In this document: piece after piece, positions 1 through 64,000 of the stretch
Layout of the letters: every line of letters starts with the position of its first letter
How positions within the stretch are numbered: position 1 is the stretch's first letter
Assembly (NCBI GenBank): GCA_031549365.1
Contig: JAVBPX010000001.1
Location: forward strand, 130,417 to 194,416
From: Alphaproteobacteria bacterium
Lineage (GTDB): Bacteria > Pseudomonadota > Alphaproteobacteria > Rs-D84
DNA length: 64,000 nucleotides
Direction of reading: 5' to 3'
Notes under the pieces: generated by a model
Databases searched by the model: none
What the model was told of the DNA's origin: nothing
What the model saw: only the letters and a program-made list of their open reading frames with translations
Position numbers and translations under genes: made by a program

Positions 1-625
1 ATATTTTCCCGATCCGGATTTATTGCCATTGATATTAACATCTGAATATGTTGAAAATATTCGCAAATCCATGCCTGAATTACCGGCCGCTAAACGCAAC
101 CGTTTCATATCCGAATATGGGTTATCCGAATATGATGCAAACATTTTAACAATGGACATGAACACTGCCGAATGGTTTGAAAAATCCGTTAATGGAAATG
201 CGAAATCTGCAAAACCAATTGCAAATTGGATGATATCTGAATTATTTGCGCATTTAAATAAATCAAACGAAACATTATTGGATTGCCCGATTAAACCGGA
301 ACATTTATCCGAACTGGTTGAATTGATTTCAACGGATGTAATATCCGGCAAAATCGCCAAAACCGTATTTGCAAAAATGTTGGAAGGCGACGGCGAACCA
401 TCAAAAATCGTTGAAAAACACGGATTGAAACAGGTAACCGACACATCTGCAATTGATGCGGTCATTGATGAATTGATTGCATCAAACCCGGATTCTGTTT
501 CGGCATATAAAAACGGTAAAACCGCTTTAATCGGTTGGTTTGTTGGCCAAGTAATGCAAAAAACCGGCGGCCGCGCAAACCCTGGCGTTGTAAACCAATT
601 ATTAACCAAAAAACTGAATGGATAA
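1..625 (+). CDS. gatB: Asp-tRNA(Asn)/Glu-tRNA(Gln) amidotransferase subunit B, C-terminal part. The gene starts upstream of the window.
   Basis: Translation 23..625 matches the GatB C-terminal helical/YqeY-like tail ('AKRNRFISEYGLSEYDANILT', 'IGWFVGQVMQKTGGRANP'). The ORF is open to the window edge. Confidence 0.8.
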   Translation, partial: YFPDPDLLPLILTSEYVENIRKSMPELPAAKRNRFISEYGLSEYDANILTMDMNTAEWFEKSVNGNAKSAKPIANWMISELFAHLNKSNETLLDCPIKPEHLSELVELISTDVISGKIAKTVFAKMLEGDGEPSKIVEKHGLKQVTDTSAIDAVIDELIASNPDSVSAYKNGKTALIGWFVGQVMQKTGGRANPGVVNQLLTKKLNG

Positions 626-841
626 AATCATGTATAAATTACACCAAGTATTACGTAAATTGTTTCCAAATGCCCCTGTTGCATTTTTCCTTTTTCCACA
701 AAACAAACGTTTGGAAAAAAGAAACAACAGCAAACAACTATCAAACAAAACAAATACTGTTTTAAAATTTCACAATCGCACACATCAAAACCGCAGCGGG
801 AAATAAATTGATTCTAAAACAGGTAAAAATTAAAAAATAAA

Positions 842-2161
842 ATGTCCAAGCCATCAACATTTTTTCTGCAAACTTTTGGATGCCAAATGAATGTGTATGA
901 TGGCAAACGCATATCATCAATGTTGATCCAACACGGATTAAAACATGTTGAAAATGCAGCGGATGCGGATGTCATCATTTTAAATACTTGTTCTGTCCGG
1001 GAAAAGGCATCGGAAAAAATATTTTCAGCACTCGGCCGATTGGAAAAAATAAAATCAAAACGACAGAAATTAACAAAAAGGCCGGTAATTATGGGTATTG
1101 TCGGCTGCGTCGCACGCGAATCCGGCGCGAATGCCTTTCGCCGCCAACGGGCACTAAATTTTGTTTTGGGCCCCCAGAGCTATCATAAATTACCCGAAAT
1201 ATTATTGGATCCCGAAACACCATATTTGGATATTGATTTATCAGGGTTGGAAAAATTTAATGCCCTGCCCGCCGTTCACGAAAGCACGGCTGTTGGTTAT
1301 GTCCCGATCCAAGAAGGTTGCGACCACGTATGCACGTATTGCATTGTTCCATACACTCGCGGCCGCGAATTATCACGCGATATGATGGATATAATGGCCG
1401 AGATTGAACACCTGGCCCACCTGGGCGCAATGGAAATTTGTTTTTTGGGACAAAATGTAAATGGGTATCGCGGGCCAAACGGAAAAACATTGGCCGATTT
1501 AATTCGTGAAACTGCAAAAATACCAGCAATTAAACGAATTTGGTATACATCATCATATCCAACCGAAATGACGGATGAATTGATTGCAATGCACGGGACT
1601 GAACCAAAATTGTTACCAATTGTCCATTTGCCGCTTCAATCTGGGTCGCCCGCCGTTTTAAAACGAATGAACCGTCCGTACGATTTAAATCAATACATAT
1701 CAATTATTGAAAAATTACGCGCTGCACGATCCGATTTACAAATTTCATCCGATTTTATTGTTGGATTTCCTGGGGAAACGGACGACGATTTTAATGAAAC
1801 TGTAAATATCGTTAATAAAATTGGATACATAAATTCGTTCAGTTTTAAATATTCCAAACGTCCGCATACTGCTGCGGCATTAATGATGGATCAAATTCCT
1901 GAAAATATAAAATCGGTTCGTCTAAAAACATTGGACGGGATTTTAAACGAACAACAACGCGCTTTTAATCAATCATTAATTGGAAAAACTTTTTCATGTT
2001 TAATTGATCAAAACGGCAAACTTCCGAACCAAGTTATTGCCCGCACACCATACATGCAGCCCGTGATTTTGGATAATGCGAAACATTTAATGGGCAAATT
2101 GGTTAACGTTAAAATCACATCCGGAAACAAGAGTGCGTTAAGGGGGGATATCATAGAATGA
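842..2161 (+). CDS. miaB: tRNA-i6A37 methylthiotransferase MiaB (radical SAM)
   Basis: 439 aa. N-terminal MTTase domain 'FLQTFGCQMNVYD'. Radical SAM CxxxCxxC motif 'CDHVCTYCIVPY'. C-terminal TRAM-like region. Stop overlaps the next start (ATGA at 2158-2161). Confidence 0.9.
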   Translation: MSKPSTFFLQTFGCQMNVYDGKRISSMLIQHGLKHVENAADADVIILNTCSVREKASEKIFSALGRLEKIKSKRQKLTKRPVIMGIVGCVARESGANAFRRQRALNFVLGPQSYHKLPEILLDPETPYLDIDLSGLEKFNALPAVHESTAVGYVPIQEGCDHVCTYCIVPYTRGRELSRDMMDIMAEIEHLAHLGAMEICFLGQNVNGYRGPNGKTLADLIRETAKIPAIKRIWYTSSYPTEMTDELIAMHGTEPKLLPIVHLPLQSGSPAVLKRMNRPYDLNQYISIIEKLRAARSDLQISSDFIVGFPGETDDDFNETVNIVNKIGYINSFSFKYSKRPHTAAALMMDQIPENIKSVRLKTLDGILNEQQRAFNQSLIGKTFSCLIDQNGKLPNQVIARTPYMQPVILDNAKHLMGKLVNVKITSGNKSALRGDIIE

Positions 2162-4164
2162 CAACAACACACATAACAATAAATGACACTCGCTGGAAAA
2201 ACGCCAAACTTGATTTTGGCACAATTGTTAATCAAACGTTAAAGTATATGGGGCATAAAAAACCCGGGGCCGAGGTTTCAATCCTACTTACCAATGATTC
2301 CGAAATCCAAAAATTAAATTCTGAATATCGCGGCAAAAACAAACCAACAAACGTATTATCATTTGAAACTGGTGATGATATGATGCTGGGCGATATTGTA
2401 TTATCATATGATACAGTTGAACGCGAATCTATATCTGAACACAAATCTTTTAAAAATCATGCGACTCATCTAATTATCCACGGGGTATTACATTTATTGG
2501 GTTACGATCATATTGATGAAAATCAAGCCAATGAAATGGAGGGGTTGGAACAAAAAATCCTTAATACCATGAAAATTGCTGACCCGTATTCTGATAAACA
2601 CCGCAAATTGCCAAAATGGTTGCGCGGTTCATTATTATCATTTGGATTAATGTTGCTGGGTGCATTTACATCCCTTGGGTTTGCTCCAACAAATTTTATT
2701 TGGGCGTCGATTATCGGAATGATTGTTTATTACATTGTAATTTTTCCAAAACACGGATTTATAAATGGAATGAAAACCGGCTTTTGGTTTGGCGCAGGAT
2801 ACGCATTAACCATGTTATCATGGATGACATCATCATTTTTTGTTGACGCAACGGCGGCTGCAACATTTGGTCCATTATTACCACTGGCGTTAATGGGGAT
2901 TGGAATTGGTGGCGGAATTATATTTGGATTGCCTGCGGCACTGACAGCTATGACGCGCGAAACATCCTGGCGACATGCCGTGTTTTTTGCAACATTTTCA
3001 ACATTAATATTATGGGCCCGCGGTTGGATTCTTACTGGATTTCCCTGGAACCCGTTCGGCTTGGTTTTAATGCCATATGCAGCGATCGCAAATTCAATGT
3101 CTTTGATTGGATCATTGGGGCTTTCATTTTTGTTGATCGGTTTGTGTTCAGCAATTGGATTTATAATCGCCAAACGCATATATAAAATACCAGCCCGCAC
3201 AATGGATCAATTAATGGTATCTGTGTTTGCAATATTATTGTTTGCTTGTTCTTGCTATGGGGCATACCGCTTGAATATGGAATTACCAAAACCAATTGCA
3301 AATGTCCGTTTGGTCCAGGCCGCAATCCCACAACAATTCAAATGGGACCCAGAAATGGCAACTGATCACGTAAATAAACACATCATGCTGTCGAATTTAC
3401 CATCAAAAAATCATTTGGATGCCATAATTTGGCCGGAAAGCGCATATCCATTCGTACAATCAAAACCGGTCTTTTTGCCCGCTACCCAAACAAAAATGCG
3501 TGATAATATTTTAATCAGTGGCGCAATATTAAAATCAGATTCAAATTACTATAACGGATTAATTGTTGCGAACACATCTGGCAATATTATCCAAACATAT
3601 CAAAAACATCACTTGGTCCCATTTGGAGAATATAATCCATTTGAAATTATTGGGATGGGCGCATTGGTTCCAATGCCCGGGTCTTTTGGTTCAGGGAATG
3701 GTGTTAAGACGATTGAAACACCAACCTTTTCATTTGCCCCAGCAATCTGCTATGAAATAATTTTTTCAGGCGGAGTTATTGGCGATATAAAACCAAAAAT
3801 GATTTTAAACATCACAAATGATGGTTGGTTTGGAACAACGTCTGGGCCATACCAACATTTAAACTTGGCCATTGCACATGCAATTGAAACTGGAACTTCG
3901 GTTACACGTGTATCATATTCGGGAATATCCGCTGTAATTGATCCTGTTGGATATTTGGTAAACGGAGAACGTACAACCATCACCGACAGCGTAATTTCAA
4001 ACGATGTATCAAACAATATCCCACTACAACAAATGGGCGTGTTGGATGTTTATGTGCCGGGACCAATGTATGCACCGTATTTATGGGTCGGCCCACATAA
4101 AATGATGATATTGATTTTGTTATTGGTATTAATTACGACAAAAATTCGATTTAATCGGAAATAA
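2158..4164 (+). CDS. lnt: In-frame fusion ORF of endoribonuclease YbeY (N-terminal ~140 aa) and apolipoprotein N-acyltransferase Lnt (C-terminal ~520 aa)
   Basis: The N-terminal part has the YbeY zinc motif 'HGVLHLLGYDH'. From 'LRGSLLSFGLMLLGAFTSLGFAP' onward the sequence is Lnt-like: multi-TM N-terminus, then a nitrilase-fold domain with 'WPESAYPF' and 'ICYEIIF'. There is no stop codon between the two parts. Confidence 0.75.
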   Translation: MTTTHITINDTRWKNAKLDFGTIVNQTLKYMGHKKPGAEVSILLTNDSEIQKLNSEYRGKNKPTNVLSFETGDDMMLGDIVLSYDTVERESISEHKSFKNHATHLIIHGVLHLLGYDHIDENQANEMEGLEQKILNTMKIADPYSDKHRKLPKWLRGSLLSFGLMLLGAFTSLGFAPTNFIWASIIGMIVYYIVIFPKHGFINGMKTGFWFGAGYALTMLSWMTSSFFVDATAAATFGPLLPLALMGIGIGGGIIFGLPAALTAMTRETSWRHAVFFATFSTLILWARGWILTGFPWNPFGLVLMPYAAIANSMSLIGSLGLSFLLIGLCSAIGFIIAKRIYKIPARTMDQLMVSVFAILLFACSCYGAYRLNMELPKPIANVRLVQAAIPQQFKWDPEMATDHVNKHIMLSNLPSKNHLDAIIWPESAYPFVQSKPVFLPATQTKMRDNILISGAILKSDSNYYNGLIVANTSGNIIQTYQKHHLVPFGEYNPFEIIGMGALVPMPGSFGSGNGVKTIETPTFSFAPAICYEIIFSGGVIGDIKPKMILNITNDGWFGTTSGPYQHLNLAIAHAIETGTSVTRVSYSGISAVIDPVGYLVNGERTTITDSVISNDVSNNIPLQQMGVLDVYVPGPMYAPYLWVGPHKMMILILLLVLITTKIRFNRK

Positions 4165-4552
4165 CTTTTTTCATATTAATGGCATCAACACCACTGTAAT
4201 ATCCGGGACGTCGCCCTATTTCAACAAAACCTGTTTTTTTGTATAACGATATTGCGGCAATATTTTCAACACTGACTTCTAAAAAAATTGATTTAACTCC
4301 GGCTGATTTTAATTCTTTTTCCATCAATGCTAACATTGTTTCAGCGATCCCGCTTCGACGAGAATTCGGACGAACGGCAATTGTTAATAATTCAGCCTCG
4401 TCCAAAACACTCCGCCATACAATTAATCCATTGTCGGATGCCAAAATCTCGGCCCCAGATTTTTTTAATTCATCAAAATCCGTGGCGCACCAACCATGAT
4501 CCCCAAATGATTCACGATGTAAATCTTCCAATAATTTTATGAATTCTGACAT
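4151..4552 (-). CDS. rimI: GNAT acetyltransferase, probably ribosomal-protein-alanine N-acetyltransferase RimI
   Basis: 133 aa. GNAT acetyl-CoA motif 'RRSGIAETMLALMEKE'. Sits next to tsaB, as in the usual tsaB-rimI arrangement. Confidence 0.7.
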   Translation of the reverse strand: MSEFIKLLEDLHRESFGDHGWCATDFDELKKSGAEILASDNGLIVWRSVLDEAELLTIAVRPNSRRSGIAETMLALMEKELKSAGVKSIFLEVSVENIAAISLYKKTGFVEIGRRPGYYSGVDAINMKKVISD

Positions 4553-5112
4553 GTGTTCTTCTCGGCATAATGGGGGCGCAAATACATGGGAATAACATCT
4601 AAAACACCGGCTTTTTTGTCCATTGCCATGAAACCAAATTTCATATCTGTTGGAATTTTTGTAATGACTTTTAATTCTGTATTTTTAATCTCTTGGTCGG
4701 TCATAGTTGATGGTTCAATTAAAACCGAGCCGTCAGAATTAATTCCGGATACAAAAAAATCTTCGCGACCCGAATTAATTTTGAATAATGCGGCATGCCC
4801 CGAATTTTCGGCCGCCATCATATCGAATACTGATACCGGGACAACCGGGATGTTTAATCCCAACCCAACGCCCTTGGCAAATGCGATTGACAAACGAATG
4901 CCGGTAAAAGAGCCCGGCCCTACAACGACGCCAACTTGGGATAATTCCTTAAATTTAACATCTGCATCATGCAAAACGTCATCGGTCATTTTGATTAAAT
5001 CGACGGCTTGGCGTTCTGCTGTAAATTCACGTGCAAAAATCTGGCCTTTTGTTTCAACGGCCACACGAATATTTTGTGTTGATGTATCAATAAACAATCT
5101 CTTCATTGCCAT
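4537..5112 (-). CDS. tsaB: tRNA threonylcarbamoyladenosine biosynthesis protein TsaB (YeaZ)
   Basis: 191 aa. N-terminal 'KRLFIDTSTQNIRVAV' matches the Kae1/YeaZ family beginning, and the length fits the inactive TsaB paralog. Confidence 0.75.
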   Translation of the reverse strand: MAMKRLFIDTSTQNIRVAVETKGQIFAREFTAERQAVDLIKMTDDVLHDADVKFKELSQVGVVVGPGSFTGIRLSIAFAKGVGLGLNIPVVPVSVFDMMAAENSGHAALFKINSGREDFFVSGINSDGSVLIEPSTMTDQEIKNTELKVITKIPTDMKFGFMAMDKKAGVLDVIPMYLRPHYAEKNTCQNS

Positions 5113-5180
5113 ATAATGGCACAGCTTTTTTACTAAATCAAGGCCTTGATTTCAGGCCCCCATCGCGCTATTATCCGGAT

Positions 5181-6263
5181 ATGATAATAACATTAACATT
5201 GACCAATTTTCGAAATCACCCAACAACCCGCATTCGGGTTGATGGCGCGCGGCACATTGTATTAACCGGCGAAAATGGATCGGGTAAAACAAACGTGATC
5301 GAGGCTTTATCCTTGCTCGCCCCTGGCACAGGACTTCGTCGTGCAAATTTATCGGAAATTTCTACCTTTAATTCATCATCCGGATTCGGAGTCGTTGCAG
5401 AATTGTCAAATGGGACATTGGTTGCAACGGCATTATCAAATGATTCTGAAAAGCGTGTTGCTACAATTGATAAACAAACATCCGCAATATCCCATTTTCC
5501 AAATGTGATACGTTTGGTTTGGATAACCCCGCGCGAGGATCGACTGTTTAACGATTCAGTATCCGATCGTCGTTCATTTTTTGATCAATTAATAACAACA
5601 TTTGATCCTGCACATTCTGGCCGAATTTCCAGATTATCCAAATTACTAAACGAACGTGCATACGCATTAAAATGTGGGGGCGATTCAATTTGGCTGGACG
5701 GAATTGAAAAACATTTATCTGAAACATCCGCATCAATTGCAGCCGCACGCGTGATGTATGCATCCGAAATTAATCATTTTTTTGGTGACGCATCATCCCC
5801 ATTTGGCCAAAACGCATTGACTGTTTCCGGTTGGTTCGAGGATCGAATTATTAAAAATAAAACGTCAATTGAAATCGAATCTGAATATATTGAATACCTG
5901 CGAAATAACCGGTTTTTAACCAATGATAAACAAATAATTGATGGGCCGAATAAATCGGATATTGTGACTTGGAATATAACATTGGACCGCCCTGCACACC
6001 TGTGTTCCACCGGCCAGCAAAAGATGATTTTATTATCTTTGATTTTATCCCATGCAAAATTGGTCATGACAAAAACTGGATCTGCGCCCGTTATATTATT
6101 GGACGAAGTCGTCGCACATTTGGATCCAAACACGCGCGCATCTTTGTTTAACGCATTGAACCAATTGAATGGGCAAACCTGGATGACGGGCGTTGATCCC
6201 AATTTATTTTCGGGACTGGACGGTGCATTAATTTTAAACGTTAATAATGGTAAAATTTCTTAA
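5181..6263 (+). CDS. recF: DNA replication and repair protein RecF
   Basis: Walker A 'LTGENGSGKTNVIEA'. SMC-like signature region 'LCSTGQQKMILLSL'. Walker B 'ILLDEV'. The start is set at the ATG at 5181 ('MIITLTLTNF'), not the upstream in-frame extension in the ORF track. Confidence 0.85.
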   Translation: MIITLTLTNFRNHPTTRIRVDGARHIVLTGENGSGKTNVIEALSLLAPGTGLRRANLSEISTFNSSSGFGVVAELSNGTLVATALSNDSEKRVATIDKQTSAISHFPNVIRLVWITPREDRLFNDSVSDRRSFFDQLITTFDPAHSGRISRLSKLLNERAYALKCGGDSIWLDGIEKHLSETSASIAAARVMYASEINHFFGDASSPFGQNALTVSGWFEDRIIKNKTSIEIESEYIEYLRNNRFLTNDKQIIDGPNKSDIVTWNITLDRPAHLCSTGQQKMILLSLILSHAKLVMTKTGSAPVILLDEVVAHLDPNTRASLFNALNQLNGQTWMTGVDPNLFSGLDGALILNVNNGKIS

Positions 6264-6598
6264 TCACAAACTTTTTGCTTGGCCAAAAACGGTTCAATTT
6301 CATCTGTGATATACCGAACTATGTAATCATAAATCTCGGGGTTTCCACCGGTTGATAATGCCAATTTTTCAAATCCAGAACGCACATTTTCGGTTTCGAC
6401 CAAAAAATCAATTGGATGACAATCACGCTCTTGGAACTTTTCATATTTATGAATCAGATCTGCAAAAAATTTATTATGTTGCATTGCGCGTTCCAACGTT
6501 ACTTTTTCGGGAACACCATCGGCATATAAATTCGGAAAAACATATAAAACACCGGCAAATAAAACAAAAATCAGAATAAATTTAATGAAATCTTTCAT
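6260..6598 (-). CDS. Small secreted or membrane-anchored hypothetical protein
   Basis: 112 aa. Hydrophobic N-terminal signal/anchor 'FIKFILIFVLFAGVLYVF'. Lies directly downstream on the same strand as the large secreted protein gene. Confidence 0.45.
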   Translation of the reverse strand: MKDFIKFILIFVLFAGVLYVFPNLYADGVPEKVTLERAMQHNKFFADLIHKYEKFQERDCHPIDFLVETENVRSGFEKLALSTGGNPEIYDYIVRYITDEIEPFLAKQKVCD

Positions 6599-6670
6599 GA
6601 TGTACCCCTTTGATGGTTACATCATTTTAACATATATTAAAACTTAATTCAACCCATGGTTGCATAAATA

Positions 6671-8686
6671 TTATTGACCAAACTGCTTATTTTGCTGACT
6701 GGATTGGGTGGTCTTTTTGTTCAATTCATCTTGGATCGATGATAATTTCATAGACATATTTGCAATACATGTATTGGCCTGGTTTGCATCTTTTATTTCA
6801 CTCTCTGAACATCCACTGACGGCACCAACACCAGTTACCCTGTTTGTTGAATAACTGTTAATTGATGACGCTAATTTTGCCAATTGTTTACGCGCCTTGT
6901 CCGACACAGTTTTACCAGAAATCAAACTCTTTGATTGCGACAATTGGTTGTTGAAACAATACATTCTGTCTGTATCAGTTGATTTGATTAAACAATCTTC
7001 GGATGAAACCGATCCCGATGCACCGGATGCGGACGCCGTTAAATCTTCGCCGGATTCAACCCTGGCAATTGCTTTTTGTAACTGCATTTGGAAACGCATG
7101 GTGGTTGATTCCAAATAATTATATTGGCGCTGCATTTCACGTGTTAATAATGTAACCTTGGACGCGATCAAACGATTTAATTCGGCCTTGGACGCTTCGT
7201 CCGTCACAAACTTCGTATCCAAATCTGCGGAATTATAAACTGCGGTTGAACATAATGCATAATACGGATTAACAGAACCTTTGATCCAACCTTTGGTTGG
7301 ATCGAGATCAGATTCCAAAATCCATTGAATTCCCGCTGTTGATATCTTTGCCAAATCCTTGTCCAATTCGATCTGTGTTGATTGACATTTATTCTTCGCC
7401 TTTTCTATGTCTGTTTCATTTCCAGCCTTGGCTGTGACGGTTCCATCAACTGCTAAAACTTTGCGTAATTTTGAAATCGACACACCCTGATCATTATCCA
7501 TAATACCTTCGAAAAAGCCGGAATTCATTGCCGTATCCGATACACATTTAACAACCGTTTTACCAGTTTTATCGATGCTGGACATAAATTTATCTTCTAC
7601 TTCTTGGTTATCTGTGAACAAACGCAACAACTGATCGGGCTTACCATCTTCTGTTTGATACAATCCCCAAACTGAACATGAATTGGTCAACATACGATAA
7701 ATATCATTAACATCAACACCCAATGCCTGGGCTGAAATCAATGCTTTGTAAACTTCGCGGCGCGCATTATCATACGGATCAAAAAATGCTTCGGCCTTTT
7801 GCTTGAAGGCAGCCACGCGTTTTGGCCCGGTACAATTGTCCCCGGTTGCGTTACAACCTGCGTATGTAAATGCATCCTGCATTGCTTTACGCACAGTTGC
7901 CAATGATGCATTAATATTATCCAATTTTGTTAACAATTCGCCGGACGGCGTTGCACGCGCCAATAAATCAGATTGCGATACGCTGGTTTGTTGTTGGGCG
8001 GCTTGAGCCGCCAATACTTCTTGGACCTGTGATGCGGCTTGTTGTTGAGCCATCTGAACTTGCTGATTCATTTGTTCCATTTGTTGCTGCATCATGGCCA
8101 TTTGCTGATTTGTTTGGGCGGATATTGCTGCGGCTTCGGCCTGTTGTGCTTTGCCTGCGGAATCGGCAGCCAATGCGGCGGCAACCGCACTTGAAATTGT
8201 TGGAAATTGTTTACAGCCAAACGCTATACGACCGGATAACGATGACATGCAACCATCGGCAATGCCTGTTGCAACCCCGGAATCCCCACAACCACCGGAT
8301 TTACATTTTGGGGACGCACAACGCAAAACCATTCCATAACAATTATTATAATTTACGCCGTCCGCTTCCAAACAGCCCCGAACCATATCGGTGCAACGTT
8401 GGGACCCAGCCTTGATAATACCGTTTGCAAATGAATTCATATCCAATGTTGCTGCACATTGATCAAAATATTGATCGCATTGGGATGATGCCGTACGTCC
8501 ACCGGATGTTCCCGATGTCCACATTGCATTGTTTGCCCCGCCAAAATTGCTGGACGCTGATGTTAAATTTCCACCGCCACCAAAAATCGCAGGCGCTGGT
8601 CCCGTTACCGGGTTCGCAGCATACAACAAAACCGGGCATAATAACATCCCACAAAAAACTGCCAATAAACCGGTTTTTTTAACCAT
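6671..8686 (-). CDS. Large secreted Cys-rich, Gly/Ser/Gln-rich hypothetical protein
   Basis: 671 aa. Signal peptide 'MVKKTGLLAVFCGMLLCPVLLYAANPV'. Gly/Ser-rich tract near the N-terminus. More than 25 Cys. Gln/Ala-rich coiled-coil-like tract 'MAMMQQQMEQMNQQVQMAQQQAASQVQEVLAAQAAQQQ'. I recognise no known catalytic motif. Confidence 0.6.
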   Translation of the reverse strand: MVKKTGLLAVFCGMLLCPVLLYAANPVTGPAPAIFGGGGNLTSASSNFGGANNAMWTSGTSGGRTASSQCDQYFDQCAATLDMNSFANGIIKAGSQRCTDMVRGCLEADGVNYNNCYGMVLRCASPKCKSGGCGDSGVATGIADGCMSSLSGRIAFGCKQFPTISSAVAAALAADSAGKAQQAEAAAISAQTNQQMAMMQQQMEQMNQQVQMAQQQAASQVQEVLAAQAAQQQTSVSQSDLLARATPSGELLTKLDNINASLATVRKAMQDAFTYAGCNATGDNCTGPKRVAAFKQKAEAFFDPYDNARREVYKALISAQALGVDVNDIYRMLTNSCSVWGLYQTEDGKPDQLLRLFTDNQEVEDKFMSSIDKTGKTVVKCVSDTAMNSGFFEGIMDNDQGVSISKLRKVLAVDGTVTAKAGNETDIEKAKNKCQSTQIELDKDLAKISTAGIQWILESDLDPTKGWIKGSVNPYYALCSTAVYNSADLDTKFVTDEASKAELNRLIASKVTLLTREMQRQYNYLESTTMRFQMQLQKAIARVESGEDLTASASGASGSVSSEDCLIKSTDTDRMYCFNNQLSQSKSLISGKTVSDKARKQLAKLASSINSYSTNRVTGVGAVSGCSESEIKDANQANTCIANMSMKLSSIQDELNKKTTQSSQQNKQFGQ

Positions 8687-8941
8687 TCCCTGTCCCTTAT
8701 CCTCTTATGCTTAATATTCTATCACATTTTTCATAAACCCCGCAACCAATATTTGTTATAAAAACATCAAGCCACATGTTAATTTCAGAACAATTAAAAA
8801 TTGTTTCCAAAATTAACATCAACAACAAAAATTTATGAACAAATATGTAAAATTTCATCTGGCCGCTGCCAATCAATTCGCGACCCAAATTGTCATCACT
8901 CGGCGGCTATGGGCCCGCGGCAATTTTTACGATTGAAAAAC

Positions 8942-8970
8942 CATCCTGGAAAATCAAAGATTTTTTGCAT
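8942..8970. repeat. Degenerate copy (5' arm only) of the dispersed palindromic repeat/terminator family
   Basis: 'catcctggaaaatcaaagatttt' shares 'ggaaaatcaaagatttt' with the copy at 11067-11112. It lies just downstream of the thrS stop. Confidence 0.3.
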
Positions 8971-9050
8971 AAAAAAATAAAACCCAGGGAAATATTAAAT
9001 TTTCTCTGGGTTTTATTCGTATAACAACAATAAAATTATTATAAAATATT

Positions 9051-10784
9051 TTATATGTCGCTGTGCGGCATTTTAACAGAATGCTTCATTAATTCGACAA
9101 AGTCGGACAATGACATTGTTTCTTGTTTTTCCACACCCAAACGTCGAATGGTGACAGTTTGGTCGGCTTTTTCCTTTTCCCCAACAATAACTGTGATTGG
9201 GGTTTTTGCCAACGCATGTTCACGAATCTTGTAATTAATTTTTTCATTACGCAAATCGGATTCTGCATAAATGCCGGCTTTTTTCAACAATTTAACAACA
9301 TCGGACGCATAATCATTAAATATATTGATAATTGGACAAACGACAACTGGATTTGGCGACAACCACAATGGCAAATGCCCCGCAGTATTTTCCAACAATA
9401 TGCCAAAAAACCGTTCGATTGATCCGAATAACGCACGATGCAACATAATTGGACGATGTTTGTCCCCATCTTCGCCAATGTATGAAATATCAAAACGTTC
9501 CGGCAAATTCATATCAACTTGGACCGTTCCACACTGCCAATCACGACCGATGGCATCACGCAGAACGAATTCCAATTTTGGCCCATAAAATGCGCCTTCA
9601 CCCTCGTTAATTTGATATTCAAAGCCGTGTTTGGTCAAAGCATTTTTCAAAGCATTTTCAGACAAATCCCAAACTTCGTCTGAACCAATTCGATGAATAC
9701 TGTCCGGCCTGGTTGATAATTTAATTAATACTTTTTCAAAACCAAAATCCTTGTAAATATCGATGATCAATTTCGTAGTATCAATAATTTCAGATTCCAT
9801 CTGATCCGGAGTACAAAAAATATGGGCATCATCCTGGGTAAATTCGCGAACACGCATCAAACCCATTAATGAACCAGATGCTTCGTAACGATGAACCTTG
9901 CCAAATTCAGCCATGCGAATTGGTAAATCGCGATACGATTTTAAACCCTGTTTGTATACCAACAATCCGCCCGGGCAATTCATTGGCTTGATACAAAACA
10001 CACGACCGTCTTCGGTTTCGCCGGAATAATTATGCTCACCATATTTATCCCAATGGCCCGAAGTTTCCCACAAACAACGATCCATAACGGCTGGCGTTGA
10101 CACTTCGGAATAATCATTTTGTTCCTGACGCATACGCATATATTCAATCAAACGACGGTATACGCGATATCCCAAATTATGCCAAAACACAGAACCAGGC
10201 GCATAATCAGGTTCAAAATGAAACAAATCCATTTCGCGTCCCAATTTGCGATGATCGCGCTTGGCTGCTTCTTCCAACATTTTTAAATGCTGTTCCAATT
10301 CTGCATCGGTAGCAAAAGCATCAACATAAATTCGTTGTAACATTTTGTTTTTGGAATCACCCTTCCAATATGCGCCTGCAATTTTTTGTAATTTAAACGA
10401 TTTTGGTAAATCTTTGGAACTTTCAACGTGTGGACCGCGACATAAATCAGTAAAATCACGAAATTTATAGATCGAAATTTCACCATCATTTAAATCGTTA
10501 ATCCATTCCAATTTGTATGGTTCGTTTTTGAAAATTTCCAATGCTTCCGGCTTGGATACAATGCTCTTTTCGAAACGACCGTTGGATTTAATTAAATCCC
10601 GCATTTCGCGTTCGATTGTTGGAAAATCATCCGGGGTAAATACGTGATCTGAATCAAAATCATAATAAAAACCGTTTTCGATGGATGGACCGCCTGCGAA
10701 TTTGACGCCTGGGTACAATTTTTGAATGGCCGCCGCCATAACATGAGCCAGAGAATGGCGAATAACTTCAATTGGATAAGACAT
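9051..10784 (-). CDS. thrS: Threonyl-tRNA synthetase (no N-terminal TGS domain)
   Basis: 577 aa. Begins at the ThrRS N2/editing-domain region ('EVIRHSLAHVMAAAIQKLYPGVKFAGGPSIENGFYYDFD'). Class II catalytic core and C-terminal anticodon-binding domain follow. The ORF cannot extend further upstream, so the TGS domain is absent. Confidence 0.9.
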   Translation of the reverse strand: MSYPIEVIRHSLAHVMAAAIQKLYPGVKFAGGPSIENGFYYDFDSDHVFTPDDFPTIEREMRDLIKSNGRFEKSIVSKPEALEIFKNEPYKLEWINDLNDGEISIYKFRDFTDLCRGPHVESSKDLPKSFKLQKIAGAYWKGDSKNKMLQRIYVDAFATDAELEQHLKMLEEAAKRDHRKLGREMDLFHFEPDYAPGSVFWHNLGYRVYRRLIEYMRMRQEQNDYSEVSTPAVMDRCLWETSGHWDKYGEHNYSGETEDGRVFCIKPMNCPGGLLVYKQGLKSYRDLPIRMAEFGKVHRYEASGSLMGLMRVREFTQDDAHIFCTPDQMESEIIDTTKLIIDIYKDFGFEKVLIKLSTRPDSIHRIGSDEVWDLSENALKNALTKHGFEYQINEGEGAFYGPKLEFVLRDAIGRDWQCGTVQVDMNLPERFDISYIGEDGDKHRPIMLHRALFGSIERFFGILLENTAGHLPLWLSPNPVVVCPIINIFNDYASDVVKLLKKAGIYAESDLRNEKINYKIREHALAKTPITVIVGEKEKADQTVTIRRLGVEKQETMSLSDFVELMKHSVKMPHSDI

Positions 10785-11066
10785 AAAAACAACTCCTGTT
10801 TTTCTTTTTTAATTTGCTTGATTATTATAAGTATTGTGCGAAAAAATCGCAATAGAAATTATAACCCCAACGGGGTTGTAGTTGTTGTAACAAAAAAGTT
10901 AAATTTGAATAACATATATTTATTATATAAATAACAATTCCAAAAATCAAGAGCAAACGATAATATTACTCTTTTTTATGTCATTACTCGGTACGGATAC
11001 ATAAAACGATTAATAATCGTTTTCTCAGTCCTCATCAGCAATAACAATCATTGTAATTAAAAAAAT

Positions 11067-11112
11067 CATCCGGGAAAATCAAAGATTTTCTCCGGATGCA
11101 ACATCAATAAAT
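11067..11112. repeat. Palindromic repeat element acting as an intrinsic terminator for the M3 peptidase gene on the minus strand
   Basis: 'catccgggaaaatcaaagattttctccggatgcaacatcaat' forms a hairpin of about 14 bp. On the minus strand it is followed by A then T7. A near-identical copy is at 57673-57719. Confidence 0.5.
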
Positions 11113-11125
11113 GATTGAATAAATA

Positions 11126-13129
11126 TTACTTTTTGAATCCCTGCAACCTCAAAAAGGCATCTTTGGATGGCCCCCGGCCCATAAATGCACGGAATGATTC
11201 TGCCATTGGACGGGATCCACCAACGGATAAAATTTCATCCAAATAATCATAACTACGTTCTGGGCTTTCAATCAAAACACTGGCCACATCGGATGATAAT
11301 ACACGGGACCACAAATAAGAATAATATCCCATTGCGTATCCGCCGGCAAATATATGACTGAATGCAGTTGGGAAACGTGTCCAATTTGGAGACGGAACAA
11401 CACCGTATTTTTCTCGAACTCGAAACCATTCATCCATTATGTTTATATCACCAGTCTTTGATTCATAAATTTTCATATCAAATATTCCGTATTCCAACTG
11501 GCGAACCCAAAATAATCCATTTTGAAAATGCTTGGCCGAAATTACCCGATCAACCAACGCTGCTGGGATTTTTTCATGCGTTTTGACATGTTCGCTCATC
11601 GCTATTAAAAAGTCGCGATTCCAAACAAATTCTTCCATCATTTGGCTCGGCAATTCAACGCCATCCCATTCGACGCTCGTCCCAGACACGTCTAACACAT
11701 CAATCGTTGTCATAATTTCATGCATCGTGTGACCCATTTCATGAAACAGTGTTTCTATTTCACCAATTTTTAATGTTGCTGGATTATCCGATGTTGGCGG
11801 GGTAAAATTTGCCACCAAATACGCCATCGGCAACTGAGTCTTTCCATCAAATACCCGGCGTTTTTGAAAACCGTTTTCCCAAGCACCCGATCTTTTACCA
11901 TCGCGCGCATATAAATCCACATAGATACCACCAATAACGTTCCCGTTTTTTACAACTTGGTAATATTTAACATCATCATGCCAAACTGGAACTTTTTTTT
12001 GAGCAAACGTAATTCCGTACATTTGGTTCAGCTTTTGAAATAATGCGTCAACAACACGATTGGTTGGGAAATATTGCTCGACCTCGGTTTCTGAAAAATC
12101 ATATTGGGATTTACGCATTTTTTCTGAAACATAATTTGCATCCCATGGATCAATTTTATCCATACCCATTTCAGTTCTTGCGTATTTTTGCAAATCTTTC
12201 CATTCCGATATCGCAATTGGACGCGCAGATGTCATGACATCCATTAACATAGCATCAACCTCGGATACGGATTTTGCCATTTTTGTAACCAGCGCGACTT
12301 CGGCGTAATTTTTATACCCTAAAATATTTGCTTTTTCAGCCCTCAATTTCAAAATTTTCTGCATGTTATTGGTGTTATCAAACGCCTGATTGCCTTGGTC
12401 GCTCGCTCTTGTTTGATACGCACGATAAATTTTATATCGCAAATCTTGGCTGTTCGCATACTTTAAAATGGCCCCAACTTCTGGTGCGGATAATCCAATG
12501 CGCCACCCGTCAATGCTGGCCTTTTTGGCGTTATCTGCGAATATAGCGACCATATTATCAGGAATGCCTGACAACTCATTAATATCTGATACATTCAATT
12601 TAAATTCATCCGTTGATTTTAAAATATTTTCTTCAAATTTTGATGTTAACACAGATAATTCGGAATTAATCGCGGCCAATTTTTCTTTTTTATCCTTTGG
12701 CAAATTAACACCTGATAATTCAAATGCTTGGATTGTCAAATCAATTGATCTGCGTTGCGCCGCCGAATATGTCTTGTATTCAGGTCCAAATTTTAATTGT
12801 TTAAATAATTCGTACAATTTTTCGTCCTGATTGATTTTCGTTGAAAAATCACTTAATTCAGGCAATAATTCCTGTTCAGTCGCCCTTAATTCCGACGTAC
12901 TTTTAACAGATGTTATATGTTCAATTAAACCAAATGAACGGGAAACCCTGTCGGTTGCTGACATCAAAGGTTCCGCAACATTATTCCAAGTCGGCACAAT
13001 AACTTGCTTAATTAATACTATTTGTTCACGACCTTGTTTAATCGCCAATCTGACCGCGGGCCCCATGTTTTCGGGTGTCACATATGAAAAATTTGGATTA
13101 TATTTAAAATCAATTAATTCTTTTTGCAT
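11126..13129 (-). CDS. M3-family zinc metallopeptidase (oligopeptidase A / peptidyl-dipeptidase Dcp-like)
   Basis: 667 aa. Thermolysin-like zinc motif 'HEMGHTMHE'. Length and overall pattern fit M3 oligopeptidases. Confidence 0.85.
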   Translation of the reverse strand: MQKELIDFKYNPNFSYVTPENMGPAVRLAIKQGREQIVLIKQVIVPTWNNVAEPLMSATDRVSRSFGLIEHITSVKSTSELRATEQELLPELSDFSTKINQDEKLYELFKQLKFGPEYKTYSAAQRRSIDLTIQAFELSGVNLPKDKKEKLAAINSELSVLTSKFEENILKSTDEFKLNVSDINELSGIPDNMVAIFADNAKKASIDGWRIGLSAPEVGAILKYANSQDLRYKIYRAYQTRASDQGNQAFDNTNNMQKILKLRAEKANILGYKNYAEVALVTKMAKSVSEVDAMLMDVMTSARPIAISEWKDLQKYARTEMGMDKIDPWDANYVSEKMRKSQYDFSETEVEQYFPTNRVVDALFQKLNQMYGITFAQKKVPVWHDDVKYYQVVKNGNVIGGIYVDLYARDGKRSGAWENGFQKRRVFDGKTQLPMAYLVANFTPPTSDNPATLKIGEIETLFHEMGHTMHEIMTTIDVLDVSGTSVEWDGVELPSQMMEEFVWNRDFLIAMSEHVKTHEKIPAALVDRVISAKHFQNGLFWVRQLEYGIFDMKIYESKTGDINIMDEWFRVREKYGVVPSPNWTRFPTAFSHIFAGGYAMGYYSYLWSRVLSSDVASVLIESPERSYDYLDEILSVGGSRPMAESFRAFMGRGPSKDAFLRLQGFKK

Positions 13130-13144
13130 ATTCCGCTCCGTCAG

Positions 13145-13858
13145 TCAATTTAATAAAATGCATCCGTATAAAACGGCAAAGAAATGTAACACCGTTCCAC
13201 CAATTACAAACAAATGCCAAATTGCGTGTGAAAATTTCAACCTGCGCCATAAATAAAATATAACACCAACGGTATATGAAATTCCGCCTAATAAAACAAA
13301 AATTAATCCGATTGTTGGGATTTTTGCAATCATTTGTGGCAATATAAATAACAACGCCCACCCCATTAACAAATATAATCCAACCGTCCATTTTGGTTGT
13401 TTGTCTTTGTAATAAAACTTTAATATGGTCCCAAATATCGCAACAGCCCATAAAATACCGAATACAGTCCAACCGACGGGGCCACGCAAATTCACTAATA
13501 AAAACGGGGTATATGTTCCAGCAATCAAAAAATAAATCGCAATGTTGTCCATCATTTCAAAACAGCGTTCACCCTTTTTCCCAGTGCGCCAATGGCAAAA
13601 AGTTGATGCAAAATACATAAATATTGCGGAACTTCCAAAAATAACTGTCGATACAATGGCCCATGGATCGCCCTTGATCCCAGCAAACACCGCCAACAAT
13701 GTTACCGCCGCAATCCCTAAACCTATGCCTATGCCATGTATTACGATATTCATAAACTCTTCGGCTTTGGTATGGCCACATTCCCAACGACAATCACCGA
13801 TTGTTTGTTTATTTTCTTTGATGATTTTTGATTTTATCTTTCTTATTACCTTTCCCAT
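13145..13858 (-). CDS. Hemolysin III / PAQR-family 7-TM membrane protein
   Basis: 237 aa with multiple TM segments. Conserved C-terminal 'WHLFVIGGTVLHFFAV' and N-terminal 'EEFMNIVIHGIG' regions are typical of HlyIII family proteins. Confidence 0.75.
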   Translation of the reverse strand: MGKVIRKIKSKIIKENKQTIGDCRWECGHTKAEEFMNIVIHGIGIGLGIAAVTLLAVFAGIKGDPWAIVSTVIFGSSAIFMYFASTFCHWRTGKKGERCFEMMDNIAIYFLIAGTYTPFLLVNLRGPVGWTVFGILWAVAIFGTILKFYYKDKQPKWTVGLYLLMGWALLFILPQMIAKIPTIGLIFVLLGGISYTVGVIFYLWRRLKFSHAIWHLFVIGGTVLHFFAVLYGCILLN

Positions 13859-13978
13859 ATTTTACTCCTCTGAATTGTTATTACAGCCAATTTATTAGCA
13901 CTGCAATCTTTGCAATATTATATTATTAATTTCAGGAAAATTGAAATTAATACTTAAACAACGTTTCATTAAATATGA

Positions 13979-15649
13979 CTATCCATTGATGATGTTGTTT
14001 AACCTGTCAATTACCCGGCTTTTACCCATAACTTGCATAATTGAATACAAGTCTGGGGTCATTTTACGTCCCGTTATTGCAACACGCAAAAAAGACGCGA
14101 CATCTGATACCGTCCCAATGTACTTATCGGGGGCAGCATCGTATTCCTTTTGATTTTTGGCAAAACCAAACCTTTCACCCAAATCGCGAACGCCGTTGAA
14201 CCAATCTGATGCGTCCAGCGCATCATCATAATTATCACGAAACTCGGATAAAACAGATATAATAACTTCATGGTTCAACCCATTGAATTCAGATTCAAAT
14301 TTTGATTTTGTTAATTTGAATAAATCGTCATAGAAATACGATACTTCATCTAAAGTCTGACGCCATGTAACAAAATCTTTTCTGATTCTTTTCGGATTAT
14401 CGCGTTCAATCGCCAACATATTTTTTAAATAATCCGGGGATTTGGCAATTCGTTCCGACCAATCAGCATCATATTTCATGGCAAATTCGTAAACGCTTGC
14501 AAACAAATCGTTAATCGACAATGTCGCAATCCATTCACGCGAAATGCTCTCTAATTTTTTCATATCAAATAATGCGCCTGATGGACTCATCTTTTTTAAA
14601 TTGATTGGATATGACCACATGTTAATTGATGAATTTTTTAATTTCGCATCTTCGTACCCAGATGCTGCAATATTAAACAAATATTCCAAAATTGCCTGAG
14701 GAGCAAAACCCTGCTCTAACATTAATGCAATTGATGCTTCGGGGTCGTGACGTTTTGAAATTTTACGGCGTGATTCGCCATCCATTTTATCAATTGTCCC
14801 CAAATGAGCATAAACAGGCACATCCCAACCCATCATTTGAAATAACGACACGTGCAAAGGCATTGATGACAACCATTCTCCGCCACGAACAACGTGCGTT
14901 GTGCGCATTAAATGATCATCAACCAAATGGGCAAAATGATATGTTGGCAAACCATCCGATTTTAAAATAACAATATCCGTGTCGTTTTGCGGAAATGCAA
15001 TTGATCCGCGGAGAGCGTCCTTACAATAAATTTTTTCATCATAATTACCGGTTGAATATAATCTAAAAATTGGTTTTTTCCCGGCGTCCAAACGCGTGAT
15101 AATTTCATCCTCGGCCAAATTACGATCACGGGCATATTCACCGTAAAAGCCGGGCCTCAACCCACTTTTCGTTTGAATGGATGTGATTTTTTCAATATCA
15201 TCTTCGGCCATAAAACATGGGTATGCCAAACCGCGCTCCAATAAATCAGCAACATATGTTTTATAAATTTCAACGCGATGACTTTGGGTATATGGGCCAT
15301 AATTACCGTGCTCGCCCCCACCCAGTTTTGGGCCCTCGTCAATCTTTAATCCGAATCTTGATTCAACCTCTAAAATAACATCTATTGAACCTGCGACCGA
15401 ACGTTTTGTGTCGGTATCTTCGATACGTATAAAAAATACACCATTTGATTGATGGGCCAAACGCTCGTTTATCATTAACATATTTAATGAGCCCAAATGC
15501 AAAAACCCGGTTGGGGATGGCGCGAAACGCGTAACCATTGCCCCGTCCAACAATTCTCGCTTTGGATACATTTCTTCCAATTGATTTGGGGTATATTTAA
15601 CATCCCCTAACAAACGTCCAATTAATGATTTTGATAGGCCTGATCTCAT
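13979..15649 (-). CDS. gltX: Glutamyl-tRNA synthetase
   Basis: Class I signature 'TRFAPSPTGFLHLGS' (HIGH-type) and 'KISKRH' (KMSKS-type). Start chosen at the ATG with an AGGA RBS ('MRSGLSKS...'). The canonical start may be further in at 'MVTRFAPSPTG' (15540). The ORF track extends to 15718. Confidence 0.85.
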   Translation of the reverse strand: MRSGLSKSLIGRLLGDVKYTPNQLEEMYPKRELLDGAMVTRFAPSPTGFLHLGSLNMLMINERLAHQSNGVFFIRIEDTDTKRSVAGSIDVILEVESRFGLKIDEGPKLGGGEHGNYGPYTQSHRVEIYKTYVADLLERGLAYPCFMAEDDIEKITSIQTKSGLRPGFYGEYARDRNLAEDEIITRLDAGKKPIFRLYSTGNYDEKIYCKDALRGSIAFPQNDTDIVILKSDGLPTYHFAHLVDDHLMRTTHVVRGGEWLSSMPLHVSLFQMMGWDVPVYAHLGTIDKMDGESRRKISKRHDPEASIALMLEQGFAPQAILEYLFNIAASGYEDAKLKNSSINMWSYPINLKKMSPSGALFDMKKLESISREWIATLSINDLFASVYEFAMKYDADWSERIAKSPDYLKNMLAIERDNPKRIRKDFVTWRQTLDEVSYFYDDLFKLTKSKFESEFNGLNHEVIISVLSEFRDNYDDALDASDWFNGVRDLGERFGFAKNQKEYDAAPDKYIGTVSDVASFLRVAITGRKMTPDLYSIMQVMGKSRVIDRLNNIING

Positions 15650-15800
15650 ACTTAAATCCTTTTTATAACGGCTTATATTATAATCCCCCTCCCCAATAAT
15701 GCAAGAGGATTTAACCATCCTGTTAATTCAAGCCCTTGAAATATTTTTATTGAACTGTTATAATTCGCCCAATACCAAAGGTATGCATTTGGGGAATAAC

Positions 15801-16466
15801 ATGGCAATAAAAAATATATTTTGGGATGTTGATGGGGTATTGGCGGATTTGAATTTCGCATACTTTAATTTTTTGAAAAACCATCCAAAATACCGGGAAA
15901 CATATAAAAATTTAAAGTGGGACGAGTTACCTAACGTTTTGCCAATCCAACCAAAATATGGGGCGTTGGAATTAAAAACACATCCAACGATGGGCGATGT
16001 TATGGATCATGATTTTTGTGCCGATTTAAACTTTTTCAATAACCGTCCATTGTATCCAGACGTTATCCAAACACTTAAAAAATTAAATGACTTGGGCTAT
16101 CACCAATTTACGATGTCGGCCACTTTTGATGTTGAAACCAAGAAAAAATTGTTAAATACCCTGCTTGCCGATGTAACTGATTTTTTAACAATTGAATGTG
16201 TACAACATGGAAAATTCATGCACGACACGGCCAAGCAAGACATGTTGCGCGAATGCTTTGAAAAATATGGTCTGAAACCAGACGAAACAATATTGGTTGA
16301 TGACCGGATTTATAACCTGGCCGCGGCTATTAATGTTGGGGCACATCCAATTCGCATGCGTTGCGAATTTACAACGGATGCCCCGGATGATTTGAAATGG
16401 GTTCCTGAAATACATAACGTTACTGAATTACATGATTATTTAATAAAAAATGGGGAAAAACTATGA
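15801..16466 (+). CDS. HAD-superfamily hydrolase (5'(3')-deoxyribonucleotidase-like)
   Basis: HAD motif I 'IFWDVDGVLADL' lies near the chosen ATG at 15801, which has a GGGGA RBS. The ORF track start at 15699 would overlap divergent gltX. Confidence 0.6.
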   Translation: MAIKNIFWDVDGVLADLNFAYFNFLKNHPKYRETYKNLKWDELPNVLPIQPKYGALELKTHPTMGDVMDHDFCADLNFFNNRPLYPDVIQTLKKLNDLGYHQFTMSATFDVETKKKLLNTLLADVTDFLTIECVQHGKFMHDTAKQDMLRECFEKYGLKPDETILVDDRIYNLAAAINVGAHPIRMRCEFTTDAPDDLKWVPEIHNVTELHDYLIKNGEKL

Positions 16467-17233
16467 AAACAGCCGTAATTATACCAACACGTTTAAAATC
16501 AACACGATTACCAAACAAACCATTAATTGATATTAATGGCAAAACCATGATCCAACATGTTTATGAAAATGTTGCCGCTATTTATGATCGTGATGATATT
16601 TATATCGCATCCGGGGACGCTGAAATAATTGATGTTGCGAATAAGTTCGGCGCAAAATGCTTGTTAACCGACCCAACTCTGCCATCTGGTACGGATCGAA
16701 TTGCTGCCGCATTAAAACAAATTGATCCGGACGGTTCCAAATACGATGTTATCGTTAATTTTCAGGGCGACGGCATAAACGTTGACCCAAAATTGAATAA
16801 TGAACTGGTTGCTATAATGCGCGAAACAAATGCAGACATTGTAACCGTTTGCCAAAAAATCACTGATGCTGATGAAATCCAAAACCCAAATTTGGTTAAA
16901 ATTGCGATGGGGTTAAGCAATAATGAAACCGTTGGCCGTTGTTTGTATTTTTCACGCGCCCCAATTCCATTTGACCGCGATTTGGACGGCACTCCCAAGC
17001 TTGCCTATTGGCACATAGGCATATATGTTTACAATGCAAAATCATTGCAGAGGTTTGTTGAATTACCTGTTGGGATATTGGAAAATACCGAAAAATTGGA
17101 ACAATTGCGCGCATTGGAAAATGGCATGACAATATACGCTAAATTGGTTGATGATGTCCGCTTGATTAAACAAGCACCTGCGGATATCAACACCCCGCAA
17201 GAATATGCAGAAGCATTAAAGTGGATAAAATAA
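16463..17233 (+). CDS. kdsB: 3-deoxy-manno-octulosonate cytidylyltransferase (CMP-KDO synthetase)
   Basis: 256 aa. N-terminal 'AVIIPTRLKSTRLPNKPLIDINGKTMIQHV' is the KdsB signature. Start overlaps the previous stop (ATGA). Confidence 0.85.
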   Translation: MKTAVIIPTRLKSTRLPNKPLIDINGKTMIQHVYENVAAIYDRDDIYIASGDAEIIDVANKFGAKCLLTDPTLPSGTDRIAAALKQIDPDGSKYDVIVNFQGDGINVDPKLNNELVAIMRETNADIVTVCQKITDADEIQNPNLVKIAMGLSNNETVGRCLYFSRAPIPFDRDLDGTPKLAYWHIGIYVYNAKSLQRFVELPVGILENTEKLEQLRALENGMTIYAKLVDDVRLIKQAPADINTPQEYAEALKWIK

Positions 17234-17252
17234 TCCGCCCTAATCTTTGTTG

Positions 17253-17290
17253 TTAATTCGGGGAAAATTAAAAATTTACTCCCGAATTAA
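17253..17290. repeat. Divergent member of the palindromic repeat family (hairpin 'ttaattcggg ... cccgaattaa')
   Basis: 10-bp perfect inverted repeat with loop 'gaaaattaaaaatttact'. The core 'cggggaaaattaaaaatttactccccg' parallels 'ccgggaaaatcaaagattttctccgg' of the copies at 11067 and 57673. Confidence 0.35.
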
Positions 17291-17365
17291 CAAAATAACA
17301 TCCAAATAATTATATAATATTTATCCTTGCACTTTTGTAAAAATCAACTTAATATACCCCCATTC

Positions 17366-17457
17366 GGAGAGGTGGCAGAGCCCGGTTGAATGCGCTCGAC
17401 TCGAAATCGAGTATACTGGCGACAGTATCGGGGGTTCGAATCCCCCCCTCTCCGCCA
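17366..17457 (+). tRNA. tRNA-Ser (anticodon CGA)
   Basis: Cloverleaf with acceptor GGAGAGG/CCTCTCC, long variable arm, anticodon stem ctcga/tcgag, loop 'ctCGAaa', T-loop GGTTCGAATCC. Discriminator G and CCA are encoded. Confidence 0.9.
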
Positions 17458-17512
17458 GACAAGATATTGATTTTACTACAATTTTTTACAAAATCGATAA
17501 CCCTTGAATTAT

Positions 17513-17535
17513 CCCCGGAATTCGGGGATTTTTTT
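17513..17535 (+). terminator. Rho-independent terminator downstream of tRNA-Ser
   Basis: 'ccccggaattcgggg' hairpin followed by a T7 run. Confidence 0.6.
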
Positions 17536-17672
17536 GATGCGATTTTAAGGTTATTGCAATGGTATGTGATTTAATATGTGAAAATACGGCGATATTTTGA
17601 TGTTTACATACAATGCCCGTTTTTGGCAGTGCACTGTTCATTGGTGCGAGGAAATTTTAAGGGAGTTTATTA

Positions 17673-17701
17673 TTGACTTTTTTGATGATTTGTGGTATAA
17701 T
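17673..17701 (+). promoter_or_regulatory. Consensus sigma70 promoter: -35 TTGACT, 17-bp spacer, extended -10 TGgTATAAT
   Basis: 'TTGACT tttttgatgatttgtgg TATAAT' at 17673-17701. Both hexamers match consensus perfectly with optimal spacing and a TG extension. Confidence 0.55.
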
Positions 17702-17714
17702 GCAGAGTATATTA

Positions 17715-17776
17715 GGACGGATTTTATCCGTCTTTTTTAATTTTAGTCCCGCTATTTTTGGCGGGGCTTTTTTTTA
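17715..17776 (+). terminator. Two tandem intrinsic-terminator hairpins in the leader (possible sRNA or attenuator)
   Basis: Hairpin 1 is 'gacgg attttat ccgtc' followed by T6. Hairpin 2 is 'gtcccgc tatttttg gcggggc' followed by T9. Both lie between the consensus promoter and the SD 'aagggag' of the ORF at 17795. Confidence 0.5.
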
Positions 17777-17794
17777 TATTTTTAAGGGAGTAAT

Positions 17795-18574
17795 ATGAAA
17801 AATAATTTTTTTAACGAACAATCTTTAAATTCTGATATTAAAACTCAGATTATCTTAGCTACATTTAAACTTTGGCTTCAAGACAATAAAAAGGAACAAA
17901 ATCTATCTTATATTGATCTATTTTCAGGGCCTGGCATATATGATGATGGAACATTATCTACACCGATATGTATTTTACAGGAAATTTGCAATAATAAGAG
18001 AATGGCACAGAGATTCAATGTGATCTTAAATGATTATAATGCAGAATTTATTGCAAAATTGCGTCGTATGATTTTGAATGTGAAAAATGCTAGGTTTATA
18101 AAAACTTTGGTTACTTCGATTGGTAATGCTGAAAGTTTTCAAAAGACCGTATCTAATAATGAACATATCTTCATGTTAATTGATCCTTGGGGATGGAAGG
18201 GTATAAATAGAAATTATATTAATAATATGTTATTAAATAAGGACTGTGATATTGCGGTGATGTTTAATTTTAATCAGTTTAATCGGTTTATGAATTTTGA
18301 TATCGCAGATGAATTGTTTAATGATTTGTTTGATAAAAAAACTTTGCACGAAATACGTAAATTTTGTAGCACAAATCCAAAATCGGAAAGAGAACAATTC
18401 GTGATAGATAAATTTGTGAAAATGGTTTGTAAAAATTGTGAAAATTGTAATTACACGCCATTTAAATTTAAGATGGAAAAATCGACGCGTACAAGCCATT
18501 ATATTATTTTTATAATTCGTGATAAAGATAGATTTCAAGCAACGAAAACTTTGTTAAATCAATACTTGGCTTGA
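17795..18574 (+). CDS. Hypothetical protein, candidate three-Cys-motif partner protein (TcmP-like) with a methyltransferase-like 'DLFSGPG' motif
   Basis: 259 aa. Good SD 'aagggag' 7 nt upstream. 'YIDLFSGPGIY' resembles SAM-MTase motif I and 'IDPWGWKG' is a possible motif-IV-like element. Directly upstream of a Gp37/Gp68 (DUF5131) gene. Confidence 0.5.
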   Translation: MKNNFFNEQSLNSDIKTQIILATFKLWLQDNKKEQNLSYIDLFSGPGIYDDGTLSTPICILQEICNNKRMAQRFNVILNDYNAEFIAKLRRMILNVKNARFIKTLVTSIGNAESFQKTVSNNEHIFMLIDPWGWKGINRNYINNMLLNKDCDIAVMFNFNQFNRFMNFDIADELFNDLFDKKTLHEIRKFCSTNPKSEREQFVIDKFVKMVCKNCENCNYTPFKFKMEKSTRTSHYIIFIIRDKDRFQATKTLLNQYLA

Positions 18575-18605
18575 AAAATAATATCGTTTCTGGCATAATG
18601 TGAAT

Positions 18606-19340
18606 ATGGCAGAAAAATCTAAACTTGAATGGACGGATGCAACGTGGAACCCAGTTGTTGGATGTACAAAGTACAGCGATGGGTGTATAAATTGTTATGC
18701 AAAACCAATTGCAGAACGTTTGTGTAGACAAGGAGTTTTTGGATACGAAAATGGTTTTAAAATGACATTGCGTCCAGAGCGTTTGGAAATTCCATTGCAT
18801 TGGAAAAAACCAAGATTAATATTTGTAGACTCCATGTGCGATTTATTTCACGATGATGTGCCATTAGAATATATTCAGAAAGTTTTTGCAATAATGAAGC
18901 GTGCAGATTGGCATGTTTATACCATATTAACAAAACGATCAAAGCGTTTGCGTGAATTGGCGTCAAACCTTGAATGGATGCCGCATGTTGTAATGGGTGT
19001 AACGATTGAATCCGATAAATATCGTGATAGGCTGGATGATTTGAAGGCTGTGCCTGCATATATGCGATATTTATCATTGGAGCCATTGTTGGGACCAATT
19101 AACCGATTGGATTTGGATGGAATTGATTGGGTTATTGCTGGTGGAGAATCCGGACCAAATGCACGGCAACTGGATACAAATTGGGTCAGAGAAATTCGCG
19201 ATTGGACATTGGAACAAAAAGCTGCGTTTTGGTTTAAACAGTATAGCGAGTATGGGGGACAGCATAAAGACCCTATTTTAGATGGGGAAAAATATAAGCA
19301 ATTTCCAGATTTTAAAACCGGAAAACCGAGTCTGTTTTAA
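18606..19340 (+). CDS. Phage Gp37/Gp68-family protein (DUF5131, three-Cys-motif protein)
   Basis: N-terminal 'KLEWTDATWNPVVGCTKYSDGCINCYA' matches the hallmark family start, a Cx6CxxC three-Cys motif right after 'WNP..GC'. The ATG at 18606 is preferred over the GTG at 18600. Confidence 0.6.
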   Translation: MAEKSKLEWTDATWNPVVGCTKYSDGCINCYAKPIAERLCRQGVFGYENGFKMTLRPERLEIPLHWKKPRLIFVDSMCDLFHDDVPLEYIQKVFAIMKRADWHVYTILTKRSKRLRELASNLEWMPHVVMGVTIESDKYRDRLDDLKAVPAYMRYLSLEPLLGPINRLDLDGIDWVIAGGESGPNARQLDTNWVREIRDWTLEQKAAFWFKQYSEYGGQHKDPILDGEKYKQFPDFKTGKPSLF

Positions 19341-19859
19341 TGGCAATGATTTATACAATCGGTTTTAGTGGAAAAACAGCGGACATTTTTACGGATGTTC
19401 TGGATGCTGTTGGTGTCAAAAAATTGATTGATATTCGTTTATGGCGGGCGTCACGATTTGTTCCATGGGCATCGGGTGCAAATTTGCAGAAACTTTTGGG
19501 TGACAAATATTGTTATATGCCGGAATTGACACCAACAAAATGAAGAAATTATTAAAAAGATAAATTATCGTCTGGGTACAAATGCGGATAAAATAAAACT
19601 CATTGAAAAAAACTATAATCGTCCGAATATTGAAGAATATTTGCAAATGTTTTCAAAAAACATGGATGGAGTAGATGAGACCAGAATTGCCCACTTTTAT
19701 TTGAAATATTGCGATTTCAAACATTCCAATGTACTGACGTGTTTAGAAGGACAAATACTTGATTTTCAGGTTGAACGCGTTATTACAGTAATGGTTATGC
19801 TTGTTACATATTTGAGTATGGCAAAATTAGAGCCCTATGTACATCCTGTCGGTATTTAA
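19340..19859 (+). pseudogene. DUF488 (YeaO-like) gene disrupted by a frameshift near 19525-19545
   Basis: ORF 19340-19543 encodes the DUF488 N-terminus ('MIYTIGFSGKT...LIDIRLWRASR...PELTPTK*'). The continuation is in another frame from about 19530 to 19859 ('EEIIKKINYRLG...LQMFSKNMDG...'). Confidence 0.5.
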
Positions 19860-19971
19860 ATATCAATTATCCAGTAGGAAAATACTATTATGGATCAATG
19901 CTGTTAGTGAGACTTTCTTGACTTTTTAACATTATAATAGTAGCATCCTTTGTGAGAAAAATGAGGTTTAA

Positions 19972-21564
19972 ATGTCGGATAACAATGCCATTCATTGGGC
20001 GGATTTTATTGCAGAGCGAATAATTCGTGAAAAAGGCGATAAAGATTTATATACTTTGGCCAGCGGAATTACCCCGTCTGGGACAATTCATATTGGAAAA
20101 TTTCGCGAGATTATAACCACCGAATTGGTGTCCCGGGCGTTGGTTCGCATGGGGAAAAAGGTACGTTTTATTTATTCTTGGGATGATTATGATACTTTTC
20201 GCAAAGTGCCGGGCGATATGCCACAGCAAGAGATGTTAAAAGAATTATTGTATCAGCCGATTGTCGATATTCCAGATGTTTACGGAACAGAAAGTTCTTA
20301 TGCTCGGCATAACGAAGTGTCGTTGGAACGTATTGCTCCGGTATTGGGCATAACAAATATTGAATTTATTTATCAAAGTCGGATGTATCGTAGTGGCGAA
20401 TATAATGATTTGATTATAAAGGTTATGGATTCGCGAGATAAAATTCGTGATATTTTACAGACATCTAAAAGCCAGGGGATGGATGAAGAGTTTTATCCTA
20501 TTGCAACTTATTGCAGCAATTGCAATCGTGACCGAATTGTTTTTTCAAATTATAATACATCAGATAAAACAGTTGATTATAAGTGTAAGTTATGCAACCA
20601 CACGGAAAAGTTAAATTTACGCGATTCAAGGCGGCTGAAATTGCCTTGGCGAATTGATTGGCCAATGCGTTGGGCATTTGAAAATGTTGATTTTGAACCA
20701 GGTGGGACAGATCATTCTTCGGCTGGGGGCAGTTTTGATACCAGCAAAGTAATCGTTAGTGAGATTTTTGGAGGGGCGTCTCCGGTTTATGCAAAATATG
20801 CATTTGTATTGCCAAAGGGTGAAAGCAAAAAGATGTCTTCGTCAATTGGTAACGGGTTTTCTGTGGAAAGCGTTTTGCAGGTTTATGAACCAGAAATGAT
20901 ACGTTGGTTTTTTGCTTCGTATAAACCAGATGCGCAGTTCAGTATGGCTTTTGACATTGATGTTTTGAAGAATTACGAAGCATTTGACCGAATGGAACGC
21001 GTGGTTTATGGATTGGAAGATGTGAATGATGACAGGCGTGCAGTGCAGCGGCGTATTTATGAAATGTCTCAGATAAATTTTGATGGAAAGATTCCGGAAC
21101 AGATGCCTTTTCAGCCGAGTTTTAGGCACCTGTGTAATCAGTTGCAAATAAACGAATTTGATATCGAAAAAACCAGAGCATATTACGCCCACCAAATCAA
21201 AAATGACATCGATGAACAACGGTATCAAGAAAGGTCCAAATGCGCAGTATTTTGGATACAAAATTGTGCTTCGGATGATTTCAAACTTATATTGAATTCC
21301 GAAAAACGCAATGACATGACATTGTCGACAGATGAAAAAAAGTTCGTGAATGACTTGCACAAAATGTTGGAGATTGATTGGGACAATTTAGATGACGAAC
21401 GCGTCTTACAAAGTAAGGTCGGTGAATTAATTAAGGCCAACGGATTGGAAGTACTAAATGCGTATAAACTGTTATATCAGTTACTGGTCAATCGGGACCA
21501 AGGACCAAAGCTGGCCGGATTTATTTTGGGTATTGGCAAGGATAAGATTCTGAATTTGTTGTAA
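19972..21564 (+). CDS. lysK: Lysyl-tRNA synthetase, class I
   Basis: 530 aa. HIGH-type motif 'PSGTIHIGKFRE' and KMSKS-type motif 'KMSSSIGNG'. Architecture is typical of class I LysRS as found in alphaproteobacteria and archaea. Confidence 0.85.
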   Translation: MSDNNAIHWADFIAERIIREKGDKDLYTLASGITPSGTIHIGKFREIITTELVSRALVRMGKKVRFIYSWDDYDTFRKVPGDMPQQEMLKELLYQPIVDIPDVYGTESSYARHNEVSLERIAPVLGITNIEFIYQSRMYRSGEYNDLIIKVMDSRDKIRDILQTSKSQGMDEEFYPIATYCSNCNRDRIVFSNYNTSDKTVDYKCKLCNHTEKLNLRDSRRLKLPWRIDWPMRWAFENVDFEPGGTDHSSAGGSFDTSKVIVSEIFGGASPVYAKYAFVLPKGESKKMSSSIGNGFSVESVLQVYEPEMIRWFFASYKPDAQFSMAFDIDVLKNYEAFDRMERVVYGLEDVNDDRRAVQRRIYEMSQINFDGKIPEQMPFQPSFRHLCNQLQINEFDIEKTRAYYAHQIKNDIDEQRYQERSKCAVFWIQNCASDDFKLILNSEKRNDMTLSTDEKKFVNDLHKMLEIDWDNLDDERVLQSKVGELIKANGLEVLNAYKLLYQLLVNRDQGPKLAGFILGIGKDKILNLL

Positions 21565-21568
21565 TTCA

Positions 21569-22333
21569 TTACCTTTCTTGTATGTGCTTTCCCATAATGC
21601 ACTGGCGAGCGATGATTTTTTTGATGTTACTGCCGACAAGTTGCGATGTTAGAGGGCAATGATAGCTTTTTTTGAAATTTTCAGTGCATTGTTGTAAAGT
21701 TTCTGTAAAATTTGGTTTATAAAATTTTCCAATTTCTATACCCACAGGGGTGTTTTCAAGATTTCCCTTTGCTATTTCGTTATCAAAATTTTGTTTTGTA
21801 GTCGCAATTATATGTTTATTATCAGTGGTATGCAAGTGTGGTTCAGCCCTCTCCCATTGCGGTTGTGTAGATACAAATTTATCGGCCTCTTGCTTGTATG
21901 TTGAGTGTAATAGTGGACTATCTTTTAGTATTATTTTAGGTAAGTGCAACACCCATAAAATAATTCGAGCATATTGAAATTGCGATAATATGCAATCAGT
22001 TAATACGCATGAAGAACTCATAATTGACGGTAGAGAATCTTTAATGTTATTTGCAATGTATATGAGATCTGAAAGGCATTCTTTGTCTAGGCAAAATCCA
22101 AGGTGGTCAAAATCCTTTTGAAGGTCGTAATGCAGTTTCTTCATGTATTCAAGAAATTTTTTTTCTTGTTCGTGGTTGGATTTTTTTAGTAATATAAAAG
22201 TGTCAACATCTGAATTTGTTTTATCTTCACCTCGAGCAGTTGAGCCACATATAAATGAAAACTCTAGATTGTCTCCGAATATCTCTCGGGTATCTAAGTC
22301 CAATTGTTTTATCTGTTTTTTTGTTATTTTCAT
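21569..22333 (-). CDS. Pol-beta-superfamily nucleotidyltransferase domain protein (ANT/MNT-like), function unknown
   Basis: 254 aa. N-terminal NTase signature 'FICGSTARGEDKTNSDVDTFILL' (G[GS]x9-13Dx[DE]). The extreme C-terminus has an Rx6H element ('ARQCIMGKH') reminiscent of HEPN. Codon usage differs from core genes. Confidence 0.6.
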   Translation of the reverse strand: MKITKKQIKQLDLDTREIFGDNLEFSFICGSTARGEDKTNSDVDTFILLKKSNHEQEKKFLEYMKKLHYDLQKDFDHLGFCLDKECLSDLIYIANNIKDSLPSIMSSSCVLTDCILSQFQYARIILWVLHLPKIILKDSPLLHSTYKQEADKFVSTQPQWERAEPHLHTTDNKHIIATTKQNFDNEIAKGNLENTPVGIEIGKFYKPNFTETLQQCTENFKKSYHCPLTSQLVGSNIKKIIARQCIMGKHIQER

Positions 22334-22355
22334 TATTATTTACCAGTTGCTGTTT

Positions 22356-23813
22356 TTATAAGTATCTTACGATTTCTCTCTGAGGTAGAATTGGTTGTGG
22401 AGTAAATATGCCTTTGTAATAGATTCCAGATGCATGCTTTCCTATACCGCCATATGGTTTGTATCCATGCTCGAAATTGTGTAGATGGTCATTCACAAGT
22501 ATAGAGTCCGGCATATGGATTTTTTCATCATAAAGTATGGCTATTGTTTCTTCTTTTAATTTTCCATAAACTGTCAAAAACATAGCTGATTCTTTATATT
22601 TTGTATTTTTGAAATAGTTTATAAGTTCATTTTCTGAATCATAAGGTTGTATAAAGAATATTGGACAGAACAATTCTTCGTAATTAGCTCCTTCAGAGAG
22701 ATCCTTTACTATTACCGTAGGATATATCATATTTTTTGAAGCGTCTATAAGACCTCCATAATAAATATTCTTCCGATTGTTATAAATTAGTTTTGCAGCA
22801 TTTAATGCGTATCCATCTTTTGTATTAGGCATTATTATCGTGGATTTTTCAGGATTTGAATTACAGTTTTCATGAATTTCTTTTAATTTATTTATTAAAA
22901 TTTCTTGAAAATCTGTTAAACAATCTCTTTTCACAAGTAATGCATTTGGGGCGGCACAGTCTTGTCCTTGGTTGTATGTTCCAAGCTCGATACATGCTTC
23001 GACGGCTTCTTTGATATTTGACCGAAGATTTATTATAACCGGGTTTTGTCCAGCACCACCAAAGAAACAATATAACTCTTTGTTATACGATCTTTTTACT
23101 TTCTTCATGTTTTCATATGTACCTGTAAATATAAATGCCTTTATTTCATTTCGTGTAATATTGAGAAAATCCTCTCTTCCTCCATAGAATATTTCTATAT
23201 TTGGCATACTTGATAAATTTAACAATTTATCTAGCTCTTTAAAAACGTCTTGAGAATCATTTGGATATCTAACATATACTTTCTTACAAATATACGATGG
23301 AACAAGAGCAAAACAAACAAAGGAATACAGCAATTGGTTTAAAGGCATAAATGACGCGATTGGTGCTTTCTCTTTTAAAAAGTATTCCTTATTTATGGTA
23401 AGATTTGTAAGAAGGTCTATTGATCTATCAATTTCATCACATATTGTATTATAGGTGGCATATGATGAAAGAGCTTTATAGATATCTTCTCTGCGCTGAT
23501 TTAATTGAAACGAAAAATTGAGCGCGTCTGTTAAAATTTTATCAAAGTCTAGATTATTTTCCACGTCTTTTTTAGAAATATTTGTTCTTTGTCCAAACCA
23601 AGAGCCAATTTCCTTTTTACTGAGTTTCTCTGTTTTTACTATAAGCCCTAAGTCATTTTTTTCATACTCCAGGCTGAGATTGTTAATATTGTGGAGTATA
23701 TTATCTTTAGCTTTTGTATCCATCTCATCAAATTTGAGGATAAAAGTCAGCCCATTTTTATCTTGTAAAATGGTTCCAATAGGCTGTTTCTTTTTCCTTA
23801 CTATGAAGTCCAT
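22356..23813 (-). CDS. Divergent aldehyde dehydrogenase superfamily protein (catalytic Cys kept, general-base Glu replaced)
   Basis: 485 aa. ALDH motifs present: 'FTGTYENMKKV' (NAD-binding F-T-G-S-T-like), 'NQGQDCAAPNALLVKRD' (Cys motif F-x-N-x-GQ-x-C), 'EELFCPI' (EEIFGPV-like). The 'ELGGKSP' position reads 'FFGGAGQNP', so the Glu is absent. Confidence 0.6.
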   Translation of the reverse strand: MDFIVRKKKQPIGTILQDKNGLTFILKFDEMDTKAKDNILHNINNLSLEYEKNDLGLIVKTEKLSKKEIGSWFGQRTNISKKDVENNLDFDKILTDALNFSFQLNQRREDIYKALSSYATYNTICDEIDRSIDLLTNLTINKEYFLKEKAPIASFMPLNQLLYSFVCFALVPSYICKKVYVRYPNDSQDVFKELDKLLNLSSMPNIEIFYGGREDFLNITRNEIKAFIFTGTYENMKKVKRSYNKELYCFFGGAGQNPVIINLRSNIKEAVEACIELGTYNQGQDCAAPNALLVKRDCLTDFQEILINKLKEIHENCNSNPEKSTIIMPNTKDGYALNAAKLIYNNRKNIYYGGLIDASKNMIYPTVIVKDLSEGANYEELFCPIFFIQPYDSENELINYFKNTKYKESAMFLTVYGKLKEETIAILYDEKIHMPDSILVNDHLHNFEHGYKPYGGIGKHASGIYYKGIFTPQPILPQREIVRYL

Positions 23814-23844
23814 ATTTTCTCCTTGATTAATGTGGACCTTAAGT

Positions 23845-25344
23845 TTATCTCAACTTTATTTTTTTTAACATGGGAAATGTTAAAACATCTCTGATATTAG
23901 ATGAGTTTGTTAACATCATGGCGAGGCGATCTGCACCTATTCCCATGCCTCCTGTAGGGGGCATACCGTATTCTAAAGCTGTAAGAAAGGCTTCATCCAT
24001 TTGCATTGCTTCAGGATCATCTGAAAGAGATGCTTGTTCTTCGAATTTTTTTCTTTGATCTATTGGATTTGATAATTCTGAGTAAGCTTCACCAAATTCA
24101 ATGCCGCCAACATAGAGCATAAATCTTTCAGAAAGACGTGGGTTTTGTCGATGTATTTTTGTCAGCGGAGATATATCATATGGAACATCCATTACGAAAG
24201 TTGGTTGAATAAGAGTTTTTTCGACTTTTTCTTCAAATATAGTTTCTACTACTTTACCCCAAGATTCAGTTCCCTTGAGTCGAATTTTGTGTTTTTGGGC
24301 AATGCTATGAATTTCCCTATCGCTCATGTTTATAAGATCTTCGTTCAGCGCTTCTGATGCTGCGTCTACCATTGGTAATCTTTTAAATGGTTTTTCAAGG
24401 TCTATTAAGGCATCTTTCCAAGTAATGTGGAGAGAGCTGTTGACAGCCATAGATGAATCTCGCAGCAATCTTTCTGCGAGAATCATCATGTCAAAATAGT
24501 CTTTATAAGAGCCATATATATCTAGCATTGTGAATTCTGGACTGTGGCGATTATCAATACCTTCATTGCGGAAATTTTTACCAATTTCAAACACTCGAGG
24601 AATGCCTCCAACAATGAGCCGCTTTAGTTCAAGTTCAGATGCTATCCTGAGATAAAAATCGTCTTTAAGAGAATTATAATGTGTAGTAAATGGAGCAGCA
24701 TTTGCACCGGCTTTTACTGGGTGAAGTATAGGTGTTTCTACCTCTATATATCCCTCATCGTGCATTACTTCGCGTATAGCATACATTGCTTTCGCCCTAT
24801 TGAGAACAACATCCCGAGAGTTTTTGTTTACTATAAGATCTACGGATTTATTGCGGTATCTTTCTTCGGAGTCTGTTAGACCGTGGTATTTTTCAGGAAG
24901 AATATTCAATGATTTTGACAGCATTGTTACTTCCAGAGGAGTAACAGAAACTGCTCCTCGCAAAGTTTTTTTAATTCCTCCCAAAACACCAATTATATCA
25001 CCAATGTCAAGATTTTTAAGCATGTTATTAAATTGTGTATCTGCTTTTGGATTTTCATTGCAAATTTGAATTTTTCCGGATTCATCTTCAACATCGATGA
25101 ACATTCCGGAATTTCGGATTGCCATAATTCTTCCTGCAATTTTTACAATGTCTTTTGTATCCGCTGTCTTTTCACCAGGTTGAAGGTGGCCAAATTCAGC
25201 TATTATATTACTGGCAAGATGCGTTGGTTTGTATATGTGTGGATATGCGTTTATTCCTTGAGATTCGATGTCTTTAAGTTTTTGAATCCTTATTTCTTTT
25301 AAAGAATTTATTGGTGTCTTATTATCTTTTTTTTGATTTTGCAT
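23845..25344 (-). CDS. lysS: Lysyl-tRNA synthetase, class II (full length, with N-terminal anticodon-binding OB fold)
   Basis: 499 aa. Class II motif 1 'RVFEIGKNFRNEG', motif 2 'HSPEFTMLDIY', motif 3 'GGMGIGADRLAMMLT'. N-terminal OB-fold region 'KIAGRIMAIRNSGMFIDVEDESGKIQICNE'. AGA/AGG/GGA/ACA-rich codon usage unlike neighbouring core genes. Confidence 0.85.
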   Translation of the reverse strand: MQNQKKDNKTPINSLKEIRIQKLKDIESQGINAYPHIYKPTHLASNIIAEFGHLQPGEKTADTKDIVKIAGRIMAIRNSGMFIDVEDESGKIQICNENPKADTQFNNMLKNLDIGDIIGVLGGIKKTLRGAVSVTPLEVTMLSKSLNILPEKYHGLTDSEERYRNKSVDLIVNKNSRDVVLNRAKAMYAIREVMHDEGYIEVETPILHPVKAGANAAPFTTHYNSLKDDFYLRIASELELKRLIVGGIPRVFEIGKNFRNEGIDNRHSPEFTMLDIYGSYKDYFDMMILAERLLRDSSMAVNSSLHITWKDALIDLEKPFKRLPMVDAASEALNEDLINMSDREIHSIAQKHKIRLKGTESWGKVVETIFEEKVEKTLIQPTFVMDVPYDISPLTKIHRQNPRLSERFMLYVGGIEFGEAYSELSNPIDQRKKFEEQASLSDDPEAMQMDEAFLTALEYGMPPTGGMGIGADRLAMMLTNSSNIRDVLTFPMLKKIKLR

Positions 25345-25366
25345 AGATATACCTTTTTATACTTTT

Positions 25367-25439
25367 TGGGGGGCGGTCCGGATTTGAACCGTACCTCTGA
25401 GGGAAAACTCAGCGTTCTGCCTAATTATACTACCCGCCC
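25367..25439 (-). tRNA. Aberrant tRNA-like element (degenerate cloverleaf, 6-nt anticodon loop TTTTCC). Either a pseudo-tRNA or a non-canonical tRNA.
   Basis: Minus-strand sequence GGGCGGGTAGTATAATTAGGCAGAACGCTGAGTTTTCCCTCAGAGGTACGGTTCAAATCCGGACCGCCCCCCA. Canonical T-loop GGTTCAAATCC. Acceptor 6/7 pairs. 3' C-CCA encoded. Anticodon stem CTGAG/CTCAG with only 6 loop nt. D-stem and T-stem each carry a mismatch. Confidence 0.4.
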
Positions 25440-25522
25440 TATAATTGTGATGAAGTGATCCCATCAACTTATCATTGTTTATGTCAAAAGCAATTTAAAT
25501 GTCAATAATTATTTTTTGTTAT

Positions 25523-26644
25523 TTATTTGTTATTTAATATAATTAATGGCACTTGCATTTCGGATGCTGTCCCGCCTGCATGTTCAGATGCTGGTGAGCC
25601 AAACTCTTCCCAAGCTTTTTGATTTTGATGCAATGATTTGTTTCCTATTCCAATTGCGACATAGTCCCCGATTGATTCATCTTCCAGCACTCTATTCTTG
25701 GCAGAATACCAGTGAAGGTAGTTTGTTTTAAAAGTTTCCTTATTGATCAGCAAAAAATCTTTCTCCGAAAATATTTCATAAAATATTCTTTCAAAGCTAT
25801 TTTTAGCCTCTGGTTTTACGAAAAATTGTGTACAACGCGCCTCACATGAAATCGGCATTATCAGAGTGTCAGCAATACCCGTAAAATCTTCGATAAATAA
25901 GGGCAAAGTATCAATATGACCGTGATCAGCAGTTATGATGAATAATGTATCTGGGCAATTATTTTGCAAATTTATTATTGCATCTCGTATATTGCAGATA
26001 CAATTTCTGGCTTCGCCAGACAAAATTCCGTGATCATGGTTAGTGCTATCTGGCTCCGGCCAATACGCGTATATGTAATTTTTATTGGCATTTTTTGTAT
26101 TTGCTATTTTTTCAATAGTTGAACACCATTTCTCAACTGTATTATGCTCTGGTGTAATAAACTGAGGCATAACCTCAAAAGCGCTCCATTCGGAAATATC
26201 ATTGATTTGGTCAACAAGTAATGCTGGCATTTTTTCCAACGGAGGCTTCGTAAGATGAGATGATTCACCACTATAAAAGTCACAATTAGTAAAATTTTCG
26301 ACAATCTCTCCAGATTCTTTATAATATTGCGACCATCCCAATAACCCATGTGATACAGGCAACAGCCCCGTGCGCAAAGTTGTTGTGGCGGCAACCGTAG
26401 TAGAAGGAACTATTGTATCAATAGTATCATATTTGTTTTTATAAAAATAGTCTGTCACAGAATCGCTTAATACATCCAGCTGTTCTGTCCCCATTCCGTC
26501 TAGGACTATAAGAGCTATGTTTTTGTACACTTCCGATGACCACGAATTTATGATCATTGGATGCGACTCATAATTTGGACATAGTCCAACAATTTTTTGT
26601 ATTGCAGATGTTATTGATGTTATATCGTATTTCATGAGGTACAT
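25523..26644 (-). CDS. Alkaline-phosphatase-superfamily protein (type I phosphodiesterase / nucleotide pyrophosphatase-like)
   Basis: 'IALIVLDGMGTEQLDV' metal-site region and 'FIITADHGHID' match the AlkP/NPP family. Start placed at the first ATG ('MYLMKYD'). The ORF track extends to a TTG at 26671. Confidence 0.7.
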   Translation of the reverse strand: MYLMKYDITSITSAIQKIVGLCPNYESHPMIINSWSSEVYKNIALIVLDGMGTEQLDVLSDSVTDYFYKNKYDTIDTIVPSTTVAATTTLRTGLLPVSHGLLGWSQYYKESGEIVENFTNCDFYSGESSHLTKPPLEKMPALLVDQINDISEWSAFEVMPQFITPEHNTVEKWCSTIEKIANTKNANKNYIYAYWPEPDSTNHDHGILSGEARNCICNIRDAIINLQNNCPDTLFIITADHGHIDTLPLFIEDFTGIADTLIMPISCEARCTQFFVKPEAKNSFERIFYEIFSEKDFLLINKETFKTNYLHWYSAKNRVLEDESIGDYVAIGIGNKSLHQNQKAWEEFGSPASEHAGGTASEMQVPLIILNNK

Positions 26645-27298
26645 ATTAGCAATGACATATCTTGAAGTCAACCGCGTATTTGGTTGAAAGTTGAGCGGAA
26701 TTCTAGTTTCGTGGGAATATTGGTTGTTTTTATGTTTTGGTAATGAATTTTCATTGTTATTTAAAATAAATTCCCTGTTAGGGTTTTAGGGAATTTGGGG
26801 TGATGTGGGTAGTGGATGCCGCGGTGTGGTTGGGGTTGTGAATTTGGGACCAATTGGTAAAATGCGATTTTAGGGGCAAAACCACAAAATTTCCCTGTAA
26901 ATTCCCTGATGTTGTTTGTGTGATTAATTTTGCTGTGTGGAATCGCGTAACCTTGCGATGCACACATCAATTCCGTGCTAATAACGCACGTCATTGTGTG
27001 TTTATATGCTCGGTTTCCCTGATAATCGGTTGGATGTTGGTGGGGTGTTGGATTATTCGGGGAAATAATCGGGATAAGTGATTTATGAGGTGTTTATCAT
27101 GTTTAGTATGCTCTACACCAATAACATTTACACCTCCGCCAGAATTGGCCGTTTTATTTTTATCCGCGCGCGGCCCCGAAAACTCGCGGCTTTACTTTTT
27201 ATTTTCACAGTGGTATGGTGATTTATATCAAAAATCTGCAGATTTGGTTCTCCTTACATACGATTACCATTTTTGCACTGTGAACTTTGGGGGCTGTT

Positions 27299-27790
27299 AT
27301 GACCGCAACAATACATTTAGTACATGGTTTTATTGGGTTTGGAAAAACTACGATTGCGAAAAGATTGGCGCATGAATTGCCTACGGTTATTCTGTCTGAT
27401 GATGAATTTATGGTAAAATTATATGGCAATAATCCTCCTGCTGATTTATTTCGTGATTATTATAATCGTATAGATAATTTAATTTGGAATTTAGCAAAAG
27501 AGATTGTAAAAACTGGCGCAGATGTAATTATTGATTCCGGTTTTTGGAGTAAAGAAAGTCGTGCAACTGCATATAATCGCGCAAAAAATATTACAAAAAA
27601 TGTAGTGTTTCACAACATTCAATGCAATATGGATATTGCCCGGCAACGAGCATTGGAACGGACAAAAATGAATTCCGGCGAATTGGCTGTGGATGAAAAT
27701 ACGTTTGATTTATTTAAAATTCAATTTCAACCAATTGATTCTGATGAAAATTATATAGTAATTAACCACGATAATAATATTAAAAAATGA
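27299..27790 (+). CDS. Small P-loop NTPase / predicted kinase (AAA_33 or zeta-toxin-like fold)
   Basis: 164 aa. Walker A 'HGFIGFGKTTIAKRL' near the N-terminus. Walker B-like 'DVIIDSGF'. Stop overlaps the tag start (ATGA). Confidence 0.6.
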   Translation: MTATIHLVHGFIGFGKTTIAKRLAHELPTVILSDDEFMVKLYGNNPPADLFRDYYNRIDNLIWNLAKEIVKTGADVIIDSGFWSKESRATAYNRAKNITKNVVFHNIQCNMDIARQRALERTKMNSGELAVDENTFDLFKIQFQPIDSDENYIVINHDNNIKK

Positions 27791-28353
27791 AACAAGTAAA
27801 ACGCTGTGAATGGTGCGGGACAGACCCACTATATGTTAAATACCACGATACCGAATGGGGACGTTTGGTAGATGACGACCAAACAATGTTTGAATTTTTA
27901 ACGTTGGAATCAGCCCAGGCCGGCTTATCATGGATAACCGTATTGCGCAAACGGGAAAATTATAGACAGGCTTTTGCAAATTTTGATGTGAATGCAGTTG
28001 CTAAATTTACTGACAAAGATGTCGAAAAATTAATGCAAAATAATGGCATCATTCGAAATCGCTTAAAAATCCGTGCAGCAATTACAAATGCACAAAAATT
28101 TATTGAAATACAAAGGGAATTCAAAAGCTTTTGTAATTATATTCGCGGCTTTTTACCAAACGAAAAACCCATTGTAAATAAACCGAAATCATTATCCGAC
28201 ATCCCTGCCCGCTCAGAACTCTCCGACGCGATTTCAACGGACATGAAAAAACGTGGTTTTAAATTTTTCGGATCAACCATATGTTATGCACATTTGCAAG
28301 CAACCGGATACATAAATGACCATTTGGCTCATTGCTCGTTCCGCAACAATTAA
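27787..28353 (+). CDS. tag: DNA-3-methyladenine glycosylase I
   Basis: 188 aa. 'CEWCGTDPLYVKYHDTEWGRLVDDDQTMFEFLTLESAQAGLSW' is the Tag signature, including the zinc-site Cys/His residues. Confidence 0.85.
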   Translation: MKQVKRCEWCGTDPLYVKYHDTEWGRLVDDDQTMFEFLTLESAQAGLSWITVLRKRENYRQAFANFDVNAVAKFTDKDVEKLMQNNGIIRNRLKIRAAITNAQKFIEIQREFKSFCNYIRGFLPNEKPIVNKPKSLSDIPARSELSDAISTDMKKRGFKFFGSTICYAHLQATGYINDHLAHCSFRNN

Positions 28354-28399
28354 TACAATGTGCTTTTATTTTGCCGCAACATAATGTATAATCGAGCCC

Positions 28400-28708
28400 A
28401 TGGGAATAAACAAAACATTATACATTATTATAACTTTTTTCGCTTTGTCCGCCTGTTCTCCATCGGTATTACAGGTTGGGAATCCCGAACAAAAGCCGAC
28501 CGAACCAACACACACCGAAACAATTCGCCATTATTTTTGGGGGGCAATTGGAACAAACACAATTGATGCCGAAAAAATTTGCACTGGGAATCATTTAAAT
28601 TCAATAGAAACCAGCGATAACTTTGTAAATGGAATTTTAAACTTTTTCACTGGCGGAATTTACATGCCTGTTACTTATTCATTTTATTGCAATGCTGTAA
28701 AAATTTAA
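28400..28708 (+). CDS. bor: Bor/Iss-family lipoprotein (phage lambda Bor-like)
   Basis: 102 aa. Lipobox 'LSAC'. The conserved blocks 'TIRHYFWGAIG...IDAEKICTG' and 'FVNGILNFFTGGIYMPVTYSFYC' parallel Bor 'THHFFVSGIG...VDAAKICGG...FVNGLLGFITLGIYTPLEARVYC'. Confidence 0.7.
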   Translation: MGINKTLYIIITFFALSACSPSVLQVGNPEQKPTEPTHTETIRHYFWGAIGTNTIDAEKICTGNHLNSIETSDNFVNGILNFFTGGIYMPVTYSFYCNAVKI

Positions 28709-29340
28709 TTTTTTTGTTGTTTTTCTTTTGTTTTTTTAATTATTTTATTACAGGAAATGTATGTAATATCTGCAAAAACCATACCTATGAATGCACCAAC
28801 AATTACGTCGGACGGATAATGAGCCCCCACAATAACGCGCGATACACCCATTAATACAGCCAGAGTCCAGGTCAATGGTTTAAATTTTTTGAATAATAAT
28901 CCCAACATTACCATCCCTGCAAACGTTGCAACCGTGTGCCCAGAAGGAAAAGAATGGAACGCGTCCGAAAAAGTAAATGGATAAAAACCCGATTGCCCCA
29001 ACGCATCGTAAAACATTGGTCGCATACGACCAAATCCAAATTTTAAAATCCATGCAAACGCAGACGCCGAAATCAATGACATCATCACAAAAAATGCTGT
29101 TCTGGTTATTTTTTTGTTTTTTAAAATCCAACCAGCGATAAAACAAGACCCAACCACCAAAAACCAAATTTTGGCTGCGCCCATTTGCGTACCTCTGTCC
29201 CATAAAATATTTTGATGTTCAATCATCCAAACATGTACCGGCAAATCCAGCCAAAATATACCCAAAACAGCCAAAATGCCGGAAATCACAAACCCAACAA
29301 CTATGTTTTTTATAGATAATTTATCATTTTTGATAAACAT
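28705..29340 (-). CDS. PAP2-family phosphatase (PgpB/LpxE-like)
   Basis: 211 aa membrane protein with PAP2 motifs 'KFGFGRMRP', 'PSGHT' and 'SRVIVGAHYPSD'. Confidence 0.8.
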   Translation of the reverse strand: MFIKNDKLSIKNIVVGFVISGILAVLGIFWLDLPVHVWMIEHQNILWDRGTQMGAAKIWFLVVGSCFIAGWILKNKKITRTAFFVMMSLISASAFAWILKFGFGRMRPMFYDALGQSGFYPFTFSDAFHSFPSGHTVATFAGMVMLGLLFKKFKPLTWTLAVLMGVSRVIVGAHYPSDVIVGAFIGMVFADITYISCNKIIKKTKEKQQKN

Positions 29341-29359
29341 GGGATTCCCCTTCTCTCTA

Positions 29360-30889
29360 TTATGGAATCAATTTAATTAACGCGTCATAAACCTTTGGGT
29401 TTGAAAATATTTGCGCAACAACACCCTGGGTTAACAAATCTTCATCTTGGCCATTTGCAACTTCGGGACAACCACGACGAATTTTTTCAATACGCGATTG
29501 ATCTGTTTCCGAATACCACGTTTCCAATCCTGTTTTGAAATCTTTGTTTAAAATGTTAACAAACATAACTTCTTGCTGCTTTTGGGAACGAATGCTGGAA
29601 GTACAAATCACCGGCAAAACCCCGCGGTTCGACAAATCACGACCGCCCCCCGTTTTCATTTGACGATTTGTAATTTTTAATTGCCCGCCATTTTTCAATG
29701 GTATGGTTTTTGATAATTTCGCATCCCCAGCAGTTGGTGTTCCGACAACCAACCCACGATGATTTTCTTCGAATGCCGCGGCCAGCGCTTCGCCCAATTT
29801 GTGTGTTTGACGGGATGTTAAAACAATCACCGGGATGTTTGAATCAACAATTGCCTCGCCCCCTGGGACCATTTCGAATGCCTTGTCCGAACCAACATTT
29901 ATCACCTGTAAAACAGGCACTTTGCCCATAAAAAGACCGGCGATTTGGGTCATTGCCTCTTCATCATCACCATCGGTGGTACGCAAATCCAGTACAATCC
30001 CCGATGTTGCTTGGGTAATTTTTTCACTCAATGTTTCAGCAATTAATCCAACAGATTTTTTAGTTAATTGATGAATAACAATTTCAATAATTGTATCACG
30101 TTTAATAACGTCTGCATCCGCCATCATAATGGTTGCACGACGCAATACAACGTTTCGTTCGGCCTTGGTAACGGGATCAAAAACATCCAGTTTAACCAAT
30201 GATGTCGTAAAGCCTTCCAATATATCAATTATTTCTTCGTCACTCATCCCGGTTGCTTGGCGACCATTAATCGATAAAACTATGTCTTGATTTTTTAATC
30301 CAGCATTGTCGGCCATAGAGCCTTGGATCACAGATGTGATTCTGTAATAACCATCCTCGTTTCTGACGCCAGCCAATCCCAAACTGGTCAATACCCGGCC
30401 CTGTTGTTTTACTTGGATCATTTCCGGATAAATGTATCCACCCGATGGATCCAATTCATTCATCATGGCACCAACAACTGCAAAATAAATTTGTTGATCA
30501 TTTGCTTTGGCCAAATTTGGTAATTTTTCACGTAAATTTAAAATTATTGCCGTGGTTAATTCACCCCAATCATTCCATTTACCAATTTTTGGCAATTCAT
30601 AATTACCGGCAATTGTATCATCATACACAATAACCATACGCGGTCCAGTTACACTGATCCCAACTCGTGGATCAATTGTTTCAATTGATTGAATTATCCT
30701 GGTCATGCCGTTGGCTGCTTGGTCGTTGTTCCAATTATTCTGATCCAGCTTTTCGTAAACATCCGCAAAGAAAGCGCTCATCTCTGGGACATTAATCCCA
30801 TCCACCATAACGTCTTCGTCATCGAAATACAGGCCCGCATTCAAAGCAAACGGCCATAAAATTGCTGTAATCAGTAATAATTTTCTCAT
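29360..30889 (-). CDS. ctpA: Carboxy-terminal processing (tail-specific) protease, S41 family with PDZ domain
   Basis: 509 aa. Signal peptide. PDZ region 'GLAGVRNEDGYYRITSVIQGSMADNAGLKNQDIVLSING'. S41 catalytic region 'VIVLTSRQTHKLGEALA'. Confidence 0.8.
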   Translation of the reverse strand: MRKLLLITAILWPFALNAGLYFDDEDVMVDGINVPEMSAFFADVYEKLDQNNWNNDQAANGMTRIIQSIETIDPRVGISVTGPRMVIVYDDTIAGNYELPKIGKWNDWGELTTAIILNLREKLPNLAKANDQQIYFAVVGAMMNELDPSGGYIYPEMIQVKQQGRVLTSLGLAGVRNEDGYYRITSVIQGSMADNAGLKNQDIVLSINGRQATGMSDEEIIDILEGFTTSLVKLDVFDPVTKAERNVVLRRATIMMADADVIKRDTIIEIVIHQLTKKSVGLIAETLSEKITQATSGIVLDLRTTDGDDEEAMTQIAGLFMGKVPVLQVINVGSDKAFEMVPGGEAIVDSNIPVIVLTSRQTHKLGEALAAAFEENHRGLVVGTPTAGDAKLSKTIPLKNGGQLKITNRQMKTGGGRDLSNRGVLPVICTSSIRSQKQQEVMFVNILNKDFKTGLETWYSETDQSRIEKIRRGCPEVANGQDEDLLTQGVVAQIFSNPKVYDALIKLIP

Positions 30890-31758
30890 TCTTCTCCCTT
30901 CCTTATGTCAAAGTTAATTAACAAAGAATTCGAAATAAATATTGAAGTGATTGTGCCCAAAACAATGCTGAACATCATCGCCAATGAAAAAGTACGTAGT
31001 GCAGCCCCACCAAAGAAATACAATGCCAACACCGCCAAGAAAGTAGACACAGAGGTTAAAATCGTACGAACCAACATTTCATTTATAGATTTGTCGACCA
31101 ATTCTATTACGTCCATTTTATGATATTTTTTTGCATTTTCTTGGATACGGTCATAATTAACTACTTTGTCATTAACGGAATACCCAATACCCATTAATAT
31201 AACAGCAATTGATGTTAAATTGAATTCCAACCCCAATACCGAGAAAAATCCAAACAACAAAATAAAATCATGCGCCATGGATGCCAGTGCGCCAAACGCA
31301 TAACCGCCACTATATCGAACCCAGATATATAATGACATTCCCAAAAACGCGAATATAATCGCCAAAATACCGCCGCGAATTAATTCACCCCCGATTTTTG
31401 GCCCAACAATTTGAACCTGACGATATTCGACTGAATCACCTAATGAGCTCTTGATTTCTTTGACCATTTGGTTTTGCGCTGCTTCGTCAGCACCAACGTC
31501 CAAACCAATTTTAATCAATACGGTCCCTGTTTGTTCAACGCTCTGTAATTCGGGTGAATATTTTGCCAAAATCGACCTCATTTTATCCATGGTCATATCG
31601 GCGTTTGTTGGTTTTGCTTCGATTGAAATACCACCGGCAAAATCAATCCCGTAATTTAATCCGCGTGTCGACAATGAAAAGATTGATGCAGCAATCATAA
31701 TCGCCGAAATAATATACATTACATGACGATATTTCATAAAATGGAATTTAAAATTCAT
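30886..31758 (-). CDS. secF: Protein translocase subunit SecF
   Basis: 290 aa, 6-TM. Conserved 'LNYGIDFAGG' N-terminal motif. Directly downstream of secD. Confidence 0.85.
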   Translation of the reverse strand: MNFKFHFMKYRHVMYIISAIMIAASIFSLSTRGLNYGIDFAGGISIEAKPTNADMTMDKMRSILAKYSPELQSVEQTGTVLIKIGLDVGADEAAQNQMVKEIKSSLGDSVEYRQVQIVGPKIGGELIRGGILAIIFAFLGMSLYIWVRYSGGYAFGALASMAHDFILLFGFFSVLGLEFNLTSIAVILMGIGYSVNDKVVNYDRIQENAKKYHKMDVIELVDKSINEMLVRTILTSVSTFLAVLALYFFGGAALRTFSLAMMFSIVLGTITSIFISNSLLINFDIRKGEE

Positions 31759-31762
31759 CGTA

Positions 31763-33319
31763 CTATCCCCTTATATATGATATTTTTTTATTTTTACCGT
31801 TTGCCCACATTTCAATAATAACGCGCGACAGCGGCACACAAGTGAACAAAGTGGTCAAAACACCGATTGATAACGTTACCGCAAATCCACGGATTGGACC
31901 TGCTCCGAATTGGAATAAAACCAATGAACAAATTAATGTGGTTAAATTCGCATCCATAACTGTTTTCATTGCGCGTTTGAACCCGGCGTCAATTGCTTTG
32001 ATTGTTGATGCTCCTGCCTTTTTTTCCTCGCGGATTCGTTCATATACCAATATGTTTGCGTCCACAGCAACACCCAGCGTTAATATAATACCCGCAATAC
32101 CCGGCAAAGTTAAAGTTGCGCCGAATAATGCCAAAACGCCCAGCATCATTAATAAATTCACAACCAAAACGATGTTTGCAAACATCCCAAAAGTCCGGTA
32201 AATTAACAACATAAATATCATAATCAGCGCAACACTGACGATGGCCGCTGTTTGCCCCGCAGCAATTGAATCGTCCCCCAATCCCGGCCCAATGGTGCGT
32301 TCTTCGATTACATTTAATGGCGCAGGCAATGCCCCAGATCGCAATAACACCGATAAATCTTTGGCCGATTCAACGGTGAAATTACCGGATATTTGACCGC
32401 GCCCACCTGGGATTGGTTCACGAATCGTTGGGGCTGATAAAATCTTGTTATCCAAAACAATTGCAAAACGTTCGTTAACGTGTTCCGTTGTTAAACGTGC
32501 AAATCTTTTTGCGCCCATTGAATCAAACACAGTCGTTACAACCGGCATATTGTTTTGATCAAACGAAGCCTGGGAATCGGTCAAGCTTTCGCCAGAAACT
32601 TCAACCCGCTTGAACACAGGAACAACAACGCCTGGATTTTCGGCCAATTCCAAAAATTCGGTTCCGGACGGTGCGCGTCCTGACATTAATTGCTCGTTTG
32701 TAACACCTTCATTAACCAAATGGAAAGTCATTTTGGCGGTTTGGCCAATTAATTCTTTGATACGTTCTGGATTATCAACGCCAGGCAATTGAACTACTAT
32801 ATATTTGGACCCCTGTTGTTGAATTGATGGTTCACGCGTTCCCAGCGCGTCAATACGACGACGAACAATTTCAATTGAACGCGACATAGCGTCCGATTTC
32901 ATTAATTCTTGTTGTGTTTCGTTATAACGAATTATTAATTTTGGTCCGTTTTGTTCAACATCAACACCCGCGCCCAATTCCGAACGAATTCGACCCTTGG
33001 CCTTGGACATATCGTTTGAATCACGAATTACAACAGACACAACCCCATTTGCGTTTTGCAAATCCTGAAAGCGGATTAATCCTTTGTCGCGATTAATTAA
33101 TGCAGTACGAGTCAAATCATATAATTGCGATGATTTTTCACGCATCATAATGTCGGTATCAACCTCCATCAATAAATGGGCCCCGCCCTTTAAATCCAAC
33201 CCCAATGAAATCGGATGCATAAATGATGGTAAAAAACTTTGACTTGCCGGCCAAATGGTTGGCAACGACAAAACCATACCAAAAATCGCAATTACGATAA
33301 TACCAATCTTTTTCATCAT
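31763..33319 (-). CDS. secD: Protein translocase subunit SecD
   Basis: 518 aa. 'LGLDLKGGAHLLMEVD' N-terminal signature, large periplasmic domain and C-terminal TM bundle. Confidence 0.9.
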   Translation of the reverse strand: MMKKIGIIVIAIFGMVLSLPTIWPASQSFLPSFMHPISLGLDLKGGAHLLMEVDTDIMMREKSSQLYDLTRTALINRDKGLIRFQDLQNANGVVSVVIRDSNDMSKAKGRIRSELGAGVDVEQNGPKLIIRYNETQQELMKSDAMSRSIEIVRRRIDALGTREPSIQQQGSKYIVVQLPGVDNPERIKELIGQTAKMTFHLVNEGVTNEQLMSGRAPSGTEFLELAENPGVVVPVFKRVEVSGESLTDSQASFDQNNMPVVTTVFDSMGAKRFARLTTEHVNERFAIVLDNKILSAPTIREPIPGGRGQISGNFTVESAKDLSVLLRSGALPAPLNVIEERTIGPGLGDDSIAAGQTAAIVSVALIMIFMLLIYRTFGMFANIVLVVNLLMMLGVLALFGATLTLPGIAGIILTLGVAVDANILVYERIREEKKAGASTIKAIDAGFKRAMKTVMDANLTTLICSLVLFQFGAGPIRGFAVTLSIGVLTTLFTCVPLSRVIIEMWANGKNKKISYIRG

Positions 33320-33663
33320 TTTTTTGCCTTTTCATTAACAACCGATACTATTGATCCGCGCAATGCTTCGACCACAACGCCCTTGGCAATTTCGACCATC
33401 AAATTGCTGTCATCCAATTTTTTAACCAAACCAATTAATCCATTTGCAAATATAACACGATCCCCAACCTTGATTTCGGATTGCATTTTTTGAATGGCAT
33501 CGATTCTTTTTTTGTTTGGCCGTATCATCATAAAATAAATCACCGCAAACAATAACGCACAATAAATTAACAAGCCCCACACAGAACCACCAGTTGCCAC
33601 AGCATCGCTTGTGGATGGCACGGTTGTTTCCACGACGGGAACTATTTCCATTAATGCTAACAT
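33316..33663 (-). CDS. yajC: Preprotein translocase subunit YajC
   Basis: 115 aa. Single TM followed by the 'IKVGDRVIFANGLIGLVKKLDDSNLMVEIAKGVVV' YajC domain. Forms a yajC-secD-secF operon. Confidence 0.75.
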   Translation of the reverse strand: MLALMEIVPVVETTVPSTSDAVATGGSVWGLLIYCALLFAVIYFMMIRPNKKRIDAIQKMQSEIKVGDRVIFANGLIGLVKKLDDSNLMVEIAKGVVVEALRGSIVSVVNEKAKK

Positions 33664-33765
33664 CTTTCACTCCTTGGGTTTATAACGGTATTCTAGGAAA
33701 TTTTCCGATACCGCGTCAATGGTTTTATTGCACAAAATGGCTTGACGATTATACCGGCATGACGT

Positions 33766-34485
33766 ATGATTCAAATCATGAATAAACTGCACTTAATTCG
33801 CACTTTTGGGCGCCGCCACGGCAAATCGTTACGGGAACACCAACAAAATTTGGTTGATGCCCTGTTGCCACGTATTTTGGCGGACGGAAAACCACACAAA
33901 ATGCCGGTATCGGTGTTGGAAATCGGATTTGGCGCAGGCGAACACGTTGCCCATATTGCGTCCATTAACCCGGCTTTTCACGTGATTGGCGCCGAACCAT
34001 TTATGAATGGCGTTGCATCGTTATTGTCGCGATTGGAACGTGAACACCCGGATTTGATAAATGATGAACGTGTTAAAATTTGGCCCGACGATGTTCGATT
34101 GCTATTGGATAAAAACCCAGGAATTAAATTTGATTTAATATATGTATTACATCCAGACCCCTGGCCCAAGGCCAGACATGAAAAACGTCGATTATTACAA
34201 ACTGAATTTTTGAATAAATTGGCCGATCATTTGACACCAAATGGCGTAATTGTTGTTGGCACAGATCATACTGATTATTTTAATTGGATGCTTGGAACCA
34301 CCTCTAAATCCAAACTGATTAATATTTATAAAAATACAAATGCGGCCCCATCATCCGGGTTGAATACACGCTATAAAAACAAAAATATGTTTGGATCAGT
34401 TCGTCCACATTATGCAATTTTGGCATTGCGCGGGAATTTGCCCAGCCCGGAATTTCTGGCTACTTTGGACCTCAGCCTGGCATAG
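33766..34485 (+). CDS. trmB: tRNA (guanine-N7)-methyltransferase
   Basis: 239 aa. SAM-binding 'VLEIGFGAGEHV' and 'IYVLHPDPWPKARHEKRRL' TrmB motifs. Confidence 0.8.
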   Translation: MIQIMNKLHLIRTFGRRHGKSLREHQQNLVDALLPRILADGKPHKMPVSVLEIGFGAGEHVAHIASINPAFHVIGAEPFMNGVASLLSRLEREHPDLINDERVKIWPDDVRLLLDKNPGIKFDLIYVLHPDPWPKARHEKRRLLQTEFLNKLADHLTPNGVIVVGTDHTDYFNWMLGTTSKSKLINIYKNTNAAPSSGLNTRYKNKNMFGSVRPHYAILALRGNLPSPEFLATLDLSLA

Positions 34486-34805
34486 GATCTCGCCACCATG
34501 GGATAGTCATCCGGCAAACCCCATTTTTGCTTGTATTGTTCGGGCGTCATATTATATTTACGCTTGATATAACGACGCAACATGACGTGTTCGGTCCCGT
34601 CTTCCAAACAGACCAAAATATCTGGCTTTATTGAATCCGCGATTTGCTTTTGACTGATTGCAGTATCCGCCGCCTCTTTTTGAATGGCTTTTAATGACGC
34701 AACAGCTTCACGTAAAACTTCCGCTATATCCAATGCCGGATTGCCAGCAATTTTTGCAGCTGCGATTTGGGCTGCTGCGGTTATTAATGCATCATTATCT
34801 TTCAT
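34410..34805 (-). CDS. MucR/Ros-family transcriptional regulator (zinc-finger Cys/His partly substituted)
   Basis: 131 aa. The C-terminal domain 'ILVCLEDGTEHVMLRRYIKRKYNMTPEQYKQKWGLPDDYPMVARSYARLRSKVARNSGLG' is highly similar to Ros/MucR. The second Cys and the His residues of the C2H2 site are replaced. Confidence 0.7.
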   Translation of the reverse strand: MKDNDALITAAAQIAAAKIAGNPALDIAEVLREAVASLKAIQKEAADTAISQKQIADSIKPDILVCLEDGTEHVMLRRYIKRKYNMTPEQYKQKWGLPDDYPMVARSYARLRSKVARNSGLGKFPRNAKIA

Positions 34806-34943
34806 GTTCTTGCCTTTTTCAAACTTTGTGCTATATTATGTCGGTAATCTGATTTTACTTGAATCGATATTGAATCTAGTTTTTGTAAAATCCCGATTAC
34901 AACATGTATACTATAAATCAAAACCAAATAAAATGCAAGTCAA

Positions 34944-36242
34944 ATGAAAAATCAAAACTTGTTTGAATCGAACGAATCTAATATCAAAAAACCCCTGGCC
35001 GACATATTGCGGCCACGAACTTTGTCCGATATTGTGGGCCAAGACAGCTTGCTGGGACCAAATGGTTTAATAACCCAAATGGTATTAAATGACCATTTAT
35101 CCAGCTTGATTTTATGGGGGCCTCCTGGATGCGGAAAAACAACAATGGCGCGGGCATTGGCCGGACGATCCGATATGGAATTTATTCCAATGTCCGCCGT
35201 GTTTTCAGGTGTCGCCGACATTAAAAAAGCAATGGACGTTGCATCAAAACACCGGGAAATTGGACGTCAAACATTGCTATTCATTGATGAAATTCATCGC
35301 TTTAATAAAACGCAACAGGATACCTTGCTACCGTATTTAGAGGATGGGACCGTAGTATTTATTGGAGCCACTACCGAAAATCCCAGTTTTCATTTGAATA
35401 ACGCGTTATTATCCCGTTGCCATGTTTGCGTGTTATCCCCTCTAAATACCGAAAGTTTGATGATTTTAATGGATCGCGCAGAACAGCATTTAAATATCAA
35501 ATTGCCGCTAAACGATGCCGCACGAATTCATTTGGCACAAATGTCTGATGGCGACGCTCGTTTTTTGTTAAACACAATTGAATATTTATCACACACATCA
35601 TTTTCAGAGCCCCTGGACCCGGAAACACTGGTTTCAACAATTCAAAAACGCGCCCCATTATCCGATAAATCCGGGGACGAACATTATAATTTAATATCCG
35701 CTGTTCATAAATCATTGCGCGCATCGGATACGGACGCCGCGTTATATTGGGTTGCTCGAATGATGACATCAGGCCAGGATCCAATGTATATTTTCCGGCG
35801 TTTAACCAGATTCGCAGTCGAAGATATTGGTTTGGCCGATCCAATGGCAGCCGTCCATGCTTTGAATGCCTGGCAAATTTATGAACGAATGGGATCGCCC
35901 GAAGGGGATTTGGCCCTGACACAATTGGTTATATATTTGGCCACCGCCCCCAAGAGCACAGGGAATTACCGCGCACAAAAGGCGGCATACCAATCTGCAT
36001 CTGAAAACGGCAGTTTAATGCCGCCAAAAAACATTTTAAATGCCCCGACAAAAATGATGAAAAATTTGGGATATGGCGCAAATTATGTTTATGAACCCGA
36101 TACAGAATCCGGCTTTTCTGGGCAAAATTGCTTTCCCGATAAAATGAAGCGTCAAACATATTATGTCCCGCGCGATATCGGATTTGAACGCGAAATCAAA
36201 AAACGTTTGGATTATTGGGAAACACTCCGCAAAAAATCTTAA
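34944..36242 (+). CDS. rarA: Replication-associated recombination protein A (MgsA/RarA AAA+ ATPase)
   Basis: 432 aa. Walker A 'GPPGCGKTT'. Walker B 'LFIDEIHRF'. C-terminal MgsA helical domain. Confidence 0.85.
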
Positions 36243-36250
36243 TCTCTTTT

Positions 36251-36291
36251 GTTGAAACCTGAAATAATTGTAAATTGTTTCAGGTTTCAAC
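36251..36291. promoter_or_regulatory. Perfect 14-bp inverted repeat (hairpin) immediately after the rarA stop, with no U-tract
   Basis: 'gttgaaacctgaaa' (36251-36264), then a 13-nt loop, then 'tttcaggtttcaac' (36278-36291). The two arms are exact reverse complements. Confidence 0.4.
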
Positions 36292-36400
36292 AATTCACAA
36301 TAAAAAACAAATCATACATTTATAATTTATCTGTTTTATGTTTGCATTTTTACCGGGTTTGTTTATAATTTATTACAGCTTATAAAACAAAGGAATGATT

Positions 36401-37843
36401 ATGGCAAAAACAGCTATTACACCCACACGTGCTGAAAATTTTTCTGAATGGTATCAAAACGTTATATCCGCCGCAGATTTGGCTGAAAATTCACCGGTTC
36501 GCGGATGCATGACGATCAAGCCGTATGGATTTGCCATTTGGGAATTGTTGCGCGATGATATGGATCGGCGCATAAAATCAGCTGGTGTAACAAATGCCTA
36601 TTTCCCGTTATTGATTCCATTGGATTACATGACGCGCGAGGCCGAACACGTCGACGGCTTTGCCCAAGAATGCGCGGTTGTAACGCATTACCGTTTAAAA
36701 AATGTTGATGGTAAAATTATACCAGACCCTGATGCAAAATTAACCGAACCGTATATTATTCGGCCAACTTCTGAAACAATTATTGGCGAAGCAATGTCCC
36801 GCTGGATTCAATCATATCGGGATTTGCCATTGAAATTAAATCAATGGGCAAACGTTATGCGTTGGGAAATGCGTCCACGCGTATTCTTGCGCACTTCGGA
36901 ATTCTTGTGGCAAGAGGGGCACAACGTATTCGCAACCCAAGCTGACGCCCACGAAGACGCGCGCAAAATGCATCGTGTATATAATGAATTTTGCCGGGAA
37001 ATTTTGGCAATTCCATCAATTATGGGTAAAAAAACACCAGATGAACGATTTGCCGGCGCAGACCACACATACACAATTGAACAAATGATGCAGGACGGCA
37101 AGGCATTACAGGGTGGAACCAGCCATGATTTGGGTCAACATTTTTCCAAATCATTTAATATTCGATTTTTAGGGGCTGCCGGCCAATTGGAACATGCTTG
37201 GACCACATCATGGGGCGTATCAACACGTTTAATGGGTTCATTAATTATGTCCCATTCCGATGATGACGGATTGGTTTTGCCGCCAAATGTTGCCCCACAC
37301 CAAATTGTAATTATCCCTATTATTCGTGATGAATCCAAAACGGATGCAATTATTCAGTATGCCACCAAATTGGGTAACGATTTGCAAAAATCTGGCGTCC
37401 GCGTATTGGTTGATAAATCTGAAATGCGTTCGGCCGATAAAATGTGGCATTGGATTAAACGCGGTGTGCCGGTTCGTATCGAAGTTGGAGAACGTGAAAT
37501 GGATGCGAATGTTGCAACATTTACACGACGTGATTTGGGCAAGCCATCCCTGGCAACAAAAAATTATGCAGATGTTGTTTCTGAAATGCCTGAATTATTG
37601 AAAACAATTCAATCTGATTTATTGGCCACTGCTGAACAGAGGATTCAAAACATGATGCACCATGTTTCAACATTGGACGAACTACAATCCGGACTGGCGT
37701 CACAAAAAGCCGGCTTTTATCGCATGCCATATTCAGAAACATTAAAACCGGAATTTGATGAATTAATCTCAACATACAAAATTTCGCGTCGTTGTTTGGA
37801 CGATCGCGATCCTACATTTGTGTTTGTTGCAAAATCATATTAA
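36401..37843 (+). CDS. proS: Prolyl-tRNA synthetase, archaeal/eukaryal-type (no insertion editing domain)
   Basis: About 480 aa. Class II motifs, including the 'PTSETIIGE' motif-2 region. Short architecture typical of alphaproteobacterial ProRS. ATG at 36401 chosen for 6-nt spacing from the AAGGA RBS. Confidence 0.85.
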   Translation: MAKTAITPTRAENFSEWYQNVISAADLAENSPVRGCMTIKPYGFAIWELLRDDMDRRIKSAGVTNAYFPLLIPLDYMTREAEHVDGFAQECAVVTHYRLKNVDGKIIPDPDAKLTEPYIIRPTSETIIGEAMSRWIQSYRDLPLKLNQWANVMRWEMRPRVFLRTSEFLWQEGHNVFATQADAHEDARKMHRVYNEFCREILAIPSIMGKKTPDERFAGADHTYTIEQMMQDGKALQGGTSHDLGQHFSKSFNIRFLGAAGQLEHAWTTSWGVSTRLMGSLIMSHSDDDGLVLPPNVAPHQIVIIPIIRDESKTDAIIQYATKLGNDLQKSGVRVLVDKSEMRSADKMWHWIKRGVPVRIEVGEREMDANVATFTRRDLGKPSLATKNYADVVSEMPELLKTIQSDLLATAEQRIQNMMHHVSTLDELQSGLASQKAGFYRMPYSETLKPEFDELISTYKISRRCLDDRDPTFVFVAKSY

Positions 37844-37853
37844 TGGGGGAAAT

Positions 37854-38468
37854 ATGAAAAAAATATTAACCGTACTCTTGGCATTGGTAATGACACCTGC
37901 ATTTGCTGAAATCGATAAACAGTTGGTTGATCGCGCCGAAAAATATTTAAACGGAATCGCTGGGATGGATGGTGATTTCACACAAAAAACATCCGATGGA
38001 CAAAAAGATTCCGGGAAATTTTCATTAATGCGTCCGGGCAAAATTCGATTGGATTACAAAAAAGCCCCAATCCAATTAATATCTGATGGGGATGATGTTT
38101 ATTTTTACGATCAATCACTGGATCAAATTACAACAATTGCAGTATCGGCAACACCGGCCAGCGTTTTGGTCCGAAAAACAATTGATTTAACCAATGCCGA
38201 CTTGAAAGTTGTTGATACCAAAATGAACGGATCATCGTATGATGTAACATTGGTTATGCGTGAAAACCCCGGTTTGGGCAAAATGACCGTAACATTTGAT
38301 CTGGGCAACAATACCATGTTGGGCTGGGTTGTAAATGACGCCACAGGATTGGTTACAACTGTTAATTTGAAAAATTTAAAAACTGTAAAATCATTTCCAA
38401 AAAATTTCTTTGAATTAAAACGCCAAAAGACATATGGACATGAACAAAGGGATTCATACTATGACTAG
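37854..38468 (+). CDS. lolA: Outer-membrane lipoprotein carrier protein LolA
   Basis: Signal peptide 'MKKILTVLLALVMTPAFA'. About 200-aa LolA-like beta-barrel with 'GKFSLMRPGKIRLDY'. Confidence 0.65.
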   Translation: MKKILTVLLALVMTPAFAEIDKQLVDRAEKYLNGIAGMDGDFTQKTSDGQKDSGKFSLMRPGKIRLDYKKAPIQLISDGDDVYFYDQSLDQITTIAVSATPASVLVRKTIDLTNADLKVVDTKMNGSSYDVTLVMRENPGLGKMTVTFDLGNNTMLGWVVNDATGLVTTVNLKNLKTVKSFPKNFFELKRQKTYGHEQRDSYYD

Positions 38469-39468
38469 ACCAATGTACACATTTTCAGGCATTAAACCAA
38501 CCGGGGATTTACACCTGGGTAGTTTGATTGGATCAATATTATTAAATGTTGATTACGCCAATCGTGCCGACAAATCTTTGTTAATGTTGGCGGATTTACA
38601 TGCGATCACAGTCCCCCAGAATCCCACAGAATTACGCCAACACAGTTATGAAATTTTATCCGCATATATTGCGGCTGGCGCAAATCCGGATAAAACAATA
38701 TTGTTTGCTCAGTCCCATATTTCGGAACACGCTGAATTGGCCTGGGTTATGAACTGTATGGCATCAATTGGACAGATGGAACGCATGACCCAATACAAGG
38801 ACCAGGTCGCAAAAAAAGAAGACTTTATATCAATGGGAATTTTGGCATACCCTGCATTAATGGCCGCCGATATTCTGTTGTATGACGCAACACACGTGCC
38901 GGTTGGCGAAGATCAAAAACAACACGTTGAACTGGCCCGCGATTTGGTTGGTCGCATTAATCATCGTTATAGTAAAACAGTATTTACAATGCCTGAACCA
39001 ATTATGCGATCTGTTGGCGCACGCATTATGTCATTAAAGGATGGAACCAAAAAGATGAGCAAATCCGATCCATCCAGTTGCCTGTTTTTAATGGATTCAG
39101 ATGATGAAATCATTAATAAAATCAAACGCGCAAAAACGGATACCGATCCGATTCCAGATAATGTCGAAGCATTAAAAAATCGGCCCGAAGTATATAATTT
39201 GATTTCTATTTATTCAGCATTATCCGATACGGATATGTCAAAAACTTTGTCTGAATTCTCTGGCGGCGGGTTCGGCGTCTTTAAACCAAAATTGGCGCAA
39301 TTGGTTGTTGACCATGTTGCCCCAATCCGCGAACGCATGAAAATCATGTTGAACGACACAAATAAATTGGACCAGATTTTGAAAAACGGATATGAATTGG
39401 CAAAGCCGATGGCCAAACAAAAATTGGAATTTGTTTATGATACTGTCGGCTTTTTGAAAAAGGCGTAA
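38461..39468 (+). CDS. trpS: Tryptophanyl-tRNA synthetase
   Basis: Class I motifs 'TFSGIKPTGDLHLGS' (HIGH-type) and 'KMSKS' ('KKMSKSD'). Confidence 0.9.
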   Translation: MTRPMYTFSGIKPTGDLHLGSLIGSILLNVDYANRADKSLLMLADLHAITVPQNPTELRQHSYEILSAYIAAGANPDKTILFAQSHISEHAELAWVMNCMASIGQMERMTQYKDQVAKKEDFISMGILAYPALMAADILLYDATHVPVGEDQKQHVELARDLVGRINHRYSKTVFTMPEPIMRSVGARIMSLKDGTKKMSKSDPSSCLFLMDSDDEIINKIKRAKTDTDPIPDNVEALKNRPEVYNLISIYSALSDTDMSKTLSEFSGGGFGVFKPKLAQLVVDHVAPIRERMKIMLNDTNKLDQILKNGYELAKPMAKQKLEFVYDTVGFLKKA

Positions 39469-39470
39469 AC

Positions 39471-39791
39471 ATGTTTGGGATCAGCTCGGTCGAACTTTTG
39501 ATAATTTTGGTTGTCGCAATGATTGTGATACCCGCCAAGAATTGGCCAGATGTGTTTAAATTCTTTGCCAAATTGATTCGAATGATTCGCGGATTTGTAT
39601 ATCAGATCCAGGACAAAGTATCCGAATGGGAAACGGAAATTGATAAGCACAATCCCATTGATGATTTAACCAAAAATACATTTAACGATATGATGGACAC
39701 ATTTGCAGAACCCGTAAAAAAACCGGCAAAGTCTTTAAAAATTATCAAAACCAAGAAGCCCGTGAAAAAATCCAGGACAACGAAAAAATGA
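39471..39791 (+). CDS. tatB: Sec-independent translocase subunit TatB (TatA/B family)
   Basis: 106 aa. N-terminal TM 'MFGISSVELLIILVVAMIVIPAKNWPDV', then an amphipathic helix and a charged tail. Immediately upstream of tatC. Confidence 0.6.
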   Translation: MFGISSVELLIILVVAMIVIPAKNWPDVFKFFAKLIRMIRGFVYQIQDKVSEWETEIDKHNPIDDLTKNTFNDMMDTFAEPVKKPAKSLKIIKTKKPVKKSRTTKK

Positions 39792-40522
39792 CCACATTAA
39801 AAATGCGTTTAATTGATCATATTATGGAATTACGTCGCCGTATTATTTATGTTTTATCGTGCTTTGTTATTACTTTCATTATTGGATACTCTGTATCGCC
39901 CCAAATCCAGGAATTATTAATGTTGCCTTTATCCAAAACATGGGGAAATGGTTTTATGATTTACACCCAATTGTCCGAAGGTTTTTTTATTAAAATGAGT
40001 CTGGGTAGCTTTTTCGCCTTGCTCTTCACGATCCCGATGTTTTTATATCAGGCTTGGTCTTTTATTGCCCCAGGGCTGCGTGAAAACGAACGCAAATTTG
40101 TTATGCCAATTTTAATTATTTCACCATTATTGTTTTTATTTGGCGCCGCGTTTGCATATTTATTTTTGATTCCAATTATGTTTGAATTTTTTATTTCATT
40201 GGATCAAAGCGCTGGCTCTATACAAACCGTATTAATGCCACACCTCTCTACGTATTTAGAGCAAACAATTAATATGATGAAAATGTTTGGTGTTGCGTTC
40301 CAATTTCCATTGGTTTTGGTTTTGTTAAATAAAATCGGTATTTTACAAAAGTCAACTTTGAAAAAACATCGCCGTCACGCAATCGTTGTTGCATTCATTG
40401 TTGGGGCCATTTTAACGCCTTCACCTGATGTAATATCACAAATTGGCTTGTCCATTCCGTTGGTTTTAATGTATGAAATTGCGATGTGGTTCATGTCGGA
40501 TGAATCCCCTATAAACAAATAG
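39788..40522 (+). CDS. tatC: Sec-independent translocase subunit TatC
   Basis: 244 aa, 6 TM. N-terminal 'LIDHIMELRRRIIYVL' is the TatC signature. ATGA overlap with tatB. Confidence 0.85.
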   Translation: MTTLKMRLIDHIMELRRRIIYVLSCFVITFIIGYSVSPQIQELLMLPLSKTWGNGFMIYTQLSEGFFIKMSLGSFFALLFTIPMFLYQAWSFIAPGLRENERKFVMPILIISPLLFLFGAAFAYLFLIPIMFEFFISLDQSAGSIQTVLMPHLSTYLEQTINMMKMFGVAFQFPLVLVLLNKIGILQKSTLKKHRRHAIVVAFIVGAILTPSPDVISQIGLSIPLVLMYEIAMWFMSDESPINK

Positions 40523-40554
40523 ATTTTGCCCCATAAATGCGGTATAATGCGGGT

Positions 40555-42078
40555 ATGAAATTATATACCCCCATTATTTTTGTCGCCCTGTTGTCGGGAT
40601 GTGATTTGCATCCTATGATTGTTGGCATACCCGGGGATATAGCGGATGCAATATCTGGCGAACCAGCAACATCTTCGGCCAAAGTCCCAACCGATACCAT
40701 CACACATAGGGAAACAAAATCGGACGATTTATACGGACCAACCGGCGAACGAGGCAACCCGAATGATTATGGAAACGCGTCCCGATTTGAAAAACATGAA
40801 TCGGCCCCGGCAAAAAAATCCGAACCACAGGCCAAAGAAAAAATATTAAACGATACTCCAATTGATGAACAAATTGAAATGGTGGTGGAAGAACCGAAAT
40901 CCGAACCAATACCCAAAGACACATTAATGGTGCCGGAAAAAACACAACCATCAGAACCAAAATTGGTACCCGCGCCGGACGAAGATTCAAAATCAACCAT
41001 CACCGAAAAAAACGCTGACACCGAAACTGATGATATTTTAATTGTTCCTAAAAAGAATCAAACCCCCATCAAGCCGATTATAGCAAAACCAAAACAAGAT
41101 ACTATTATTGTAGAAGCTGGCAATACGCTATACAATTTATCCAAAAAGCATGATGTCCCGTTACGTGATTTGATTTCTGTGAATCATTTGGATGCGCCGT
41201 ATACATTAAAACCTGGAATGTCATTACAAATTCCATCAAAAAATTTCCATATTGTTACAGTCGGAGACACGCTGTATTCAATATCACGAATGTATGGGAT
41301 GGACGTAAACAGTCTTGCGAACACGAATAACATTAAACCTCCGTACGCATTATCAATCGGTCAAAAATTACAATTATCCGCATCGATTTCAATTATGGAT
41401 CAAACTGTTAAATCCGCGCCGAAAATAGAAATTGTGGAAAAGAAAACCGATCAAAAACCAGAAACAAAACCCGCCAAAACACCGGATATTAAATCGGGCA
41501 AACCTGATGATACGCCAAAAACCCCAGTTGTGATTACGGGAAAACCATCCAAACCGGAAACCATGTATGGCCGTGTTGAACCGAAAAAAGCCGAACCAAA
41601 ACCGACTGTTAAAACAACAACCGCCCCAAAGCCCGAGGTTAAAACATCAACCAAGGCCAGTCCCGCTGTTATCCGCGCAATTCCGGCCGCCGGGTCGCGC
41701 GCATCATCATCGTTTGCGTGGCCAGTTCGCGGTAAAATTATTTCGCCATTTGGCGCAAAATCAAACGGATTATATAATGACGGAATTAATATTTCAGCCA
41801 AAGCCGGCACAACTGTCAAAGCATCCGAAAACGGGGTTGTTGCATACGCCGGGAATGAATTAAAAGGATTGGGCAATTTGGTAATTATTCAACATGCTGG
41901 CGGTTGGATGACGGTTTATGCACACATGCATTCGTTGGAAGTTTCCCGTGGGGACAAGGTAAAATTGGGTGAAAAAGTCGGAACGATTGGGCAAACGGGC
42001 CGGGTTACATCGCCACAATTGCATTTTGAAATCCGCAAGGGCACCAAAGCATTTGATCCAACAAAACAATTACGATAA
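40555..42078 (+). CDS. LysM-domain M23 peptidase lipoprotein (NlpD-like murein DD-endopeptidase)
   Basis: Lipobox 'LLSGC'. Low-complexity Pro/Lys/Thr linker. LysM repeats ('IVEAGNTLYNLSKKH', 'VTVGDTLYSISRMYG'). C-terminal M23 domain 'GINISAKAGTTVKASENGVVAYAG...IIQHAGGWMTVYAHMH'. Confidence 0.8.
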   Translation: MKLYTPIIFVALLSGCDLHPMIVGIPGDIADAISGEPATSSAKVPTDTITHRETKSDDLYGPTGERGNPNDYGNASRFEKHESAPAKKSEPQAKEKILNDTPIDEQIEMVVEEPKSEPIPKDTLMVPEKTQPSEPKLVPAPDEDSKSTITEKNADTETDDILIVPKKNQTPIKPIIAKPKQDTIIVEAGNTLYNLSKKHDVPLRDLISVNHLDAPYTLKPGMSLQIPSKNFHIVTVGDTLYSISRMYGMDVNSLANTNNIKPPYALSIGQKLQLSASISIMDQTVKSAPKIEIVEKKTDQKPETKPAKTPDIKSGKPDDTPKTPVVITGKPSKPETMYGRVEPKKAEPKPTVKTTTAPKPEVKTSTKASPAVIRAIPAAGSRASSSFAWPVRGKIISPFGAKSNGLYNDGINISAKAGTTVKASENGVVAYAGNELKGLGNLVIIQHAGGWMTVYAHMHSLEVSRGDKVKLGEKVGTIGQTGRVTSPQLHFEIRKGTKAFDPTKQLR

Positions 42079-42140
42079 TTCAAAAAATACTTGCAAAACG
42101 AACAAACAGACATTATACTGCGTCGGCATTGTGAATAAGA

Positions 42141-42215
42141 GCGAGTATAGTTCAAGGGCTAGAATGCCAGCCTTCCAAGCTGGAAATGAGGGTTCGAATC
42201 CCTCTACTCGCACCA
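42141..42215 (+). tRNA. tRNA-Gly (anticodon TCC)
   Basis: Acceptor GCGAGTA/TACTCGC. Anticodon stem CCAGC/GCTGG with loop 'ctTCCaa'. T-loop GGTTCGAATCC. CCA encoded. Confidence 0.9.
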
Positions 42216-42424
42216 AAAAAATTATGAAAATGTGCGCCTGGGCGCGTTTTTGGAACCAACTCGTCGCGATCATGTACCATGTGTACACTCACGCTCCTCG
42301 GATCCCAAACAACACTCCCAATCATCACATTTTGATAATTTTTCATATTTATATGTGATTGGGGGTTTGTATTTTATTACGGGTTCGCTTATAATCCCTC
42401 TCCCTCAAATCATCAATATTATTT

Positions 42425-42510
42425 GGGCGTGCGCCGGAGTTGGAGAGCCGGGGCAGACTGTAAATCTGTTGGCTATGCCTGAGCTGGTTCGAATCCAGCC
42501 ACTCCCACCA
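42425..42510 (+). tRNA. tRNA-Tyr (anticodon GTA), type II with long variable arm
   Basis: Anticodon stem GCAGA/TCTGT with loop 'cTGTAaa'. Variable arm 'TGGCTATGCCTGA'. T-arm GCTGG-TTCGAAT-CCAGC. CCA encoded. The acceptor has one C4:U69 mismatch and position 8 is C. Confidence 0.8.
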
Positions 42511-42519
42511 AAATAAAAA

Positions 42520-42543
42520 AACACCCTTTACGGGTGTTTTTTT
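42520..42543 (+). terminator. Rho-independent terminator after tRNA-Tyr
   Basis: 'caccc tttac gggtg' hairpin followed by T7. Confidence 0.65.
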
Positions 42544-42641
42544 ATTTTGACAAGATATTGTTTTGCTATTTAAACATTATTTGTGAAAATTAAAAATTTT
42601 CTTTGAAAAGATAACAATAAATACATTTAAGTAATTAAACT

Positions 42642-44420
42642 TTACGCACAAACATCTTCCAAAATTAATTGGACGGATGTACGGCCCATATGTTCATTTT
42701 CTTTTAATTTTCCGCATAATGTAACGGCACGACCGACATTTGATTCATCCAATAAAAATTGTCCAACCGGCGTGTCCGCCAAATTAAATCCGATTACTTG
42801 GACTGTGGTGCCAGCGCTGGTTTTGAATGCCGCGCGAACATGACCATGTCCGACGATATTCGCCCATGATAACATTGCGCCAGTTAATGCAAATGTTGGT
42901 TCGGAGTTATCTTGGCCAAATGGTTCCAGGCGCGAAAACGATCGGACCAACGACATTGATGCCCCGCCCGCATCCATTAATACGTCGATTTTAATTAATG
43001 GTTTTAAACAAATTTCACCCAATTGTTTTTTAACCTGAATTCGAACAAATTCGATAAATTTATCGGCCATTGATTCATGCAATGTAAATCCTGCGGCGGC
43101 GGAATGCCCGCCCCCCTCGACCAATAATCCTGCCGACATCGCGTCCAGAATGATACGGCCCAAATCGACCTCGGGGATTGACCGGCCGGATCCATTAATT
43201 GTGCCGTCCGCGGATTTTGTTGCAACACATGTTGGGCGATAATACCGGTCTTTTAAGCGTCCGGCGATAATTCCCATAACACCACCATGCCAATTTTCAT
43301 CACATAAAAATATGAACGGATCAAATGCATCCGGATTTGATTCAATCATTTCAATTGCATGCATTAATGTTCCGGATTCGATGTCTTTTCTCTGCTCATT
43401 TAATGATGTTAAATCAGTTGCCAATTCGCGTGCGACACGCATATCATCACATAACAATAATTCCAAACTCTTATCCGCCGAAGTCAATCGCCCGGCAGCA
43501 TTCAAACGCGGTCCCAAAACAAATCCCAAAACATAAACGGATATTGATTTAACATTGGATACTTCCATCAAAGCGCGCAATCCAATATTTTTCCGACCCT
43601 CCAAAACCCGTAATCCGGTTGCAACAAACGCCCGATTCAATCCAATTAATGGCATGGTATCACACACCGTACCCAATGCCACCAAATCCAAAGATTCCAT
43701 TAATTTTGGTTCATCACGATCGTCGAAAAAACCGGATTCACGCAACGCGCGGTTCAATCCAACCAAAAACAAAAATGATACACCAACGCCAGCCAAATAT
43801 GTCAATCCGGATTCATCATCATGACGCTTTGGATCAACAACCGCGTCAGCGGATGGTAATATATCCTCGGGTTCGTGATGATCCAAAATCACAACATCCA
43901 TTCCCAAACTTTTGGCGTGGCTCACTTCGTTAACGGCACTGATCCCACAATCAACTGTTATTAAAACACGTGCGCCACGGGCATACAAATCATCAATTGC
44001 ATTAATGTTTAATCCATACCCCTCGCCATCGCGTGATGGTAAATGCCACAAAATATCATTTATTCCCAAATCCCGAAAATACCGAACCATATTCGCAGTC
44101 GACGTAATCCCATCAACATCATAATCCCCGAAAACAGATAATTTTTTACCATCCCGTACAGCATTTACAATACAGCCAATTGCCATATCCATATCACGCA
44201 TTACGAATGGATCCGGCATTTGTTCTTTGATGCTGGGATTTAAAAATTGTTCAATATTCGATACACCGCGGGAAATCAATAATCCAGATAACGCCACCGG
44301 CAAATCAAAGTTTTTCGACACTTCGTTTATCCGATTTTCATCAATCGGGCTATACACCCAGGTTTTCCCCAACAATGATTGTTCGCATAGCGTCTTCAAT
44401 ATATTCTCTTTTTTTATCAA
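42642..44420 (-). CDS. recJ: Single-stranded-DNA-specific exonuclease RecJ
   Basis: 592 aa. DHH motifs 'VFGDYDVDGITS' and 'ITVDCGI' and 'DHH'. DHHA1 domain 'GGGHSAAAG'. Confidence 0.9.
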   Translation of the reverse strand: MIKKENILKTLCEQSLLGKTWVYSPIDENRINEVSKNFDLPVALSGLLISRGVSNIEQFLNPSIKEQMPDPFVMRDMDMAIGCIVNAVRDGKKLSVFGDYDVDGITSTANMVRYFRDLGINDILWHLPSRDGEGYGLNINAIDDLYARGARVLITVDCGISAVNEVSHAKSLGMDVVILDHHEPEDILPSADAVVDPKRHDDESGLTYLAGVGVSFLFLVGLNRALRESGFFDDRDEPKLMESLDLVALGTVCDTMPLIGLNRAFVATGLRVLEGRKNIGLRALMEVSNVKSISVYVLGFVLGPRLNAAGRLTSADKSLELLLCDDMRVARELATDLTSLNEQRKDIESGTLMHAIEMIESNPDAFDPFIFLCDENWHGGVMGIIAGRLKDRYYRPTCVATKSADGTINGSGRSIPEVDLGRIILDAMSAGLLVEGGGHSAAAGFTLHESMADKFIEFVRIQVKKQLGEICLKPLIKIDVLMDAGGASMSLVRSFSRLEPFGQDNSEPTFALTGAMLSWANIVGHGHVRAAFKTSAGTTVQVIGFNLADTPVGQFLLDESNVGRAVTLCGKLKENEHMGRTSVQLILEDVCA

Positions 44421-44464
44421 GTTTATAATAACAAAAAAGAGAGCCCCCGGTCAAGTTAAACCGA

Positions 44465-46168
44465 TTAAATTCTTTCGAACATTGAATCTAATTCAGATTG
44501 TGTAATTGCTTTAAAAACCGGACGACCATGATTACATTGGCCTGCGCGTTCTGTTTCTTCGATTTGTCGCAATAATGCATTCATTTGATCCAAATCCAAG
44601 CGCTGCCCCGCGCGGACAGAATGATGACATGCATACGTTGCCAATATATGATGCAATTTTTCAGACAATGCGGTCGTTGCGTTATTATCGTGCAATTCTC
44701 GGGACATATTTTTAAATGATTCATCCCAATTTATTTTGATTCCGGCTGGGACCTCGCGCACGACAATTGTATTATCTCCAAAAGATTCAATAATTAACCC
44801 GCATTGCTCCAATTCGGATGACATTTCCAAAATCGCATCCGCATCATCCAATTCAATAACGTGCGGAACCAATAATGGCTGACGTTTAATATCGCGGTTT
44901 CGCAATTGTTCATAAACAATTCTTTCATGGGCAGCATGCTGATCAACAATAATTAAACCAGAATCAGATTCAGCCAATATATATTTATTCATAATTTGCG
45001 CCAATGCGCGGCCCAATGGACGATGTTCTGTTTCGGATAACATATATCCAGGCACTTGATTTTCTGAATTTTTTGAAAACAATAATGGCTCTGCCACATG
45101 GGTCATATTTACCGGTATTTTTGGCCTTTCACGATCAAAATAAAATTGAATCTTTTGCTGATTATTGGGTTGTGAAATTTGGGTAAAATTTTCATCCCTA
45201 TCTTTCATAGACGCCGAAATCGCACGACGCAAACCGCCAACAATAATTGATCGAATTCGTGACGGTTCCAAAAAATGAACCTCTGTCTTGGCTGGATGAA
45301 CATTAACATCAACCATATTTGTTGGCACATCCAAATACAATACACATATTGGATATTCACGTGCTGACATAACATCGAAATACGCCGCGCGCAATGCTGC
45401 CAACAATAATTTATCCCGAACCGGACGATTATTTACAAATAAATATTGATCGGATGCCGTTGGCCGACGCATTGTTGGTTCGGACACCCAGCCGGACAAC
45501 TTTATATCACCATCCACGACATCAATTGGCAATAAACGGCCCCGCACATCATCACCAATCACAGAATAAATTCTTTCGATTGGATTATCGTTCGACTTTT
45601 GATAAAAATGCTTTTTATTAACATAAAATCCGACATCCATGCGCGACAGAGCCAATCGTTTAACAATATCAATAACCGCAGACGTTTCGGCACGATCGGA
45701 CCGTAAAAATTTTAAGCGAGCCGGTGTTTTTTGAAATAAATTATTAACCATAATACGCGTACCAACGGTCCAGGAGCTGGGGCGCAATTTTTTATTATCC
45801 GACACATCAATCGACCAGGATTCACCACCATGCGCAGTATCAATCACAACGTCCGATACAGATGCGATTGACGGCAATGCTTCGCCCCTAAAACCCATAG
45901 TGTTAATGTTTAATAAATCATCCGATTTTAATTTGGATGTAGCATGGCGTTCCACACACGAAATCAAATCATCCCGAGTCATTCCAGATCCATTATCCGT
46001 AACACAAATTAATGTACGACCACCGTCAACAACATCGACAACAATATTATCAGCCCCAGAATCCAATGAATTTTCAACCAGTTCTTTGACCACACTGGCG
46101 GGTCGCTCCACCACCTCGCCCGCGGCAATTTGGTTTATTAAATGATCTGGTAAAATTCGGATCGTCAT
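44465..46168 (-). CDS. mutL: DNA mismatch repair protein MutL
   Basis: 567 aa. GHKL ATPase N-terminus 'INQIAAGEVVERPASVVKELVENSLDSGA' and 'DNGSGM'. C-terminal dimerisation domain. Confidence 0.9.
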   Translation of the reverse strand: MTIRILPDHLINQIAAGEVVERPASVVKELVENSLDSGADNIVVDVVDGGRTLICVTDNGSGMTRDDLISCVERHATSKLKSDDLLNINTMGFRGEALPSIASVSDVVIDTAHGGESWSIDVSDNKKLRPSSWTVGTRIMVNNLFQKTPARLKFLRSDRAETSAVIDIVKRLALSRMDVGFYVNKKHFYQKSNDNPIERIYSVIGDDVRGRLLPIDVVDGDIKLSGWVSEPTMRRPTASDQYLFVNNRPVRDKLLLAALRAAYFDVMSAREYPICVLYLDVPTNMVDVNVHPAKTEVHFLEPSRIRSIIVGGLRRAISASMKDRDENFTQISQPNNQQKIQFYFDRERPKIPVNMTHVAEPLLFSKNSENQVPGYMLSETEHRPLGRALAQIMNKYILAESDSGLIIVDQHAAHERIVYEQLRNRDIKRQPLLVPHVIELDDADAILEMSSELEQCGLIIESFGDNTIVVREVPAGIKINWDESFKNMSRELHDNNATTALSEKLHHILATYACHHSVRAGQRLDLDQMNALLRQIEETERAGQCNHGRPVFKAITQSELDSMFERI

Positions 46169-47031
46169 TTATTTTCCCCCAAACATTTCAACACCCAATT
46201 ATTTATCACAGATTCAGAAATTTTATACGTTTTTCCCGGCTTTTTAGGTGGATATAACTTTGATATTGCATTTTTAATTTGATCGCACGCGGCCATAAAC
46301 AATCCCATAAATTCCGCAACTGATTTATTCGGCGAAACCAACATTAATGATGTTTGATCCGATAAATTTGATACCGCATCCAACATACGATCGTCACGAT
46401 TTGTAATCAAAATTTGTGGACGATCCATATTTGATACCGTATCCCAAATTAAATCGGAATCCGACATCGAGTGCATTAATAATTGGCACGCGCCAGGCAT
46501 TCCATTTAAGCGAACGGACGAATTTCGATTAATATCAATTTCCCATAAAACGAATTGTAATATACGTTTTGCCAATATATGATTTTCTGAATTTGCACCA
46601 ATCATCACAGAATCCACGAACATATTGGATGATGCCAATTCAATTAAAAACATATGAATATCGAGTTCCAAACATTCGATAATTTTGTCGGCCTTTTTTT
46701 GAAATTGTAAAAATTCATCACTTTTCGGGCCCAAAACCAAAATATGGTTGTGCGCCATGCCCTGGGCCGTTTTATGCAGCCAATCATATACCATTTGATA
46801 CATTGGGTTTGTTGATGGATTTGAATCTGATAACATTAAAACCAATGTATTCTCGGGTCGGCAACGTGCACGCACCAAATCAAAATCCGCCAAATTATGC
46901 CCGATAAAATATATCGGCATTATATTTTTTTGATTATTAGGGATCATTGAAACCACATGATTTGTCCGATCACGAATCATATGACCAATAACAACGATGT
47001 CTGTAAAACGTCGCCCACCCATGCCGGCCAT
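46165..47031 (-). CDS. Hypothetical protein, translationally coupled upstream of mutL
   Basis: 288-aa ORF whose stop overlaps the mutL start. I recognise no motifs. Confidence 0.45.
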   Translation of the reverse strand: MAGMGGRRFTDIVVIGHMIRDRTNHVVSMIPNNQKNIMPIYFIGHNLADFDLVRARCRPENTLVLMLSDSNPSTNPMYQMVYDWLHKTAQGMAHNHILVLGPKSDEFLQFQKKADKIIECLELDIHMFLIELASSNMFVDSVMIGANSENHILAKRILQFVLWEIDINRNSSVRLNGMPGACQLLMHSMSDSDLIWDTVSNMDRPQILITNRDDRMLDAVSNLSDQTSLMLVSPNKSVAEFMGLFMAACDQIKNAISKLYPPKKPGKTYKISESVINNWVLKCLGENK

Positions 47032-47360
47032 ATTCCCGCGATTAATATCATTTGCAATTTTTGATAATAATTCGTTTTTAATGTATTTTTTTGGAGTCGA
47101 TAAATTTTAGTCCATCACAGAATCCAAAACTTCAAAAACATTATCGTCCGCAAAAATCCAAGTGCGATCACAATACAGACCCAAACTCCGATCGCATATA
47201 TATGGCGACCCCTGACGCGATTGCATAACCGCATCCCTAGACATATCGGAAATGTATTCCGCCCTCTTTTTTAAACGGACAAATTCAGAATTTTTTTCAA
47301 TCATCAATGTATCTTTATGCTTGGTTATAATTGGACCATAGCATAAAAAAAGACATCAAA

Positions 47361-47837
47361 TCAAGCGCCATAATTAACGCAAATAATTTCCCATGATTTT
47401 TTGCCCGCTGGCGATGCAACATCAACAACATCACCGGCTTTTTTACCAATTAACGCCCGGCCCATTGGACAAGTATTTGCAATGATTCCACATTTAATAT
47501 CTGCTTCTATATCCGATAAAATTTGATATTTGGCACATTCGCCCGTATCGACATTTTCCAAGTCAACGCAAGCGCCAAACATAACAGTATCGCCGCATAA
47601 TTTTTTTATATCAATAACTTCGGCATGCGATAAAATTGATTCCAATTCTTGGATACGCCCTGCGATATATCCTTGACGTTCGCGGGCGGAATGATATTCC
47701 GCATTTTCCGACAAATCCCCCAAATCGCGCGCAGCTTGGACGGCGGCAATTATTGCTGGGCGTTCAACTTCTTTCAGTTGTTTTAATTCTGCCATTAATT
47801 TATCGAACCCTGCTTGGGTCATTGGTTTTTTATCCAT
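47361..47837 (-). CDS. greA: Transcription elongation factor GreA
   Basis: 158 aa. N-terminal coiled-coil 'MTQAGFDKLMAELKQLKEVERPAII' and 'DLSENAEYHSARERQ' are GreA hallmarks. Confidence 0.9.
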   Translation of the reverse strand: MDKKPMTQAGFDKLMAELKQLKEVERPAIIAAVQAARDLGDLSENAEYHSARERQGYIAGRIQELESILSHAEVIDIKKLCGDTVMFGACVDLENVDTGECAKYQILSDIEADIKCGIIANTCPMGRALIGKKAGDVVDVASPAGKKSWEIICVNYGA

Positions 47838-47998
47838 TGTAACCTCGGTTTGTTTGGTGGCCTGTCACTGGCCTGACAATACTTTTGCCTTGTGGCCTAA
47901 ATATAGCAAATTTACCTCGAAAATCAAGCCTTTTGTTTTTCTTTGCAATTTTTCGCATCTTTTGTATAATATAGCCTTGATACAACCAAGGAAACATC

Positions 47999-48733
47999 AT
48001 GTATAACGCAACAGTCAAAAGTATTCGAGAATTACATCCAGATTTACGCGTATTTAAAATCGCAATGAATGATGGGGCATCGTTAAATTTTACTCCTGGC
48101 CAGTTCAGCACATTGGGATTAATCGGGAATGATGGTAATATGATTATGCGGGCTTATTCAATCGCGTCAAATCCGGCCAATGCGGAAGTCGAATTTTTCA
48201 TTGTTAAAAAACACGATGGTCTATTTACCCCAAAATTATTTGAATTAAAAGTCGGCGACCAAATATTTATGAATCCACGCTGTGTTGGGCACATGTCTTT
48301 GTCCCACGTGCCAGAAACCACGGATATGTTGTGGGTTGCCACGGGAACTGGCATTGTGCCGTTTATGTCATTATTGCGTTCGGTCCCAAATATCTGCGAG
48401 AACCGCAAGGTTGTATTAATTTATGGAGCGCGCCAAGTTCACGATTTGGGATACATGGACGAATTAAATAAATTCCAAAAGGATTTTCCGAATTTTCACT
48501 TTTTCCCAATCGCATCCCGCGAAGAATTAAATGGCCGCATTGGACGCGTAAATATTATATTTGATTTGCCCGAATTTAAATCGATTTTTCCGGTTATTTC
48601 GCCCGATTCCATGCATATTTTCATGTGCGGATCGGTTGCAATGATTAATGATCATGCTGATAATTTTCAAAAAATCGGATTTGTTTTGGATACCCCGATA
48701 AACCCAGGTCAATTACACATAGAGAAATATTAA
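47999..48733 (+). CDS. fpr: Ferredoxin--NADP+ reductase (FNR family flavoprotein)
   Basis: 244 aa. FAD-binding 'RAYSIAS' and NAD(P)-binding 'GTGIVPFMSLL' motifs. Confidence 0.75.
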   Translation: MYNATVKSIRELHPDLRVFKIAMNDGASLNFTPGQFSTLGLIGNDGNMIMRAYSIASNPANAEVEFFIVKKHDGLFTPKLFELKVGDQIFMNPRCVGHMSLSHVPETTDMLWVATGTGIVPFMSLLRSVPNICENRKVVLIYGARQVHDLGYMDELNKFQKDFPNFHFFPIASREELNGRIGRVNIIFDLPEFKSIFPVISPDSMHIFMCGSVAMINDHADNFQKIGFVLDTPINPGQLHIEKY

Positions 48734-48742
48734 AAATAAAAC

Positions 48743-49822
48743 ATGCGATTAAAACCCAGAATTTTAACCAGATTTCTTGCATCCCATTTCATGCGGAGCT
48801 TTTTTGGCGTCGTCGGCGTTGTGTGCGGAATAACACTAACAATTGCATTTATTGAAAACTTGAATCGAATTGATACTTTTACCGACGCCCTGCAATTCAG
48901 CATTTTGCAGCTGTTGGAATGGACCCCTATATTTTTACCGTTGGTAGTATTTATGGCTACATTAATGACGACATGGAAATTAACGCGATCATCTGAAATT
49001 CCAATTATTCAGGGCGCCGGACTGTCCCCTTTTCAATGGATGACTCCTTTTATATATTCGGCATTATTTTTAGGGCTATTTGCCAGCATGATTTTAAATC
49101 CAATGACTGTTCGTTTGGGAAAAACTTGGCAAACACACGATAACGAAATGACCCAACAAATGATGTTGATTGATGATGCGATCTGGATTCGTGAACAAAC
49201 CCCAACGTCCAGCTTGGTTTTACAGGCGAAAAGCGCAACAACTAAAAAAAATCAGATGACCTTCCGCAATGTATTAATGTTAGTCCAGGACGAAAATGCC
49301 GCACTGATAAACCGCATCGAAGCAAAAAGTGTGATATTGGATAATGGAAAATTCACAGCAAATAATCCAACTGTGTATGACACAAAAAACAATATTCAAA
49401 ACCCAAAAACATGGACCATTCCTTCTGTTATGACGCCCGATCATATTTATGACAGATATTTAAAGCCAACCGAAGTTGATTTCTGGAAATTACCAAAATT
49501 CATATCTGGGCTGCAAATGACCGGCATTAATACTCGCGCACACTTGGTTCATTTTTATACTTTGTTGTTCCAGCCGTTAATGTTTATTTCGATGGTAATT
49601 CTTGGGATGGCGTTTTCCATGACACGATCAATGCGATCACACGCATTCGGCATTAAAATCAGCGCCGGAGTTTTAACCAGTTTTATATTATATTTTTTAA
49701 CAAATGTGTTCAGCGCGTTGGGAATATCGGGCATAATGCCTGAAATTTTGGCGGTTATGGCGCCTCCGTTAATTGTTTCATTCTTTGCAGGCGCATTTAT
49801 ATTGTATTTCGATGATTTATAA
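48743..49822 (+). CDS. LptF/LptG-family LPS export permease (YjgP/YjgQ)
   Basis: 359 aa. N-terminal 'ILTRFLASHFMRSFFGVVGVVCGITL' TM pattern. Central periplasmic domain and C-terminal TM segments, typical of LptF/G. Confidence 0.7.
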   Translation: MRLKPRILTRFLASHFMRSFFGVVGVVCGITLTIAFIENLNRIDTFTDALQFSILQLLEWTPIFLPLVVFMATLMTTWKLTRSSEIPIIQGAGLSPFQWMTPFIYSALFLGLFASMILNPMTVRLGKTWQTHDNEMTQQMMLIDDAIWIREQTPTSSLVLQAKSATTKKNQMTFRNVLMLVQDENAALINRIEAKSVILDNGKFTANNPTVYDTKNNIQNPKTWTIPSVMTPDHIYDRYLKPTEVDFWKLPKFISGLQMTGINTRAHLVHFYTLLFQPLMFISMVILGMAFSMTRSMRSHAFGIKISAGVLTSFILYFLTNVFSALGISGIMPEILAVMAPPLIVSFFAGAFILYFDDL

Positions 49823-49892
49823 TAAAAAGATTGCAACCCCCGCCAAATTCAGGTATAATAGCCTGGTTAGGAAGTAAACAAGGGAGACACCT

Positions 49893-50642
49893 ATGCCAAA
49901 CGATTTCGAAACGTTAAACGACAACGATCTGTTGGATTTGGACGACACTTTTGCCACCGATGCAAATGATGATTTATTCCAAGACGATCCATTCCAACCT
50001 GCATGCAAACCGGAAAAACAAAAATCTGGGCCACGTCGTCCTTGGGTTTTAGTATTGATTTGTTTAATCGTTGGCGCACTGGTCAGTTATATTGTGTTCA
50101 AGGTTGCAACTCCATCACATCATTCTGAATCCGCCACAATTTCAGTTACAAATCCTGAACCGACTGCTGATTCTCAAACTTTTGGTGATCAGGCTGAAAA
50201 TTTATTGGTTCAGCCAAAAGATTCTGATGGGATTCCACAACGTGTCGTTAACGATGTAAAACCTGTTGAATTTAAACCAGACGCCGCACCAGTTGTAACA
50301 AAGCCGAAACCATTGCCAACGACTACGACGACATCAGCCACAACAACAGCGACATCAACTGTAAAGGCCGCGACAGCAACAATATCAGGCAAATGGCAAG
50401 TTCAGCTGATTTCATTGTCCAGCCAAAAAGCTGTGGAACAAGAACGCGCCCGCTTACAATCAAAACATCCGAATTTATTCAGTGGTAAAAATTTGACCAT
50501 TACGGAAAAAACATTGCCTGGTGGCAAAATCACATACAGACTGCGCGTTGATGGATTCGCGGAACAATCTTCGGCTGACGCATTTTGTAGACAAGCAAAA
50601 CAAAACGGAATTGACTGTTATGTCGTTCCACAAAACAGATAA
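49893..50642 (+). CDS. SPOR-domain protein (FtsN/DedD-like)
   Basis: 249 aa. Single N-terminal TM, Thr/Ala/Pro-rich linker, C-terminal SPOR domain 'GKWQVQLISLSSQKAVEQERARLQ...YRLRVDGFAEQSSADAFCRQAKQNGIDCYVV'. Confidence 0.6.
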   Translation: MPNDFETLNDNDLLDLDDTFATDANDDLFQDDPFQPACKPEKQKSGPRRPWVLVLICLIVGALVSYIVFKVATPSHHSESATISVTNPEPTADSQTFGDQAENLLVQPKDSDGIPQRVVNDVKPVEFKPDAAPVVTKPKPLPTTTTTSATTTATSTVKAATATISGKWQVQLISLSSQKAVEQERARLQSKHPNLFSGKNLTITEKTLPGGKITYRLRVDGFAEQSSADAFCRQAKQNGIDCYVVPQNR

Positions 50643-50653
50643 GCGAGGATAAA

Positions 50654-50899
50654 ATGAGACCTGGATTTTGGGAACTATTATTAATAATTGTATTGGTATT
50701 ATTATTGTTTGGGCATAATAAAATTCCAGCGATGATGAAAAACATCGCCGAGGGTTTAAATGTGTTCAAATCCGAATTAAACAAAGATAAAAAACCGGCT
50801 GAAAAACAGGTTGTTGCTGAAAAAAAAGTTGCGACCAAAGCTGTTAAACCGGCCGTAAAAAAAACAGTTAAAAAAACAACTGCGAAAAAAAGAAAATAA
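50654..50899 (+). CDS. tatA: Sec-independent translocase subunit TatA/E
   Basis: 81 aa. 'FWELLLIIVLVLLLFGHNKIP' TM followed by an amphipathic helix and a Lys-rich tail. Confidence 0.7.
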   Translation: MRPGFWELLLIIVLVLLLFGHNKIPAMMKNIAEGLNVFKSELNKDKKPAEKQVVAEKKVATKAVKPAVKKTVKKTTAKKRK

Positions 50900-50914
50900 T
50901 TGGGGGATTGTCTG

Positions 50915-53200
50915 GTGCAGGAACGTCAACCGTTTTTCCCACCCGAGCTTGCTCTATTTCTCCGCCAACTGATTACCAGGATTGGCGGACTTTTTTTCAT
51001 GCTGATGGGAATTTTCTTTTTTGTTGCGTTAATCGGATATGACTCGACGATTGCATCATTGGATGTTGCATCAACATGGACACACCGTGCGATTATGGGA
51101 CAGTTTTGGAATTCCACTGTTGAATTATGTTTGCAGAGTTTTGGCGTACTATCATCCGTTTTTTTTGGATTTGTTTTAATTCGCATGGGATATATGCTGT
51201 TACGTTTACGCGAATGGGCTATGCCAGAATTCACTTTGATGTTAACATTGTTAACTATATTTTTTGGCGCAACCACTGTCGGATTAATTTCTCCAGATGG
51301 ATTTGGCGGCGGATTAATTGGACATATTGTTGCAGCAGATATTGGTCAAATACTGCCATCTATTTTTTTAATCGTTTTGGGATTAGTGTCGTTTGGATTG
51401 TTTTGCTATACCGGATTTTACGCATTACATTTACGCCGCGATCATATTGTAAAAACAATTGGATTAATTGCATCATCATATCGTTGGATTGTAAATTCAT
51501 TTAAACCAATCGATTCTAATTTTAATCCGATGAACATTGATGAAAACGAAATCATCGAACAAGACCAAGAAACCTCCGAAAACGTCGATAAAAAGCCATC
51601 ATTGTTATCCCGACTGGTTGATAAAAAAGCCAAAGAGCCCGTTAAAAAAACCGAACCGAAAAAAGAACCAATAACAATTAAACCGAAACCTGGTAAAAAT
51701 TTCCAATTTCCACCTTTGTCATTATTGGTGCGCGGGGAAAATGCCAAGCAAAACATAACCGCCCAACATAAACAGAGCGCCGAAATGTTGGAAACATTTC
51801 TGGAAGAATTCGGCGTCCGAGGATCTGTCAAAAGAATCAAACCCGGGCCTGTTGTTACATTATACGAATTCGAACCCGCGCCTGGGACAAAAACATCAAA
51901 AATCGTTGCTTCCGCCGAAGATATTGCCCGTTCAATGGCGTCGTCCAGCATTCGTATGGCTGTTATCCCCGGCACAAACGTTATCGGTGTTGAATTGCCA
52001 AATTTAAATCGCCAGACCGTATATTTTCAACGATTAATTGCGAACCCAATATTTCAACAGTCAAAAATGGCAATGCCTATTGCATTGGGGGATGATATTG
52101 GTGGGGAATCTGTTTATGTTGATTTGGCAAAAATGCCGCATTTAATGATTGCGGGACGTACGGGTTCCGGGAAATCAGTGTTTATGCGTTCTATTATTTT
52201 GTCGCTATTGTATAAATTCACGCCCGATGAATGTAAATTAATTATGATTGATCCAAAAATGCTGGAATTCGCAGACTGGAACGACATTCCGCATTTATTA
52301 ACTCCTGTTGTAACCGATCCGCAAAAGGCCGTAAATACATTGAAATGGGCCGTGCGCGAAATGGAGGATCGCTATCGTAAAATGTCTAAGCTCGGGGTCA
52401 AAGATTTGGCTGGATACAATGAAAAAACCGCTGAATTGCGTCAAGAAGGCAAAGTTGTTACAACACGCGTTCAAACTGGAATTGATCCGGAAACCGGGGA
52501 TATTTTATTCGAAGATCGCCCGATTGATTTATCGCCAATGCCTTATTTGGTTGTGATCATCGATGAAATGGCTGATTTAATGCTGGTTGCCGGCAAAGAA
52601 GTCGAAGCTTCCGTTCAACGTTTGGCCCAAATGGCGCGTGCCGCCGGAATCCATGTTGTTATTGCAACACAACGTCCATCCGTCAACGTTATTACCGGTG
52701 TTATCAAGGCCAATTTCCCAACACGTATCAGTTTCCAAACCACATCTGCAATCGACAGCCGCACGATTTTGGACCGCCAAGGGGCCGAATTATTATTGGA
52801 TCATGGAGATATGTTATATATGGCCGCGGGTCGAAATCCAATCCGCGTTCACGCCGCGTTCATCAGCGAAAAGGAAGGCCAAGCCGTTGCAACATTTTTA
52901 CGGGATCAAGAAAAACCCGAATACCGTATGAATATTGGTGATGATGATAATGAAATGGAGCCATCGCTGGTTGATAAAACGTTGCGCTCTGGATCATCAG
53001 AATCACGCGATGATGATTTATACCGCCAAGCAATCGAATGTGTTGTCAAGAGCAATAAGCCCAGTATCAGTTACGTTCAACGCTGTTTACGTATCGGCTA
53101 TAATCGTGCAGCCACATTGATTGAAAGAATGGAAGCCGAGGGAATTATTTCCCCGCCCGATGCGACCCAAAAACGGCATGTCCTACGCAAGGATGGTTAA
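50915..53200 (+). CDS. ftsK: DNA translocase FtsK
   Basis: N-terminal 4-TM domain, Pro/Lys-rich linker, AAA+ motor with Walker A 'IAGRTGSGKS', and C-terminal gamma (winged-helix) domain. GTG at 50915 is preferred over the TTG at 50900, given the GGGGGA RBS. Confidence 0.9.
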   Translation: MQERQPFFPPELALFLRQLITRIGGLFFMLMGIFFFVALIGYDSTIASLDVASTWTHRAIMGQFWNSTVELCLQSFGVLSSVFFGFVLIRMGYMLLRLREWAMPEFTLMLTLLTIFFGATTVGLISPDGFGGGLIGHIVAADIGQILPSIFLIVLGLVSFGLFCYTGFYALHLRRDHIVKTIGLIASSYRWIVNSFKPIDSNFNPMNIDENEIIEQDQETSENVDKKPSLLSRLVDKKAKEPVKKTEPKKEPITIKPKPGKNFQFPPLSLLVRGENAKQNITAQHKQSAEMLETFLEEFGVRGSVKRIKPGPVVTLYEFEPAPGTKTSKIVASAEDIARSMASSSIRMAVIPGTNVIGVELPNLNRQTVYFQRLIANPIFQQSKMAMPIALGDDIGGESVYVDLAKMPHLMIAGRTGSGKSVFMRSIILSLLYKFTPDECKLIMIDPKMLEFADWNDIPHLLTPVVTDPQKAVNTLKWAVREMEDRYRKMSKLGVKDLAGYNEKTAELRQEGKVVTTRVQTGIDPETGDILFEDRPIDLSPMPYLVVIIDEMADLMLVAGKEVEASVQRLAQMARAAGIHVVIATQRPSVNVITGVIKANFPTRISFQTTSAIDSRTILDRQGAELLLDHGDMLYMAAGRNPIRVHAAFISEKEGQAVATFLRDQEKPEYRMNIGDDDNEMEPSLVDKTLRSGSSESRDDDLYRQAIECVVKSNKPSISYVQRCLRIGYNRAATLIERMEAEGIISPPDATQKRHVLRKDG

Positions 53201-53618
53201 TTCGGTGATTGGCACGAAACCAATCGGCTGAATCCCACACAATATAATCCGACATTGTTTTAAAAAATCCAATGTTTTTCAAATGCTTGACTTTTGACCA
53301 ATCAATTTCAATTTTTGTATTCGGTTCGCCAAAACGCATATTGTCATACGCACATTTCATTGAAATACCTCGCCCGGCATCAACCAATTTTAAATCAACT
53401 TTTTCGCAATTTTTATTTTTTAAACGATTTTCGTAATTTGTACATTTTTTGGTTTTTAAGTCCAAACTATCACATGCTAGTGTTGTCATGAACAGCAAAC
53501 CTGTGCTGGCGTCACGAATTTTGCACAGGCAACAAATGCCGCATGCATTGCAAATACTCTCCCATTCAATATCAGATAAATTTTCCATATTTAAATTTTT
53601 TATATTAATGTTTTCCAT
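53145..53618 (-). CDS. YcgN/UPF0260-family Cys-rich protein, paralog 2 of a tandem pair
   Basis: 'DIEWESICNACGICCLCKI' and 'LACDSLDLKTKKCTNYENR' match YcgN 'EWESLCDGCGQCCLHKL...VACRQLNIKTCQCRNYERR'. The 3' end overlaps convergent ftsK by 56 bp. Confidence 0.65.
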   Translation of the reverse strand: MENINIKNLNMENLSDIEWESICNACGICCLCKIRDASTGLLFMTTLACDSLDLKTKKCTNYENRLKNKNCEKVDLKLVDAGRGISMKCAYDNMRFGEPNTKIEIDWSKVKHLKNIGFFKTMSDYIVWDSADWFRANHRINHPCVGHAVFGSHRAGK

Positions 53619-54046
53619 TATATCCCTCGAAAATAATCAACACGATCAATTACAAAATCCACCAACGTTTTCCCATGCGGGATATCCCGCTCATGAATCA
53701 CCCGTCCCCAATCAATTTTTGGAGATGCGCTAGATTTCCCCAACCGACGTTCAGAATAAGGACATGAACGCGGAACCAACGAACAATTATCAATCGTTTC
53801 ACAACATAAATTACCACATCCTGCCTTTTGTTTGCGGCGCTCATTTTTATATGCAATACATTTTTTGGTTTTTAAATCCAAATAATTGCATGCAACCGTT
53901 GTTAAATAAACAGAATGCTCGATCGTTTTATCAAACGGATCCGATAACAAGGTTTTGTTTAAACAACATGTACCGCAACCAACGCAAATGGTTTCCCATT
54001 CGGGGCTCCCCTTTTTTGGCATTGGATTGTGTTCAAAATTTTGCAT
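53618..54046 (-). CDS. YcgN/UPF0260-family Cys-rich protein, paralog 1 of a tandem pair
   Basis: 'SPEWETICVGCGTCCLNKT' and 'VACNYLDLKTKKCIAYKNERR'. Same family as the downstream paralog. Confidence 0.65.
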   Translation of the reverse strand: MQNFEHNPMPKKGSPEWETICVGCGTCCLNKTLLSDPFDKTIEHSVYLTTVACNYLDLKTKKCIAYKNERRKQKAGCGNLCCETIDNCSLVPRSCPYSERRLGKSSASPKIDWGRVIHERDIPHGKTLVDFVIDRVDYFRGI

Positions 54047-54190
54047 GATTCCCCCTATTGTTCACACATATAACATAGCAAAATATTTTTATTTGTCAAG
54101 AACTAAATTAATAGATATAACATGCTCTCCACCCCTTGCACTTTCCGTAAAATGCGCTATATTGGGTTAACGAAAAACCGAGGAATAATT

Positions 54191-56533
54191 ATGAAATATT
54201 ATGTTTTACCACTCCGCGATGTTGTGATTCAGCCTGGAATTACGATCCCATTGTTTATTGAACGCCCAACATCCATTAAAACCCTGGAATCCGCGATGGC
54301 TGACGGCGGACGTATTTTGCTGGTAACACAAAAAGATGCCGCCACTCAACGCCCCCGAGATGTTGATTTATATGGGACCGGCACCATTGCAAATATTATG
54401 CAATTGATGAAATTACCAGACCAAACTATTAAAATTTTAGTAGAAGCAATTCAGCCTATCGAATTATTGTCCGTAGACCCGGTTGATGGCATTTTAGTTG
54501 GAACTGGGAATCCAATACAATTAATTGATGATACTGGCGACAAAACAAACGGGTTGCGCGACCGCATTATGGATGCATTAAAAATGTATGCAAAAATGCG
54601 TCGTTTTGGTGGGGACCGTTTGCGCACATTGGCAAATATGTCCAATTTATCATTATTTATTGATGCCGTAATTTCCGTATTGGGCTTATCAACTGATGCT
54701 GCAATGGAAATTTTGTCATTGCAATCATTTGAACAAAAATTGGAATTATTGCTGATTAAAATAAACACTGAAATCGAATTGGCCCAATTGGATGAAAACA
54801 TTAAAAATCGGGTCAAAGATCAAATTGAAAAAAATCAGCGAGATTTTTATTTGTCCGAAAAAATGAAGGCCATTCAAAAAGAAATGGGCGGCGATGAAGA
54901 ATCCGATTTTTCAGATTTGGCTGATAAAATCGAAAAGGCAAATATGCCAAAATCCGTTCGGGACAAAGCAATGGCCGAATTAAAGAGATTGCGCCACATG
55001 CCAATGTTAAGTGCCGAGAGTTCAGTAATTCGAAATTATTTGGAAGAATTAATTTTAATCCCATGGAATAAATCCAGCGACGCTGAATTTGACATTGATA
55101 ATGCCGAACAAATTTTAAATGCTGATCATGACGGTCTGGAAAAAATCAAAGACCGCATTTTAGAGCATTTAATGGTTTTGAAAAAAACAGGCAAGAGCCA
55201 CGGCAGCATTTTATGCTTCGTTGGGCCTCCTGGGGTTGGAAAAACATCATTGGGTCAATCAATTGCCCGCGCAATGGGACGTGTGTACACTCGAATTTCA
55301 TTGGGCGGAATCACGGACGAGGCCCATTTCCGAGGCCACCGCAAAACATACATCGGATCCCAACCGGGTCGTATAATGGATGCAATTAAACGCGCCACCG
55401 TTAACAACCCATTAATTATGTTGGATGAAATCGACAAAATGGGACGCGATCATCGTGGGGATCCTGCATCTGCATTATTGGAAGTATTGGATCCAGAACA
55501 AAACAAATCATTCCGCGACCATTATTTAGAAGTTGATTTTGATTTATCAAATGTAATGTTCATTGCAACTGCAAATTCTTTGGATATACATCCTGCGTTG
55601 GCAGATCGTATGGAAATTATTGAATTGTCCGGTTATATCGAAGATGAAAAAATCAAAATCGCAAAAAATCATTTGATTCCTCGCGCTCTGGAACAAACCG
55701 GGTTAAAAGCTGATGATGTTAAATTCGATGACGATGCATTACGCCATATGATTCGTTATTACACATCCGAAGCCGGGGTTCGCGAATTACAACGCCAAAT
55801 TTTAACAATGTTGCGCAAATCATTACGCAATCACGTTGATGGCATTATTAATTTTGATATTGATACGGTTGAAAAGTTATTGGGTGTTCGCAAATACAAA
55901 TTCGGCATAGCCGAAGAACATGACACAATCGGCGTTGCGAATGGGTTGTCTTGGTCCGTTGTTGGCGGAGATTTATTACAAATCGAAGCAATTACCATGC
56001 CTGGCAAGGGAAACATTCAATTAACCGGCCAATTGGGTGATGTTATGAAGGAATCTGTTCAGATTGCAAAATCATATATCCGCGCAGGATCCACCACATT
56101 GGGAATTCATCCGGATGTATTTGAAAAAACAGATATTCACGTTCATGCGTTAGAGGGTGCAGTCCGCAAAGACGGACCATCCGCAGGCATCACATTAACA
56201 ACCGCGTTGGTGTCCAGTTTGACTGGAATTCCAATTCGTCGTGATGTTGCGATGACAGGGGAAATTTCATTGCACGGTCGCGTATTACCAATCGGTGGAT
56301 TGCGCGAAAAATTATTGGGTGCACGTCGTGCCGGCATGAACATGGTATTGATTCCGTCTGAAAATAAAAAAGATATTGCGGATATACCGGAATATATTTA
56401 TTCGGGAATGGAATTGGTATTTGTTGATCATGTTGATGATGTTTTAAAAAACGCATTGGTCCGCATGCCAGAACCAATTAATTCGTTTGTAAATACATCA
56501 AATGATGTTGCGGATAAAATATCTGCGAATTAA
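54191..56533 (+). CDS. lon: ATP-dependent protease Lon
   Basis: LON N-domain. AAA+ Walker A 'GPPGVGKTS'. Protease domain 'DGPSAGIT' with the catalytic Ser and downstream Lys. Start at ATG 54191 with GAGG RBS. The ORF track extends upstream to 54122. Confidence 0.9.
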   Translation: MKYYVLPLRDVVIQPGITIPLFIERPTSIKTLESAMADGGRILLVTQKDAATQRPRDVDLYGTGTIANIMQLMKLPDQTIKILVEAIQPIELLSVDPVDGILVGTGNPIQLIDDTGDKTNGLRDRIMDALKMYAKMRRFGGDRLRTLANMSNLSLFIDAVISVLGLSTDAAMEILSLQSFEQKLELLLIKINTEIELAQLDENIKNRVKDQIEKNQRDFYLSEKMKAIQKEMGGDEESDFSDLADKIEKANMPKSVRDKAMAELKRLRHMPMLSAESSVIRNYLEELILIPWNKSSDAEFDIDNAEQILNADHDGLEKIKDRILEHLMVLKKTGKSHGSILCFVGPPGVGKTSLGQSIARAMGRVYTRISLGGITDEAHFRGHRKTYIGSQPGRIMDAIKRATVNNPLIMLDEIDKMGRDHRGDPASALLEVLDPEQNKSFRDHYLEVDFDLSNVMFIATANSLDIHPALADRMEIIELSGYIEDEKIKIAKNHLIPRALEQTGLKADDVKFDDDALRHMIRYYTSEAGVRELQRQILTMLRKSLRNHVDGIINFDIDTVEKLLGVRKYKFGIAEEHDTIGVANGLSWSVVGGDLLQIEAITMPGKGNIQLTGQLGDVMKESVQIAKSYIRAGSTTLGIHPDVFEKTDIHVHALEGAVRKDGPSAGITLTTALVSSLTGIPIRRDVAMTGEISLHGRVLPIGGLREKLLGARRAGMNMVLIPSENKKDIADIPEYIYSGMELVFVDHVDDVLKNALVRMPEPINSFVNTSNDVADKISAN

Positions 56534-56583
56534 TATTTAATTAACATTTGTTTTTAATACGGGTTTCTTGTATAATTGATTAC

Positions 56584-57081
56584 ATGAAACCCGAACTTAA
56601 ACCACTTATCTTTGCATTGGTCGCCATGATTGTCGTGGTGGTTTTTAATTTGCAAATTGATAGTATAAAACCAGTTCATCCTTTGGCCGAAAATTTGGCG
56701 GCCCAGGCATTATACGTATGTCCCGTGGCCAGCAATTTTTTCGACGGATTTGCCGCCGGCATTGCACCGATGGTCAAATATTTACCAATGTTTTTATTGT
56801 TCATGGTTTTATTTATTATGTTATTGGCTGGATACGCTTTCTATCAAAATTTGGTCAAGGACAAGTTTGTCCAAAAGGATTTTGATAACGTAAAAAGCAT
56901 GACTTATATTGTAATTTTCCTTGGAATTCTGGGACTTTTGCTGGTTAAAACACCAAATCATTACAGAACCGTTTATGTGGACGGCTTGACAACAAAATTT
57001 GTTTTGTGCGAGGAAAATGACCCAAAATCCCGCCCCGTTTATTCCAATAAAATAATTCAAAATATCCCCAGAAATCCTTGA
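56584..57081 (+). CDS. Hypothetical membrane protein
   Basis: Three to four predicted TM segments. No recognisable motifs. Start placed at the first ATG ('MKPELKPLIF'). Confidence 0.4.
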   Translation: MKPELKPLIFALVAMIVVVVFNLQIDSIKPVHPLAENLAAQALYVCPVASNFFDGFAAGIAPMVKYLPMFLLFMVLFIMLLAGYAFYQNLVKDKFVQKDFDNVKSMTYIVIFLGILGLLLVKTPNHYRTVYVDGLTTKFVLCEENDPKSRPVYSNKIIQNIPRNP

Positions 57082-57163
57082 CTTAATATGACCGATTCGC
57101 TATTATTAAGTCATACCAAGCATTGTGGTTGGTACTCTTTAAACTCTAACAAGGAGACTAAAA

Positions 57164-57436
57164 ATGAATAAAGCAGAATTGATTGAAGCTATTGCTAATA
57201 GCGCTGATATGACAAAAGCATCCGTTGCAAACGTATTGGATTCTTTCGTTGAACAAGTAACAAAAACTCTGAAAAAGAAAGGCGAAGTTCGCTTGGTTGG
57301 TTTCGGAACATTTACAACTTCGAAACGCAAAGCAACAACTGGCCGTAACCCACGCACAGGCGCTGCAATTAAAATTCCAGCTTCTGTTCAGCCAAAATTC
57401 AAAGCTGGTAAAGCTTTGAAAGATGCTTTGAACTAA
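57164..57436 (+). CDS. hupB: DNA-binding protein HU
   Basis: 90 aa. 'MNKAELIEAIA' start and the 'GFGTFTTSKRKATTGRNPRTGAAIKIPAS' HU arm. Confidence 0.85.
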   Translation: MNKAELIEAIANSADMTKASVANVLDSFVEQVTKTLKKKGEVRLVGFGTFTTSKRKATTGRNPRTGAAIKIPASVQPKFKAGKALKDALN

Positions 57437-57463
57437 TAGTTTTTGCAACTTATAAAATAAAAG

Positions 57464-57485
57464 CCCGCCAATTGGTGGGTTTTTA
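57464..57485 (+). terminator. Rho-independent terminator after the HU gene
   Basis: 'cccgcc aatt ggtggg' hairpin (one G:U pair) followed by T5. Confidence 0.6.
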
Positions 57486-57672
57486 TTTGCTCAATCTCTG
57501 GGGCATGTCATTTCTGTATATGTTGGAATTCCGGCTAATAATCTCTTGCCTCACGACATCATCATTGTTAATTGCAGGAAAACATTCTGTTTGCTCCGAA
57601 ATTAACAAACAAAGTAACAATCATATATCGGAAAATATTTAGAGAGTGCACACAATCATTACGATTAAAAAA

Positions 57673-57719
57673 CATCCGGGAAAATGTTAAATTTTCGCCG
57701 GATGCAACATCAATTAAAT
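57673..57719. repeat. Palindromic repeat element acting as an intrinsic terminator for the DUF2147 gene on the minus strand
   Basis: 'catccgggaaaatgttaaattttcgccggatgcaacatcaattaaat' is near-identical in its arms and 3' flank to 11067-11112. On the minus strand it is followed by G then T6. Confidence 0.5.
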
Positions 57720-57735
57720 TAAATAAATTTTTTAT

Positions 57736-58251
57736 TTACTTTTCTTCGGGGATCGCAGGAACAAAAGTCTTGTAATCAACGTTTTTGATTTCGGATGGCA
57801 ATGATTTTTTATCCAATTCATGCCAAACCTGGGTGCGACCGAATGGTCCGATTTTTCCACGAACATTTAATGTATCGTTTTCGCCTTCCCATAATTCGCA
57901 TTTATAAATTGATCCTTTTTTTGGATCCATAATGCGGCCACCGGAATAACGATCATCGTCATCTTTCTCTACCATATCCCAAATGATATCCAAACCAACC
58001 ATGAATGGTTCGCCCTTGACCTTGTCCGCGCGATGTGTTGGTTTTTTAATTGTATCTTTGATTGTGCCGTCGGTATTATAAGTTAACAAAATACGACCAT
58101 ACACTTTGTTTTGATATTCATATACCGCAACGATTGATTTTGGGGAATTTGTTTCGTCATCGATTGTTTGATAAAATCCGTCGATGGCAAACGCTGGCAT
58201 TGCCAAAACAGTCGCCAATGCAATCCCGCCAATTAATGATTTATATGTCAT
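57736..58251 (-). CDS. DUF2147-like periplasmic protein
   Basis: 171 aa. Signal peptide 'LIGGIALATVLAMPAFA'. 'GFYQTIDDETNSPKSIVAVYEY...GRIL' pattern resembles DUF2147. Confidence 0.55.
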   Translation of the reverse strand: MTYKSLIGGIALATVLAMPAFAIDGFYQTIDDETNSPKSIVAVYEYQNKVYGRILLTYNTDGTIKDTIKKPTHRADKVKGEPFMVGLDIIWDMVEKDDDDRYSGGRIMDPKKGSIYKCELWEGENDTLNVRGKIGPFGRTQVWHELDKKSLPSEIKNVDYKTFVPAIPEEK

Positions 58252-58319
58252 TATATACTCCTTTTGTGTTATAATTGACGGGTTCAGTTTACAAAATTAA
58301 AACCATGGAATCAATATAA

Positions 58320-59369
58320 ATGCAGAAAATAATCCTGTTTCAAAAAACGCTATCCGAAATCGAATCATTGGCGGCCCCATTGGGCGGACCAAAGTTTCGC
58401 GCCAAACAATTATACGAATGGGTTTCCCGTGGGGCGCCATCGTTTGACGATATGACCAATTTGTCTGCTGAATTTCGAAAAAAATTGGCGGAATTGTTTC
58501 AGCCAATGCCTTGCGTTATTGAACGAGAATTAACATCAAACGACAAAAAGACAACCAAATTTTTATTACGCTTTTCTGATAACGTTTTAATTGAAACAGT
58601 TTTAATGCATACAAATTACGGGGCTTCTGTTTGCGTATCATCACAGGCGGGCTGTGCCATGGGATGCAAATTTTGCGCATCAACATTATTGGGCGTTACA
58701 CGCGATTTGACCGATATTGAAATGTTGGCACAAACATATATTGCTTCGTTTGTTGCGTCACGTAATGATACGCGTTTATCACACATGGTTGTTATGGGTT
58801 CGGGCGAACCATTAATGAATACAAAAAATGTGATTTCATTTTTGGAAATGGCGCATGATCCGGACGGATTAAATATCGGATACCGGCATATGACTGTGTC
58901 GACATGTGGCATCGTGTCGGGCATGAATGAATTGATTGCATGGGGAAATCCGATTAATTTGGCAATTTCTCTGCATGCTCCGACCGATGAATTGCGTTCA
59001 AAAATAATGCCAATTAATCAAAAATATCATTTGAACGAAATTTTGGCGACGGCCGACAAATGGGTCAACAAAACCAACCGATTGGTAACATACGAATATA
59101 TTTTATTGGGCGGCGTCAACGACAGCGCGGACGATGCAATTAAATTATCAAAATTATTACACGGGAAATTGGCCATGGTAAATATTATCCCATGGAACCC
59201 AGTTGATGAACGCGACTTTAAATCTGTTGCAAGAAACACAATTCATGAATTTGTAAATATTTTGGAACAAAATAATATAAACGTAACTGTTCGTCGTGAA
59301 CGCGGATCGGATATTGATTCTGCGTGTGGGCAATTACGTCATCAAACCATCAAAAAATCCGGGAATTAA
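58320..59369 (+). CDS. rlmN: 23S rRNA (adenine2503-C2)-methyltransferase, dual-specificity radical SAM enzyme RlmN
   Basis: 349 aa. Radical SAM motif 'CAMGCKFCAST'. Conserved 'MGSGEPL' and 'ISLHAPTDELR' blocks. Confidence 0.9.
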   Translation: MQKIILFQKTLSEIESLAAPLGGPKFRAKQLYEWVSRGAPSFDDMTNLSAEFRKKLAELFQPMPCVIERELTSNDKKTTKFLLRFSDNVLIETVLMHTNYGASVCVSSQAGCAMGCKFCASTLLGVTRDLTDIEMLAQTYIASFVASRNDTRLSHMVVMGSGEPLMNTKNVISFLEMAHDPDGLNIGYRHMTVSTCGIVSGMNELIAWGNPINLAISLHAPTDELRSKIMPINQKYHLNEILATADKWVNKTNRLVTYEYILLGGVNDSADDAIKLSKLLHGKLAMVNIIPWNPVDERDFKSVARNTIHEFVNILEQNNINVTVRRERGSDIDSACGQLRHQTIKKSGN

Positions 59370-59372
59370 ATC

Positions 59373-59600
59373 ATGAATGCATTTATTCAAATAATGATTT
59401 TCGCATGTGGCGCTGGTTCAATTTATTTGTTAAATCGCCACGATAAATATTCAAAATATGGCGCAATCATCGGAATGATCGGGCAACCATTTTGGTACAT
59501 ATCCACATGGGAAACCGCGTCATGGGGCATATTTTTTGCAAATTTTATATATACATATTCATATGCGATTGGAATTTATAATTTTTGGTTAAAAAAATAA
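59373..59600 (+). CDS. Small hypothetical membrane protein
   Basis: 75 aa with two hydrophobic segments. No motifs. Confidence 0.3.
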   Translation: MNAFIQIMIFACGAGSIYLLNRHDKYSKYGAIIGMIGQPFWYISTWETASWGIFFANFIYTYSYAIGIYNFWLKK

Positions 59601-59670
59601 AATCCTACTTGCAAAATTATTTTTTGATTATAGACTGTCGGATTATAATCCCAAAACCCAGGGGCGGCAA

Positions 59671-60291
59671 ATGAGTTTTATAAAACAACAATTAAAACGC
59701 TTGGATTTTAAATTTTATCCAACCAGCATTATTTGTGCCGTAATGTTCCCAATCGCTTTGTTATGCGGAATTTATATGCCGGAACGTTATGCTTATGAAA
59801 ATTCCGCCGTTGAAATTATACAGATAATAATTTTGATTACTTGTGTTATTTTTCCACTAACTATCAAGCATCATAAATATTTATTCCGCTTTGTATCTTT
59901 GGTCGCATTTATATTGTTGTTACGAGAAATCAGCATGGGCCGAGTATTTTTCCCAATTTCTGGAAAACTGGACACATACAAAAAGTGGTCTGAAATTGGG
60001 GTTAATTCATTAATCCCAAATGCTATTTATGTTATAATAATTGCATATTCTGTAATATATTTTTTCCAAAAAAAACTGTGGAATCCTGTTTATGATTATG
60101 CAAAAAACGCGCGCATCGCAATTTGGGATTTTTCTTTTATGGTGATTTCGGTGGTTATTTCTGAAATTTCAGAAAACAAATATCATGCCTTTGTAACCGA
60201 AGAATGCTTTGAAACCATCCTGTACATCGCGGTATTGGGAATAATATATAAATACGGATTTCGTCCAGAATTTAAATTAAAATCAAAATAA
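59671..60291 (+). CDS. Hypothetical multi-pass membrane protein
   Basis: 206 aa with about 5 hydrophobic segments. No motifs. Confidence 0.4.
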   Translation: MSFIKQQLKRLDFKFYPTSIICAVMFPIALLCGIYMPERYAYENSAVEIIQIIILITCVIFPLTIKHHKYLFRFVSLVAFILLLREISMGRVFFPISGKLDTYKKWSEIGVNSLIPNAIYVIIIAYSVIYFFQKKLWNPVYDYAKNARIAIWDFSFMVISVVISEISENKYHAFVTEECFETILYIAVLGIIYKYGFRPEFKLKSK

Positions 60292-61509
60292 TTATTGGCG
60301 ATACCAACTGGACCCAAATACGATATACCAACCGAATTCTCCGTCGGAACCAACCGCAACGTCAACACCTGCGCGCAAATTTAATAAACGCGACAACAAG
60401 TAACGCCCGCCAACACCATAACTGTATGCCCAAGGTGTTTTTGAAAATTCATCAAATTCATCGAAACCTTTGCCCACGCCTCCGAATGCAACCAAGCTCC
60501 ACCGTTTGGTTTCACCGAAATCAAAACGCTCTTCCAATTCAATCAATCCTGTATAATTACCCTGATAACGCAATGCTGCAATACCGCGCATATCAATATA
60601 CGGCTTCATATAAAACGGAGCATTTCCATACAACTGTTGAAAATCAATTCGCAATCCATTGATCCAACGATCCGTTAATGGGATATACCAATATAACGCC
60701 TCTTCCATTTGTTGGAAATTTTGATCGCTGCCAATTAAATCAGAACTGAATTTGGCATTAACATACGCCTTGATTCCATCATTCGGGGTAAAGGTATTAT
60801 CACGTGTATCGTATTCAGCAATGATTCCAATTTTTGACTGAACTGAGTCAAAATCACGAATCCAATCGTCTGGAATGTTTGGATTGTCAATCCTGGGCTT
60901 TACATCAACATCAGAAAACATATAATCCAGCGCGATTGTAAATCTTGGATCGGATAATCGTTTTCCGATGTATAAATACGCCGGGATAACACGCATATTC
61001 ATACCGAATTTCGCGGTTTTATCAATATTTGGAAAATATTTATAAAAATCCAAATTGGCATCGGCATAACCCGCCCCCACCTTGTATTTAATTCCCCAAT
61101 CATTGATTTCGCCAATACGCCCACCACCAATTGCCCAGGTGTCATTGGCCGTATATGCCGCCATAATTGCAGTCATTGTTGGTTGCGTTGGATATGTTTT
61201 TCCATCACGAACCACTGGGGGATTTCTTTGAATAAATACTGGAACAAAACCCAAACCGAAACTGCCCACTGCGGGTTCGGTTATAATAATTGGCACAGGA
61301 ATAAATCCATGCGCATTTAAAACAAATTCAGACAAATCCAAATAACCATCGGTTGGATCGAAAAAAGACAAACTTTTTTCGACCGGCTTTGCTTCCGATT
61401 TTTCGGATGATTGTAATGTTGATTTTTTTACATCGGGTCCCGATACTTCCGCGGCAAATAATTGCGTGGTTAAAAAAATTGATAAAATTGCAAATGCAAA
61501 TTTTTTCAT
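60292..61509 (-). CDS. Putative outer-membrane beta-barrel protein
   Basis: 405 aa. Signal peptide 'MKKFAFAILSIFLTTQLFA'. Alternating aromatic/Gly-rich beta-strand-like pattern throughout, C-terminal 'WYIVFGSSWYRQ'. Confidence 0.45.
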   Translation of the reverse strand: MKKFAFAILSIFLTTQLFAAEVSGPDVKKSTLQSSEKSEAKPVEKSLSFFDPTDGYLDLSEFVLNAHGFIPVPIIITEPAVGSFGLGFVPVFIQRNPPVVRDGKTYPTQPTMTAIMAAYTANDTWAIGGGRIGEINDWGIKYKVGAGYADANLDFYKYFPNIDKTAKFGMNMRVIPAYLYIGKRLSDPRFTIALDYMFSDVDVKPRIDNPNIPDDWIRDFDSVQSKIGIIAEYDTRDNTFTPNDGIKAYVNAKFSSDLIGSDQNFQQMEEALYWYIPLTDRWINGLRIDFQQLYGNAPFYMKPYIDMRGIAALRYQGNYTGLIELEERFDFGETKRWSLVAFGGVGKGFDEFDEFSKTPWAYSYGVGGRYLLSRLLNLRAGVDVAVGSDGEFGWYIVFGSSWYRQ

Positions 61510-61562
61510 GCTAAAATTATATCATAAATATTCAAAAAGGCCACAGGCTTTTATTCCGCACT

Positions 61563-62309
61563 CTATTTTTCACCATTTGCCAGTTTACGCAATTTGTCTT
61601 GGTCCGGGTATCCATTAAATATCAATCCATGATCCACAAATTGTCCCGTCGCATCGCGACCAATATGACGGATTGATGCATTATCTGGATTTGGCTCGTC
61701 TTCGAACCAATCAACAGGATGATGCAACCACATCATAACAAAAGCACGCAAGACCGTCCCATGCGCAATAATAAAAATATTTTTGATTGGATTGTTGTCG
61801 CGTTCTGCATCACGTGTAAATGACCCAAATGTTTGTTGCACGCGGGCACAGGTATCAAAACGGCTCTCTCCTCCTGCGGGACGGGCATAAAACTTTCCCT
61901 TGTGCTGAACACATAATTGAAATTGTTTGTATTCATTTGGATACTGTTCCATTTTTTCAACATCAGTCAATCCGCTGAACACACCAAAATTTTGTTCCGC
62001 CAATAAAATGTTTTCACGCTTACGTTCAAAACAATCGGCTAAATCCCCCATTCCTTCGATTAAACCGTGCATTGTTTGACGCGTACGTAAATATGGACTG
62101 AACCATAAACGCATTTGCCCGGTCAAAATTTCTGGATTGGATTTTAAAAAACGCGCGAATACTTCGCCCCCTTCGACCGCCTGGGCATGACCATGTGGGG
62201 CCAATGGTATCGCATGATCCGGCAAATCCAAATAAACCGTCCGATCCGCATTAGCCATAGAATTTGCATGCCGCATTAAAAATATGTTTTCCAACCTGTT
62301 TTTCGTCAT
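61563..62309 (-). CDS. Histidine phosphatase (phosphoglycerate mutase-like) family protein
   Basis: 'FLMRHANSMAN' RHG-type catalytic motif and a downstream 'HG' motif. Start at ATG 62309 with GGGGGA RBS. Confidence 0.7.
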   Translation of the reverse strand: MTKNRLENIFLMRHANSMANADRTVYLDLPDHAIPLAPHGHAQAVEGGEVFARFLKSNPEILTGQMRLWFSPYLRTRQTMHGLIEGMGDLADCFERKRENILLAEQNFGVFSGLTDVEKMEQYPNEYKQFQLCVQHKGKFYARPAGGESRFDTCARVQQTFGSFTRDAERDNNPIKNIFIIAHGTVLRAFVMMWLHHPVDWFEDEPNPDNASIRHIGRDATGQFVDHGLIFNGYPDQDKLRKLANGEK

Positions 62310-62424
62310 ATAATCCCCCAATTTTTCGGATGCATTATACCCGAAATCGAAATTTTAATCAAGCCATGCACTTTTTTATTGCAATTTGAAAATTTATCCG
62401 TAAAATGCGGTTTACGACATATAC

Positions 62425-62500
62425 GGGTGATTAGCTCAGTTGGTAGAGCATCTCGTTTACACCGAGAGGGTCGGGAGTTCGAGTCTCTCATCACCCACCA
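62425..62500 (+). tRNA. tRNA-Val (anticodon TAC)
   Basis: Acceptor GGGTGAT/ATCACCC. Anticodon stem TCTCG/CGAGA with loop 'ttTACac'. T-loop GGTTCGAGTC. CCA encoded. Confidence 0.9.
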
Positions 62501-62510
62501 TGAAACACTG

Positions 62511-62534
62511 ACCGCCCGTTTTGGGCGGTTTTTG
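62511..62534 (+). terminator. Rho-independent terminator after tRNA-Val
   Basis: 'accgccc gtttt gggcggt' 7-bp hairpin followed by T4-5. Confidence 0.65.
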
Positions 62535-62713
62535 CTTGGATTTGCATACTCTTGGGCTGGTTCGATAATGCGTTTTTTGAAAAGAGTTGTTTTTTACCCA
62601 TTATCGAACTTTTTGGACGATAAACCTTGGTTTCTATGCTCTGCATTTATTTTGAAACTAGTTAAAGTGTGATTTGTTCTGTTGAACATCTATGCATAAA
62701 GGCATGCAAGTTT

Positions 62714-63577
62714 TTATTTAGTATTAGGTTTTATGGATTTTAATTTATTAAGCAAAATATATGAAAGAATTTTATTCTTTACATCATACCAAGGTTTGTC
62801 CGAATCTTTGATTGCAGATTCATCTTGCTGGCAATAATAAGCTTCTTTAAAAACTAATTCAAAGCCATCATTTTTCTTTATAAAAAATTCATTTTCTTCA
62901 CGACCCCATTCTGAAACAGTTTTGAACTTGAAGACATTATCGATAGCGTATGTTTCAATAATAGCATCGCCGAACCCCCGCTTATCCGAGACTACAGAGC
63001 TTTTATCATTTATTGCGTCAAACAGTTTTAAAATGGATTTTTCATCGTATCCAGTAGAACAGGTTATATGACTGCTGATTGGCTCTTTGTATCTATATGG
63101 GCAAGATTTGCAATATTTTTGATTTATGTGAAAATGAACCTTATCAAACAATTCATCAATGCGTTCATTGCGTTTTAAATCTTTCTGGGCTTTCTCTGTT
63201 ATGCGTTCCGTTTCGCAACGTTTATTCATCTGTTTTTCGATATTTGCATCCATTTCAGAAATAATGGTGTCAGATATATCTGGTTCCAATGCACGAAATA
63301 TCTTTTCGATATTATCTGCACGGAATCGGAACATCGGAAATTTTCTGTCCAATCTGACGTGTTCATATTCGCGTGGCGAACCATTAGAGGTATCGTTTTT
63401 AACAAGTAAATTGCTAATTATTTGGAAAGGCTTGCAATCTTTTTCGTAATTTATATTCTCGGAGCGAGAACACTTGCGGCCAGATGGCGAATTATATGTG
63501 CTTTCGCCATGATAACAATAAAAGTCGCACGGTACAATGTCCGGCGCAAAATCTAAAAATTCTTTTATGTAATACAT
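62714..63577 (-). CDS. Hypothetical Cys-rich protein in a foreign-looking region next to tRNA-Val
   Basis: About 287 aa. N-terminal Cys cluster 'CDFYCYHG...C'. Second pair 'CKSCPYRY' near the middle. AGA/ATA-rich codon usage. No recognisable family. Confidence 0.45.
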   Translation of the reverse strand: MYYIKEFLDFAPDIVPCDFYCYHGESTYNSPSGRKCSRSENINYEKDCKPFQIISNLLVKNDTSNGSPREYEHVRLDRKFPMFRFRADNIEKIFRALEPDISDTIISEMDANIEKQMNKRCETERITEKAQKDLKRNERIDELFDKVHFHINQKYCKSCPYRYKEPISSHITCSTGYDEKSILKLFDAINDKSSVVSDKRGFGDAIIETYAIDNVFKFKTVSEWGREENEFFIKKNDGFELVFKEAYYCQQDESAIKDSDKPWYDVKNKILSYILLNKLKSIKPNTK

Positions 63578-63686
63578 GGTTAATATATAACACAAATATA
63601 CAAAATGTCAACCTATTCTGTACTCTTTAAATTTTCTAATTTGTCTCACCAAATTCAAAAAATCACCCGGGAAATTAGTTCGATAA

Positions 63687-63938
63687 TTGTGTAATATCCC
63701 CCACCAGTATTCTGATGTGTCAGATACATATACCTTAACGCCCGCAGACCGCGGGCTTTTTCAATGCATTGACTGTGGTATGGCGATATTTATCGCCGTT
63801 TACCCCCAATCTATATCCCTTTCTATACAATGCCCGTTTTGCCATAGTCAATCGGTAAAAAAAATAGACTTTTCAGAATTTAATGCTATTATCGCTAATA
63901 ACGACAGGGGTATAAAAAATGGATTTCAAAGAAGATAA
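63687..63938 (+). CDS. Possible small zinc-ribbon protein
   Basis: 83 aa with 'CIDCG...CPFC' (CxxC ... CxxC). Weak start context. Low confidence. Confidence 0.25.
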   Translation: MCNIPHQYSDVSDTYTLTPADRGLFQCIDCGMAIFIAVYPQSISLSIQCPFCHSQSVKKIDFSEFNAIIANNDRGIKNGFQRR

Positions 63939-64000
63939 TACACGTAATAAACTTTTATTGTTCGAATATTTTCTTATTAAATGGAATGAATTTGAAAATA

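What the first reader, a model, noticed from the sequence alone, without database searches (positions are those of the whole stretch)
22356..23813. ALDH-superfamily protein with catalytic Cys retained but the general-base glutamate replaced
Seen in sequence:
- The ALDH fingerprints are present: 'NQGQDCAAP' (F-x-N-x-GQ-x-C), 'EELFCPI' (EEIFGPV) and 'FTGTYENMKKV' (FTGST).
- The 'ELGGKSP' block reads 'FFGGAGQNP', so the Glu that activates water for thioester hydrolysis is absent.
- The N-terminal ~200 aa are highly diverged.

Established knowledge says ALDH-fold enzymes lacking that Glu are typically CoA-acylating or acyl-reducing members (LuxC, PduP or EutE types) that release an aldehyde or transfer an acyl group rather than hydrolysing it.

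Inference: together with the NTase and LysRS-II neighbours, the protein could handle an activated acyl or aminoacyl intermediate.
Basis: partly seen in the sequence, partly recalled or inferred. Interest (0 to 1): 0.55.

Follow-up and report, generated by a model that had tools for sequence, protein, structure and literature searches.

The report
Lysyl-tRNA-linked ALDH-like reductase operon
The gene encodes an aldehyde-dehydrogenase-like enzyme from an undescribed family that is repeatedly fused or adjacent to lysyl-tRNA synthetases and odd tRNA-Lys-like genes, so it probably turns tRNA-bound lysine into an aldehyde rather than oxidising ordinary aldehydes.

Summary

It is not a housekeeping ALDH, and it does not group with the LuxC, PduP or ProA subfamilies. 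It belongs to an uncharacterised clade of at least 412 clusters at 50% identity. Members are fused to class I LysRS in both orders, to a class II LysRS-like body with a degenerate core, or to only the tRNA-binding half of LysRS-I. Some are fused to a small nucleotidyltransferase.

In the window it sits in a tight operon: aberrant tRNA-Lys-like gene, accessory LysRS-II, ALDH-like, nucleotidyltransferase. The operon abuts the native, Rickettsiales-type LysRS-I. Three distant loci also place an aberrant tRNA-Lys-like gene 2-25 nt before the first gene of the ALDH-like gene's transcription unit.

Best reading, inferred and not shown: a lysyl-tRNA reductase that works like glutamyl-tRNA reductase or LuxC. 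Cys286 would take lysine from the tRNA as a thioester, and NAD(P)H would release lysine aldehyde. I found no description of this family in the searchable literature.

The parts
25368..25440 (-). tRNA-Lys-like gene: 6-nt anticodon loop UUUUCC, weak D stem, mismatched or short T stem. One register gives GGGCGG../..CCGCCC-C-CCA. It lies 23 nt upstream of the LysRS-II start codon.
   Evidence: ARAGORN calls it 'tRNA-?(Lys|Glu)(tt)'. Rfam tRNA scores 28.6 bits, just under the gathering score of 29. Sequence. The MFE fold is not a clean cloverleaf (z -1.7). Analogous aberrant tRNA-Lys-like genes precede the ALDH-like transcription unit in L086, L003 and L082.
23845..25344 (-). Class II lysyl-tRNA synthetase (499 aa), probably an accessory or acquired copy that charges the tRNA-like RNA.
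   Evidence: NCBIfam PRK00484 596 bits (cut-off 468) and Pfam tRNA-synt_2 273 bits plus the OB anticodon domain. Nearest relatives are only 59-62% identical, then about 50% to mixed lineages. GC is 0.36 against about 0.39 for the window.
22356..23813 (-). ALDH-superfamily protein (485 aa). It has Cys286, Asn159 and Glu380, and Gly252 at the general-base Glu position. Residues 1-75 form an extra N-terminal domain. Proposed lysyl-tRNA (aminoacyl-ester) reductase.
21569..22333 (-). Minimal (Pol-beta/KNTase-type) nucleotidyltransferase, 254 aa, motif GSTARGEDKTNSDVD. A recurrent partner of the ALDH-like family; its role is unknown.
   Evidence: Pfam NTP_transf_2 31 bits and Polbeta 28.8 bits. jackhmmer finds homologues beside the ALDH-like gene in 16 of the fetched loci and fused to it in L036. 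NTase fusions also occur in P0015, P0217 and P0181.
19972..21564 (+). Class I lysyl-tRNA synthetase (530 aa), most likely the native housekeeping enzyme. It is convergent with the operon: its stop lies 4 nt from the NTase stop. Whether it takes part in the system is uncertain.
   Evidence: TIGR00467 478 bits. A dense series of relatives at 68-74% identity, several of which (68-72%) NCBI names Rickettsiales bacterium. Elsewhere the ALDH-like family is fused or adjacent to LysRS-I.

Best explanation
The gene belongs to an uncharacterised clade of ALDH-fold enzymes that have lost the water-activating Glu. These enzymes work on the product of lysyl-tRNA synthetase.

In this window the minus-strand operon reads: tRNA-Lys-like RNA, accessory LysRS-II, ALDH-like, NTase.

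Proposed mechanism (inferred, not shown):
1. LysRS-II loads lysine onto the dedicated tRNA-like carrier, whose deformed anticodon loop should keep it out of translation.
2. Cys286 of the ALDH-like enzyme attacks the aminoacyl ester. This releases the tRNA and forms a lysyl-thioester, stabilised by the Asn159 oxyanion hole.
3. With no Glu to activate water, the thioester is not hydrolysed. NAD(P)H reduces it to a thiohemiacetal, which collapses to L-lysine aldehyde (2,6-diaminohexanal).

This is the chemistry of glutamyl-tRNA reductase and of LuxC with LuxE, carried out on an ALDH scaffold. The NTase acts on the product, the enzyme or the RNA in a way not yet clear.

Confidence by step:
- Functional coupling to LysRS or tRNA-Lys: about 0.75.
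- Substrate is the tRNA ester rather than Lys-AMP: about 0.55.
- Reductive release of an aldehyde: about 0.45.
For: (1) Active site. Cys286, Asn159, G231, E380 and P384 are invariant, and F382 is at least 90% conserved. The Glu268-equivalent column is Asn in at least 90% of relatives and Gly in the window. The ALDH fold is predicted with confidence.

(2) Fusions, in independent forms:
- LysRS-I(N)+ALDH-like(C): 962 aa in Photorhabdus L014, 984 aa in Pseudomonas L019, 1483 aa in P0105.
- ALDH-like(N)+full LysRS-I(C): 989 aa in Saccharibacteria L057.
- Overlapping separate genes in Kibdelosporangium L006.
- ALDH-like + OB anticodon domain + class II core in P0129. It aligns end to end with the window LysRS-II (30% identity, E 4e-52), but motif 2 'FRNE' reads 'VGNV'.
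- ALDH-like + only the post-catalytic half of LysRS-I in CPR bacteria: P0030 461-689 matches LysRS-I 300-530 (E 1e-12); P0066 matches at E 4e-6.
- The fused LysRS-I domains keep 'PHIG' and 'KISKS'.

(3) Adjacency. Of 164 loci, 50 have a full LysRS-I within 1.5 kb and 3 have LysRS-II directly upstream.

(4) tRNA genes. Within 3 kb of the ALDH-like gene, 8 of 16 tRNA genes are Lys or Lys-like, and all 6 tRNA-Lys genes in the loci lie there. Four are aberrant and sit 2-25 nt before the first CDS: window UUUUCC, L086 UCAUUUG, L003 UUCUUUA, L082 UUUUUUG.

(5) Neighbours that use aldehydes or activated acyls:
- class III aminotransferase and SDR in L001
- NTase + opine-dehydrogenase-like protein in L084
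- PLP-enzyme, SDR/epimerase and GNAT fusions
- a distant branch (29% identity, E 2e-51, 'FFG-SGLNP') always next to a class I adenylate-forming enzyme and a ThDP enzyme on Bacillus and Streptomyces plasmids.

(6) In the window, LysRS-I looks native and LysRS-II looks accessory. That fits an orthogonal charging pair.
Against: - No biochemical data exist. Everything beyond fold and residues is guilt by association.
- The ALDH Lys192-equivalent is not conserved (an adjacent Arg182 is). The second Gly of GxxxxG is Ala in most relatives and Met in the window, so NAD(P)H binding is plausible but unproven.
- The window protein departs from the family at two near-invariant positions (N252 to G, H256 to Q).
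- The window tRNA-like scores below the Rfam threshold and does not give a cloverleaf as its MFE fold.
- Most loci, including all gamma-proteobacterial and actinomycete loci, have no dedicated tRNA gene.
- The closest LysRS-II relatives have neither a tRNA-like gene nor an ALDH-like gene.
- Free lysine aldehyde has no obvious use, especially in CPR bacteria, where the gene sits among housekeeping genes.
- The role of the NTase is unexplained.
Confidence: 0.45

Rival explanations
1. Aminoacyl (lysyl) transferase. Cys286 takes lysine from Lys-tRNA or Lys-AMP as a thioester. It then passes lysine to an amine or hydroxyl acceptor (small molecule, lipid, protein or nucleotide) instead of reducing it. 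The nucleotide site would be structural or regulatory.
For: The same LysRS and tRNA associations as the main model. Loss of the hydrolytic Glu also suits transfer to a non-water nucleophile. Solved ALDH variants with bound amide products appear among the structural neighbours (PHBDD entries). GNAT and PLD fusions exist.
Against: The cofactor-site residues E380, F382 and G231 are conserved across the family, which argues for redox chemistry. Recurrent neighbours are aldehyde-using enzymes: omega-type aminotransferase, opine-DH-like, SDR and ThDP enzyme. No acceptor is identifiable.
Confidence: 0.15
2. The tRNA-like element is a cis-acting leader (a tRNA mimic that regulates or stabilises the lysS-ALDH mRNA), and the ALDH-like protein is a regulatory or editing accessory of LysRS or a pseudoenzyme. 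No lysine aldehyde is made.
For: The tRNA-like genes lie 2-25 nt before the first CDS with no terminator between them. CPR copies lie among housekeeping genes: DnaK, DnaJ, TrpRS, AspRS. B. cereus has a LysRS1/LysRS2-charged tRNA-like RNA with a regulatory role (PMC2916919).
Against: Catalytic Cys, oxyanion Asn and cofactor residues are invariant across very distant lineages. An editing hydrolase would need the water-activating base that is missing. Three of the four tRNA-likes encode CCA and fold as cloverleaves, as expected for chargeable RNAs.
Confidence: 0.1
3. Toxin-antitoxin or defence-type module. The ALDH-like enzyme destroys Lys-tRNA (reductive deacylation as a translation-arresting toxin), and the minimal NTase is an antitoxin that nucleotidylates it, as MntA does to HepT.
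For: The NTase has weak matches to MntA antitoxin (NCBIfam, E 2e-4) and to PADLOC candidate PDC-S09 (E 9.5e-10). The operon has low GC, and a PADLOC candidate pair (DUF5131 + TcmP-like) lies nearby. L083 sits beside an integrase and a primase-polymerase (Prim-Pol) gene.
Against: The ALDH-like protein has no PADLOC hit. Fusion to catalytically intact LysRS-I would be a futile cycle. Most members lack an NTase. The family is widely and stably present in CPR housekeeping contexts.
Confidence: 0.07
4. CoA-acylating aldehyde dehydrogenase or acyl-CoA/acyl-protein reductase of the LuxC, PduP or EutE kind, with the LysRS neighbours coincidental.
For: The general-base Glu is lost. Several relatives give weak LuxC Pfam hits of 24-27 bits.
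Confidence: 0.05
5. Oxidative direction. The enzyme oxidises an amino aldehyde with NAD(P)+ and transfers the resulting acyl-thioester to the 3' end of tRNA-Lys (ATP-independent aminoacylation) or to another acceptor.
For: Chemically allowed for a Glu-less ALDH with a bound tRNA acceptor. The tRNA-binding modules are fused.
Against: There is no source of lysine aldehyde in these contexts. Fusion to LysRS domains that keep HIGH/KMSKS-type motifs implies ATP-driven charging upstream. Neighbours consume aldehydes rather than make them.
Confidence: 0.04
6. An ordinary NAD(P)-dependent aldehyde dehydrogenase with a housekeeping or detoxifying role.
For: ALDH fold and Pfam Aldedh hit.
Against: The general base is absent family-wide. 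Scores against all named ALDH equivalogs are ten-fold below their cut-offs. LysRS fusions are conserved.
Confidence: 0.02

Closest known systems
Glutamyl-tRNA reductase (HemA/GluTR)
   Same: Proposed chemistry is the same: an active-site Cys attacks an aminoacyl-tRNA ester, a thioester forms, and NADPH reduces it to an alpha-amino aldehyde. This describes GluTR from established knowledge; it was not tested here. A class III aminotransferase follows the ALDH-like gene in L001, and the enzyme that follows GluTR, HemL, is also of that class (the HemL comparison is from my own knowledge).
   Different: The fold is unrelated: GluTR is not an ALDH, and no GluTR family was hit. The amino acid is lysine, not glutamate. 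Here the reductase is fused to the synthetase or its tRNA-binding half, and in four loci it has its own aberrant tRNA gene.
LuxC-LuxE fatty-acid reductase (acyl-protein synthetase plus ALDH-superfamily reductase)
Gamma-glutamyl phosphate reductase (ProA) and CoA-acylating ALDHs (PduP/EutE)
   Same: ALDH-superfamily members that work on activated acyl groups without the hydrolytic step.
Carboxylic acid reductases, Lys2 and NRPS terminal R domains
   Same: The logic is to adenylate an (amino) acid, hold it as an ester or thioester on a carrier, and reduce it with NAD(P)H to an (amino) aldehyde. The Bacillus and Streptomyces branch of the family pairs with an ANL adenylating enzyme.
   Different: Those use a phosphopantetheinyl carrier and an SDR-fold R domain. 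Here the carrier would be tRNA, or the enzyme Cys directly, and the reductase is ALDH-fold.
B. cereus tRNA-Other with LysRS1 plus LysRS2
   Same: A bacterium carrying both LysRS classes and an odd tRNA-like RNA that is lysine-charged outside normal translation (PMC2916919).
   Different: That paper mentions no ALDH-like or NTase partner. tRNA-Other is described as regulating TrpRS1 expression. Here the tRNA-like gene is part of an operon with an ALDH-like enzyme.
Class 3-type hydrolytic aldehyde dehydrogenases (for example ALDH3A1, S. aureus AldH 6k0z)
   Same: Best sequence and structure matches. They share Cys, oxyanion Asn, the EEIFGP-type Glu and the PFGG-type motif.
   Different: The general-base Glu is missing. 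Identity is only 13-19%. The protein has extra N- or C-terminal tRNA-related modules and an LysRS-linked context.

Membership tests
ALDH superfamily (Pfam PF00171 fold) | Sequence match above the Pfam gathering score, and the two-Rossmann-type-domain ALDH fold | tested here: met
ALDH superfamily | Catalytic Cys (ALDH2 Cys302) and oxyanion-hole Asn (Asn169) | tested here: met
   Cys286 and Asn159 align to them and are invariant in 76 relatives.
Hydrolytic (non-acylating) NAD(P)+ aldehyde dehydrogenases | General-base Glu (ALDH2 Glu268) in the 'ELGGKSP' block | tested here: not met
   Gly252 in the window and Asn in at least 90% of the family. No conserved acidic residue nearby.
Hydrolytic ALDHs / any named ALDH equivalog | Score above an NCBIfam equivalog cut-off | tested here: not met
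   Best score 57 bits; the cut-offs of all 25 models listed are at least 500 bits.
NAD(P)-dependent ALDH-fold enzymes | Cofactor-site residues (Gly245, Glu399, Phe401, Lys192 equivalents) | tested here: inconclusive
   G231 and E380 are invariant and F382 is at least 90% conserved. The Lys192 equivalent is Tyr183 and variable, with Arg182 conserved next to it. The second Gly of GxxxxG is Ala in most relatives and Met in the window. No ligand modelling was possible.
LuxC acyl-CoA/acyl-protein reductase (PF05893) | Pfam LuxC match, and closest structural similarity to LuxC | tested here: not met
CoA-acylating ALDH (PduP/EutE type) | Family match and microcompartment or CoA-pathway context | tested here: not met
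Glutamyl-tRNA reductase | GluTR fold and domains | tested here: not met
   Only Aldedh was found by Pfam and the fold is ALDH. The resemblance is mechanistic only.
Proposed LysRS-linked ALDH-like clade (undescribed) | Signature xNG(A/S)GHNP, YNQGQDCAAPN and PYGGxGxxAS, plus fusion or adjacency to LysRS, tRNA-Lys or NTase | tested here: met
   The window has GGAGQNP (two deviations), YNQGQDCAAPN and PYGGIGKHAS. It lies between LysRS-II and an NTase, with a tRNA-Lys-like gene and LysRS-I nearby. It matches 76 relatives at E 3.5e-100 to 5e-51.
Canonical elongator tRNA-Lys (for the RNA at 25368-25440) | Rfam tRNA at or above the gathering score; 7-nt anticodon loop with U33 and purine 37 | tested here: not met
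   28.6 bits against 29. 6-nt loop UUUUCC. ARAGORN cannot assign an anticodon.
Lysine--tRNA ligase class II (gene 23845-25344) | NCBIfam PRK00484 above cut-off; OB anticodon domain plus class II core | tested here: met
   596 bits against 468. Pfam tRNA_anti-codon and tRNA-synt_2.
Aminoacyl-tRNA reductase activity (function, not family) | NAD(P)H-dependent conversion of Lys-tRNA to lysine aldehyde | not testable with these tools
   Requires enzymology.

The most novel reading that the evidence does not exclude
The operon is a tRNA-dependent pathway to a lysyl-adenylate mimic.

Proposed steps:
1. The orthogonal LysRS-II and tRNA-like pair supplies Lys-tRNA.
2. The ALDH-like enzyme reduces it to lysinal, and perhaps on to lysinol.
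3. The KNTase/ANT-like NTase, which is fused to the ALDH-like domain in P0015, L036, P0217 and P0181, adenylylates the product. This would give an aminoalkyl adenylate.

Aminoalkyl adenylates are a classic class of potent aminoacyl-tRNA-synthetase inhibitors (my own knowledge, not tested here). Carrying two LysRS of different classes would then give both supply and self-protection. The broader family would be a previously unseen route from aminoacyl-tRNA to amino-aldehyde warheads in Photorhabdus, Xenorhabdus, Pseudomonas, actinomycetes and CPR epibionts.
Probability: 0.1. Interest if true: 0.9.

Novelty: new variant of a known kind. Interest (0 to 1): 0.78.

Why it matters
If the main reading holds, this would be a second kind of aminoacyl-tRNA reductase, after glutamyl-tRNA reductase. 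It would have arisen independently on an ALDH scaffold.

It would also be the first reported non-translational job for class I LysRS paralogues. Two reviews checked (PMC9437257, 2022; PMC12945691, 2026) list none.

It would add a new class of dedicated, translation-incompetent tRNA-like carriers. It would open a family of more than 400 sequence clusters in insect and plant pathogens, antibiotic-producing actinomycetes and CPR bacteria to direct testing.

It would also give synthetic biology a compact route from an amino acid to an amino aldehyde.

Tried and rejected
- PADLOC: no hit for the ALDH-like protein, either LysRS or the phosphodiesterase-like gene.
- Promoter and terminator scans of 19.5-27.5 kb found no more sites than in shuffled sequence, so they are uninformative.
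- A direct-repeat search for island att sites next to tRNA-Ser found nothing, so island borders remain undefined.
- The phosphodiesterase-like gene 25523-26671 has no counterpart beside any homologue (tblastn). I did not count it as part of the system.
- The nearest LysRS-II relatives (59-62% identity; L169-L172) were checked for tRNA-like and ALDH-like genes, and none was present. LysRS-II clade membership therefore does not predict the system.
- Rfam at E<=1 on L001, L083 and L084, and ARAGORN on all loci, found no tRNA-like gene at the aminotransferase-linked and opine-DH-linked members.
- Eight literature searches were run: seven looked for LysRS plus ALDH, aminoacyl-tRNA reductase or tRNA-dependent amino aldehyde, and one for the B. 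cereus tRNAOther precedent. None gave a description of this family. One candidate paper (PMC13149037) proved unrelated.
- The organism name could not be recovered from exact-sequence look-ups.
Full report
**1. The observation**

The finding's coordinates delimit a real ORF, but on the minus strand: 22356..23813, ATG start, 485 aa.
- FTGTYENMKKV, aa 229-239
- FFGGAGQNP, aa 250-258
- NQGQDCAAP, aa 281-289
- EELFCPI, aa 379-385

Pfam places the protein in the ALDH family at 68 bits (cut-off 23), but only over aa 220-415. Against NCBIfam, the best of 36 named ALDH models scores 57 bits. The cut-offs of the 25 models listed are all at least 500 bits.

HMM alignments to solved ALDHs (6k0z, 4qgk) align three key residues:
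- Asn159 with the oxyanion-hole Asn
- Cys286 with the catalytic Cys
- Gly252 with the Glu of 'LELGGKSP'

In alignments of 29 and 76 relatives, that Glu column is Asn in at least 90% of sequences. Invariant residues are N159, G231, N257, P258, N281-G283, D285, C286, E380 and P384. F382 is at least 90% conserved. The only acidic residue nearby in the window protein, E246, is not listed among the conserved columns.

The statement that the N-terminal ~200 aa are highly diverged needs refining. Residues 1-75 form a separate small beta-beta-alpha-beta-beta-alpha domain. About 370 residues of the model then superpose on ALDH structures.

**2. The neighbourhood in the window**

The gene sits in a tight minus-strand array:

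| Feature | Coordinates | Gap to next |
|---|---|---|
| tRNA-like gene | 25368-25440 | 23 nt |
| Class II LysRS | 23845-25344 | 31 nt |
| ALDH-like gene | 22356-23813 | 22 nt |
| Minimal nucleotidyltransferase | 21569-22333 | - |

- The class II LysRS scores 596 bits to PRK00484 (cut-off 468).
- The nucleotidyltransferase matches NTP_transf_2 and Polbeta and carries the motif GSTARGEDKTNSDVD.
- A class I LysRS (19972-21564, plus strand, TIGR00467 478 bits) ends 4 nt from the NTase stop.

The rest of the window is ordinary bacterial chromosome: MiaB, a YbeY-Lnt reading frame, ThrRS, oligopeptidase A, GluRS, SecD/SecF, FtsK and Lon.

The class I LysRS has a dense series of relatives at 68-74% identity. 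NCBI names several of these, at 68-72% identity, as Rickettsiales bacterium MAGs. It is therefore most likely the native housekeeping enzyme of a Rickettsiales-like alphaproteobacterium. That alphaproteobacteria commonly use class I LysRS is established knowledge.

The class II LysRS has only three relatives at 59-62%, then about 50% to mixed lineages. GC falls to 0.32-0.36 over the operon, against about 0.39 elsewhere. I therefore read the class II enzyme as an accessory, probably acquired copy. That is an inference.

**3. The family and its partners**

A search of 5.8 billion proteins returned 77 hits, 76 at E 5e-51 or better (one of them the window protein itself). None carries a functional name beyond 'aldehyde dehydrogenase family'. 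JGI calls several CPR members 'lysyl-tRNA synthetase class 1'. A profile search of 1.84 billion cluster representatives gave 412 clusters at E<=1e-30, with lengths of 258-1483 aa among the 150 listed.

Genome and metagenome scans fetched 160 loci. They come from:
- Photorhabdus, Xenorhabdus, Brenneria and Pseudomonas
- Saccharothrix, Kibdelosporangium, Crossiella and Streptosporangium
- Cytophagales
- many CPR lineages

The domain architectures are the key result:

| Architecture | Examples |
|---|---|
| LysRS-I(N) + ALDH-like(C), one polypeptide | L014 962 aa; L019 984 aa; P0105 1483 aa |
| ALDH-like(N) + full LysRS-I(C), then an overlapping NTase gene | L057 989 aa |
| Overlapping but separate LysRS-I and ALDH-like genes | L006 |
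| ALDH-like + OB anticodon domain + class II core | P0129 892 aa |
| ALDH-like + only the post-catalytic half of LysRS-I | CPR proteins of about 600-690 aa (P0030, P0066) |

- The fused class I domains keep the 'PHIG' and 'KISKS' signature motifs.
- P0129 aligns end to end with the window LysRS-II (30% identity, E 4e-52), but its motif 2 'FRNE' reads 'VGNV'.
- P0030 residues 461-689 match LysRS-I 300-530 (E 1e-12). P0066 527-612 matches 450-530 (E 4e-6). The majority consensus of the 76-sequence alignment includes this extension.

By plain tblastn, 50 of 164 loci have a full LysRS-I within 1.5 kb of the ALDH-like gene and 3 have LysRS-II directly upstream.

Fusion to both structurally unrelated LysRS classes, and to tRNA-binding parts that lack a working catalytic core, points to tRNA-Lys or Lys-tRNA as the shared ligand, not to a protein-protein accident. 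This is inference from domain architecture.

**4. tRNA genes**

ARAGORN over all loci found 16 tRNA genes within 3 kb of the ALDH-like gene. Eight are tRNA-Lys or Lys-like. All six tRNA-Lys genes present anywhere in the loci are among them.

Four are canonical tRNA-Lys genes in CPR genomes (L145, L038, L064, L117). The other four are aberrant, and each lies just upstream of the first CDS:

| Locus | Anticodon loop | Notes | Gap to first CDS |
|---|---|---|---|
| Window | UUUUCC (6 nt) | - | 23 nt |
| L086 | UCAUUUG | followed by LysRS-II then ALDH-like, as in the window | 19 nt |
| L003 (Saccharibacteria) | UUCUUUA | LysRS-II::DUF2000 divergent | 25 nt |
| L082 | UUUUUUG | T-loop UCC instead of UUC | 2 nt |

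- All four accompany the stand-alone, roughly 485-505-aa subfamily that carries the extra N-terminal domain.
- Three fold as cloverleaves whose anticodon stem can extend to leave a 5-nt loop.
- Three encode CCA.
- The window copy is the weakest. Rfam scores it at 28.6 bits against a gathering score of 29, its MFE fold is not a cloverleaf, and its acceptor and T-arm register is ambiguous.
- A U-rich loop containing UUU fits LysRS recognition of the anticodon. The deformed loops and a pyrimidine at position 37 argue against ribosomal use. Both points rest on general tRNA knowledge and were not tested here.

**5. Other recurrent partners**

Homologues of the NTase lie beside the ALDH-like gene in 16 of the fetched loci. 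These span the window's own contig, Cytophagales and several CPR lineages; some rows may be the same sequence from different samples. The NTase is fused to the ALDH-like gene in L036, P0015, P0217 and P0181.

Other neighbours or fusion partners:
- a 700-aa PLP enzyme (L001, L083; fused in P0202 and P0137)
- a class III omega-type aminotransferase, an SDR and a HAD phosphatase (L001)
- an NTase + Rossmann + opine-dehydrogenase-like protein (L084)
- a GNAT, an SDR/epimerase and a PLD domain

A more distant branch shares 29% identity with the window protein (E 2e-51) and reads 'FFG-SGLNP' and 'NSGQDC'. On Bacillus cereus-group and Streptomyces plasmids it sits next to a ThDP enzyme and a class I adenylate-forming enzyme, within clusters that include NRPS/PKS-type or other secondary-metabolism genes.

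The common theme is an adenylating enzyme upstream and aldehyde- or amine-handling enzymes downstream.

**6. Mechanism proposed**

Shown here:
- an ALDH fold
- the nucleophile Cys and oxyanion Asn retained
- the nicotinamide-side residues (G231, E380, F382) retained
- the water-activating Glu lost
- physical fusion or adjacency to LysRS and tRNA-Lys(-like) genes

Inferred:
1. The accessory LysRS-II charges the tRNA-like carrier.
2. Cys286 attacks the ester and forms a lysyl-thioester.
3. NAD(P)H reduces the thioester to lysine aldehyde.
4. Downstream enzymes, where present, aminate, reduce, acetylate or nucleotidylate the product.

This is the chemistry of glutamyl-tRNA reductase and the logic of LuxE with LuxC.

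Weak points:
- Lys192-equivalent is not conserved, so cofactor binding is unproven.
- The window protein deviates at N252 and H256.
- Most members have no dedicated tRNA.
- Neither the NTase's role nor the fate of the product is known.
- CPR copies sit among housekeeping genes (DnaK, DnaJ, a small membrane protein, a histidine kinase, TrpRS, AspRS), where a secondary-metabolite role is not obvious.

**7. Comparison with known systems**

The co-occurrence of both LysRS classes with an odd lysine-chargeable tRNA-like RNA has a precedent in B. cereus tRNA-Other (PMC2916919), but no ALDH partner is described there.

A review of aaRS paralogues (PMC9437257) lists no class I LysRS paralogue and does not mention aldehydes or reductases. 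A review of aminoacyl-tRNA-dependent natural-product enzymes (PMC12945691) contains none of the terms aldehyde, lysyl, reductase or Lys-tRNA. Seven further full-text searches found nothing on this family. The library excludes most subscription journals, so absence is not proof.

**8. Verdict**

The protein is a member of an apparently undescribed, widespread clade of LysRS-linked ALDH-like enzymes. The window shows one of its most complete forms, with its own tRNA-Lys-like gene, an accessory LysRS-II and an NTase.

I rate it a new variant of a known kind: an ALDH-superfamily acyl reductase, functionally a second type of aminoacyl-tRNA reductase. Interest is high because the hypothesis is specific and can be tested directly in vitro.

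Noticed in passing
window 25368-25440 (-): tRNA-Lys-like gene with a 6-nt anticodon loop (UUUUCC), 23 nt upstream of the LysRS-II start. Rfam tRNA scores 28.6 bits, just under threshold. Two alternative acceptor/T-arm registers are possible, and only one gives an encoded CCA.
   Followed up: yes
window 19972-21564 (+) and 23845-25344 (-): Both structural classes of lysyl-tRNA synthetase lie within 5.4 kb. Class I looks native (68-74% identity to its nearest relatives, several named Rickettsiales MAG proteins). Class II looks accessory (best 62%).
   Followed up: yes
window 17366-19340 (+): tRNA-Ser(cga) is followed by a TcmP-like protein (17795-18574) and a DUF5131 protein (18600-19340). This pair matches PADLOC candidate systems PDC-M30 and PDC-M41 (312 bits). 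Small ORFs, one DUF488-like, follow. No att-type direct repeat was found.
   Followed up: partly
window 2158-4164 (+): A single 668-aa reading frame combines YbeY (rRNA maturation RNase) and Lnt (apolipoprotein N-acyltransferase).
   Followed up: no
window 22000-26000: GC drops to 0.32-0.36 over the NTase, ALDH-like and LysRS-II genes, against about 0.39 elsewhere. This suggests horizontal acquisition.
   Followed up: partly
L167 8896-13120 and L168 8881-13415 (Bacillus thuringiensis and Streptomyces plasmids): A conserved triad: ALDH-like (29% identical to the window protein, also without the Glu), a ThDP-binding enzyme and a class I adenylate-forming enzyme. In L167 they lie beside NRPS and ketosynthase-like genes; L168 has other secondary-metabolism-type neighbours.
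   Followed up: partly
L082 12478-12667 (-): A T-box-like leader (44 bits, below the gathering score of 93) lies upstream of a 453-aa protein with no Pfam hit. The same contig carries a tRNA-Lys-like gene, an ALDH-like gene and lysine-pathway-like genes (homocitrate-synthase-like, DapF-like, M20 peptidase).
   Followed up: no
L003 7751-9718 (-); proteins P0288, P0313, P0324: Class II LysRS fused at its C terminus to a DUF2000 domain. In L003 it is divergent from the tRNA-Lys-like and ALDH-like pair.
   Followed up: no
L169, L170, L172 (6001 onward): In three of the four loci fetched for the closest relatives of the window LysRS-II, the gene heads an operon: lysS, radical SAM enzyme, a second class II aaRS-like protein and a Peptidase_S66 (MccF/LD-carboxypeptidase family). 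This may be an EF-P lysylation-like or aminoacyl-nucleotide-related set.
   Followed up: no
L084 6018-7955 (+): A 645-aa protein combining an NTase domain, a P5CR/F420-type Rossmann domain and an opine-dehydrogenase helical domain lies directly upstream of an ALDH-like gene.
   Followed up: partly

What the first reader, a model, noticed from the sequence alone, without database searches (positions are those of the whole stretch)
25367..25439. Aberrant tRNA-like element upstream of the class II lysS
Seen in sequence:
- The minus-strand sequence has a perfect T-loop (GGTTCAAATCC) and a 6-bp GC-rich acceptor helix ending in discriminator C plus an encoded CCA.
- The anticodon stem (CTGAG/CTCAG) encloses only 6 nt (TTTTCC) instead of 7.
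- The D-stem (GTAT/GAAC) and T-stem (TACGG/CCGGA) each have a mismatch.
- The acceptor/T junction is one base short.

Possible explanations:
- a decaying tRNA gene (UUU-Lys or UUC-Glu type);
- an attachment-site remnant of an integrated element;
- a genuinely non-canonical tRNA read by the neighbouring LysRS.

Established knowledge says dedicated aaRS partners such as tRNA-Pyl, tRNA-Sec and allo-tRNAs are known to break cloverleaf rules. The position immediately 5' of a foreign LysRS, on the same strand, makes this worth testing.
Basis: partly seen in the sequence, partly recalled or inferred. Interest (0 to 1): 0.65.

Follow-up and report, generated by a model that had tools for sequence, protein, structure and literature searches.

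The report
Degenerate tRNA relic leading foreign lysS
A real but badly damaged tRNA-shaped sequence sits 22 bases upstream of a laterally acquired second lysyl-tRNA synthetase gene in a Rickettsiales-like bacterium; it is most likely a dead tRNA gene now serving only as that gene's leader, not a special partner tRNA.

Summary
A 73-nt tRNA-like element lies at window 25367-25440 (minus strand). It has a 6-nt anticodon loop (UUUUCC), mismatches in the D and T stems, and an acceptor/T stack one pair short. It ends 22 nt before the ATG of a class II lysS. ARAGORN calls it tRNA-?(Lys|Glu) with a 2-base anticodon. Rfam tRNA scores 28.6 bits against a gathering score of 29, while the four real tRNAs of the window score 39.5-73. 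Shuffled windows give no ARAGORN calls.

The host is a Rickettsiales-like alphaproteobacterium whose native enzyme is the class I LysRS 2.3 kb away. The class II gene and its neighbours look foreign: low GC3, and best homologues only 38-62% identical.

I found no homologue of the element in 185,579 species genomes, JGI metagenomes, viral contigs, phages, plasmids or E. coli. It is absent upstream of the three closest lysS homologues. It has no convincing promoter or terminator of its own. Its cloverleaf lies 9.3 kcal/mol above the minimum free energy fold.

Best reading: a degenerate tRNA carried in foreign DNA and co-transcribed as the lysS leader. A regulatory or tRNAOther-like role is possible but unsupported. 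Moderate to low interest.

The parts
25367..25440 (-). Aberrant tRNA-like element. G1 is at 25439 and the encoded CCA at 25369-25367. Acceptor 25439-25434 / 25376-25371; D arm 25430-25414; anticodon arm 25412-25397 with the 6-nt loop UUUUCC at 25407-25402; T arm 25393-25377.
   Evidence: Sequence read directly. ARAGORN calls it tRNA-?(Lys|Glu)(tt). Rfam tRNA gives 28.6 bits against a gathering score of 29. ARAGORN made no calls in shuffled windows. Cloverleaf -14.2 versus MFE -23.5 kcal/mol. GC is 56%, against 17-23% in the flanks.
25345..25366 (-). 22-nt spacer between the element's CCA and the lysS start codon. It holds the AAAAAGG Shine-Dalgarno-like run (25358-25352). There is no terminator and no room for a separate promoter.
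   Evidence: Sequence. The terminator scan lists none here. The SD purines are predicted unpaired in the folded leader.
25424..25451 (-). Best sigma70-like promoter match upstream of lysS: ATCACA-16-TATAAT. Its -10 hexamer (25429-25424) is the 5' strand of the element's D stem plus the first D-loop bases.
   Evidence: Promoter scan, 10 of 12 matches. This is a consensus match only: the region has 12 such sites against 9.4 expected. The four canonical tRNA genes show TTGCAA/TTGCAC-like -35 boxes and TAnAnT -10 boxes upstream; the element has none at the right spacing.
23845..25344 (-). Class II lysyl-tRNA synthetase (LysRS2), 499 aa, laterally acquired and unusually divergent.
   Evidence: Pfam tRNA-synt_2 plus the OB anticodon-binding domain. 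It passes NCBIfam lysS_bact (540.8 bits against a 427.6 cut-off). Best homologues are 59-62% identical, then about 50%. GC3 is 0.26 against 0.34-0.41 for housekeeping genes. It deviates at 18 of 154 columns that are at least 95% conserved, where the family median is 1. It aligns end to end with solved LysRS structures.
21569..23813 (-). Two genes downstream of lysS in the same orientation with short gaps: a divergent aldehyde-dehydrogenase-family protein (22356-23813) and an NTP_transf_2 nucleotidyltransferase (21569-22333). They probably form one transcription unit with lysS and belong to the same low-GC3 block.
   Evidence: Pfam, NCBIfam and PDB matches. GC3 is 0.25 and 0.29. The block is absent next to lysK in related Rickettsiales contigs.
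19972..21564 (+). Native class I lysyl-tRNA synthetase (LysRS1), convergent with the foreign block. Its stop codon is 4 nt from the stop of the nucleotidyltransferase gene.
   Evidence: PF01921 and TIGR00467. It is 72-74% identical to LysRS1 of MAGs named Rickettsiales bacterium. GC3 is 0.38, like the housekeeping genes.
25523..26671 (-). Alkaline-phosphatase/phosphodiesterase-family gene immediately upstream of the element on the same strand. It also looks foreign, so the element lies inside the foreign stretch rather than at its edge.
   Evidence: PF01663. Best homologues are only 38-43% identical, from Clostridiaceae, Lachnospiraceae and Alphaproteobacteria MAGs. GC3 is 0.32.

Best explanation
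The element is a degenerate, full-length copy of a class I (short variable arm) tRNA gene: a pseudo-tRNA of Glu- or Lys-like ancestry. It lies inside a stretch of laterally acquired, low-GC3 genes in a Rickettsiales-like alphaproteobacterium. It no longer works as a tRNA. One base is missing from the anticodon loop, which has no purine 37. The acceptor/T stack is 11 pairs instead of 12. The D and T stems are each broken by a mismatch.

Only 22 nt separate it from the lysS start codon, with no terminator in between. The RNA that encodes the foreign LysRS2 must therefore either run through the element or start inside it. The element, or its 3' two thirds, is thus the 5' leader of the lysS-aldH-nucleotidyltransferase transcript.

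Shown: the anatomy, the foreign character of the flanking genes, and the lack of any homologue. Inferred: co-transcription and loss of tRNA function. Any residual role would be a passive one in cis, such as providing a -10 box, 5' hairpins or an RNase P site.
For: Structural defects, read from the sequence and from ARAGORN's drawing:
- a 6-nt loop;
- an A12.A23 mismatch;
- an A50.G64 mismatch;
- an unpaired G7, or alternatively an A1.C72 mismatch;
- a 3-nt variable region.

Scores and energetics:
- Rfam tRNA gives 28.6 bits, below the gathering score of 29. The window's real tRNAs score 73, 70.3, 57.7 and 39.5.
- The cloverleaf is 9.3 kcal/mol less stable than the MFE fold. That gap exceeds every short-arm tRNA in an ad hoc sample of 69 canonical tRNAs, whose median gap is 2.1.

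Expression signals:
- All four canonical tRNA genes have recognisable -35/-10 boxes upstream, and two have terminators. The element has neither.

No conservation:
- Absent upstream of the three closest LysRS2 clusters.
- No homologue in the scan of 185,579 species genomes.
- None in two JGI metagenome scans.
- None in four viral-contig scans.
- None by blastn against phages, plasmids or E. coli.

Foreign context:
- LysRS2, the aldehyde dehydrogenase-like gene and the nucleotidyltransferase have GC3 of 0.25-0.29, against 0.34-0.41 for housekeeping genes.
- LysRS2 and the upstream phosphodiesterase have only distant homologues.
- The block is missing beside lysK in relatives.

Against: - The element is 56% GC in 17-23% GC flanks. 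Either the decay is recent or something keeps the sequence.
- All universally conserved tertiary nucleotides survive: U8, A14, G18, G19, A21, U33, G53, T54, Psi55, C56, A58 and C61. The acceptor (6/6) and anticodon (5/5) stems are perfect. With only about 5 lesions this is not statistically unusual: roughly a 40% chance of sparing 12 of 73 positions.
- An encoded CCA is present in the 6-bp acceptor reading, as in all four real tRNA genes of the window.
- The position directly ahead of an aminoacyl-tRNA synthetase gene, with both LysRS classes within 5.5 kb, echoes Bacillus cereus tRNAOther (PMC2916919, PMC3399842).
- No close relative of this genome was available, so neither decay nor conservation could be observed directly.
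Confidence: 0.52

Rival explanations
1. Exapted cis-acting leader. The tRNA-shaped fold is kept because it serves lysS expression. It could act as an RNase P/RNase E processing signal that separates lysS mRNA from upstream transcription. It could provide stabilising 5' hairpins. Or it could be the source of the promoter's -10 box.
For: - The spacer to the ATG is 22 nt, with no terminator or intervening promoter.
- A perfect TATAAT lies in the D arm, with a 4/6 -35 box at 16 nt.
- The high GC has been retained.
- Precedent: B. cereus tRNAOther works as a tRNA-like module inside longer transcripts (PMC3399842).
- From general knowledge: tRNA-mRNA co-transcripts such as metY-nusA-infB and the tufB operon are processed by RNase P.
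Against: - The arrangement is not conserved in any lysS homologue examined.
- Promoter-like matches are as frequent as in shuffled sequence (12 found against 9.4 expected).
- The cloverleaf is energetically disfavoured.
- The two proposed roles are partly incompatible: a transcript that starts in the D loop lacks the acceptor 5' strand and cannot be an RNase P substrate.
Confidence: 0.2
2. LysRS-binding tRNA mimic. One version is a translational operator: excess LysRS2 binds the tRNALys-like U-rich anticodon arm and acceptor next to the ribosome-binding site and represses its own synthesis, in the manner of ThrRS. The other version is a tRNAOther-like small RNA that is bound or lysylated by LysRS2, possibly together with LysRS1, for a role outside decoding.
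For: - The loop carries UUUU. If the closing G-C pair opens, it presents U33-U34-U35-U36 as in tRNALys.
- The 3' end lies about 9 nt from the SD run.
- Both LysRS classes are encoded within 5.5 kb. The two known cases of coexistence were each linked to an odd tRNA: tRNAOther and tRNAPyl (PMC2916919, PMC5389517).
- LysRS2 has unique substitutions in otherwise invariant motifs (RYRQRYLD to RYRNKSVD, GELS to GAVS). These could mean altered RNA recognition.
- aaRS autoregulation through anticodon mimics has precedents: E. coli thrS (general knowledge) and yeast HisRS (PMC6542539).
Against: - There is no comparative support at all. The element is unique to this genome in every collection searched.
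- From general knowledge: the discriminator is C, not the A73 of tRNALys.
- The 11-bp acceptor/T stack and broken stems argue against productive aminoacylation.
- The LysRS2 substitutions are equally well explained by relaxed selection on a redundant gene in an AT-drifting genome.
- No link between the substituted motifs and RNA contacts was tested here.
Confidence: 0.12
3. Integration-site scar. A resident tRNA gene served as the docking site for the lysS block, and the recombination or its aftermath damaged it, for example by imprecise crossover in the anticodon loop.
For: - tRNA genes are common integration sites, and tRNAOther flanks an island (PMC3399842).
- The element borders the lowest-GC3 genes.
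- In the same window another small mobile or defence-candidate insert sits right after tRNA-Ser.
- In L148 a phosphodiesterase homologue lies about 1 kb upstream of a tRNA-Asn, which is followed by HTH_17 and resolvase genes.
Against: - The window has no integrase or recombinase.
- There is no direct repeat of the element's 3' half within the window.
- The gene on the other side (phosphodiesterase) also looks foreign.
- No canonical tRNA with this T arm and acceptor 3' half exists in the JGI metagenomes, although these do contain relatives of the host.
- The acceptor GGGCGG resembles none of the window's native tRNAs.
Confidence: 0.1
4. A working decoding tRNA with a 6-nt anticodon loop, acting as a doublet or frameshift decoder, charged by LysRS2.
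For: ARAGORN can model it with a 2-base anticodon. The tertiary-interaction nucleotides and a CCA are present.
Against: - It scores below the tRNA gathering score.
- The acceptor/T stack has 11 pairs and both the D and T stems are broken.
- There is no purine 37.
- It has no promoter or terminator of its own.
- It is unique to one genome.
- From general knowledge: EF-Tu and the ribosome measure the 12-bp acceptor/T helix.
Confidence: 0.02

Closest known systems
Bacillus cereus tRNAOther (a pseudo-tRNA flanking a genomic island)
   Same: - A tRNA-shaped gene with defects that keep it out of translation.
- Associated with laterally acquired DNA.
[quoted passage not shown]
- tRNAOther is part of longer transcripts and acts as a tRNA-like module (PMC3399842, PMC2916919).
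   Different: - tRNAOther has a normal Trp (CCA) anticodon and is conserved in several Bacilli. The element here has a 6-nt loop and is known from one genome only.
- In B. cereus the foreign enzyme is LysRS1. Here it is LysRS2.
- tRNAOther is not placed directly in front of a LysRS gene.
Ordinary tRNA pseudogenes and tRNA remnants at or within horizontally acquired DNA
   Same: - Full cloverleaf outline with stem mismatches, a defective loop and a low covariance score.
- No expression signals of its own.
- Located among foreign genes.
   Different: It retains high GC and all the conserved tertiary nucleotides. It is fused to the 5' end of an aminoacyl-tRNA synthetase gene, so it must be transcribed as part of an mRNA.
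aaRS autoregulatory tRNA mimics (E. coli thrS operator; yeast HisRS mRNA anticodon mimic, PMC6542539)
   Same: An RNA resembling the cognate tRNA's anticodon arm lies in the synthetase's own mRNA near the translation start.
   Different: - Known operators mimic only the anticodon arm and are conserved among orthologues.
- Here a whole degenerate cloverleaf is present and is not conserved.
- Its ancestry (Glu versus Lys) is unclear, and binding is untested.
Non-canonical tRNAs with dedicated partners (tRNASec, tRNAPyl, allo-tRNAs; PMC5389517)
   Same: A cloverleaf that breaks the 7/5 rule, next to a synthetase gene.
   Different: - Those keep a 12- or 13-bp acceptor/T stack (8/5, 9/4, 8/4, 9/3) and a 7-nt anticodon loop, and they are conserved families.
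- This one has a 6/5 stack (or 7/5 with mismatches), a 6-nt loop and broken stems.
tRNA-mRNA co-transcription units (metY-nusA-infB and thrU-tyrU-glyT-thrT-tufB in E. coli; from general knowledge)
   Same: A tRNA-shaped unit lies immediately upstream of a translation-related protein gene with no terminator between them.
   Different: In those operons the tRNAs are canonical and functional.

Membership tests
Canonical tRNA (Rfam RF00005) | Covariance-model score at or above the curated gathering score | tested here: not met
   28.6 bits against 29. It is not listed in the gathering-threshold scan of the window. The window's real tRNAs score 39.5-73.
Canonical tRNA (Rfam RF00005) | 7-nt anticodon loop with U33 and a purine at 37 | tested here: not met
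   The loop is UUUUCC, 6 nt with no purine.
Canonical tRNA (Rfam RF00005) | 7-bp acceptor plus 5-bp T stem (a 12-bp coaxial stack), with intact D and T stems | tested here: not met
   The stack is 6+5 with G7 unpaired, or 7+5 with an A1.C72 mismatch. A12.A23 and A50.G64 are mismatched. The variable region is 3 nt.
Canonical tRNA (Rfam RF00005) | Conserved tertiary-interaction nucleotides (U8, A14, G18G19, A21, G53, T54-Psi55-C56, A58, C61) | tested here: met
   All are present in the sequence.
Canonical tRNA (Rfam RF00005) | Expressed and processed to a discrete RNA that is aminoacylated | not testable with these tools
   No transcript data are available. Indirectly, it has no promoter or terminator like those of the four real tRNA genes.
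tRNASec / tRNAPyl / allo-tRNA | Extended acceptor/T stack (8/5, 9/4, 8/4 or 9/3), a 6-bp anticodon stem (Sec, Pyl), a long variable arm (Sec, allo), and a stop-codon or reassigned anticodon in a 7-nt loop | tested here: not met
   The stack is 6/5, the anticodon stem 5 bp, the variable region 3 nt and the loop 6 nt. In the clan-filtered Rfam scan the best match is plain tRNA.
att-site duplication of a tRNA 3' end | A partial copy of the 3' part of a tRNA, forming a direct repeat with an intact tRNA across an element that carries an integrase | tested here: not met
   The element is full length. With up to 3 mismatches there is no second copy of its 3' half in the window. The only similar stretch is inverted and lies inside a peptidase coding sequence. 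The window has no integrase. The rest of the 201-kb contig could not be examined.
tRNAOther-like pseudo-tRNA | Host encodes both LysRS1 and LysRS2 | tested here: met
   PF01921/TIGR00467 at 19972-21564 and PF00152/TIGR00499 at 23845-25344.
tRNAOther-like pseudo-tRNA | Aminoacylated by LysRS1 plus LysRS2, with a regulatory role outside translation | not testable with these tools
   This needs biochemistry and genetics.
tRNAOther-like pseudo-tRNA | Sequence homology to tRNAOther and a Trp (CCA) anticodon | tested here: not met
   The anticodon loop is UUUUCC, not a CCA anticodon. Direct sequence comparison was not possible because the tRNAOther sequence was not retrievable.
Synthetase translational operator (thrS type) | Mimic of the cognate tRNA's anticodon arm next to the ribosome-binding site | tested here: inconclusive
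   A U-rich loop is present and the 3' end is about 9 nt from the SD run. But the loop fits a Glu loop lacking A37 (UUUUC-C) as well as it fits a Lys loop.
Synthetase translational operator (thrS type) | Conserved upstream of orthologous synthetase genes | tested here: not met
   There is no tRNA-like hit upstream of lysS in L001-L006.

The most novel reading that the evidence does not exclude
[quoted passage not shown] In this reading the unusually divergent foreign LysRS2, alone or with the native LysRS1, binds or lysylates the tRNA-like leader or a small RNA cut from it. That would either autoregulate lysS translation or supply lysine to a non-ribosomal process.
Probability: 0.1. Interest if true: 0.7.

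Novelty: new member of a known kind. Interest (0 to 1): 0.33.

Why it matters
If it is only a relic, it is a tidy example of a dead tRNA riding along with a transferred synthetase gene and becoming that gene's leader. It is also a warning for annotators: ARAGORN calls it a tRNA, while Rfam just misses it.

It would matter more if the element is bound or charged by LysRS2. The coexistence of the two unrelated LysRS classes has twice been tied to unusual tRNAs (tRNAPyl and tRNAOther). A third, genetically linked case in an alphaproteobacterium would suggest a general reason for keeping both enzymes. The unusual substitutions in invariant LysRS2 motifs deserve a look for the same reason.

Tried and rejected
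Searches for homologues of the element:
- Genome collection, pattern GTTTTCCC-N9-12-GGTTCRAATCC: 92 hits. Nearly all are variable arms of tRNA-Ser or random sequence, and none is homologous. The source genome itself is not in that collection.
- Metagenome scan 1, anticodon arm plus GGTTC: 0 hits.
- Metagenome scan 2, T arm plus acceptor 3' half: 43 hits, none an intact tRNA. Most belong to an unrelated repeated core.
- Viral contigs, four scans including LysRS2 protein: nothing relevant.
- blastn against phages, plasmids and E. coli genomes: only noise or no match.

Searches for the arrangement elsewhere:
- The three closest LysRS2 clusters (L001-L006) have no tRNA-like element upstream, even with permissive Rfam thresholds.
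- LysRS1 relatives (L100-L104) show no synteny and lack the block.
- Phosphodiesterase homologues (L148-L150) are too distant, and no informative tRNA is adjacent.

Attempts to find the parent isotype:
- Alignment to the window's four tRNAs and to 69 tRNAs from fetched loci gave no close match.
- The Glu-like reading remains an inference from memory, not a test. It rests on U11-A24, U13.G22, the short variable region, and the loop read as UUUUCAC minus A37.

Rejected ideas:
- Sequencing or assembly error. The Logan assembly is identical, and several independent defects cannot come from one homopolymer slip.
- The inverted 17/19 match at 29633-29651 as an att partner. It lies in glycine codons of the S41 peptidase gene and is in the wrong orientation.
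- SD sequestration by the element. The SD purines are predicted unpaired.
- A defence-system context for the lysS block. PADLOC gives only weak hits for the nucleotidyltransferase.

Full report
**1. The observation.**

The minus strand of window 25367-25440 reads AGGGCGGGUAGUAUAAUUAGGCAGAACGCUGAGUUUUCCCUCAGAGGUACGGUUCAAAUCCGGACCGCCCCCCA.
- a GC-rich acceptor, GGGCGG/CCGCCC;
- discriminator C followed by CCA;
- a D arm GUAU/GAAC with an A12.A23 mismatch and a U13.G22 wobble;
- a perfect 5-bp anticodon stem enclosing only six bases, UUUUCC;
- a T arm UACGG/CCGGA with an A50.G64 mismatch and a textbook T-loop region, GGTTCAAATCC;
- a junction one base short, because G7 has no partner.

The variable region is also only 3 nt.

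ARAGORN reports the element as 'tRNA-???' with a two-base anticodon, labelled tRNA-?(Lys|Glu). It draws the alternative of a 7-bp acceptor with an A1.C72 mismatch. The Rfam tRNA model aligns it end to end at 28.6 bits, just below the gathering score of 29. The four canonical tRNA genes of the window score 73, 70.3, 57.7 and 39.5 bits.

ARAGORN made no prediction in 100 dinucleotide-preserving shuffles of the window, so the element is certainly derived from a tRNA. A separate Logan assembly of the same sample carries the identical sequence.

**2. Host and neighbourhood.**

The ORF that starts 22 nt downstream (23845-25344, minus strand) is a full-length class II LysRS. It passes the NCBIfam lysS_bact cut-off and aligns end to end with solved bacterial LysRS structures.

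Only 2.3 kb away, convergently oriented, lies a class I LysRS (19972-21564). It is 72-74% identical to LysRS1 of MAGs named Rickettsiales bacterium. Its GC3 (0.38) matches that of the many housekeeping genes in the window, including MiaB, ThrRS, GluRS, SecDF, TrpRS, RecJ, MutL, FtsK and Lon. The host is therefore a Rickettsiales-like alphaproteobacterium with a native class I enzyme, as expected for that group (PMC1475646).

By contrast, LysRS2 has no homologue above 62% identity among 5.8 billion proteins. Its nearest named relatives are gut or other Alphaproteobacteria, Gastranaerophilales and Vampirovibrionales MAGs. Its GC3 is 0.26. The two genes behind it, an aldehyde dehydrogenase-like gene and a nucleotidyltransferase, have GC3 of 0.25 and 0.29.

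The gene in front of the element, an alkaline-phosphatase-family phosphodiesterase, also has only 38-43% identical homologues, from Clostridiaceae, Lachnospiraceae and Alphaproteobacteria MAGs. Contigs of related Rickettsiales that carry lysK lack the whole block.

The element lies inside the foreign stretch rather than at its edge.

**3. Is the element conserved anywhere?**

No.
- The three closest LysRS2 clusters (six loci) have no tRNA or tRNA-like sequence upstream of lysS, even at permissive Rfam thresholds.
- A scan of one genome per 185,579 species for the loop plus T-loop signature returned 92 places, none homologous.
- Two scans of JGI metagenomes found no copy of the element and no canonical tRNA with its T arm and acceptor 3' half.
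- Viral contigs, phage, plasmid and E. coli collections gave nothing.

With no second sequence, covariation could not be tested. This is the main limit of the analysis.

**4. Does it look like a working gene?**

Several independent lines say no.
- It has about five separate structural lesions (section 1).
- Its cloverleaf energy is -14.2 kcal/mol, and an alternative fold reaches -23.5.
- Each of the four real tRNA genes has a recognisable -35 box (TTGCAA/TTGCAC-like) and -10 box (TAnAnT) a few to about 25 nt upstream, and two are followed by terminators. The element has two perfect TTGACA hexamers upstream but no -10 box at the right spacing.
- The best sigma70-like match is ATCACA-16-TATAAT, whose -10 box is the D arm itself. 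That is only a consensus match.
- There is no terminator between the element and lysS.

On the other side of the argument, the element keeps all the universal tertiary nucleotides, perfect acceptor and anticodon stems, and a possible CCA. It is 56% GC in 17-23% GC flanks. Either the damage is recent or something preserves the sequence. With only about five lesions, sparing the 12 invariant positions has roughly a 40% chance, so this is not significant.

**5. Mechanism.**

What follows directly from the anatomy is this. lysS has 22 nt between the element and its ATG, holding only a Shine-Dalgarno-like run. Its mRNA must therefore either include the element, through read-through from upstream, or begin inside it. 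I therefore describe the element as a pseudo-tRNA that has become the 5' leader of the lysS-aldH-nucleotidyltransferase transcript (confidence about 0.5).

The single-base-deletion pattern (loop, junction, variable region) fits the deletional bias of Rickettsiales pseudogenes; that is general knowledge, not tested here. Ancestry is unresolved. The loop equals a tRNAGlu loop (UUUUCAC) minus A37, and U11-A24, U13.G22 and a short variable region are Glu-like. This comparison is from memory, not from a test. If the closing G-C pair opens, the loop also presents U33-U36 as in tRNALys.

**6. Rivals.**

- *(a) Exapted cis element* (RNase P site, 5' hairpins, promoter donor): plausible from position alone, but with no comparative support (confidence 0.2).
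- *(b) LysRS-binding mimic or tRNAOther-like RNA* (0.12). The attraction is the context. Both LysRS classes sit within 5.5 kb, and in the two known cases of coexistence the pair was linked to an odd tRNA: tRNAOther in B. cereus and tRNAPyl in Methanosarcina (PMC2916919, PMC3399842, PMC5389517). In addition, this LysRS2 is the most deviant of 117 homologues at highly conserved columns, with 18 of 154 deviations against a median of 1. Its unique changes include RYRQRYLD to RYRNKSVD and GELS to GAVS in the OB fold. These changes can equally reflect relaxed selection on a redundant gene in an AT-drifting genome.
- *(c) Integration-site scar of a resident tRNA* (0.1). Weakened by foreign-looking genes on both sides, the absence of an integrase and of a direct repeat, and no parent tRNA in metagenomes that do contain relatives of the host.
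- *(d) A decoding tRNA* (0.02).

**7. Comparison with known systems.**

The element fails the defining tests for a canonical tRNA: gathering score, 7-nt loop and 12-bp stack. It also fails those for tRNASec, tRNAPyl and allo-tRNAs, and for a simple att duplication. Its nearest functional analogue is B. cereus tRNAOther, which shares the pseudo-tRNA status, the association with acquired DNA and the dual-LysRS host. It differs in anticodon, conservation and placement.

I file it as a new member of a known kind: a pseudo-tRNA or tRNA-like relic in horizontally acquired DNA.

**8. Verdict.**

The feature is real and accurately described. The dedicated-partner interpretation is unsupported. The most likely reading is ordinary. 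Interest is 0.33. The residual novel reading, a LysRS2/LysRS1-linked tRNA mimic, has a probability of about 0.1 and would be worth about 0.7 if true.

Noticed in passing
window 19972-21564 (+) and 23845-25344 (-): A class I and a class II lysyl-tRNA synthetase are encoded 2.3 kb apart in one alphaproteobacterial genome. Such coexistence is rare; it has been reported for Methanosarcina, B. cereus and Treponema (PMC1475646). Here the class II copy is the foreign one.
   Followed up: yes
window 23845-25344 (-), residues 126-167, 268-275, 409-452: LysRS2 is the most deviant of 117 homologues at columns that are at least 95% conserved (18 of 154, against a median of 1).
- Unique changes: RYRQRYLD to RYRNKSVD, GELS to GAVS, LPLP to NILP.
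- Changes shared with its small clade (P0002-P0004) fall in active-site motifs: HNPEFT, EFTxxE to EFTMLD, RFE to RFM, N to E.
The cause could be relaxed selection or altered specificity; this is unresolved.
   Followed up: partly
L001-L005 (closest LysRS2 homologues), for example L001 6001-10786: In the nearest relatives, lysS is followed by a radical SAM gene, a second shorter class II (tRNA-synt_2) gene and an S66 (MccF/LD-carboxypeptidase-like) peptidase. This is a conserved four-gene cluster. It could be EpmA/EpmB-like lysine chemistry or an aminoacyl-nucleotide pathway.
   Followed up: no
window 17366-19340: Directly after tRNA-Ser(CGA) (17366-17457) lie a TcmP 'three-Cys-motif partner' gene (GC3 0.25) and a 'radical SAM mobile pair protein A' gene. 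Both match the PADLOC candidate defence pair PDC-M30A/B, and the radical SAM protein also matches PDC-M41B. This looks like a small mobile insert at a tRNA gene.
   Followed up: partly
L105-L147 (for example L128 13052, L147, L121) and viral contigs L151-L154: About 30 digester or bioreactor metagenome contigs and four IMG/VR viral contigs share a roughly 30-nt core, (G)CAAACCGATCCGGTTCAAATCCGGACCGCCC: a T-arm-like hairpin plus an acceptor-like tail. The flanks vary, and the core often lies near contig ends. ARAGORN finds no tRNA in any of them, and the four metagenome loci scanned with Rfam gave no hit at gathering thresholds. It may be a viral att core or the end of a repeated element. The match to the window element was forced by the search pattern, so no relationship is shown.
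   Followed up: partly
window 29633-29651 (+): CAAATCACGACCGCCCCCC matches the element's 3' end at 17 of 19 positions in inverted orientation. It lies in a run of glycine codons of the S41 peptidase gene, so it is probably chance.
   Followed up: yes
window 25479-25503 (-): Two perfect TTGACA hexamers lie 19 nt apart upstream of the element (TTGACATTTAAATTGCTTTTGACATAAAC), with no matching -10 box. They could be a weak or extended -10 promoter or a regulator binding site.
   Followed up: no
window 2158-4164 (+): A single 668-aa ORF combines a YbeY endoribonuclease domain (residues 19-137) with apolipoprotein N-acyltransferase domains (LNT_N plus CN_hydrolase). This appears to be a gene fusion.
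   Followed up: no
window 9051-39468: Six aminoacyl-tRNA synthetase genes lie within about 30 kb: ThrRS, GluRS, LysRS1, LysRS2, a class IIa (tRNA-synt_2b) enzyme and TrpRS.
   Followed up: no
L013 1795-1870 (Candidatus Peribacteria MAG): A tRNA-like stretch with a D arm GTTC/GAAC, a stem CGGAGG/CCTCCG around the same TTTTCC loop, and a GGTTCAAATCC T loop. ARAGORN and Rfam (gathering thresholds) are both negative. It was selected by the search pattern, so the shared loop is not independent evidence.
   Followed up: partly
window 42425-42510 (+): The tRNA-Tyr(GTA) scores only 39.5 bits on the Rfam tRNA model, far below the other canonical tRNAs of the window. Its cloverleaf is 7.5 kcal/mol above its MFE fold.
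   Followed up: no
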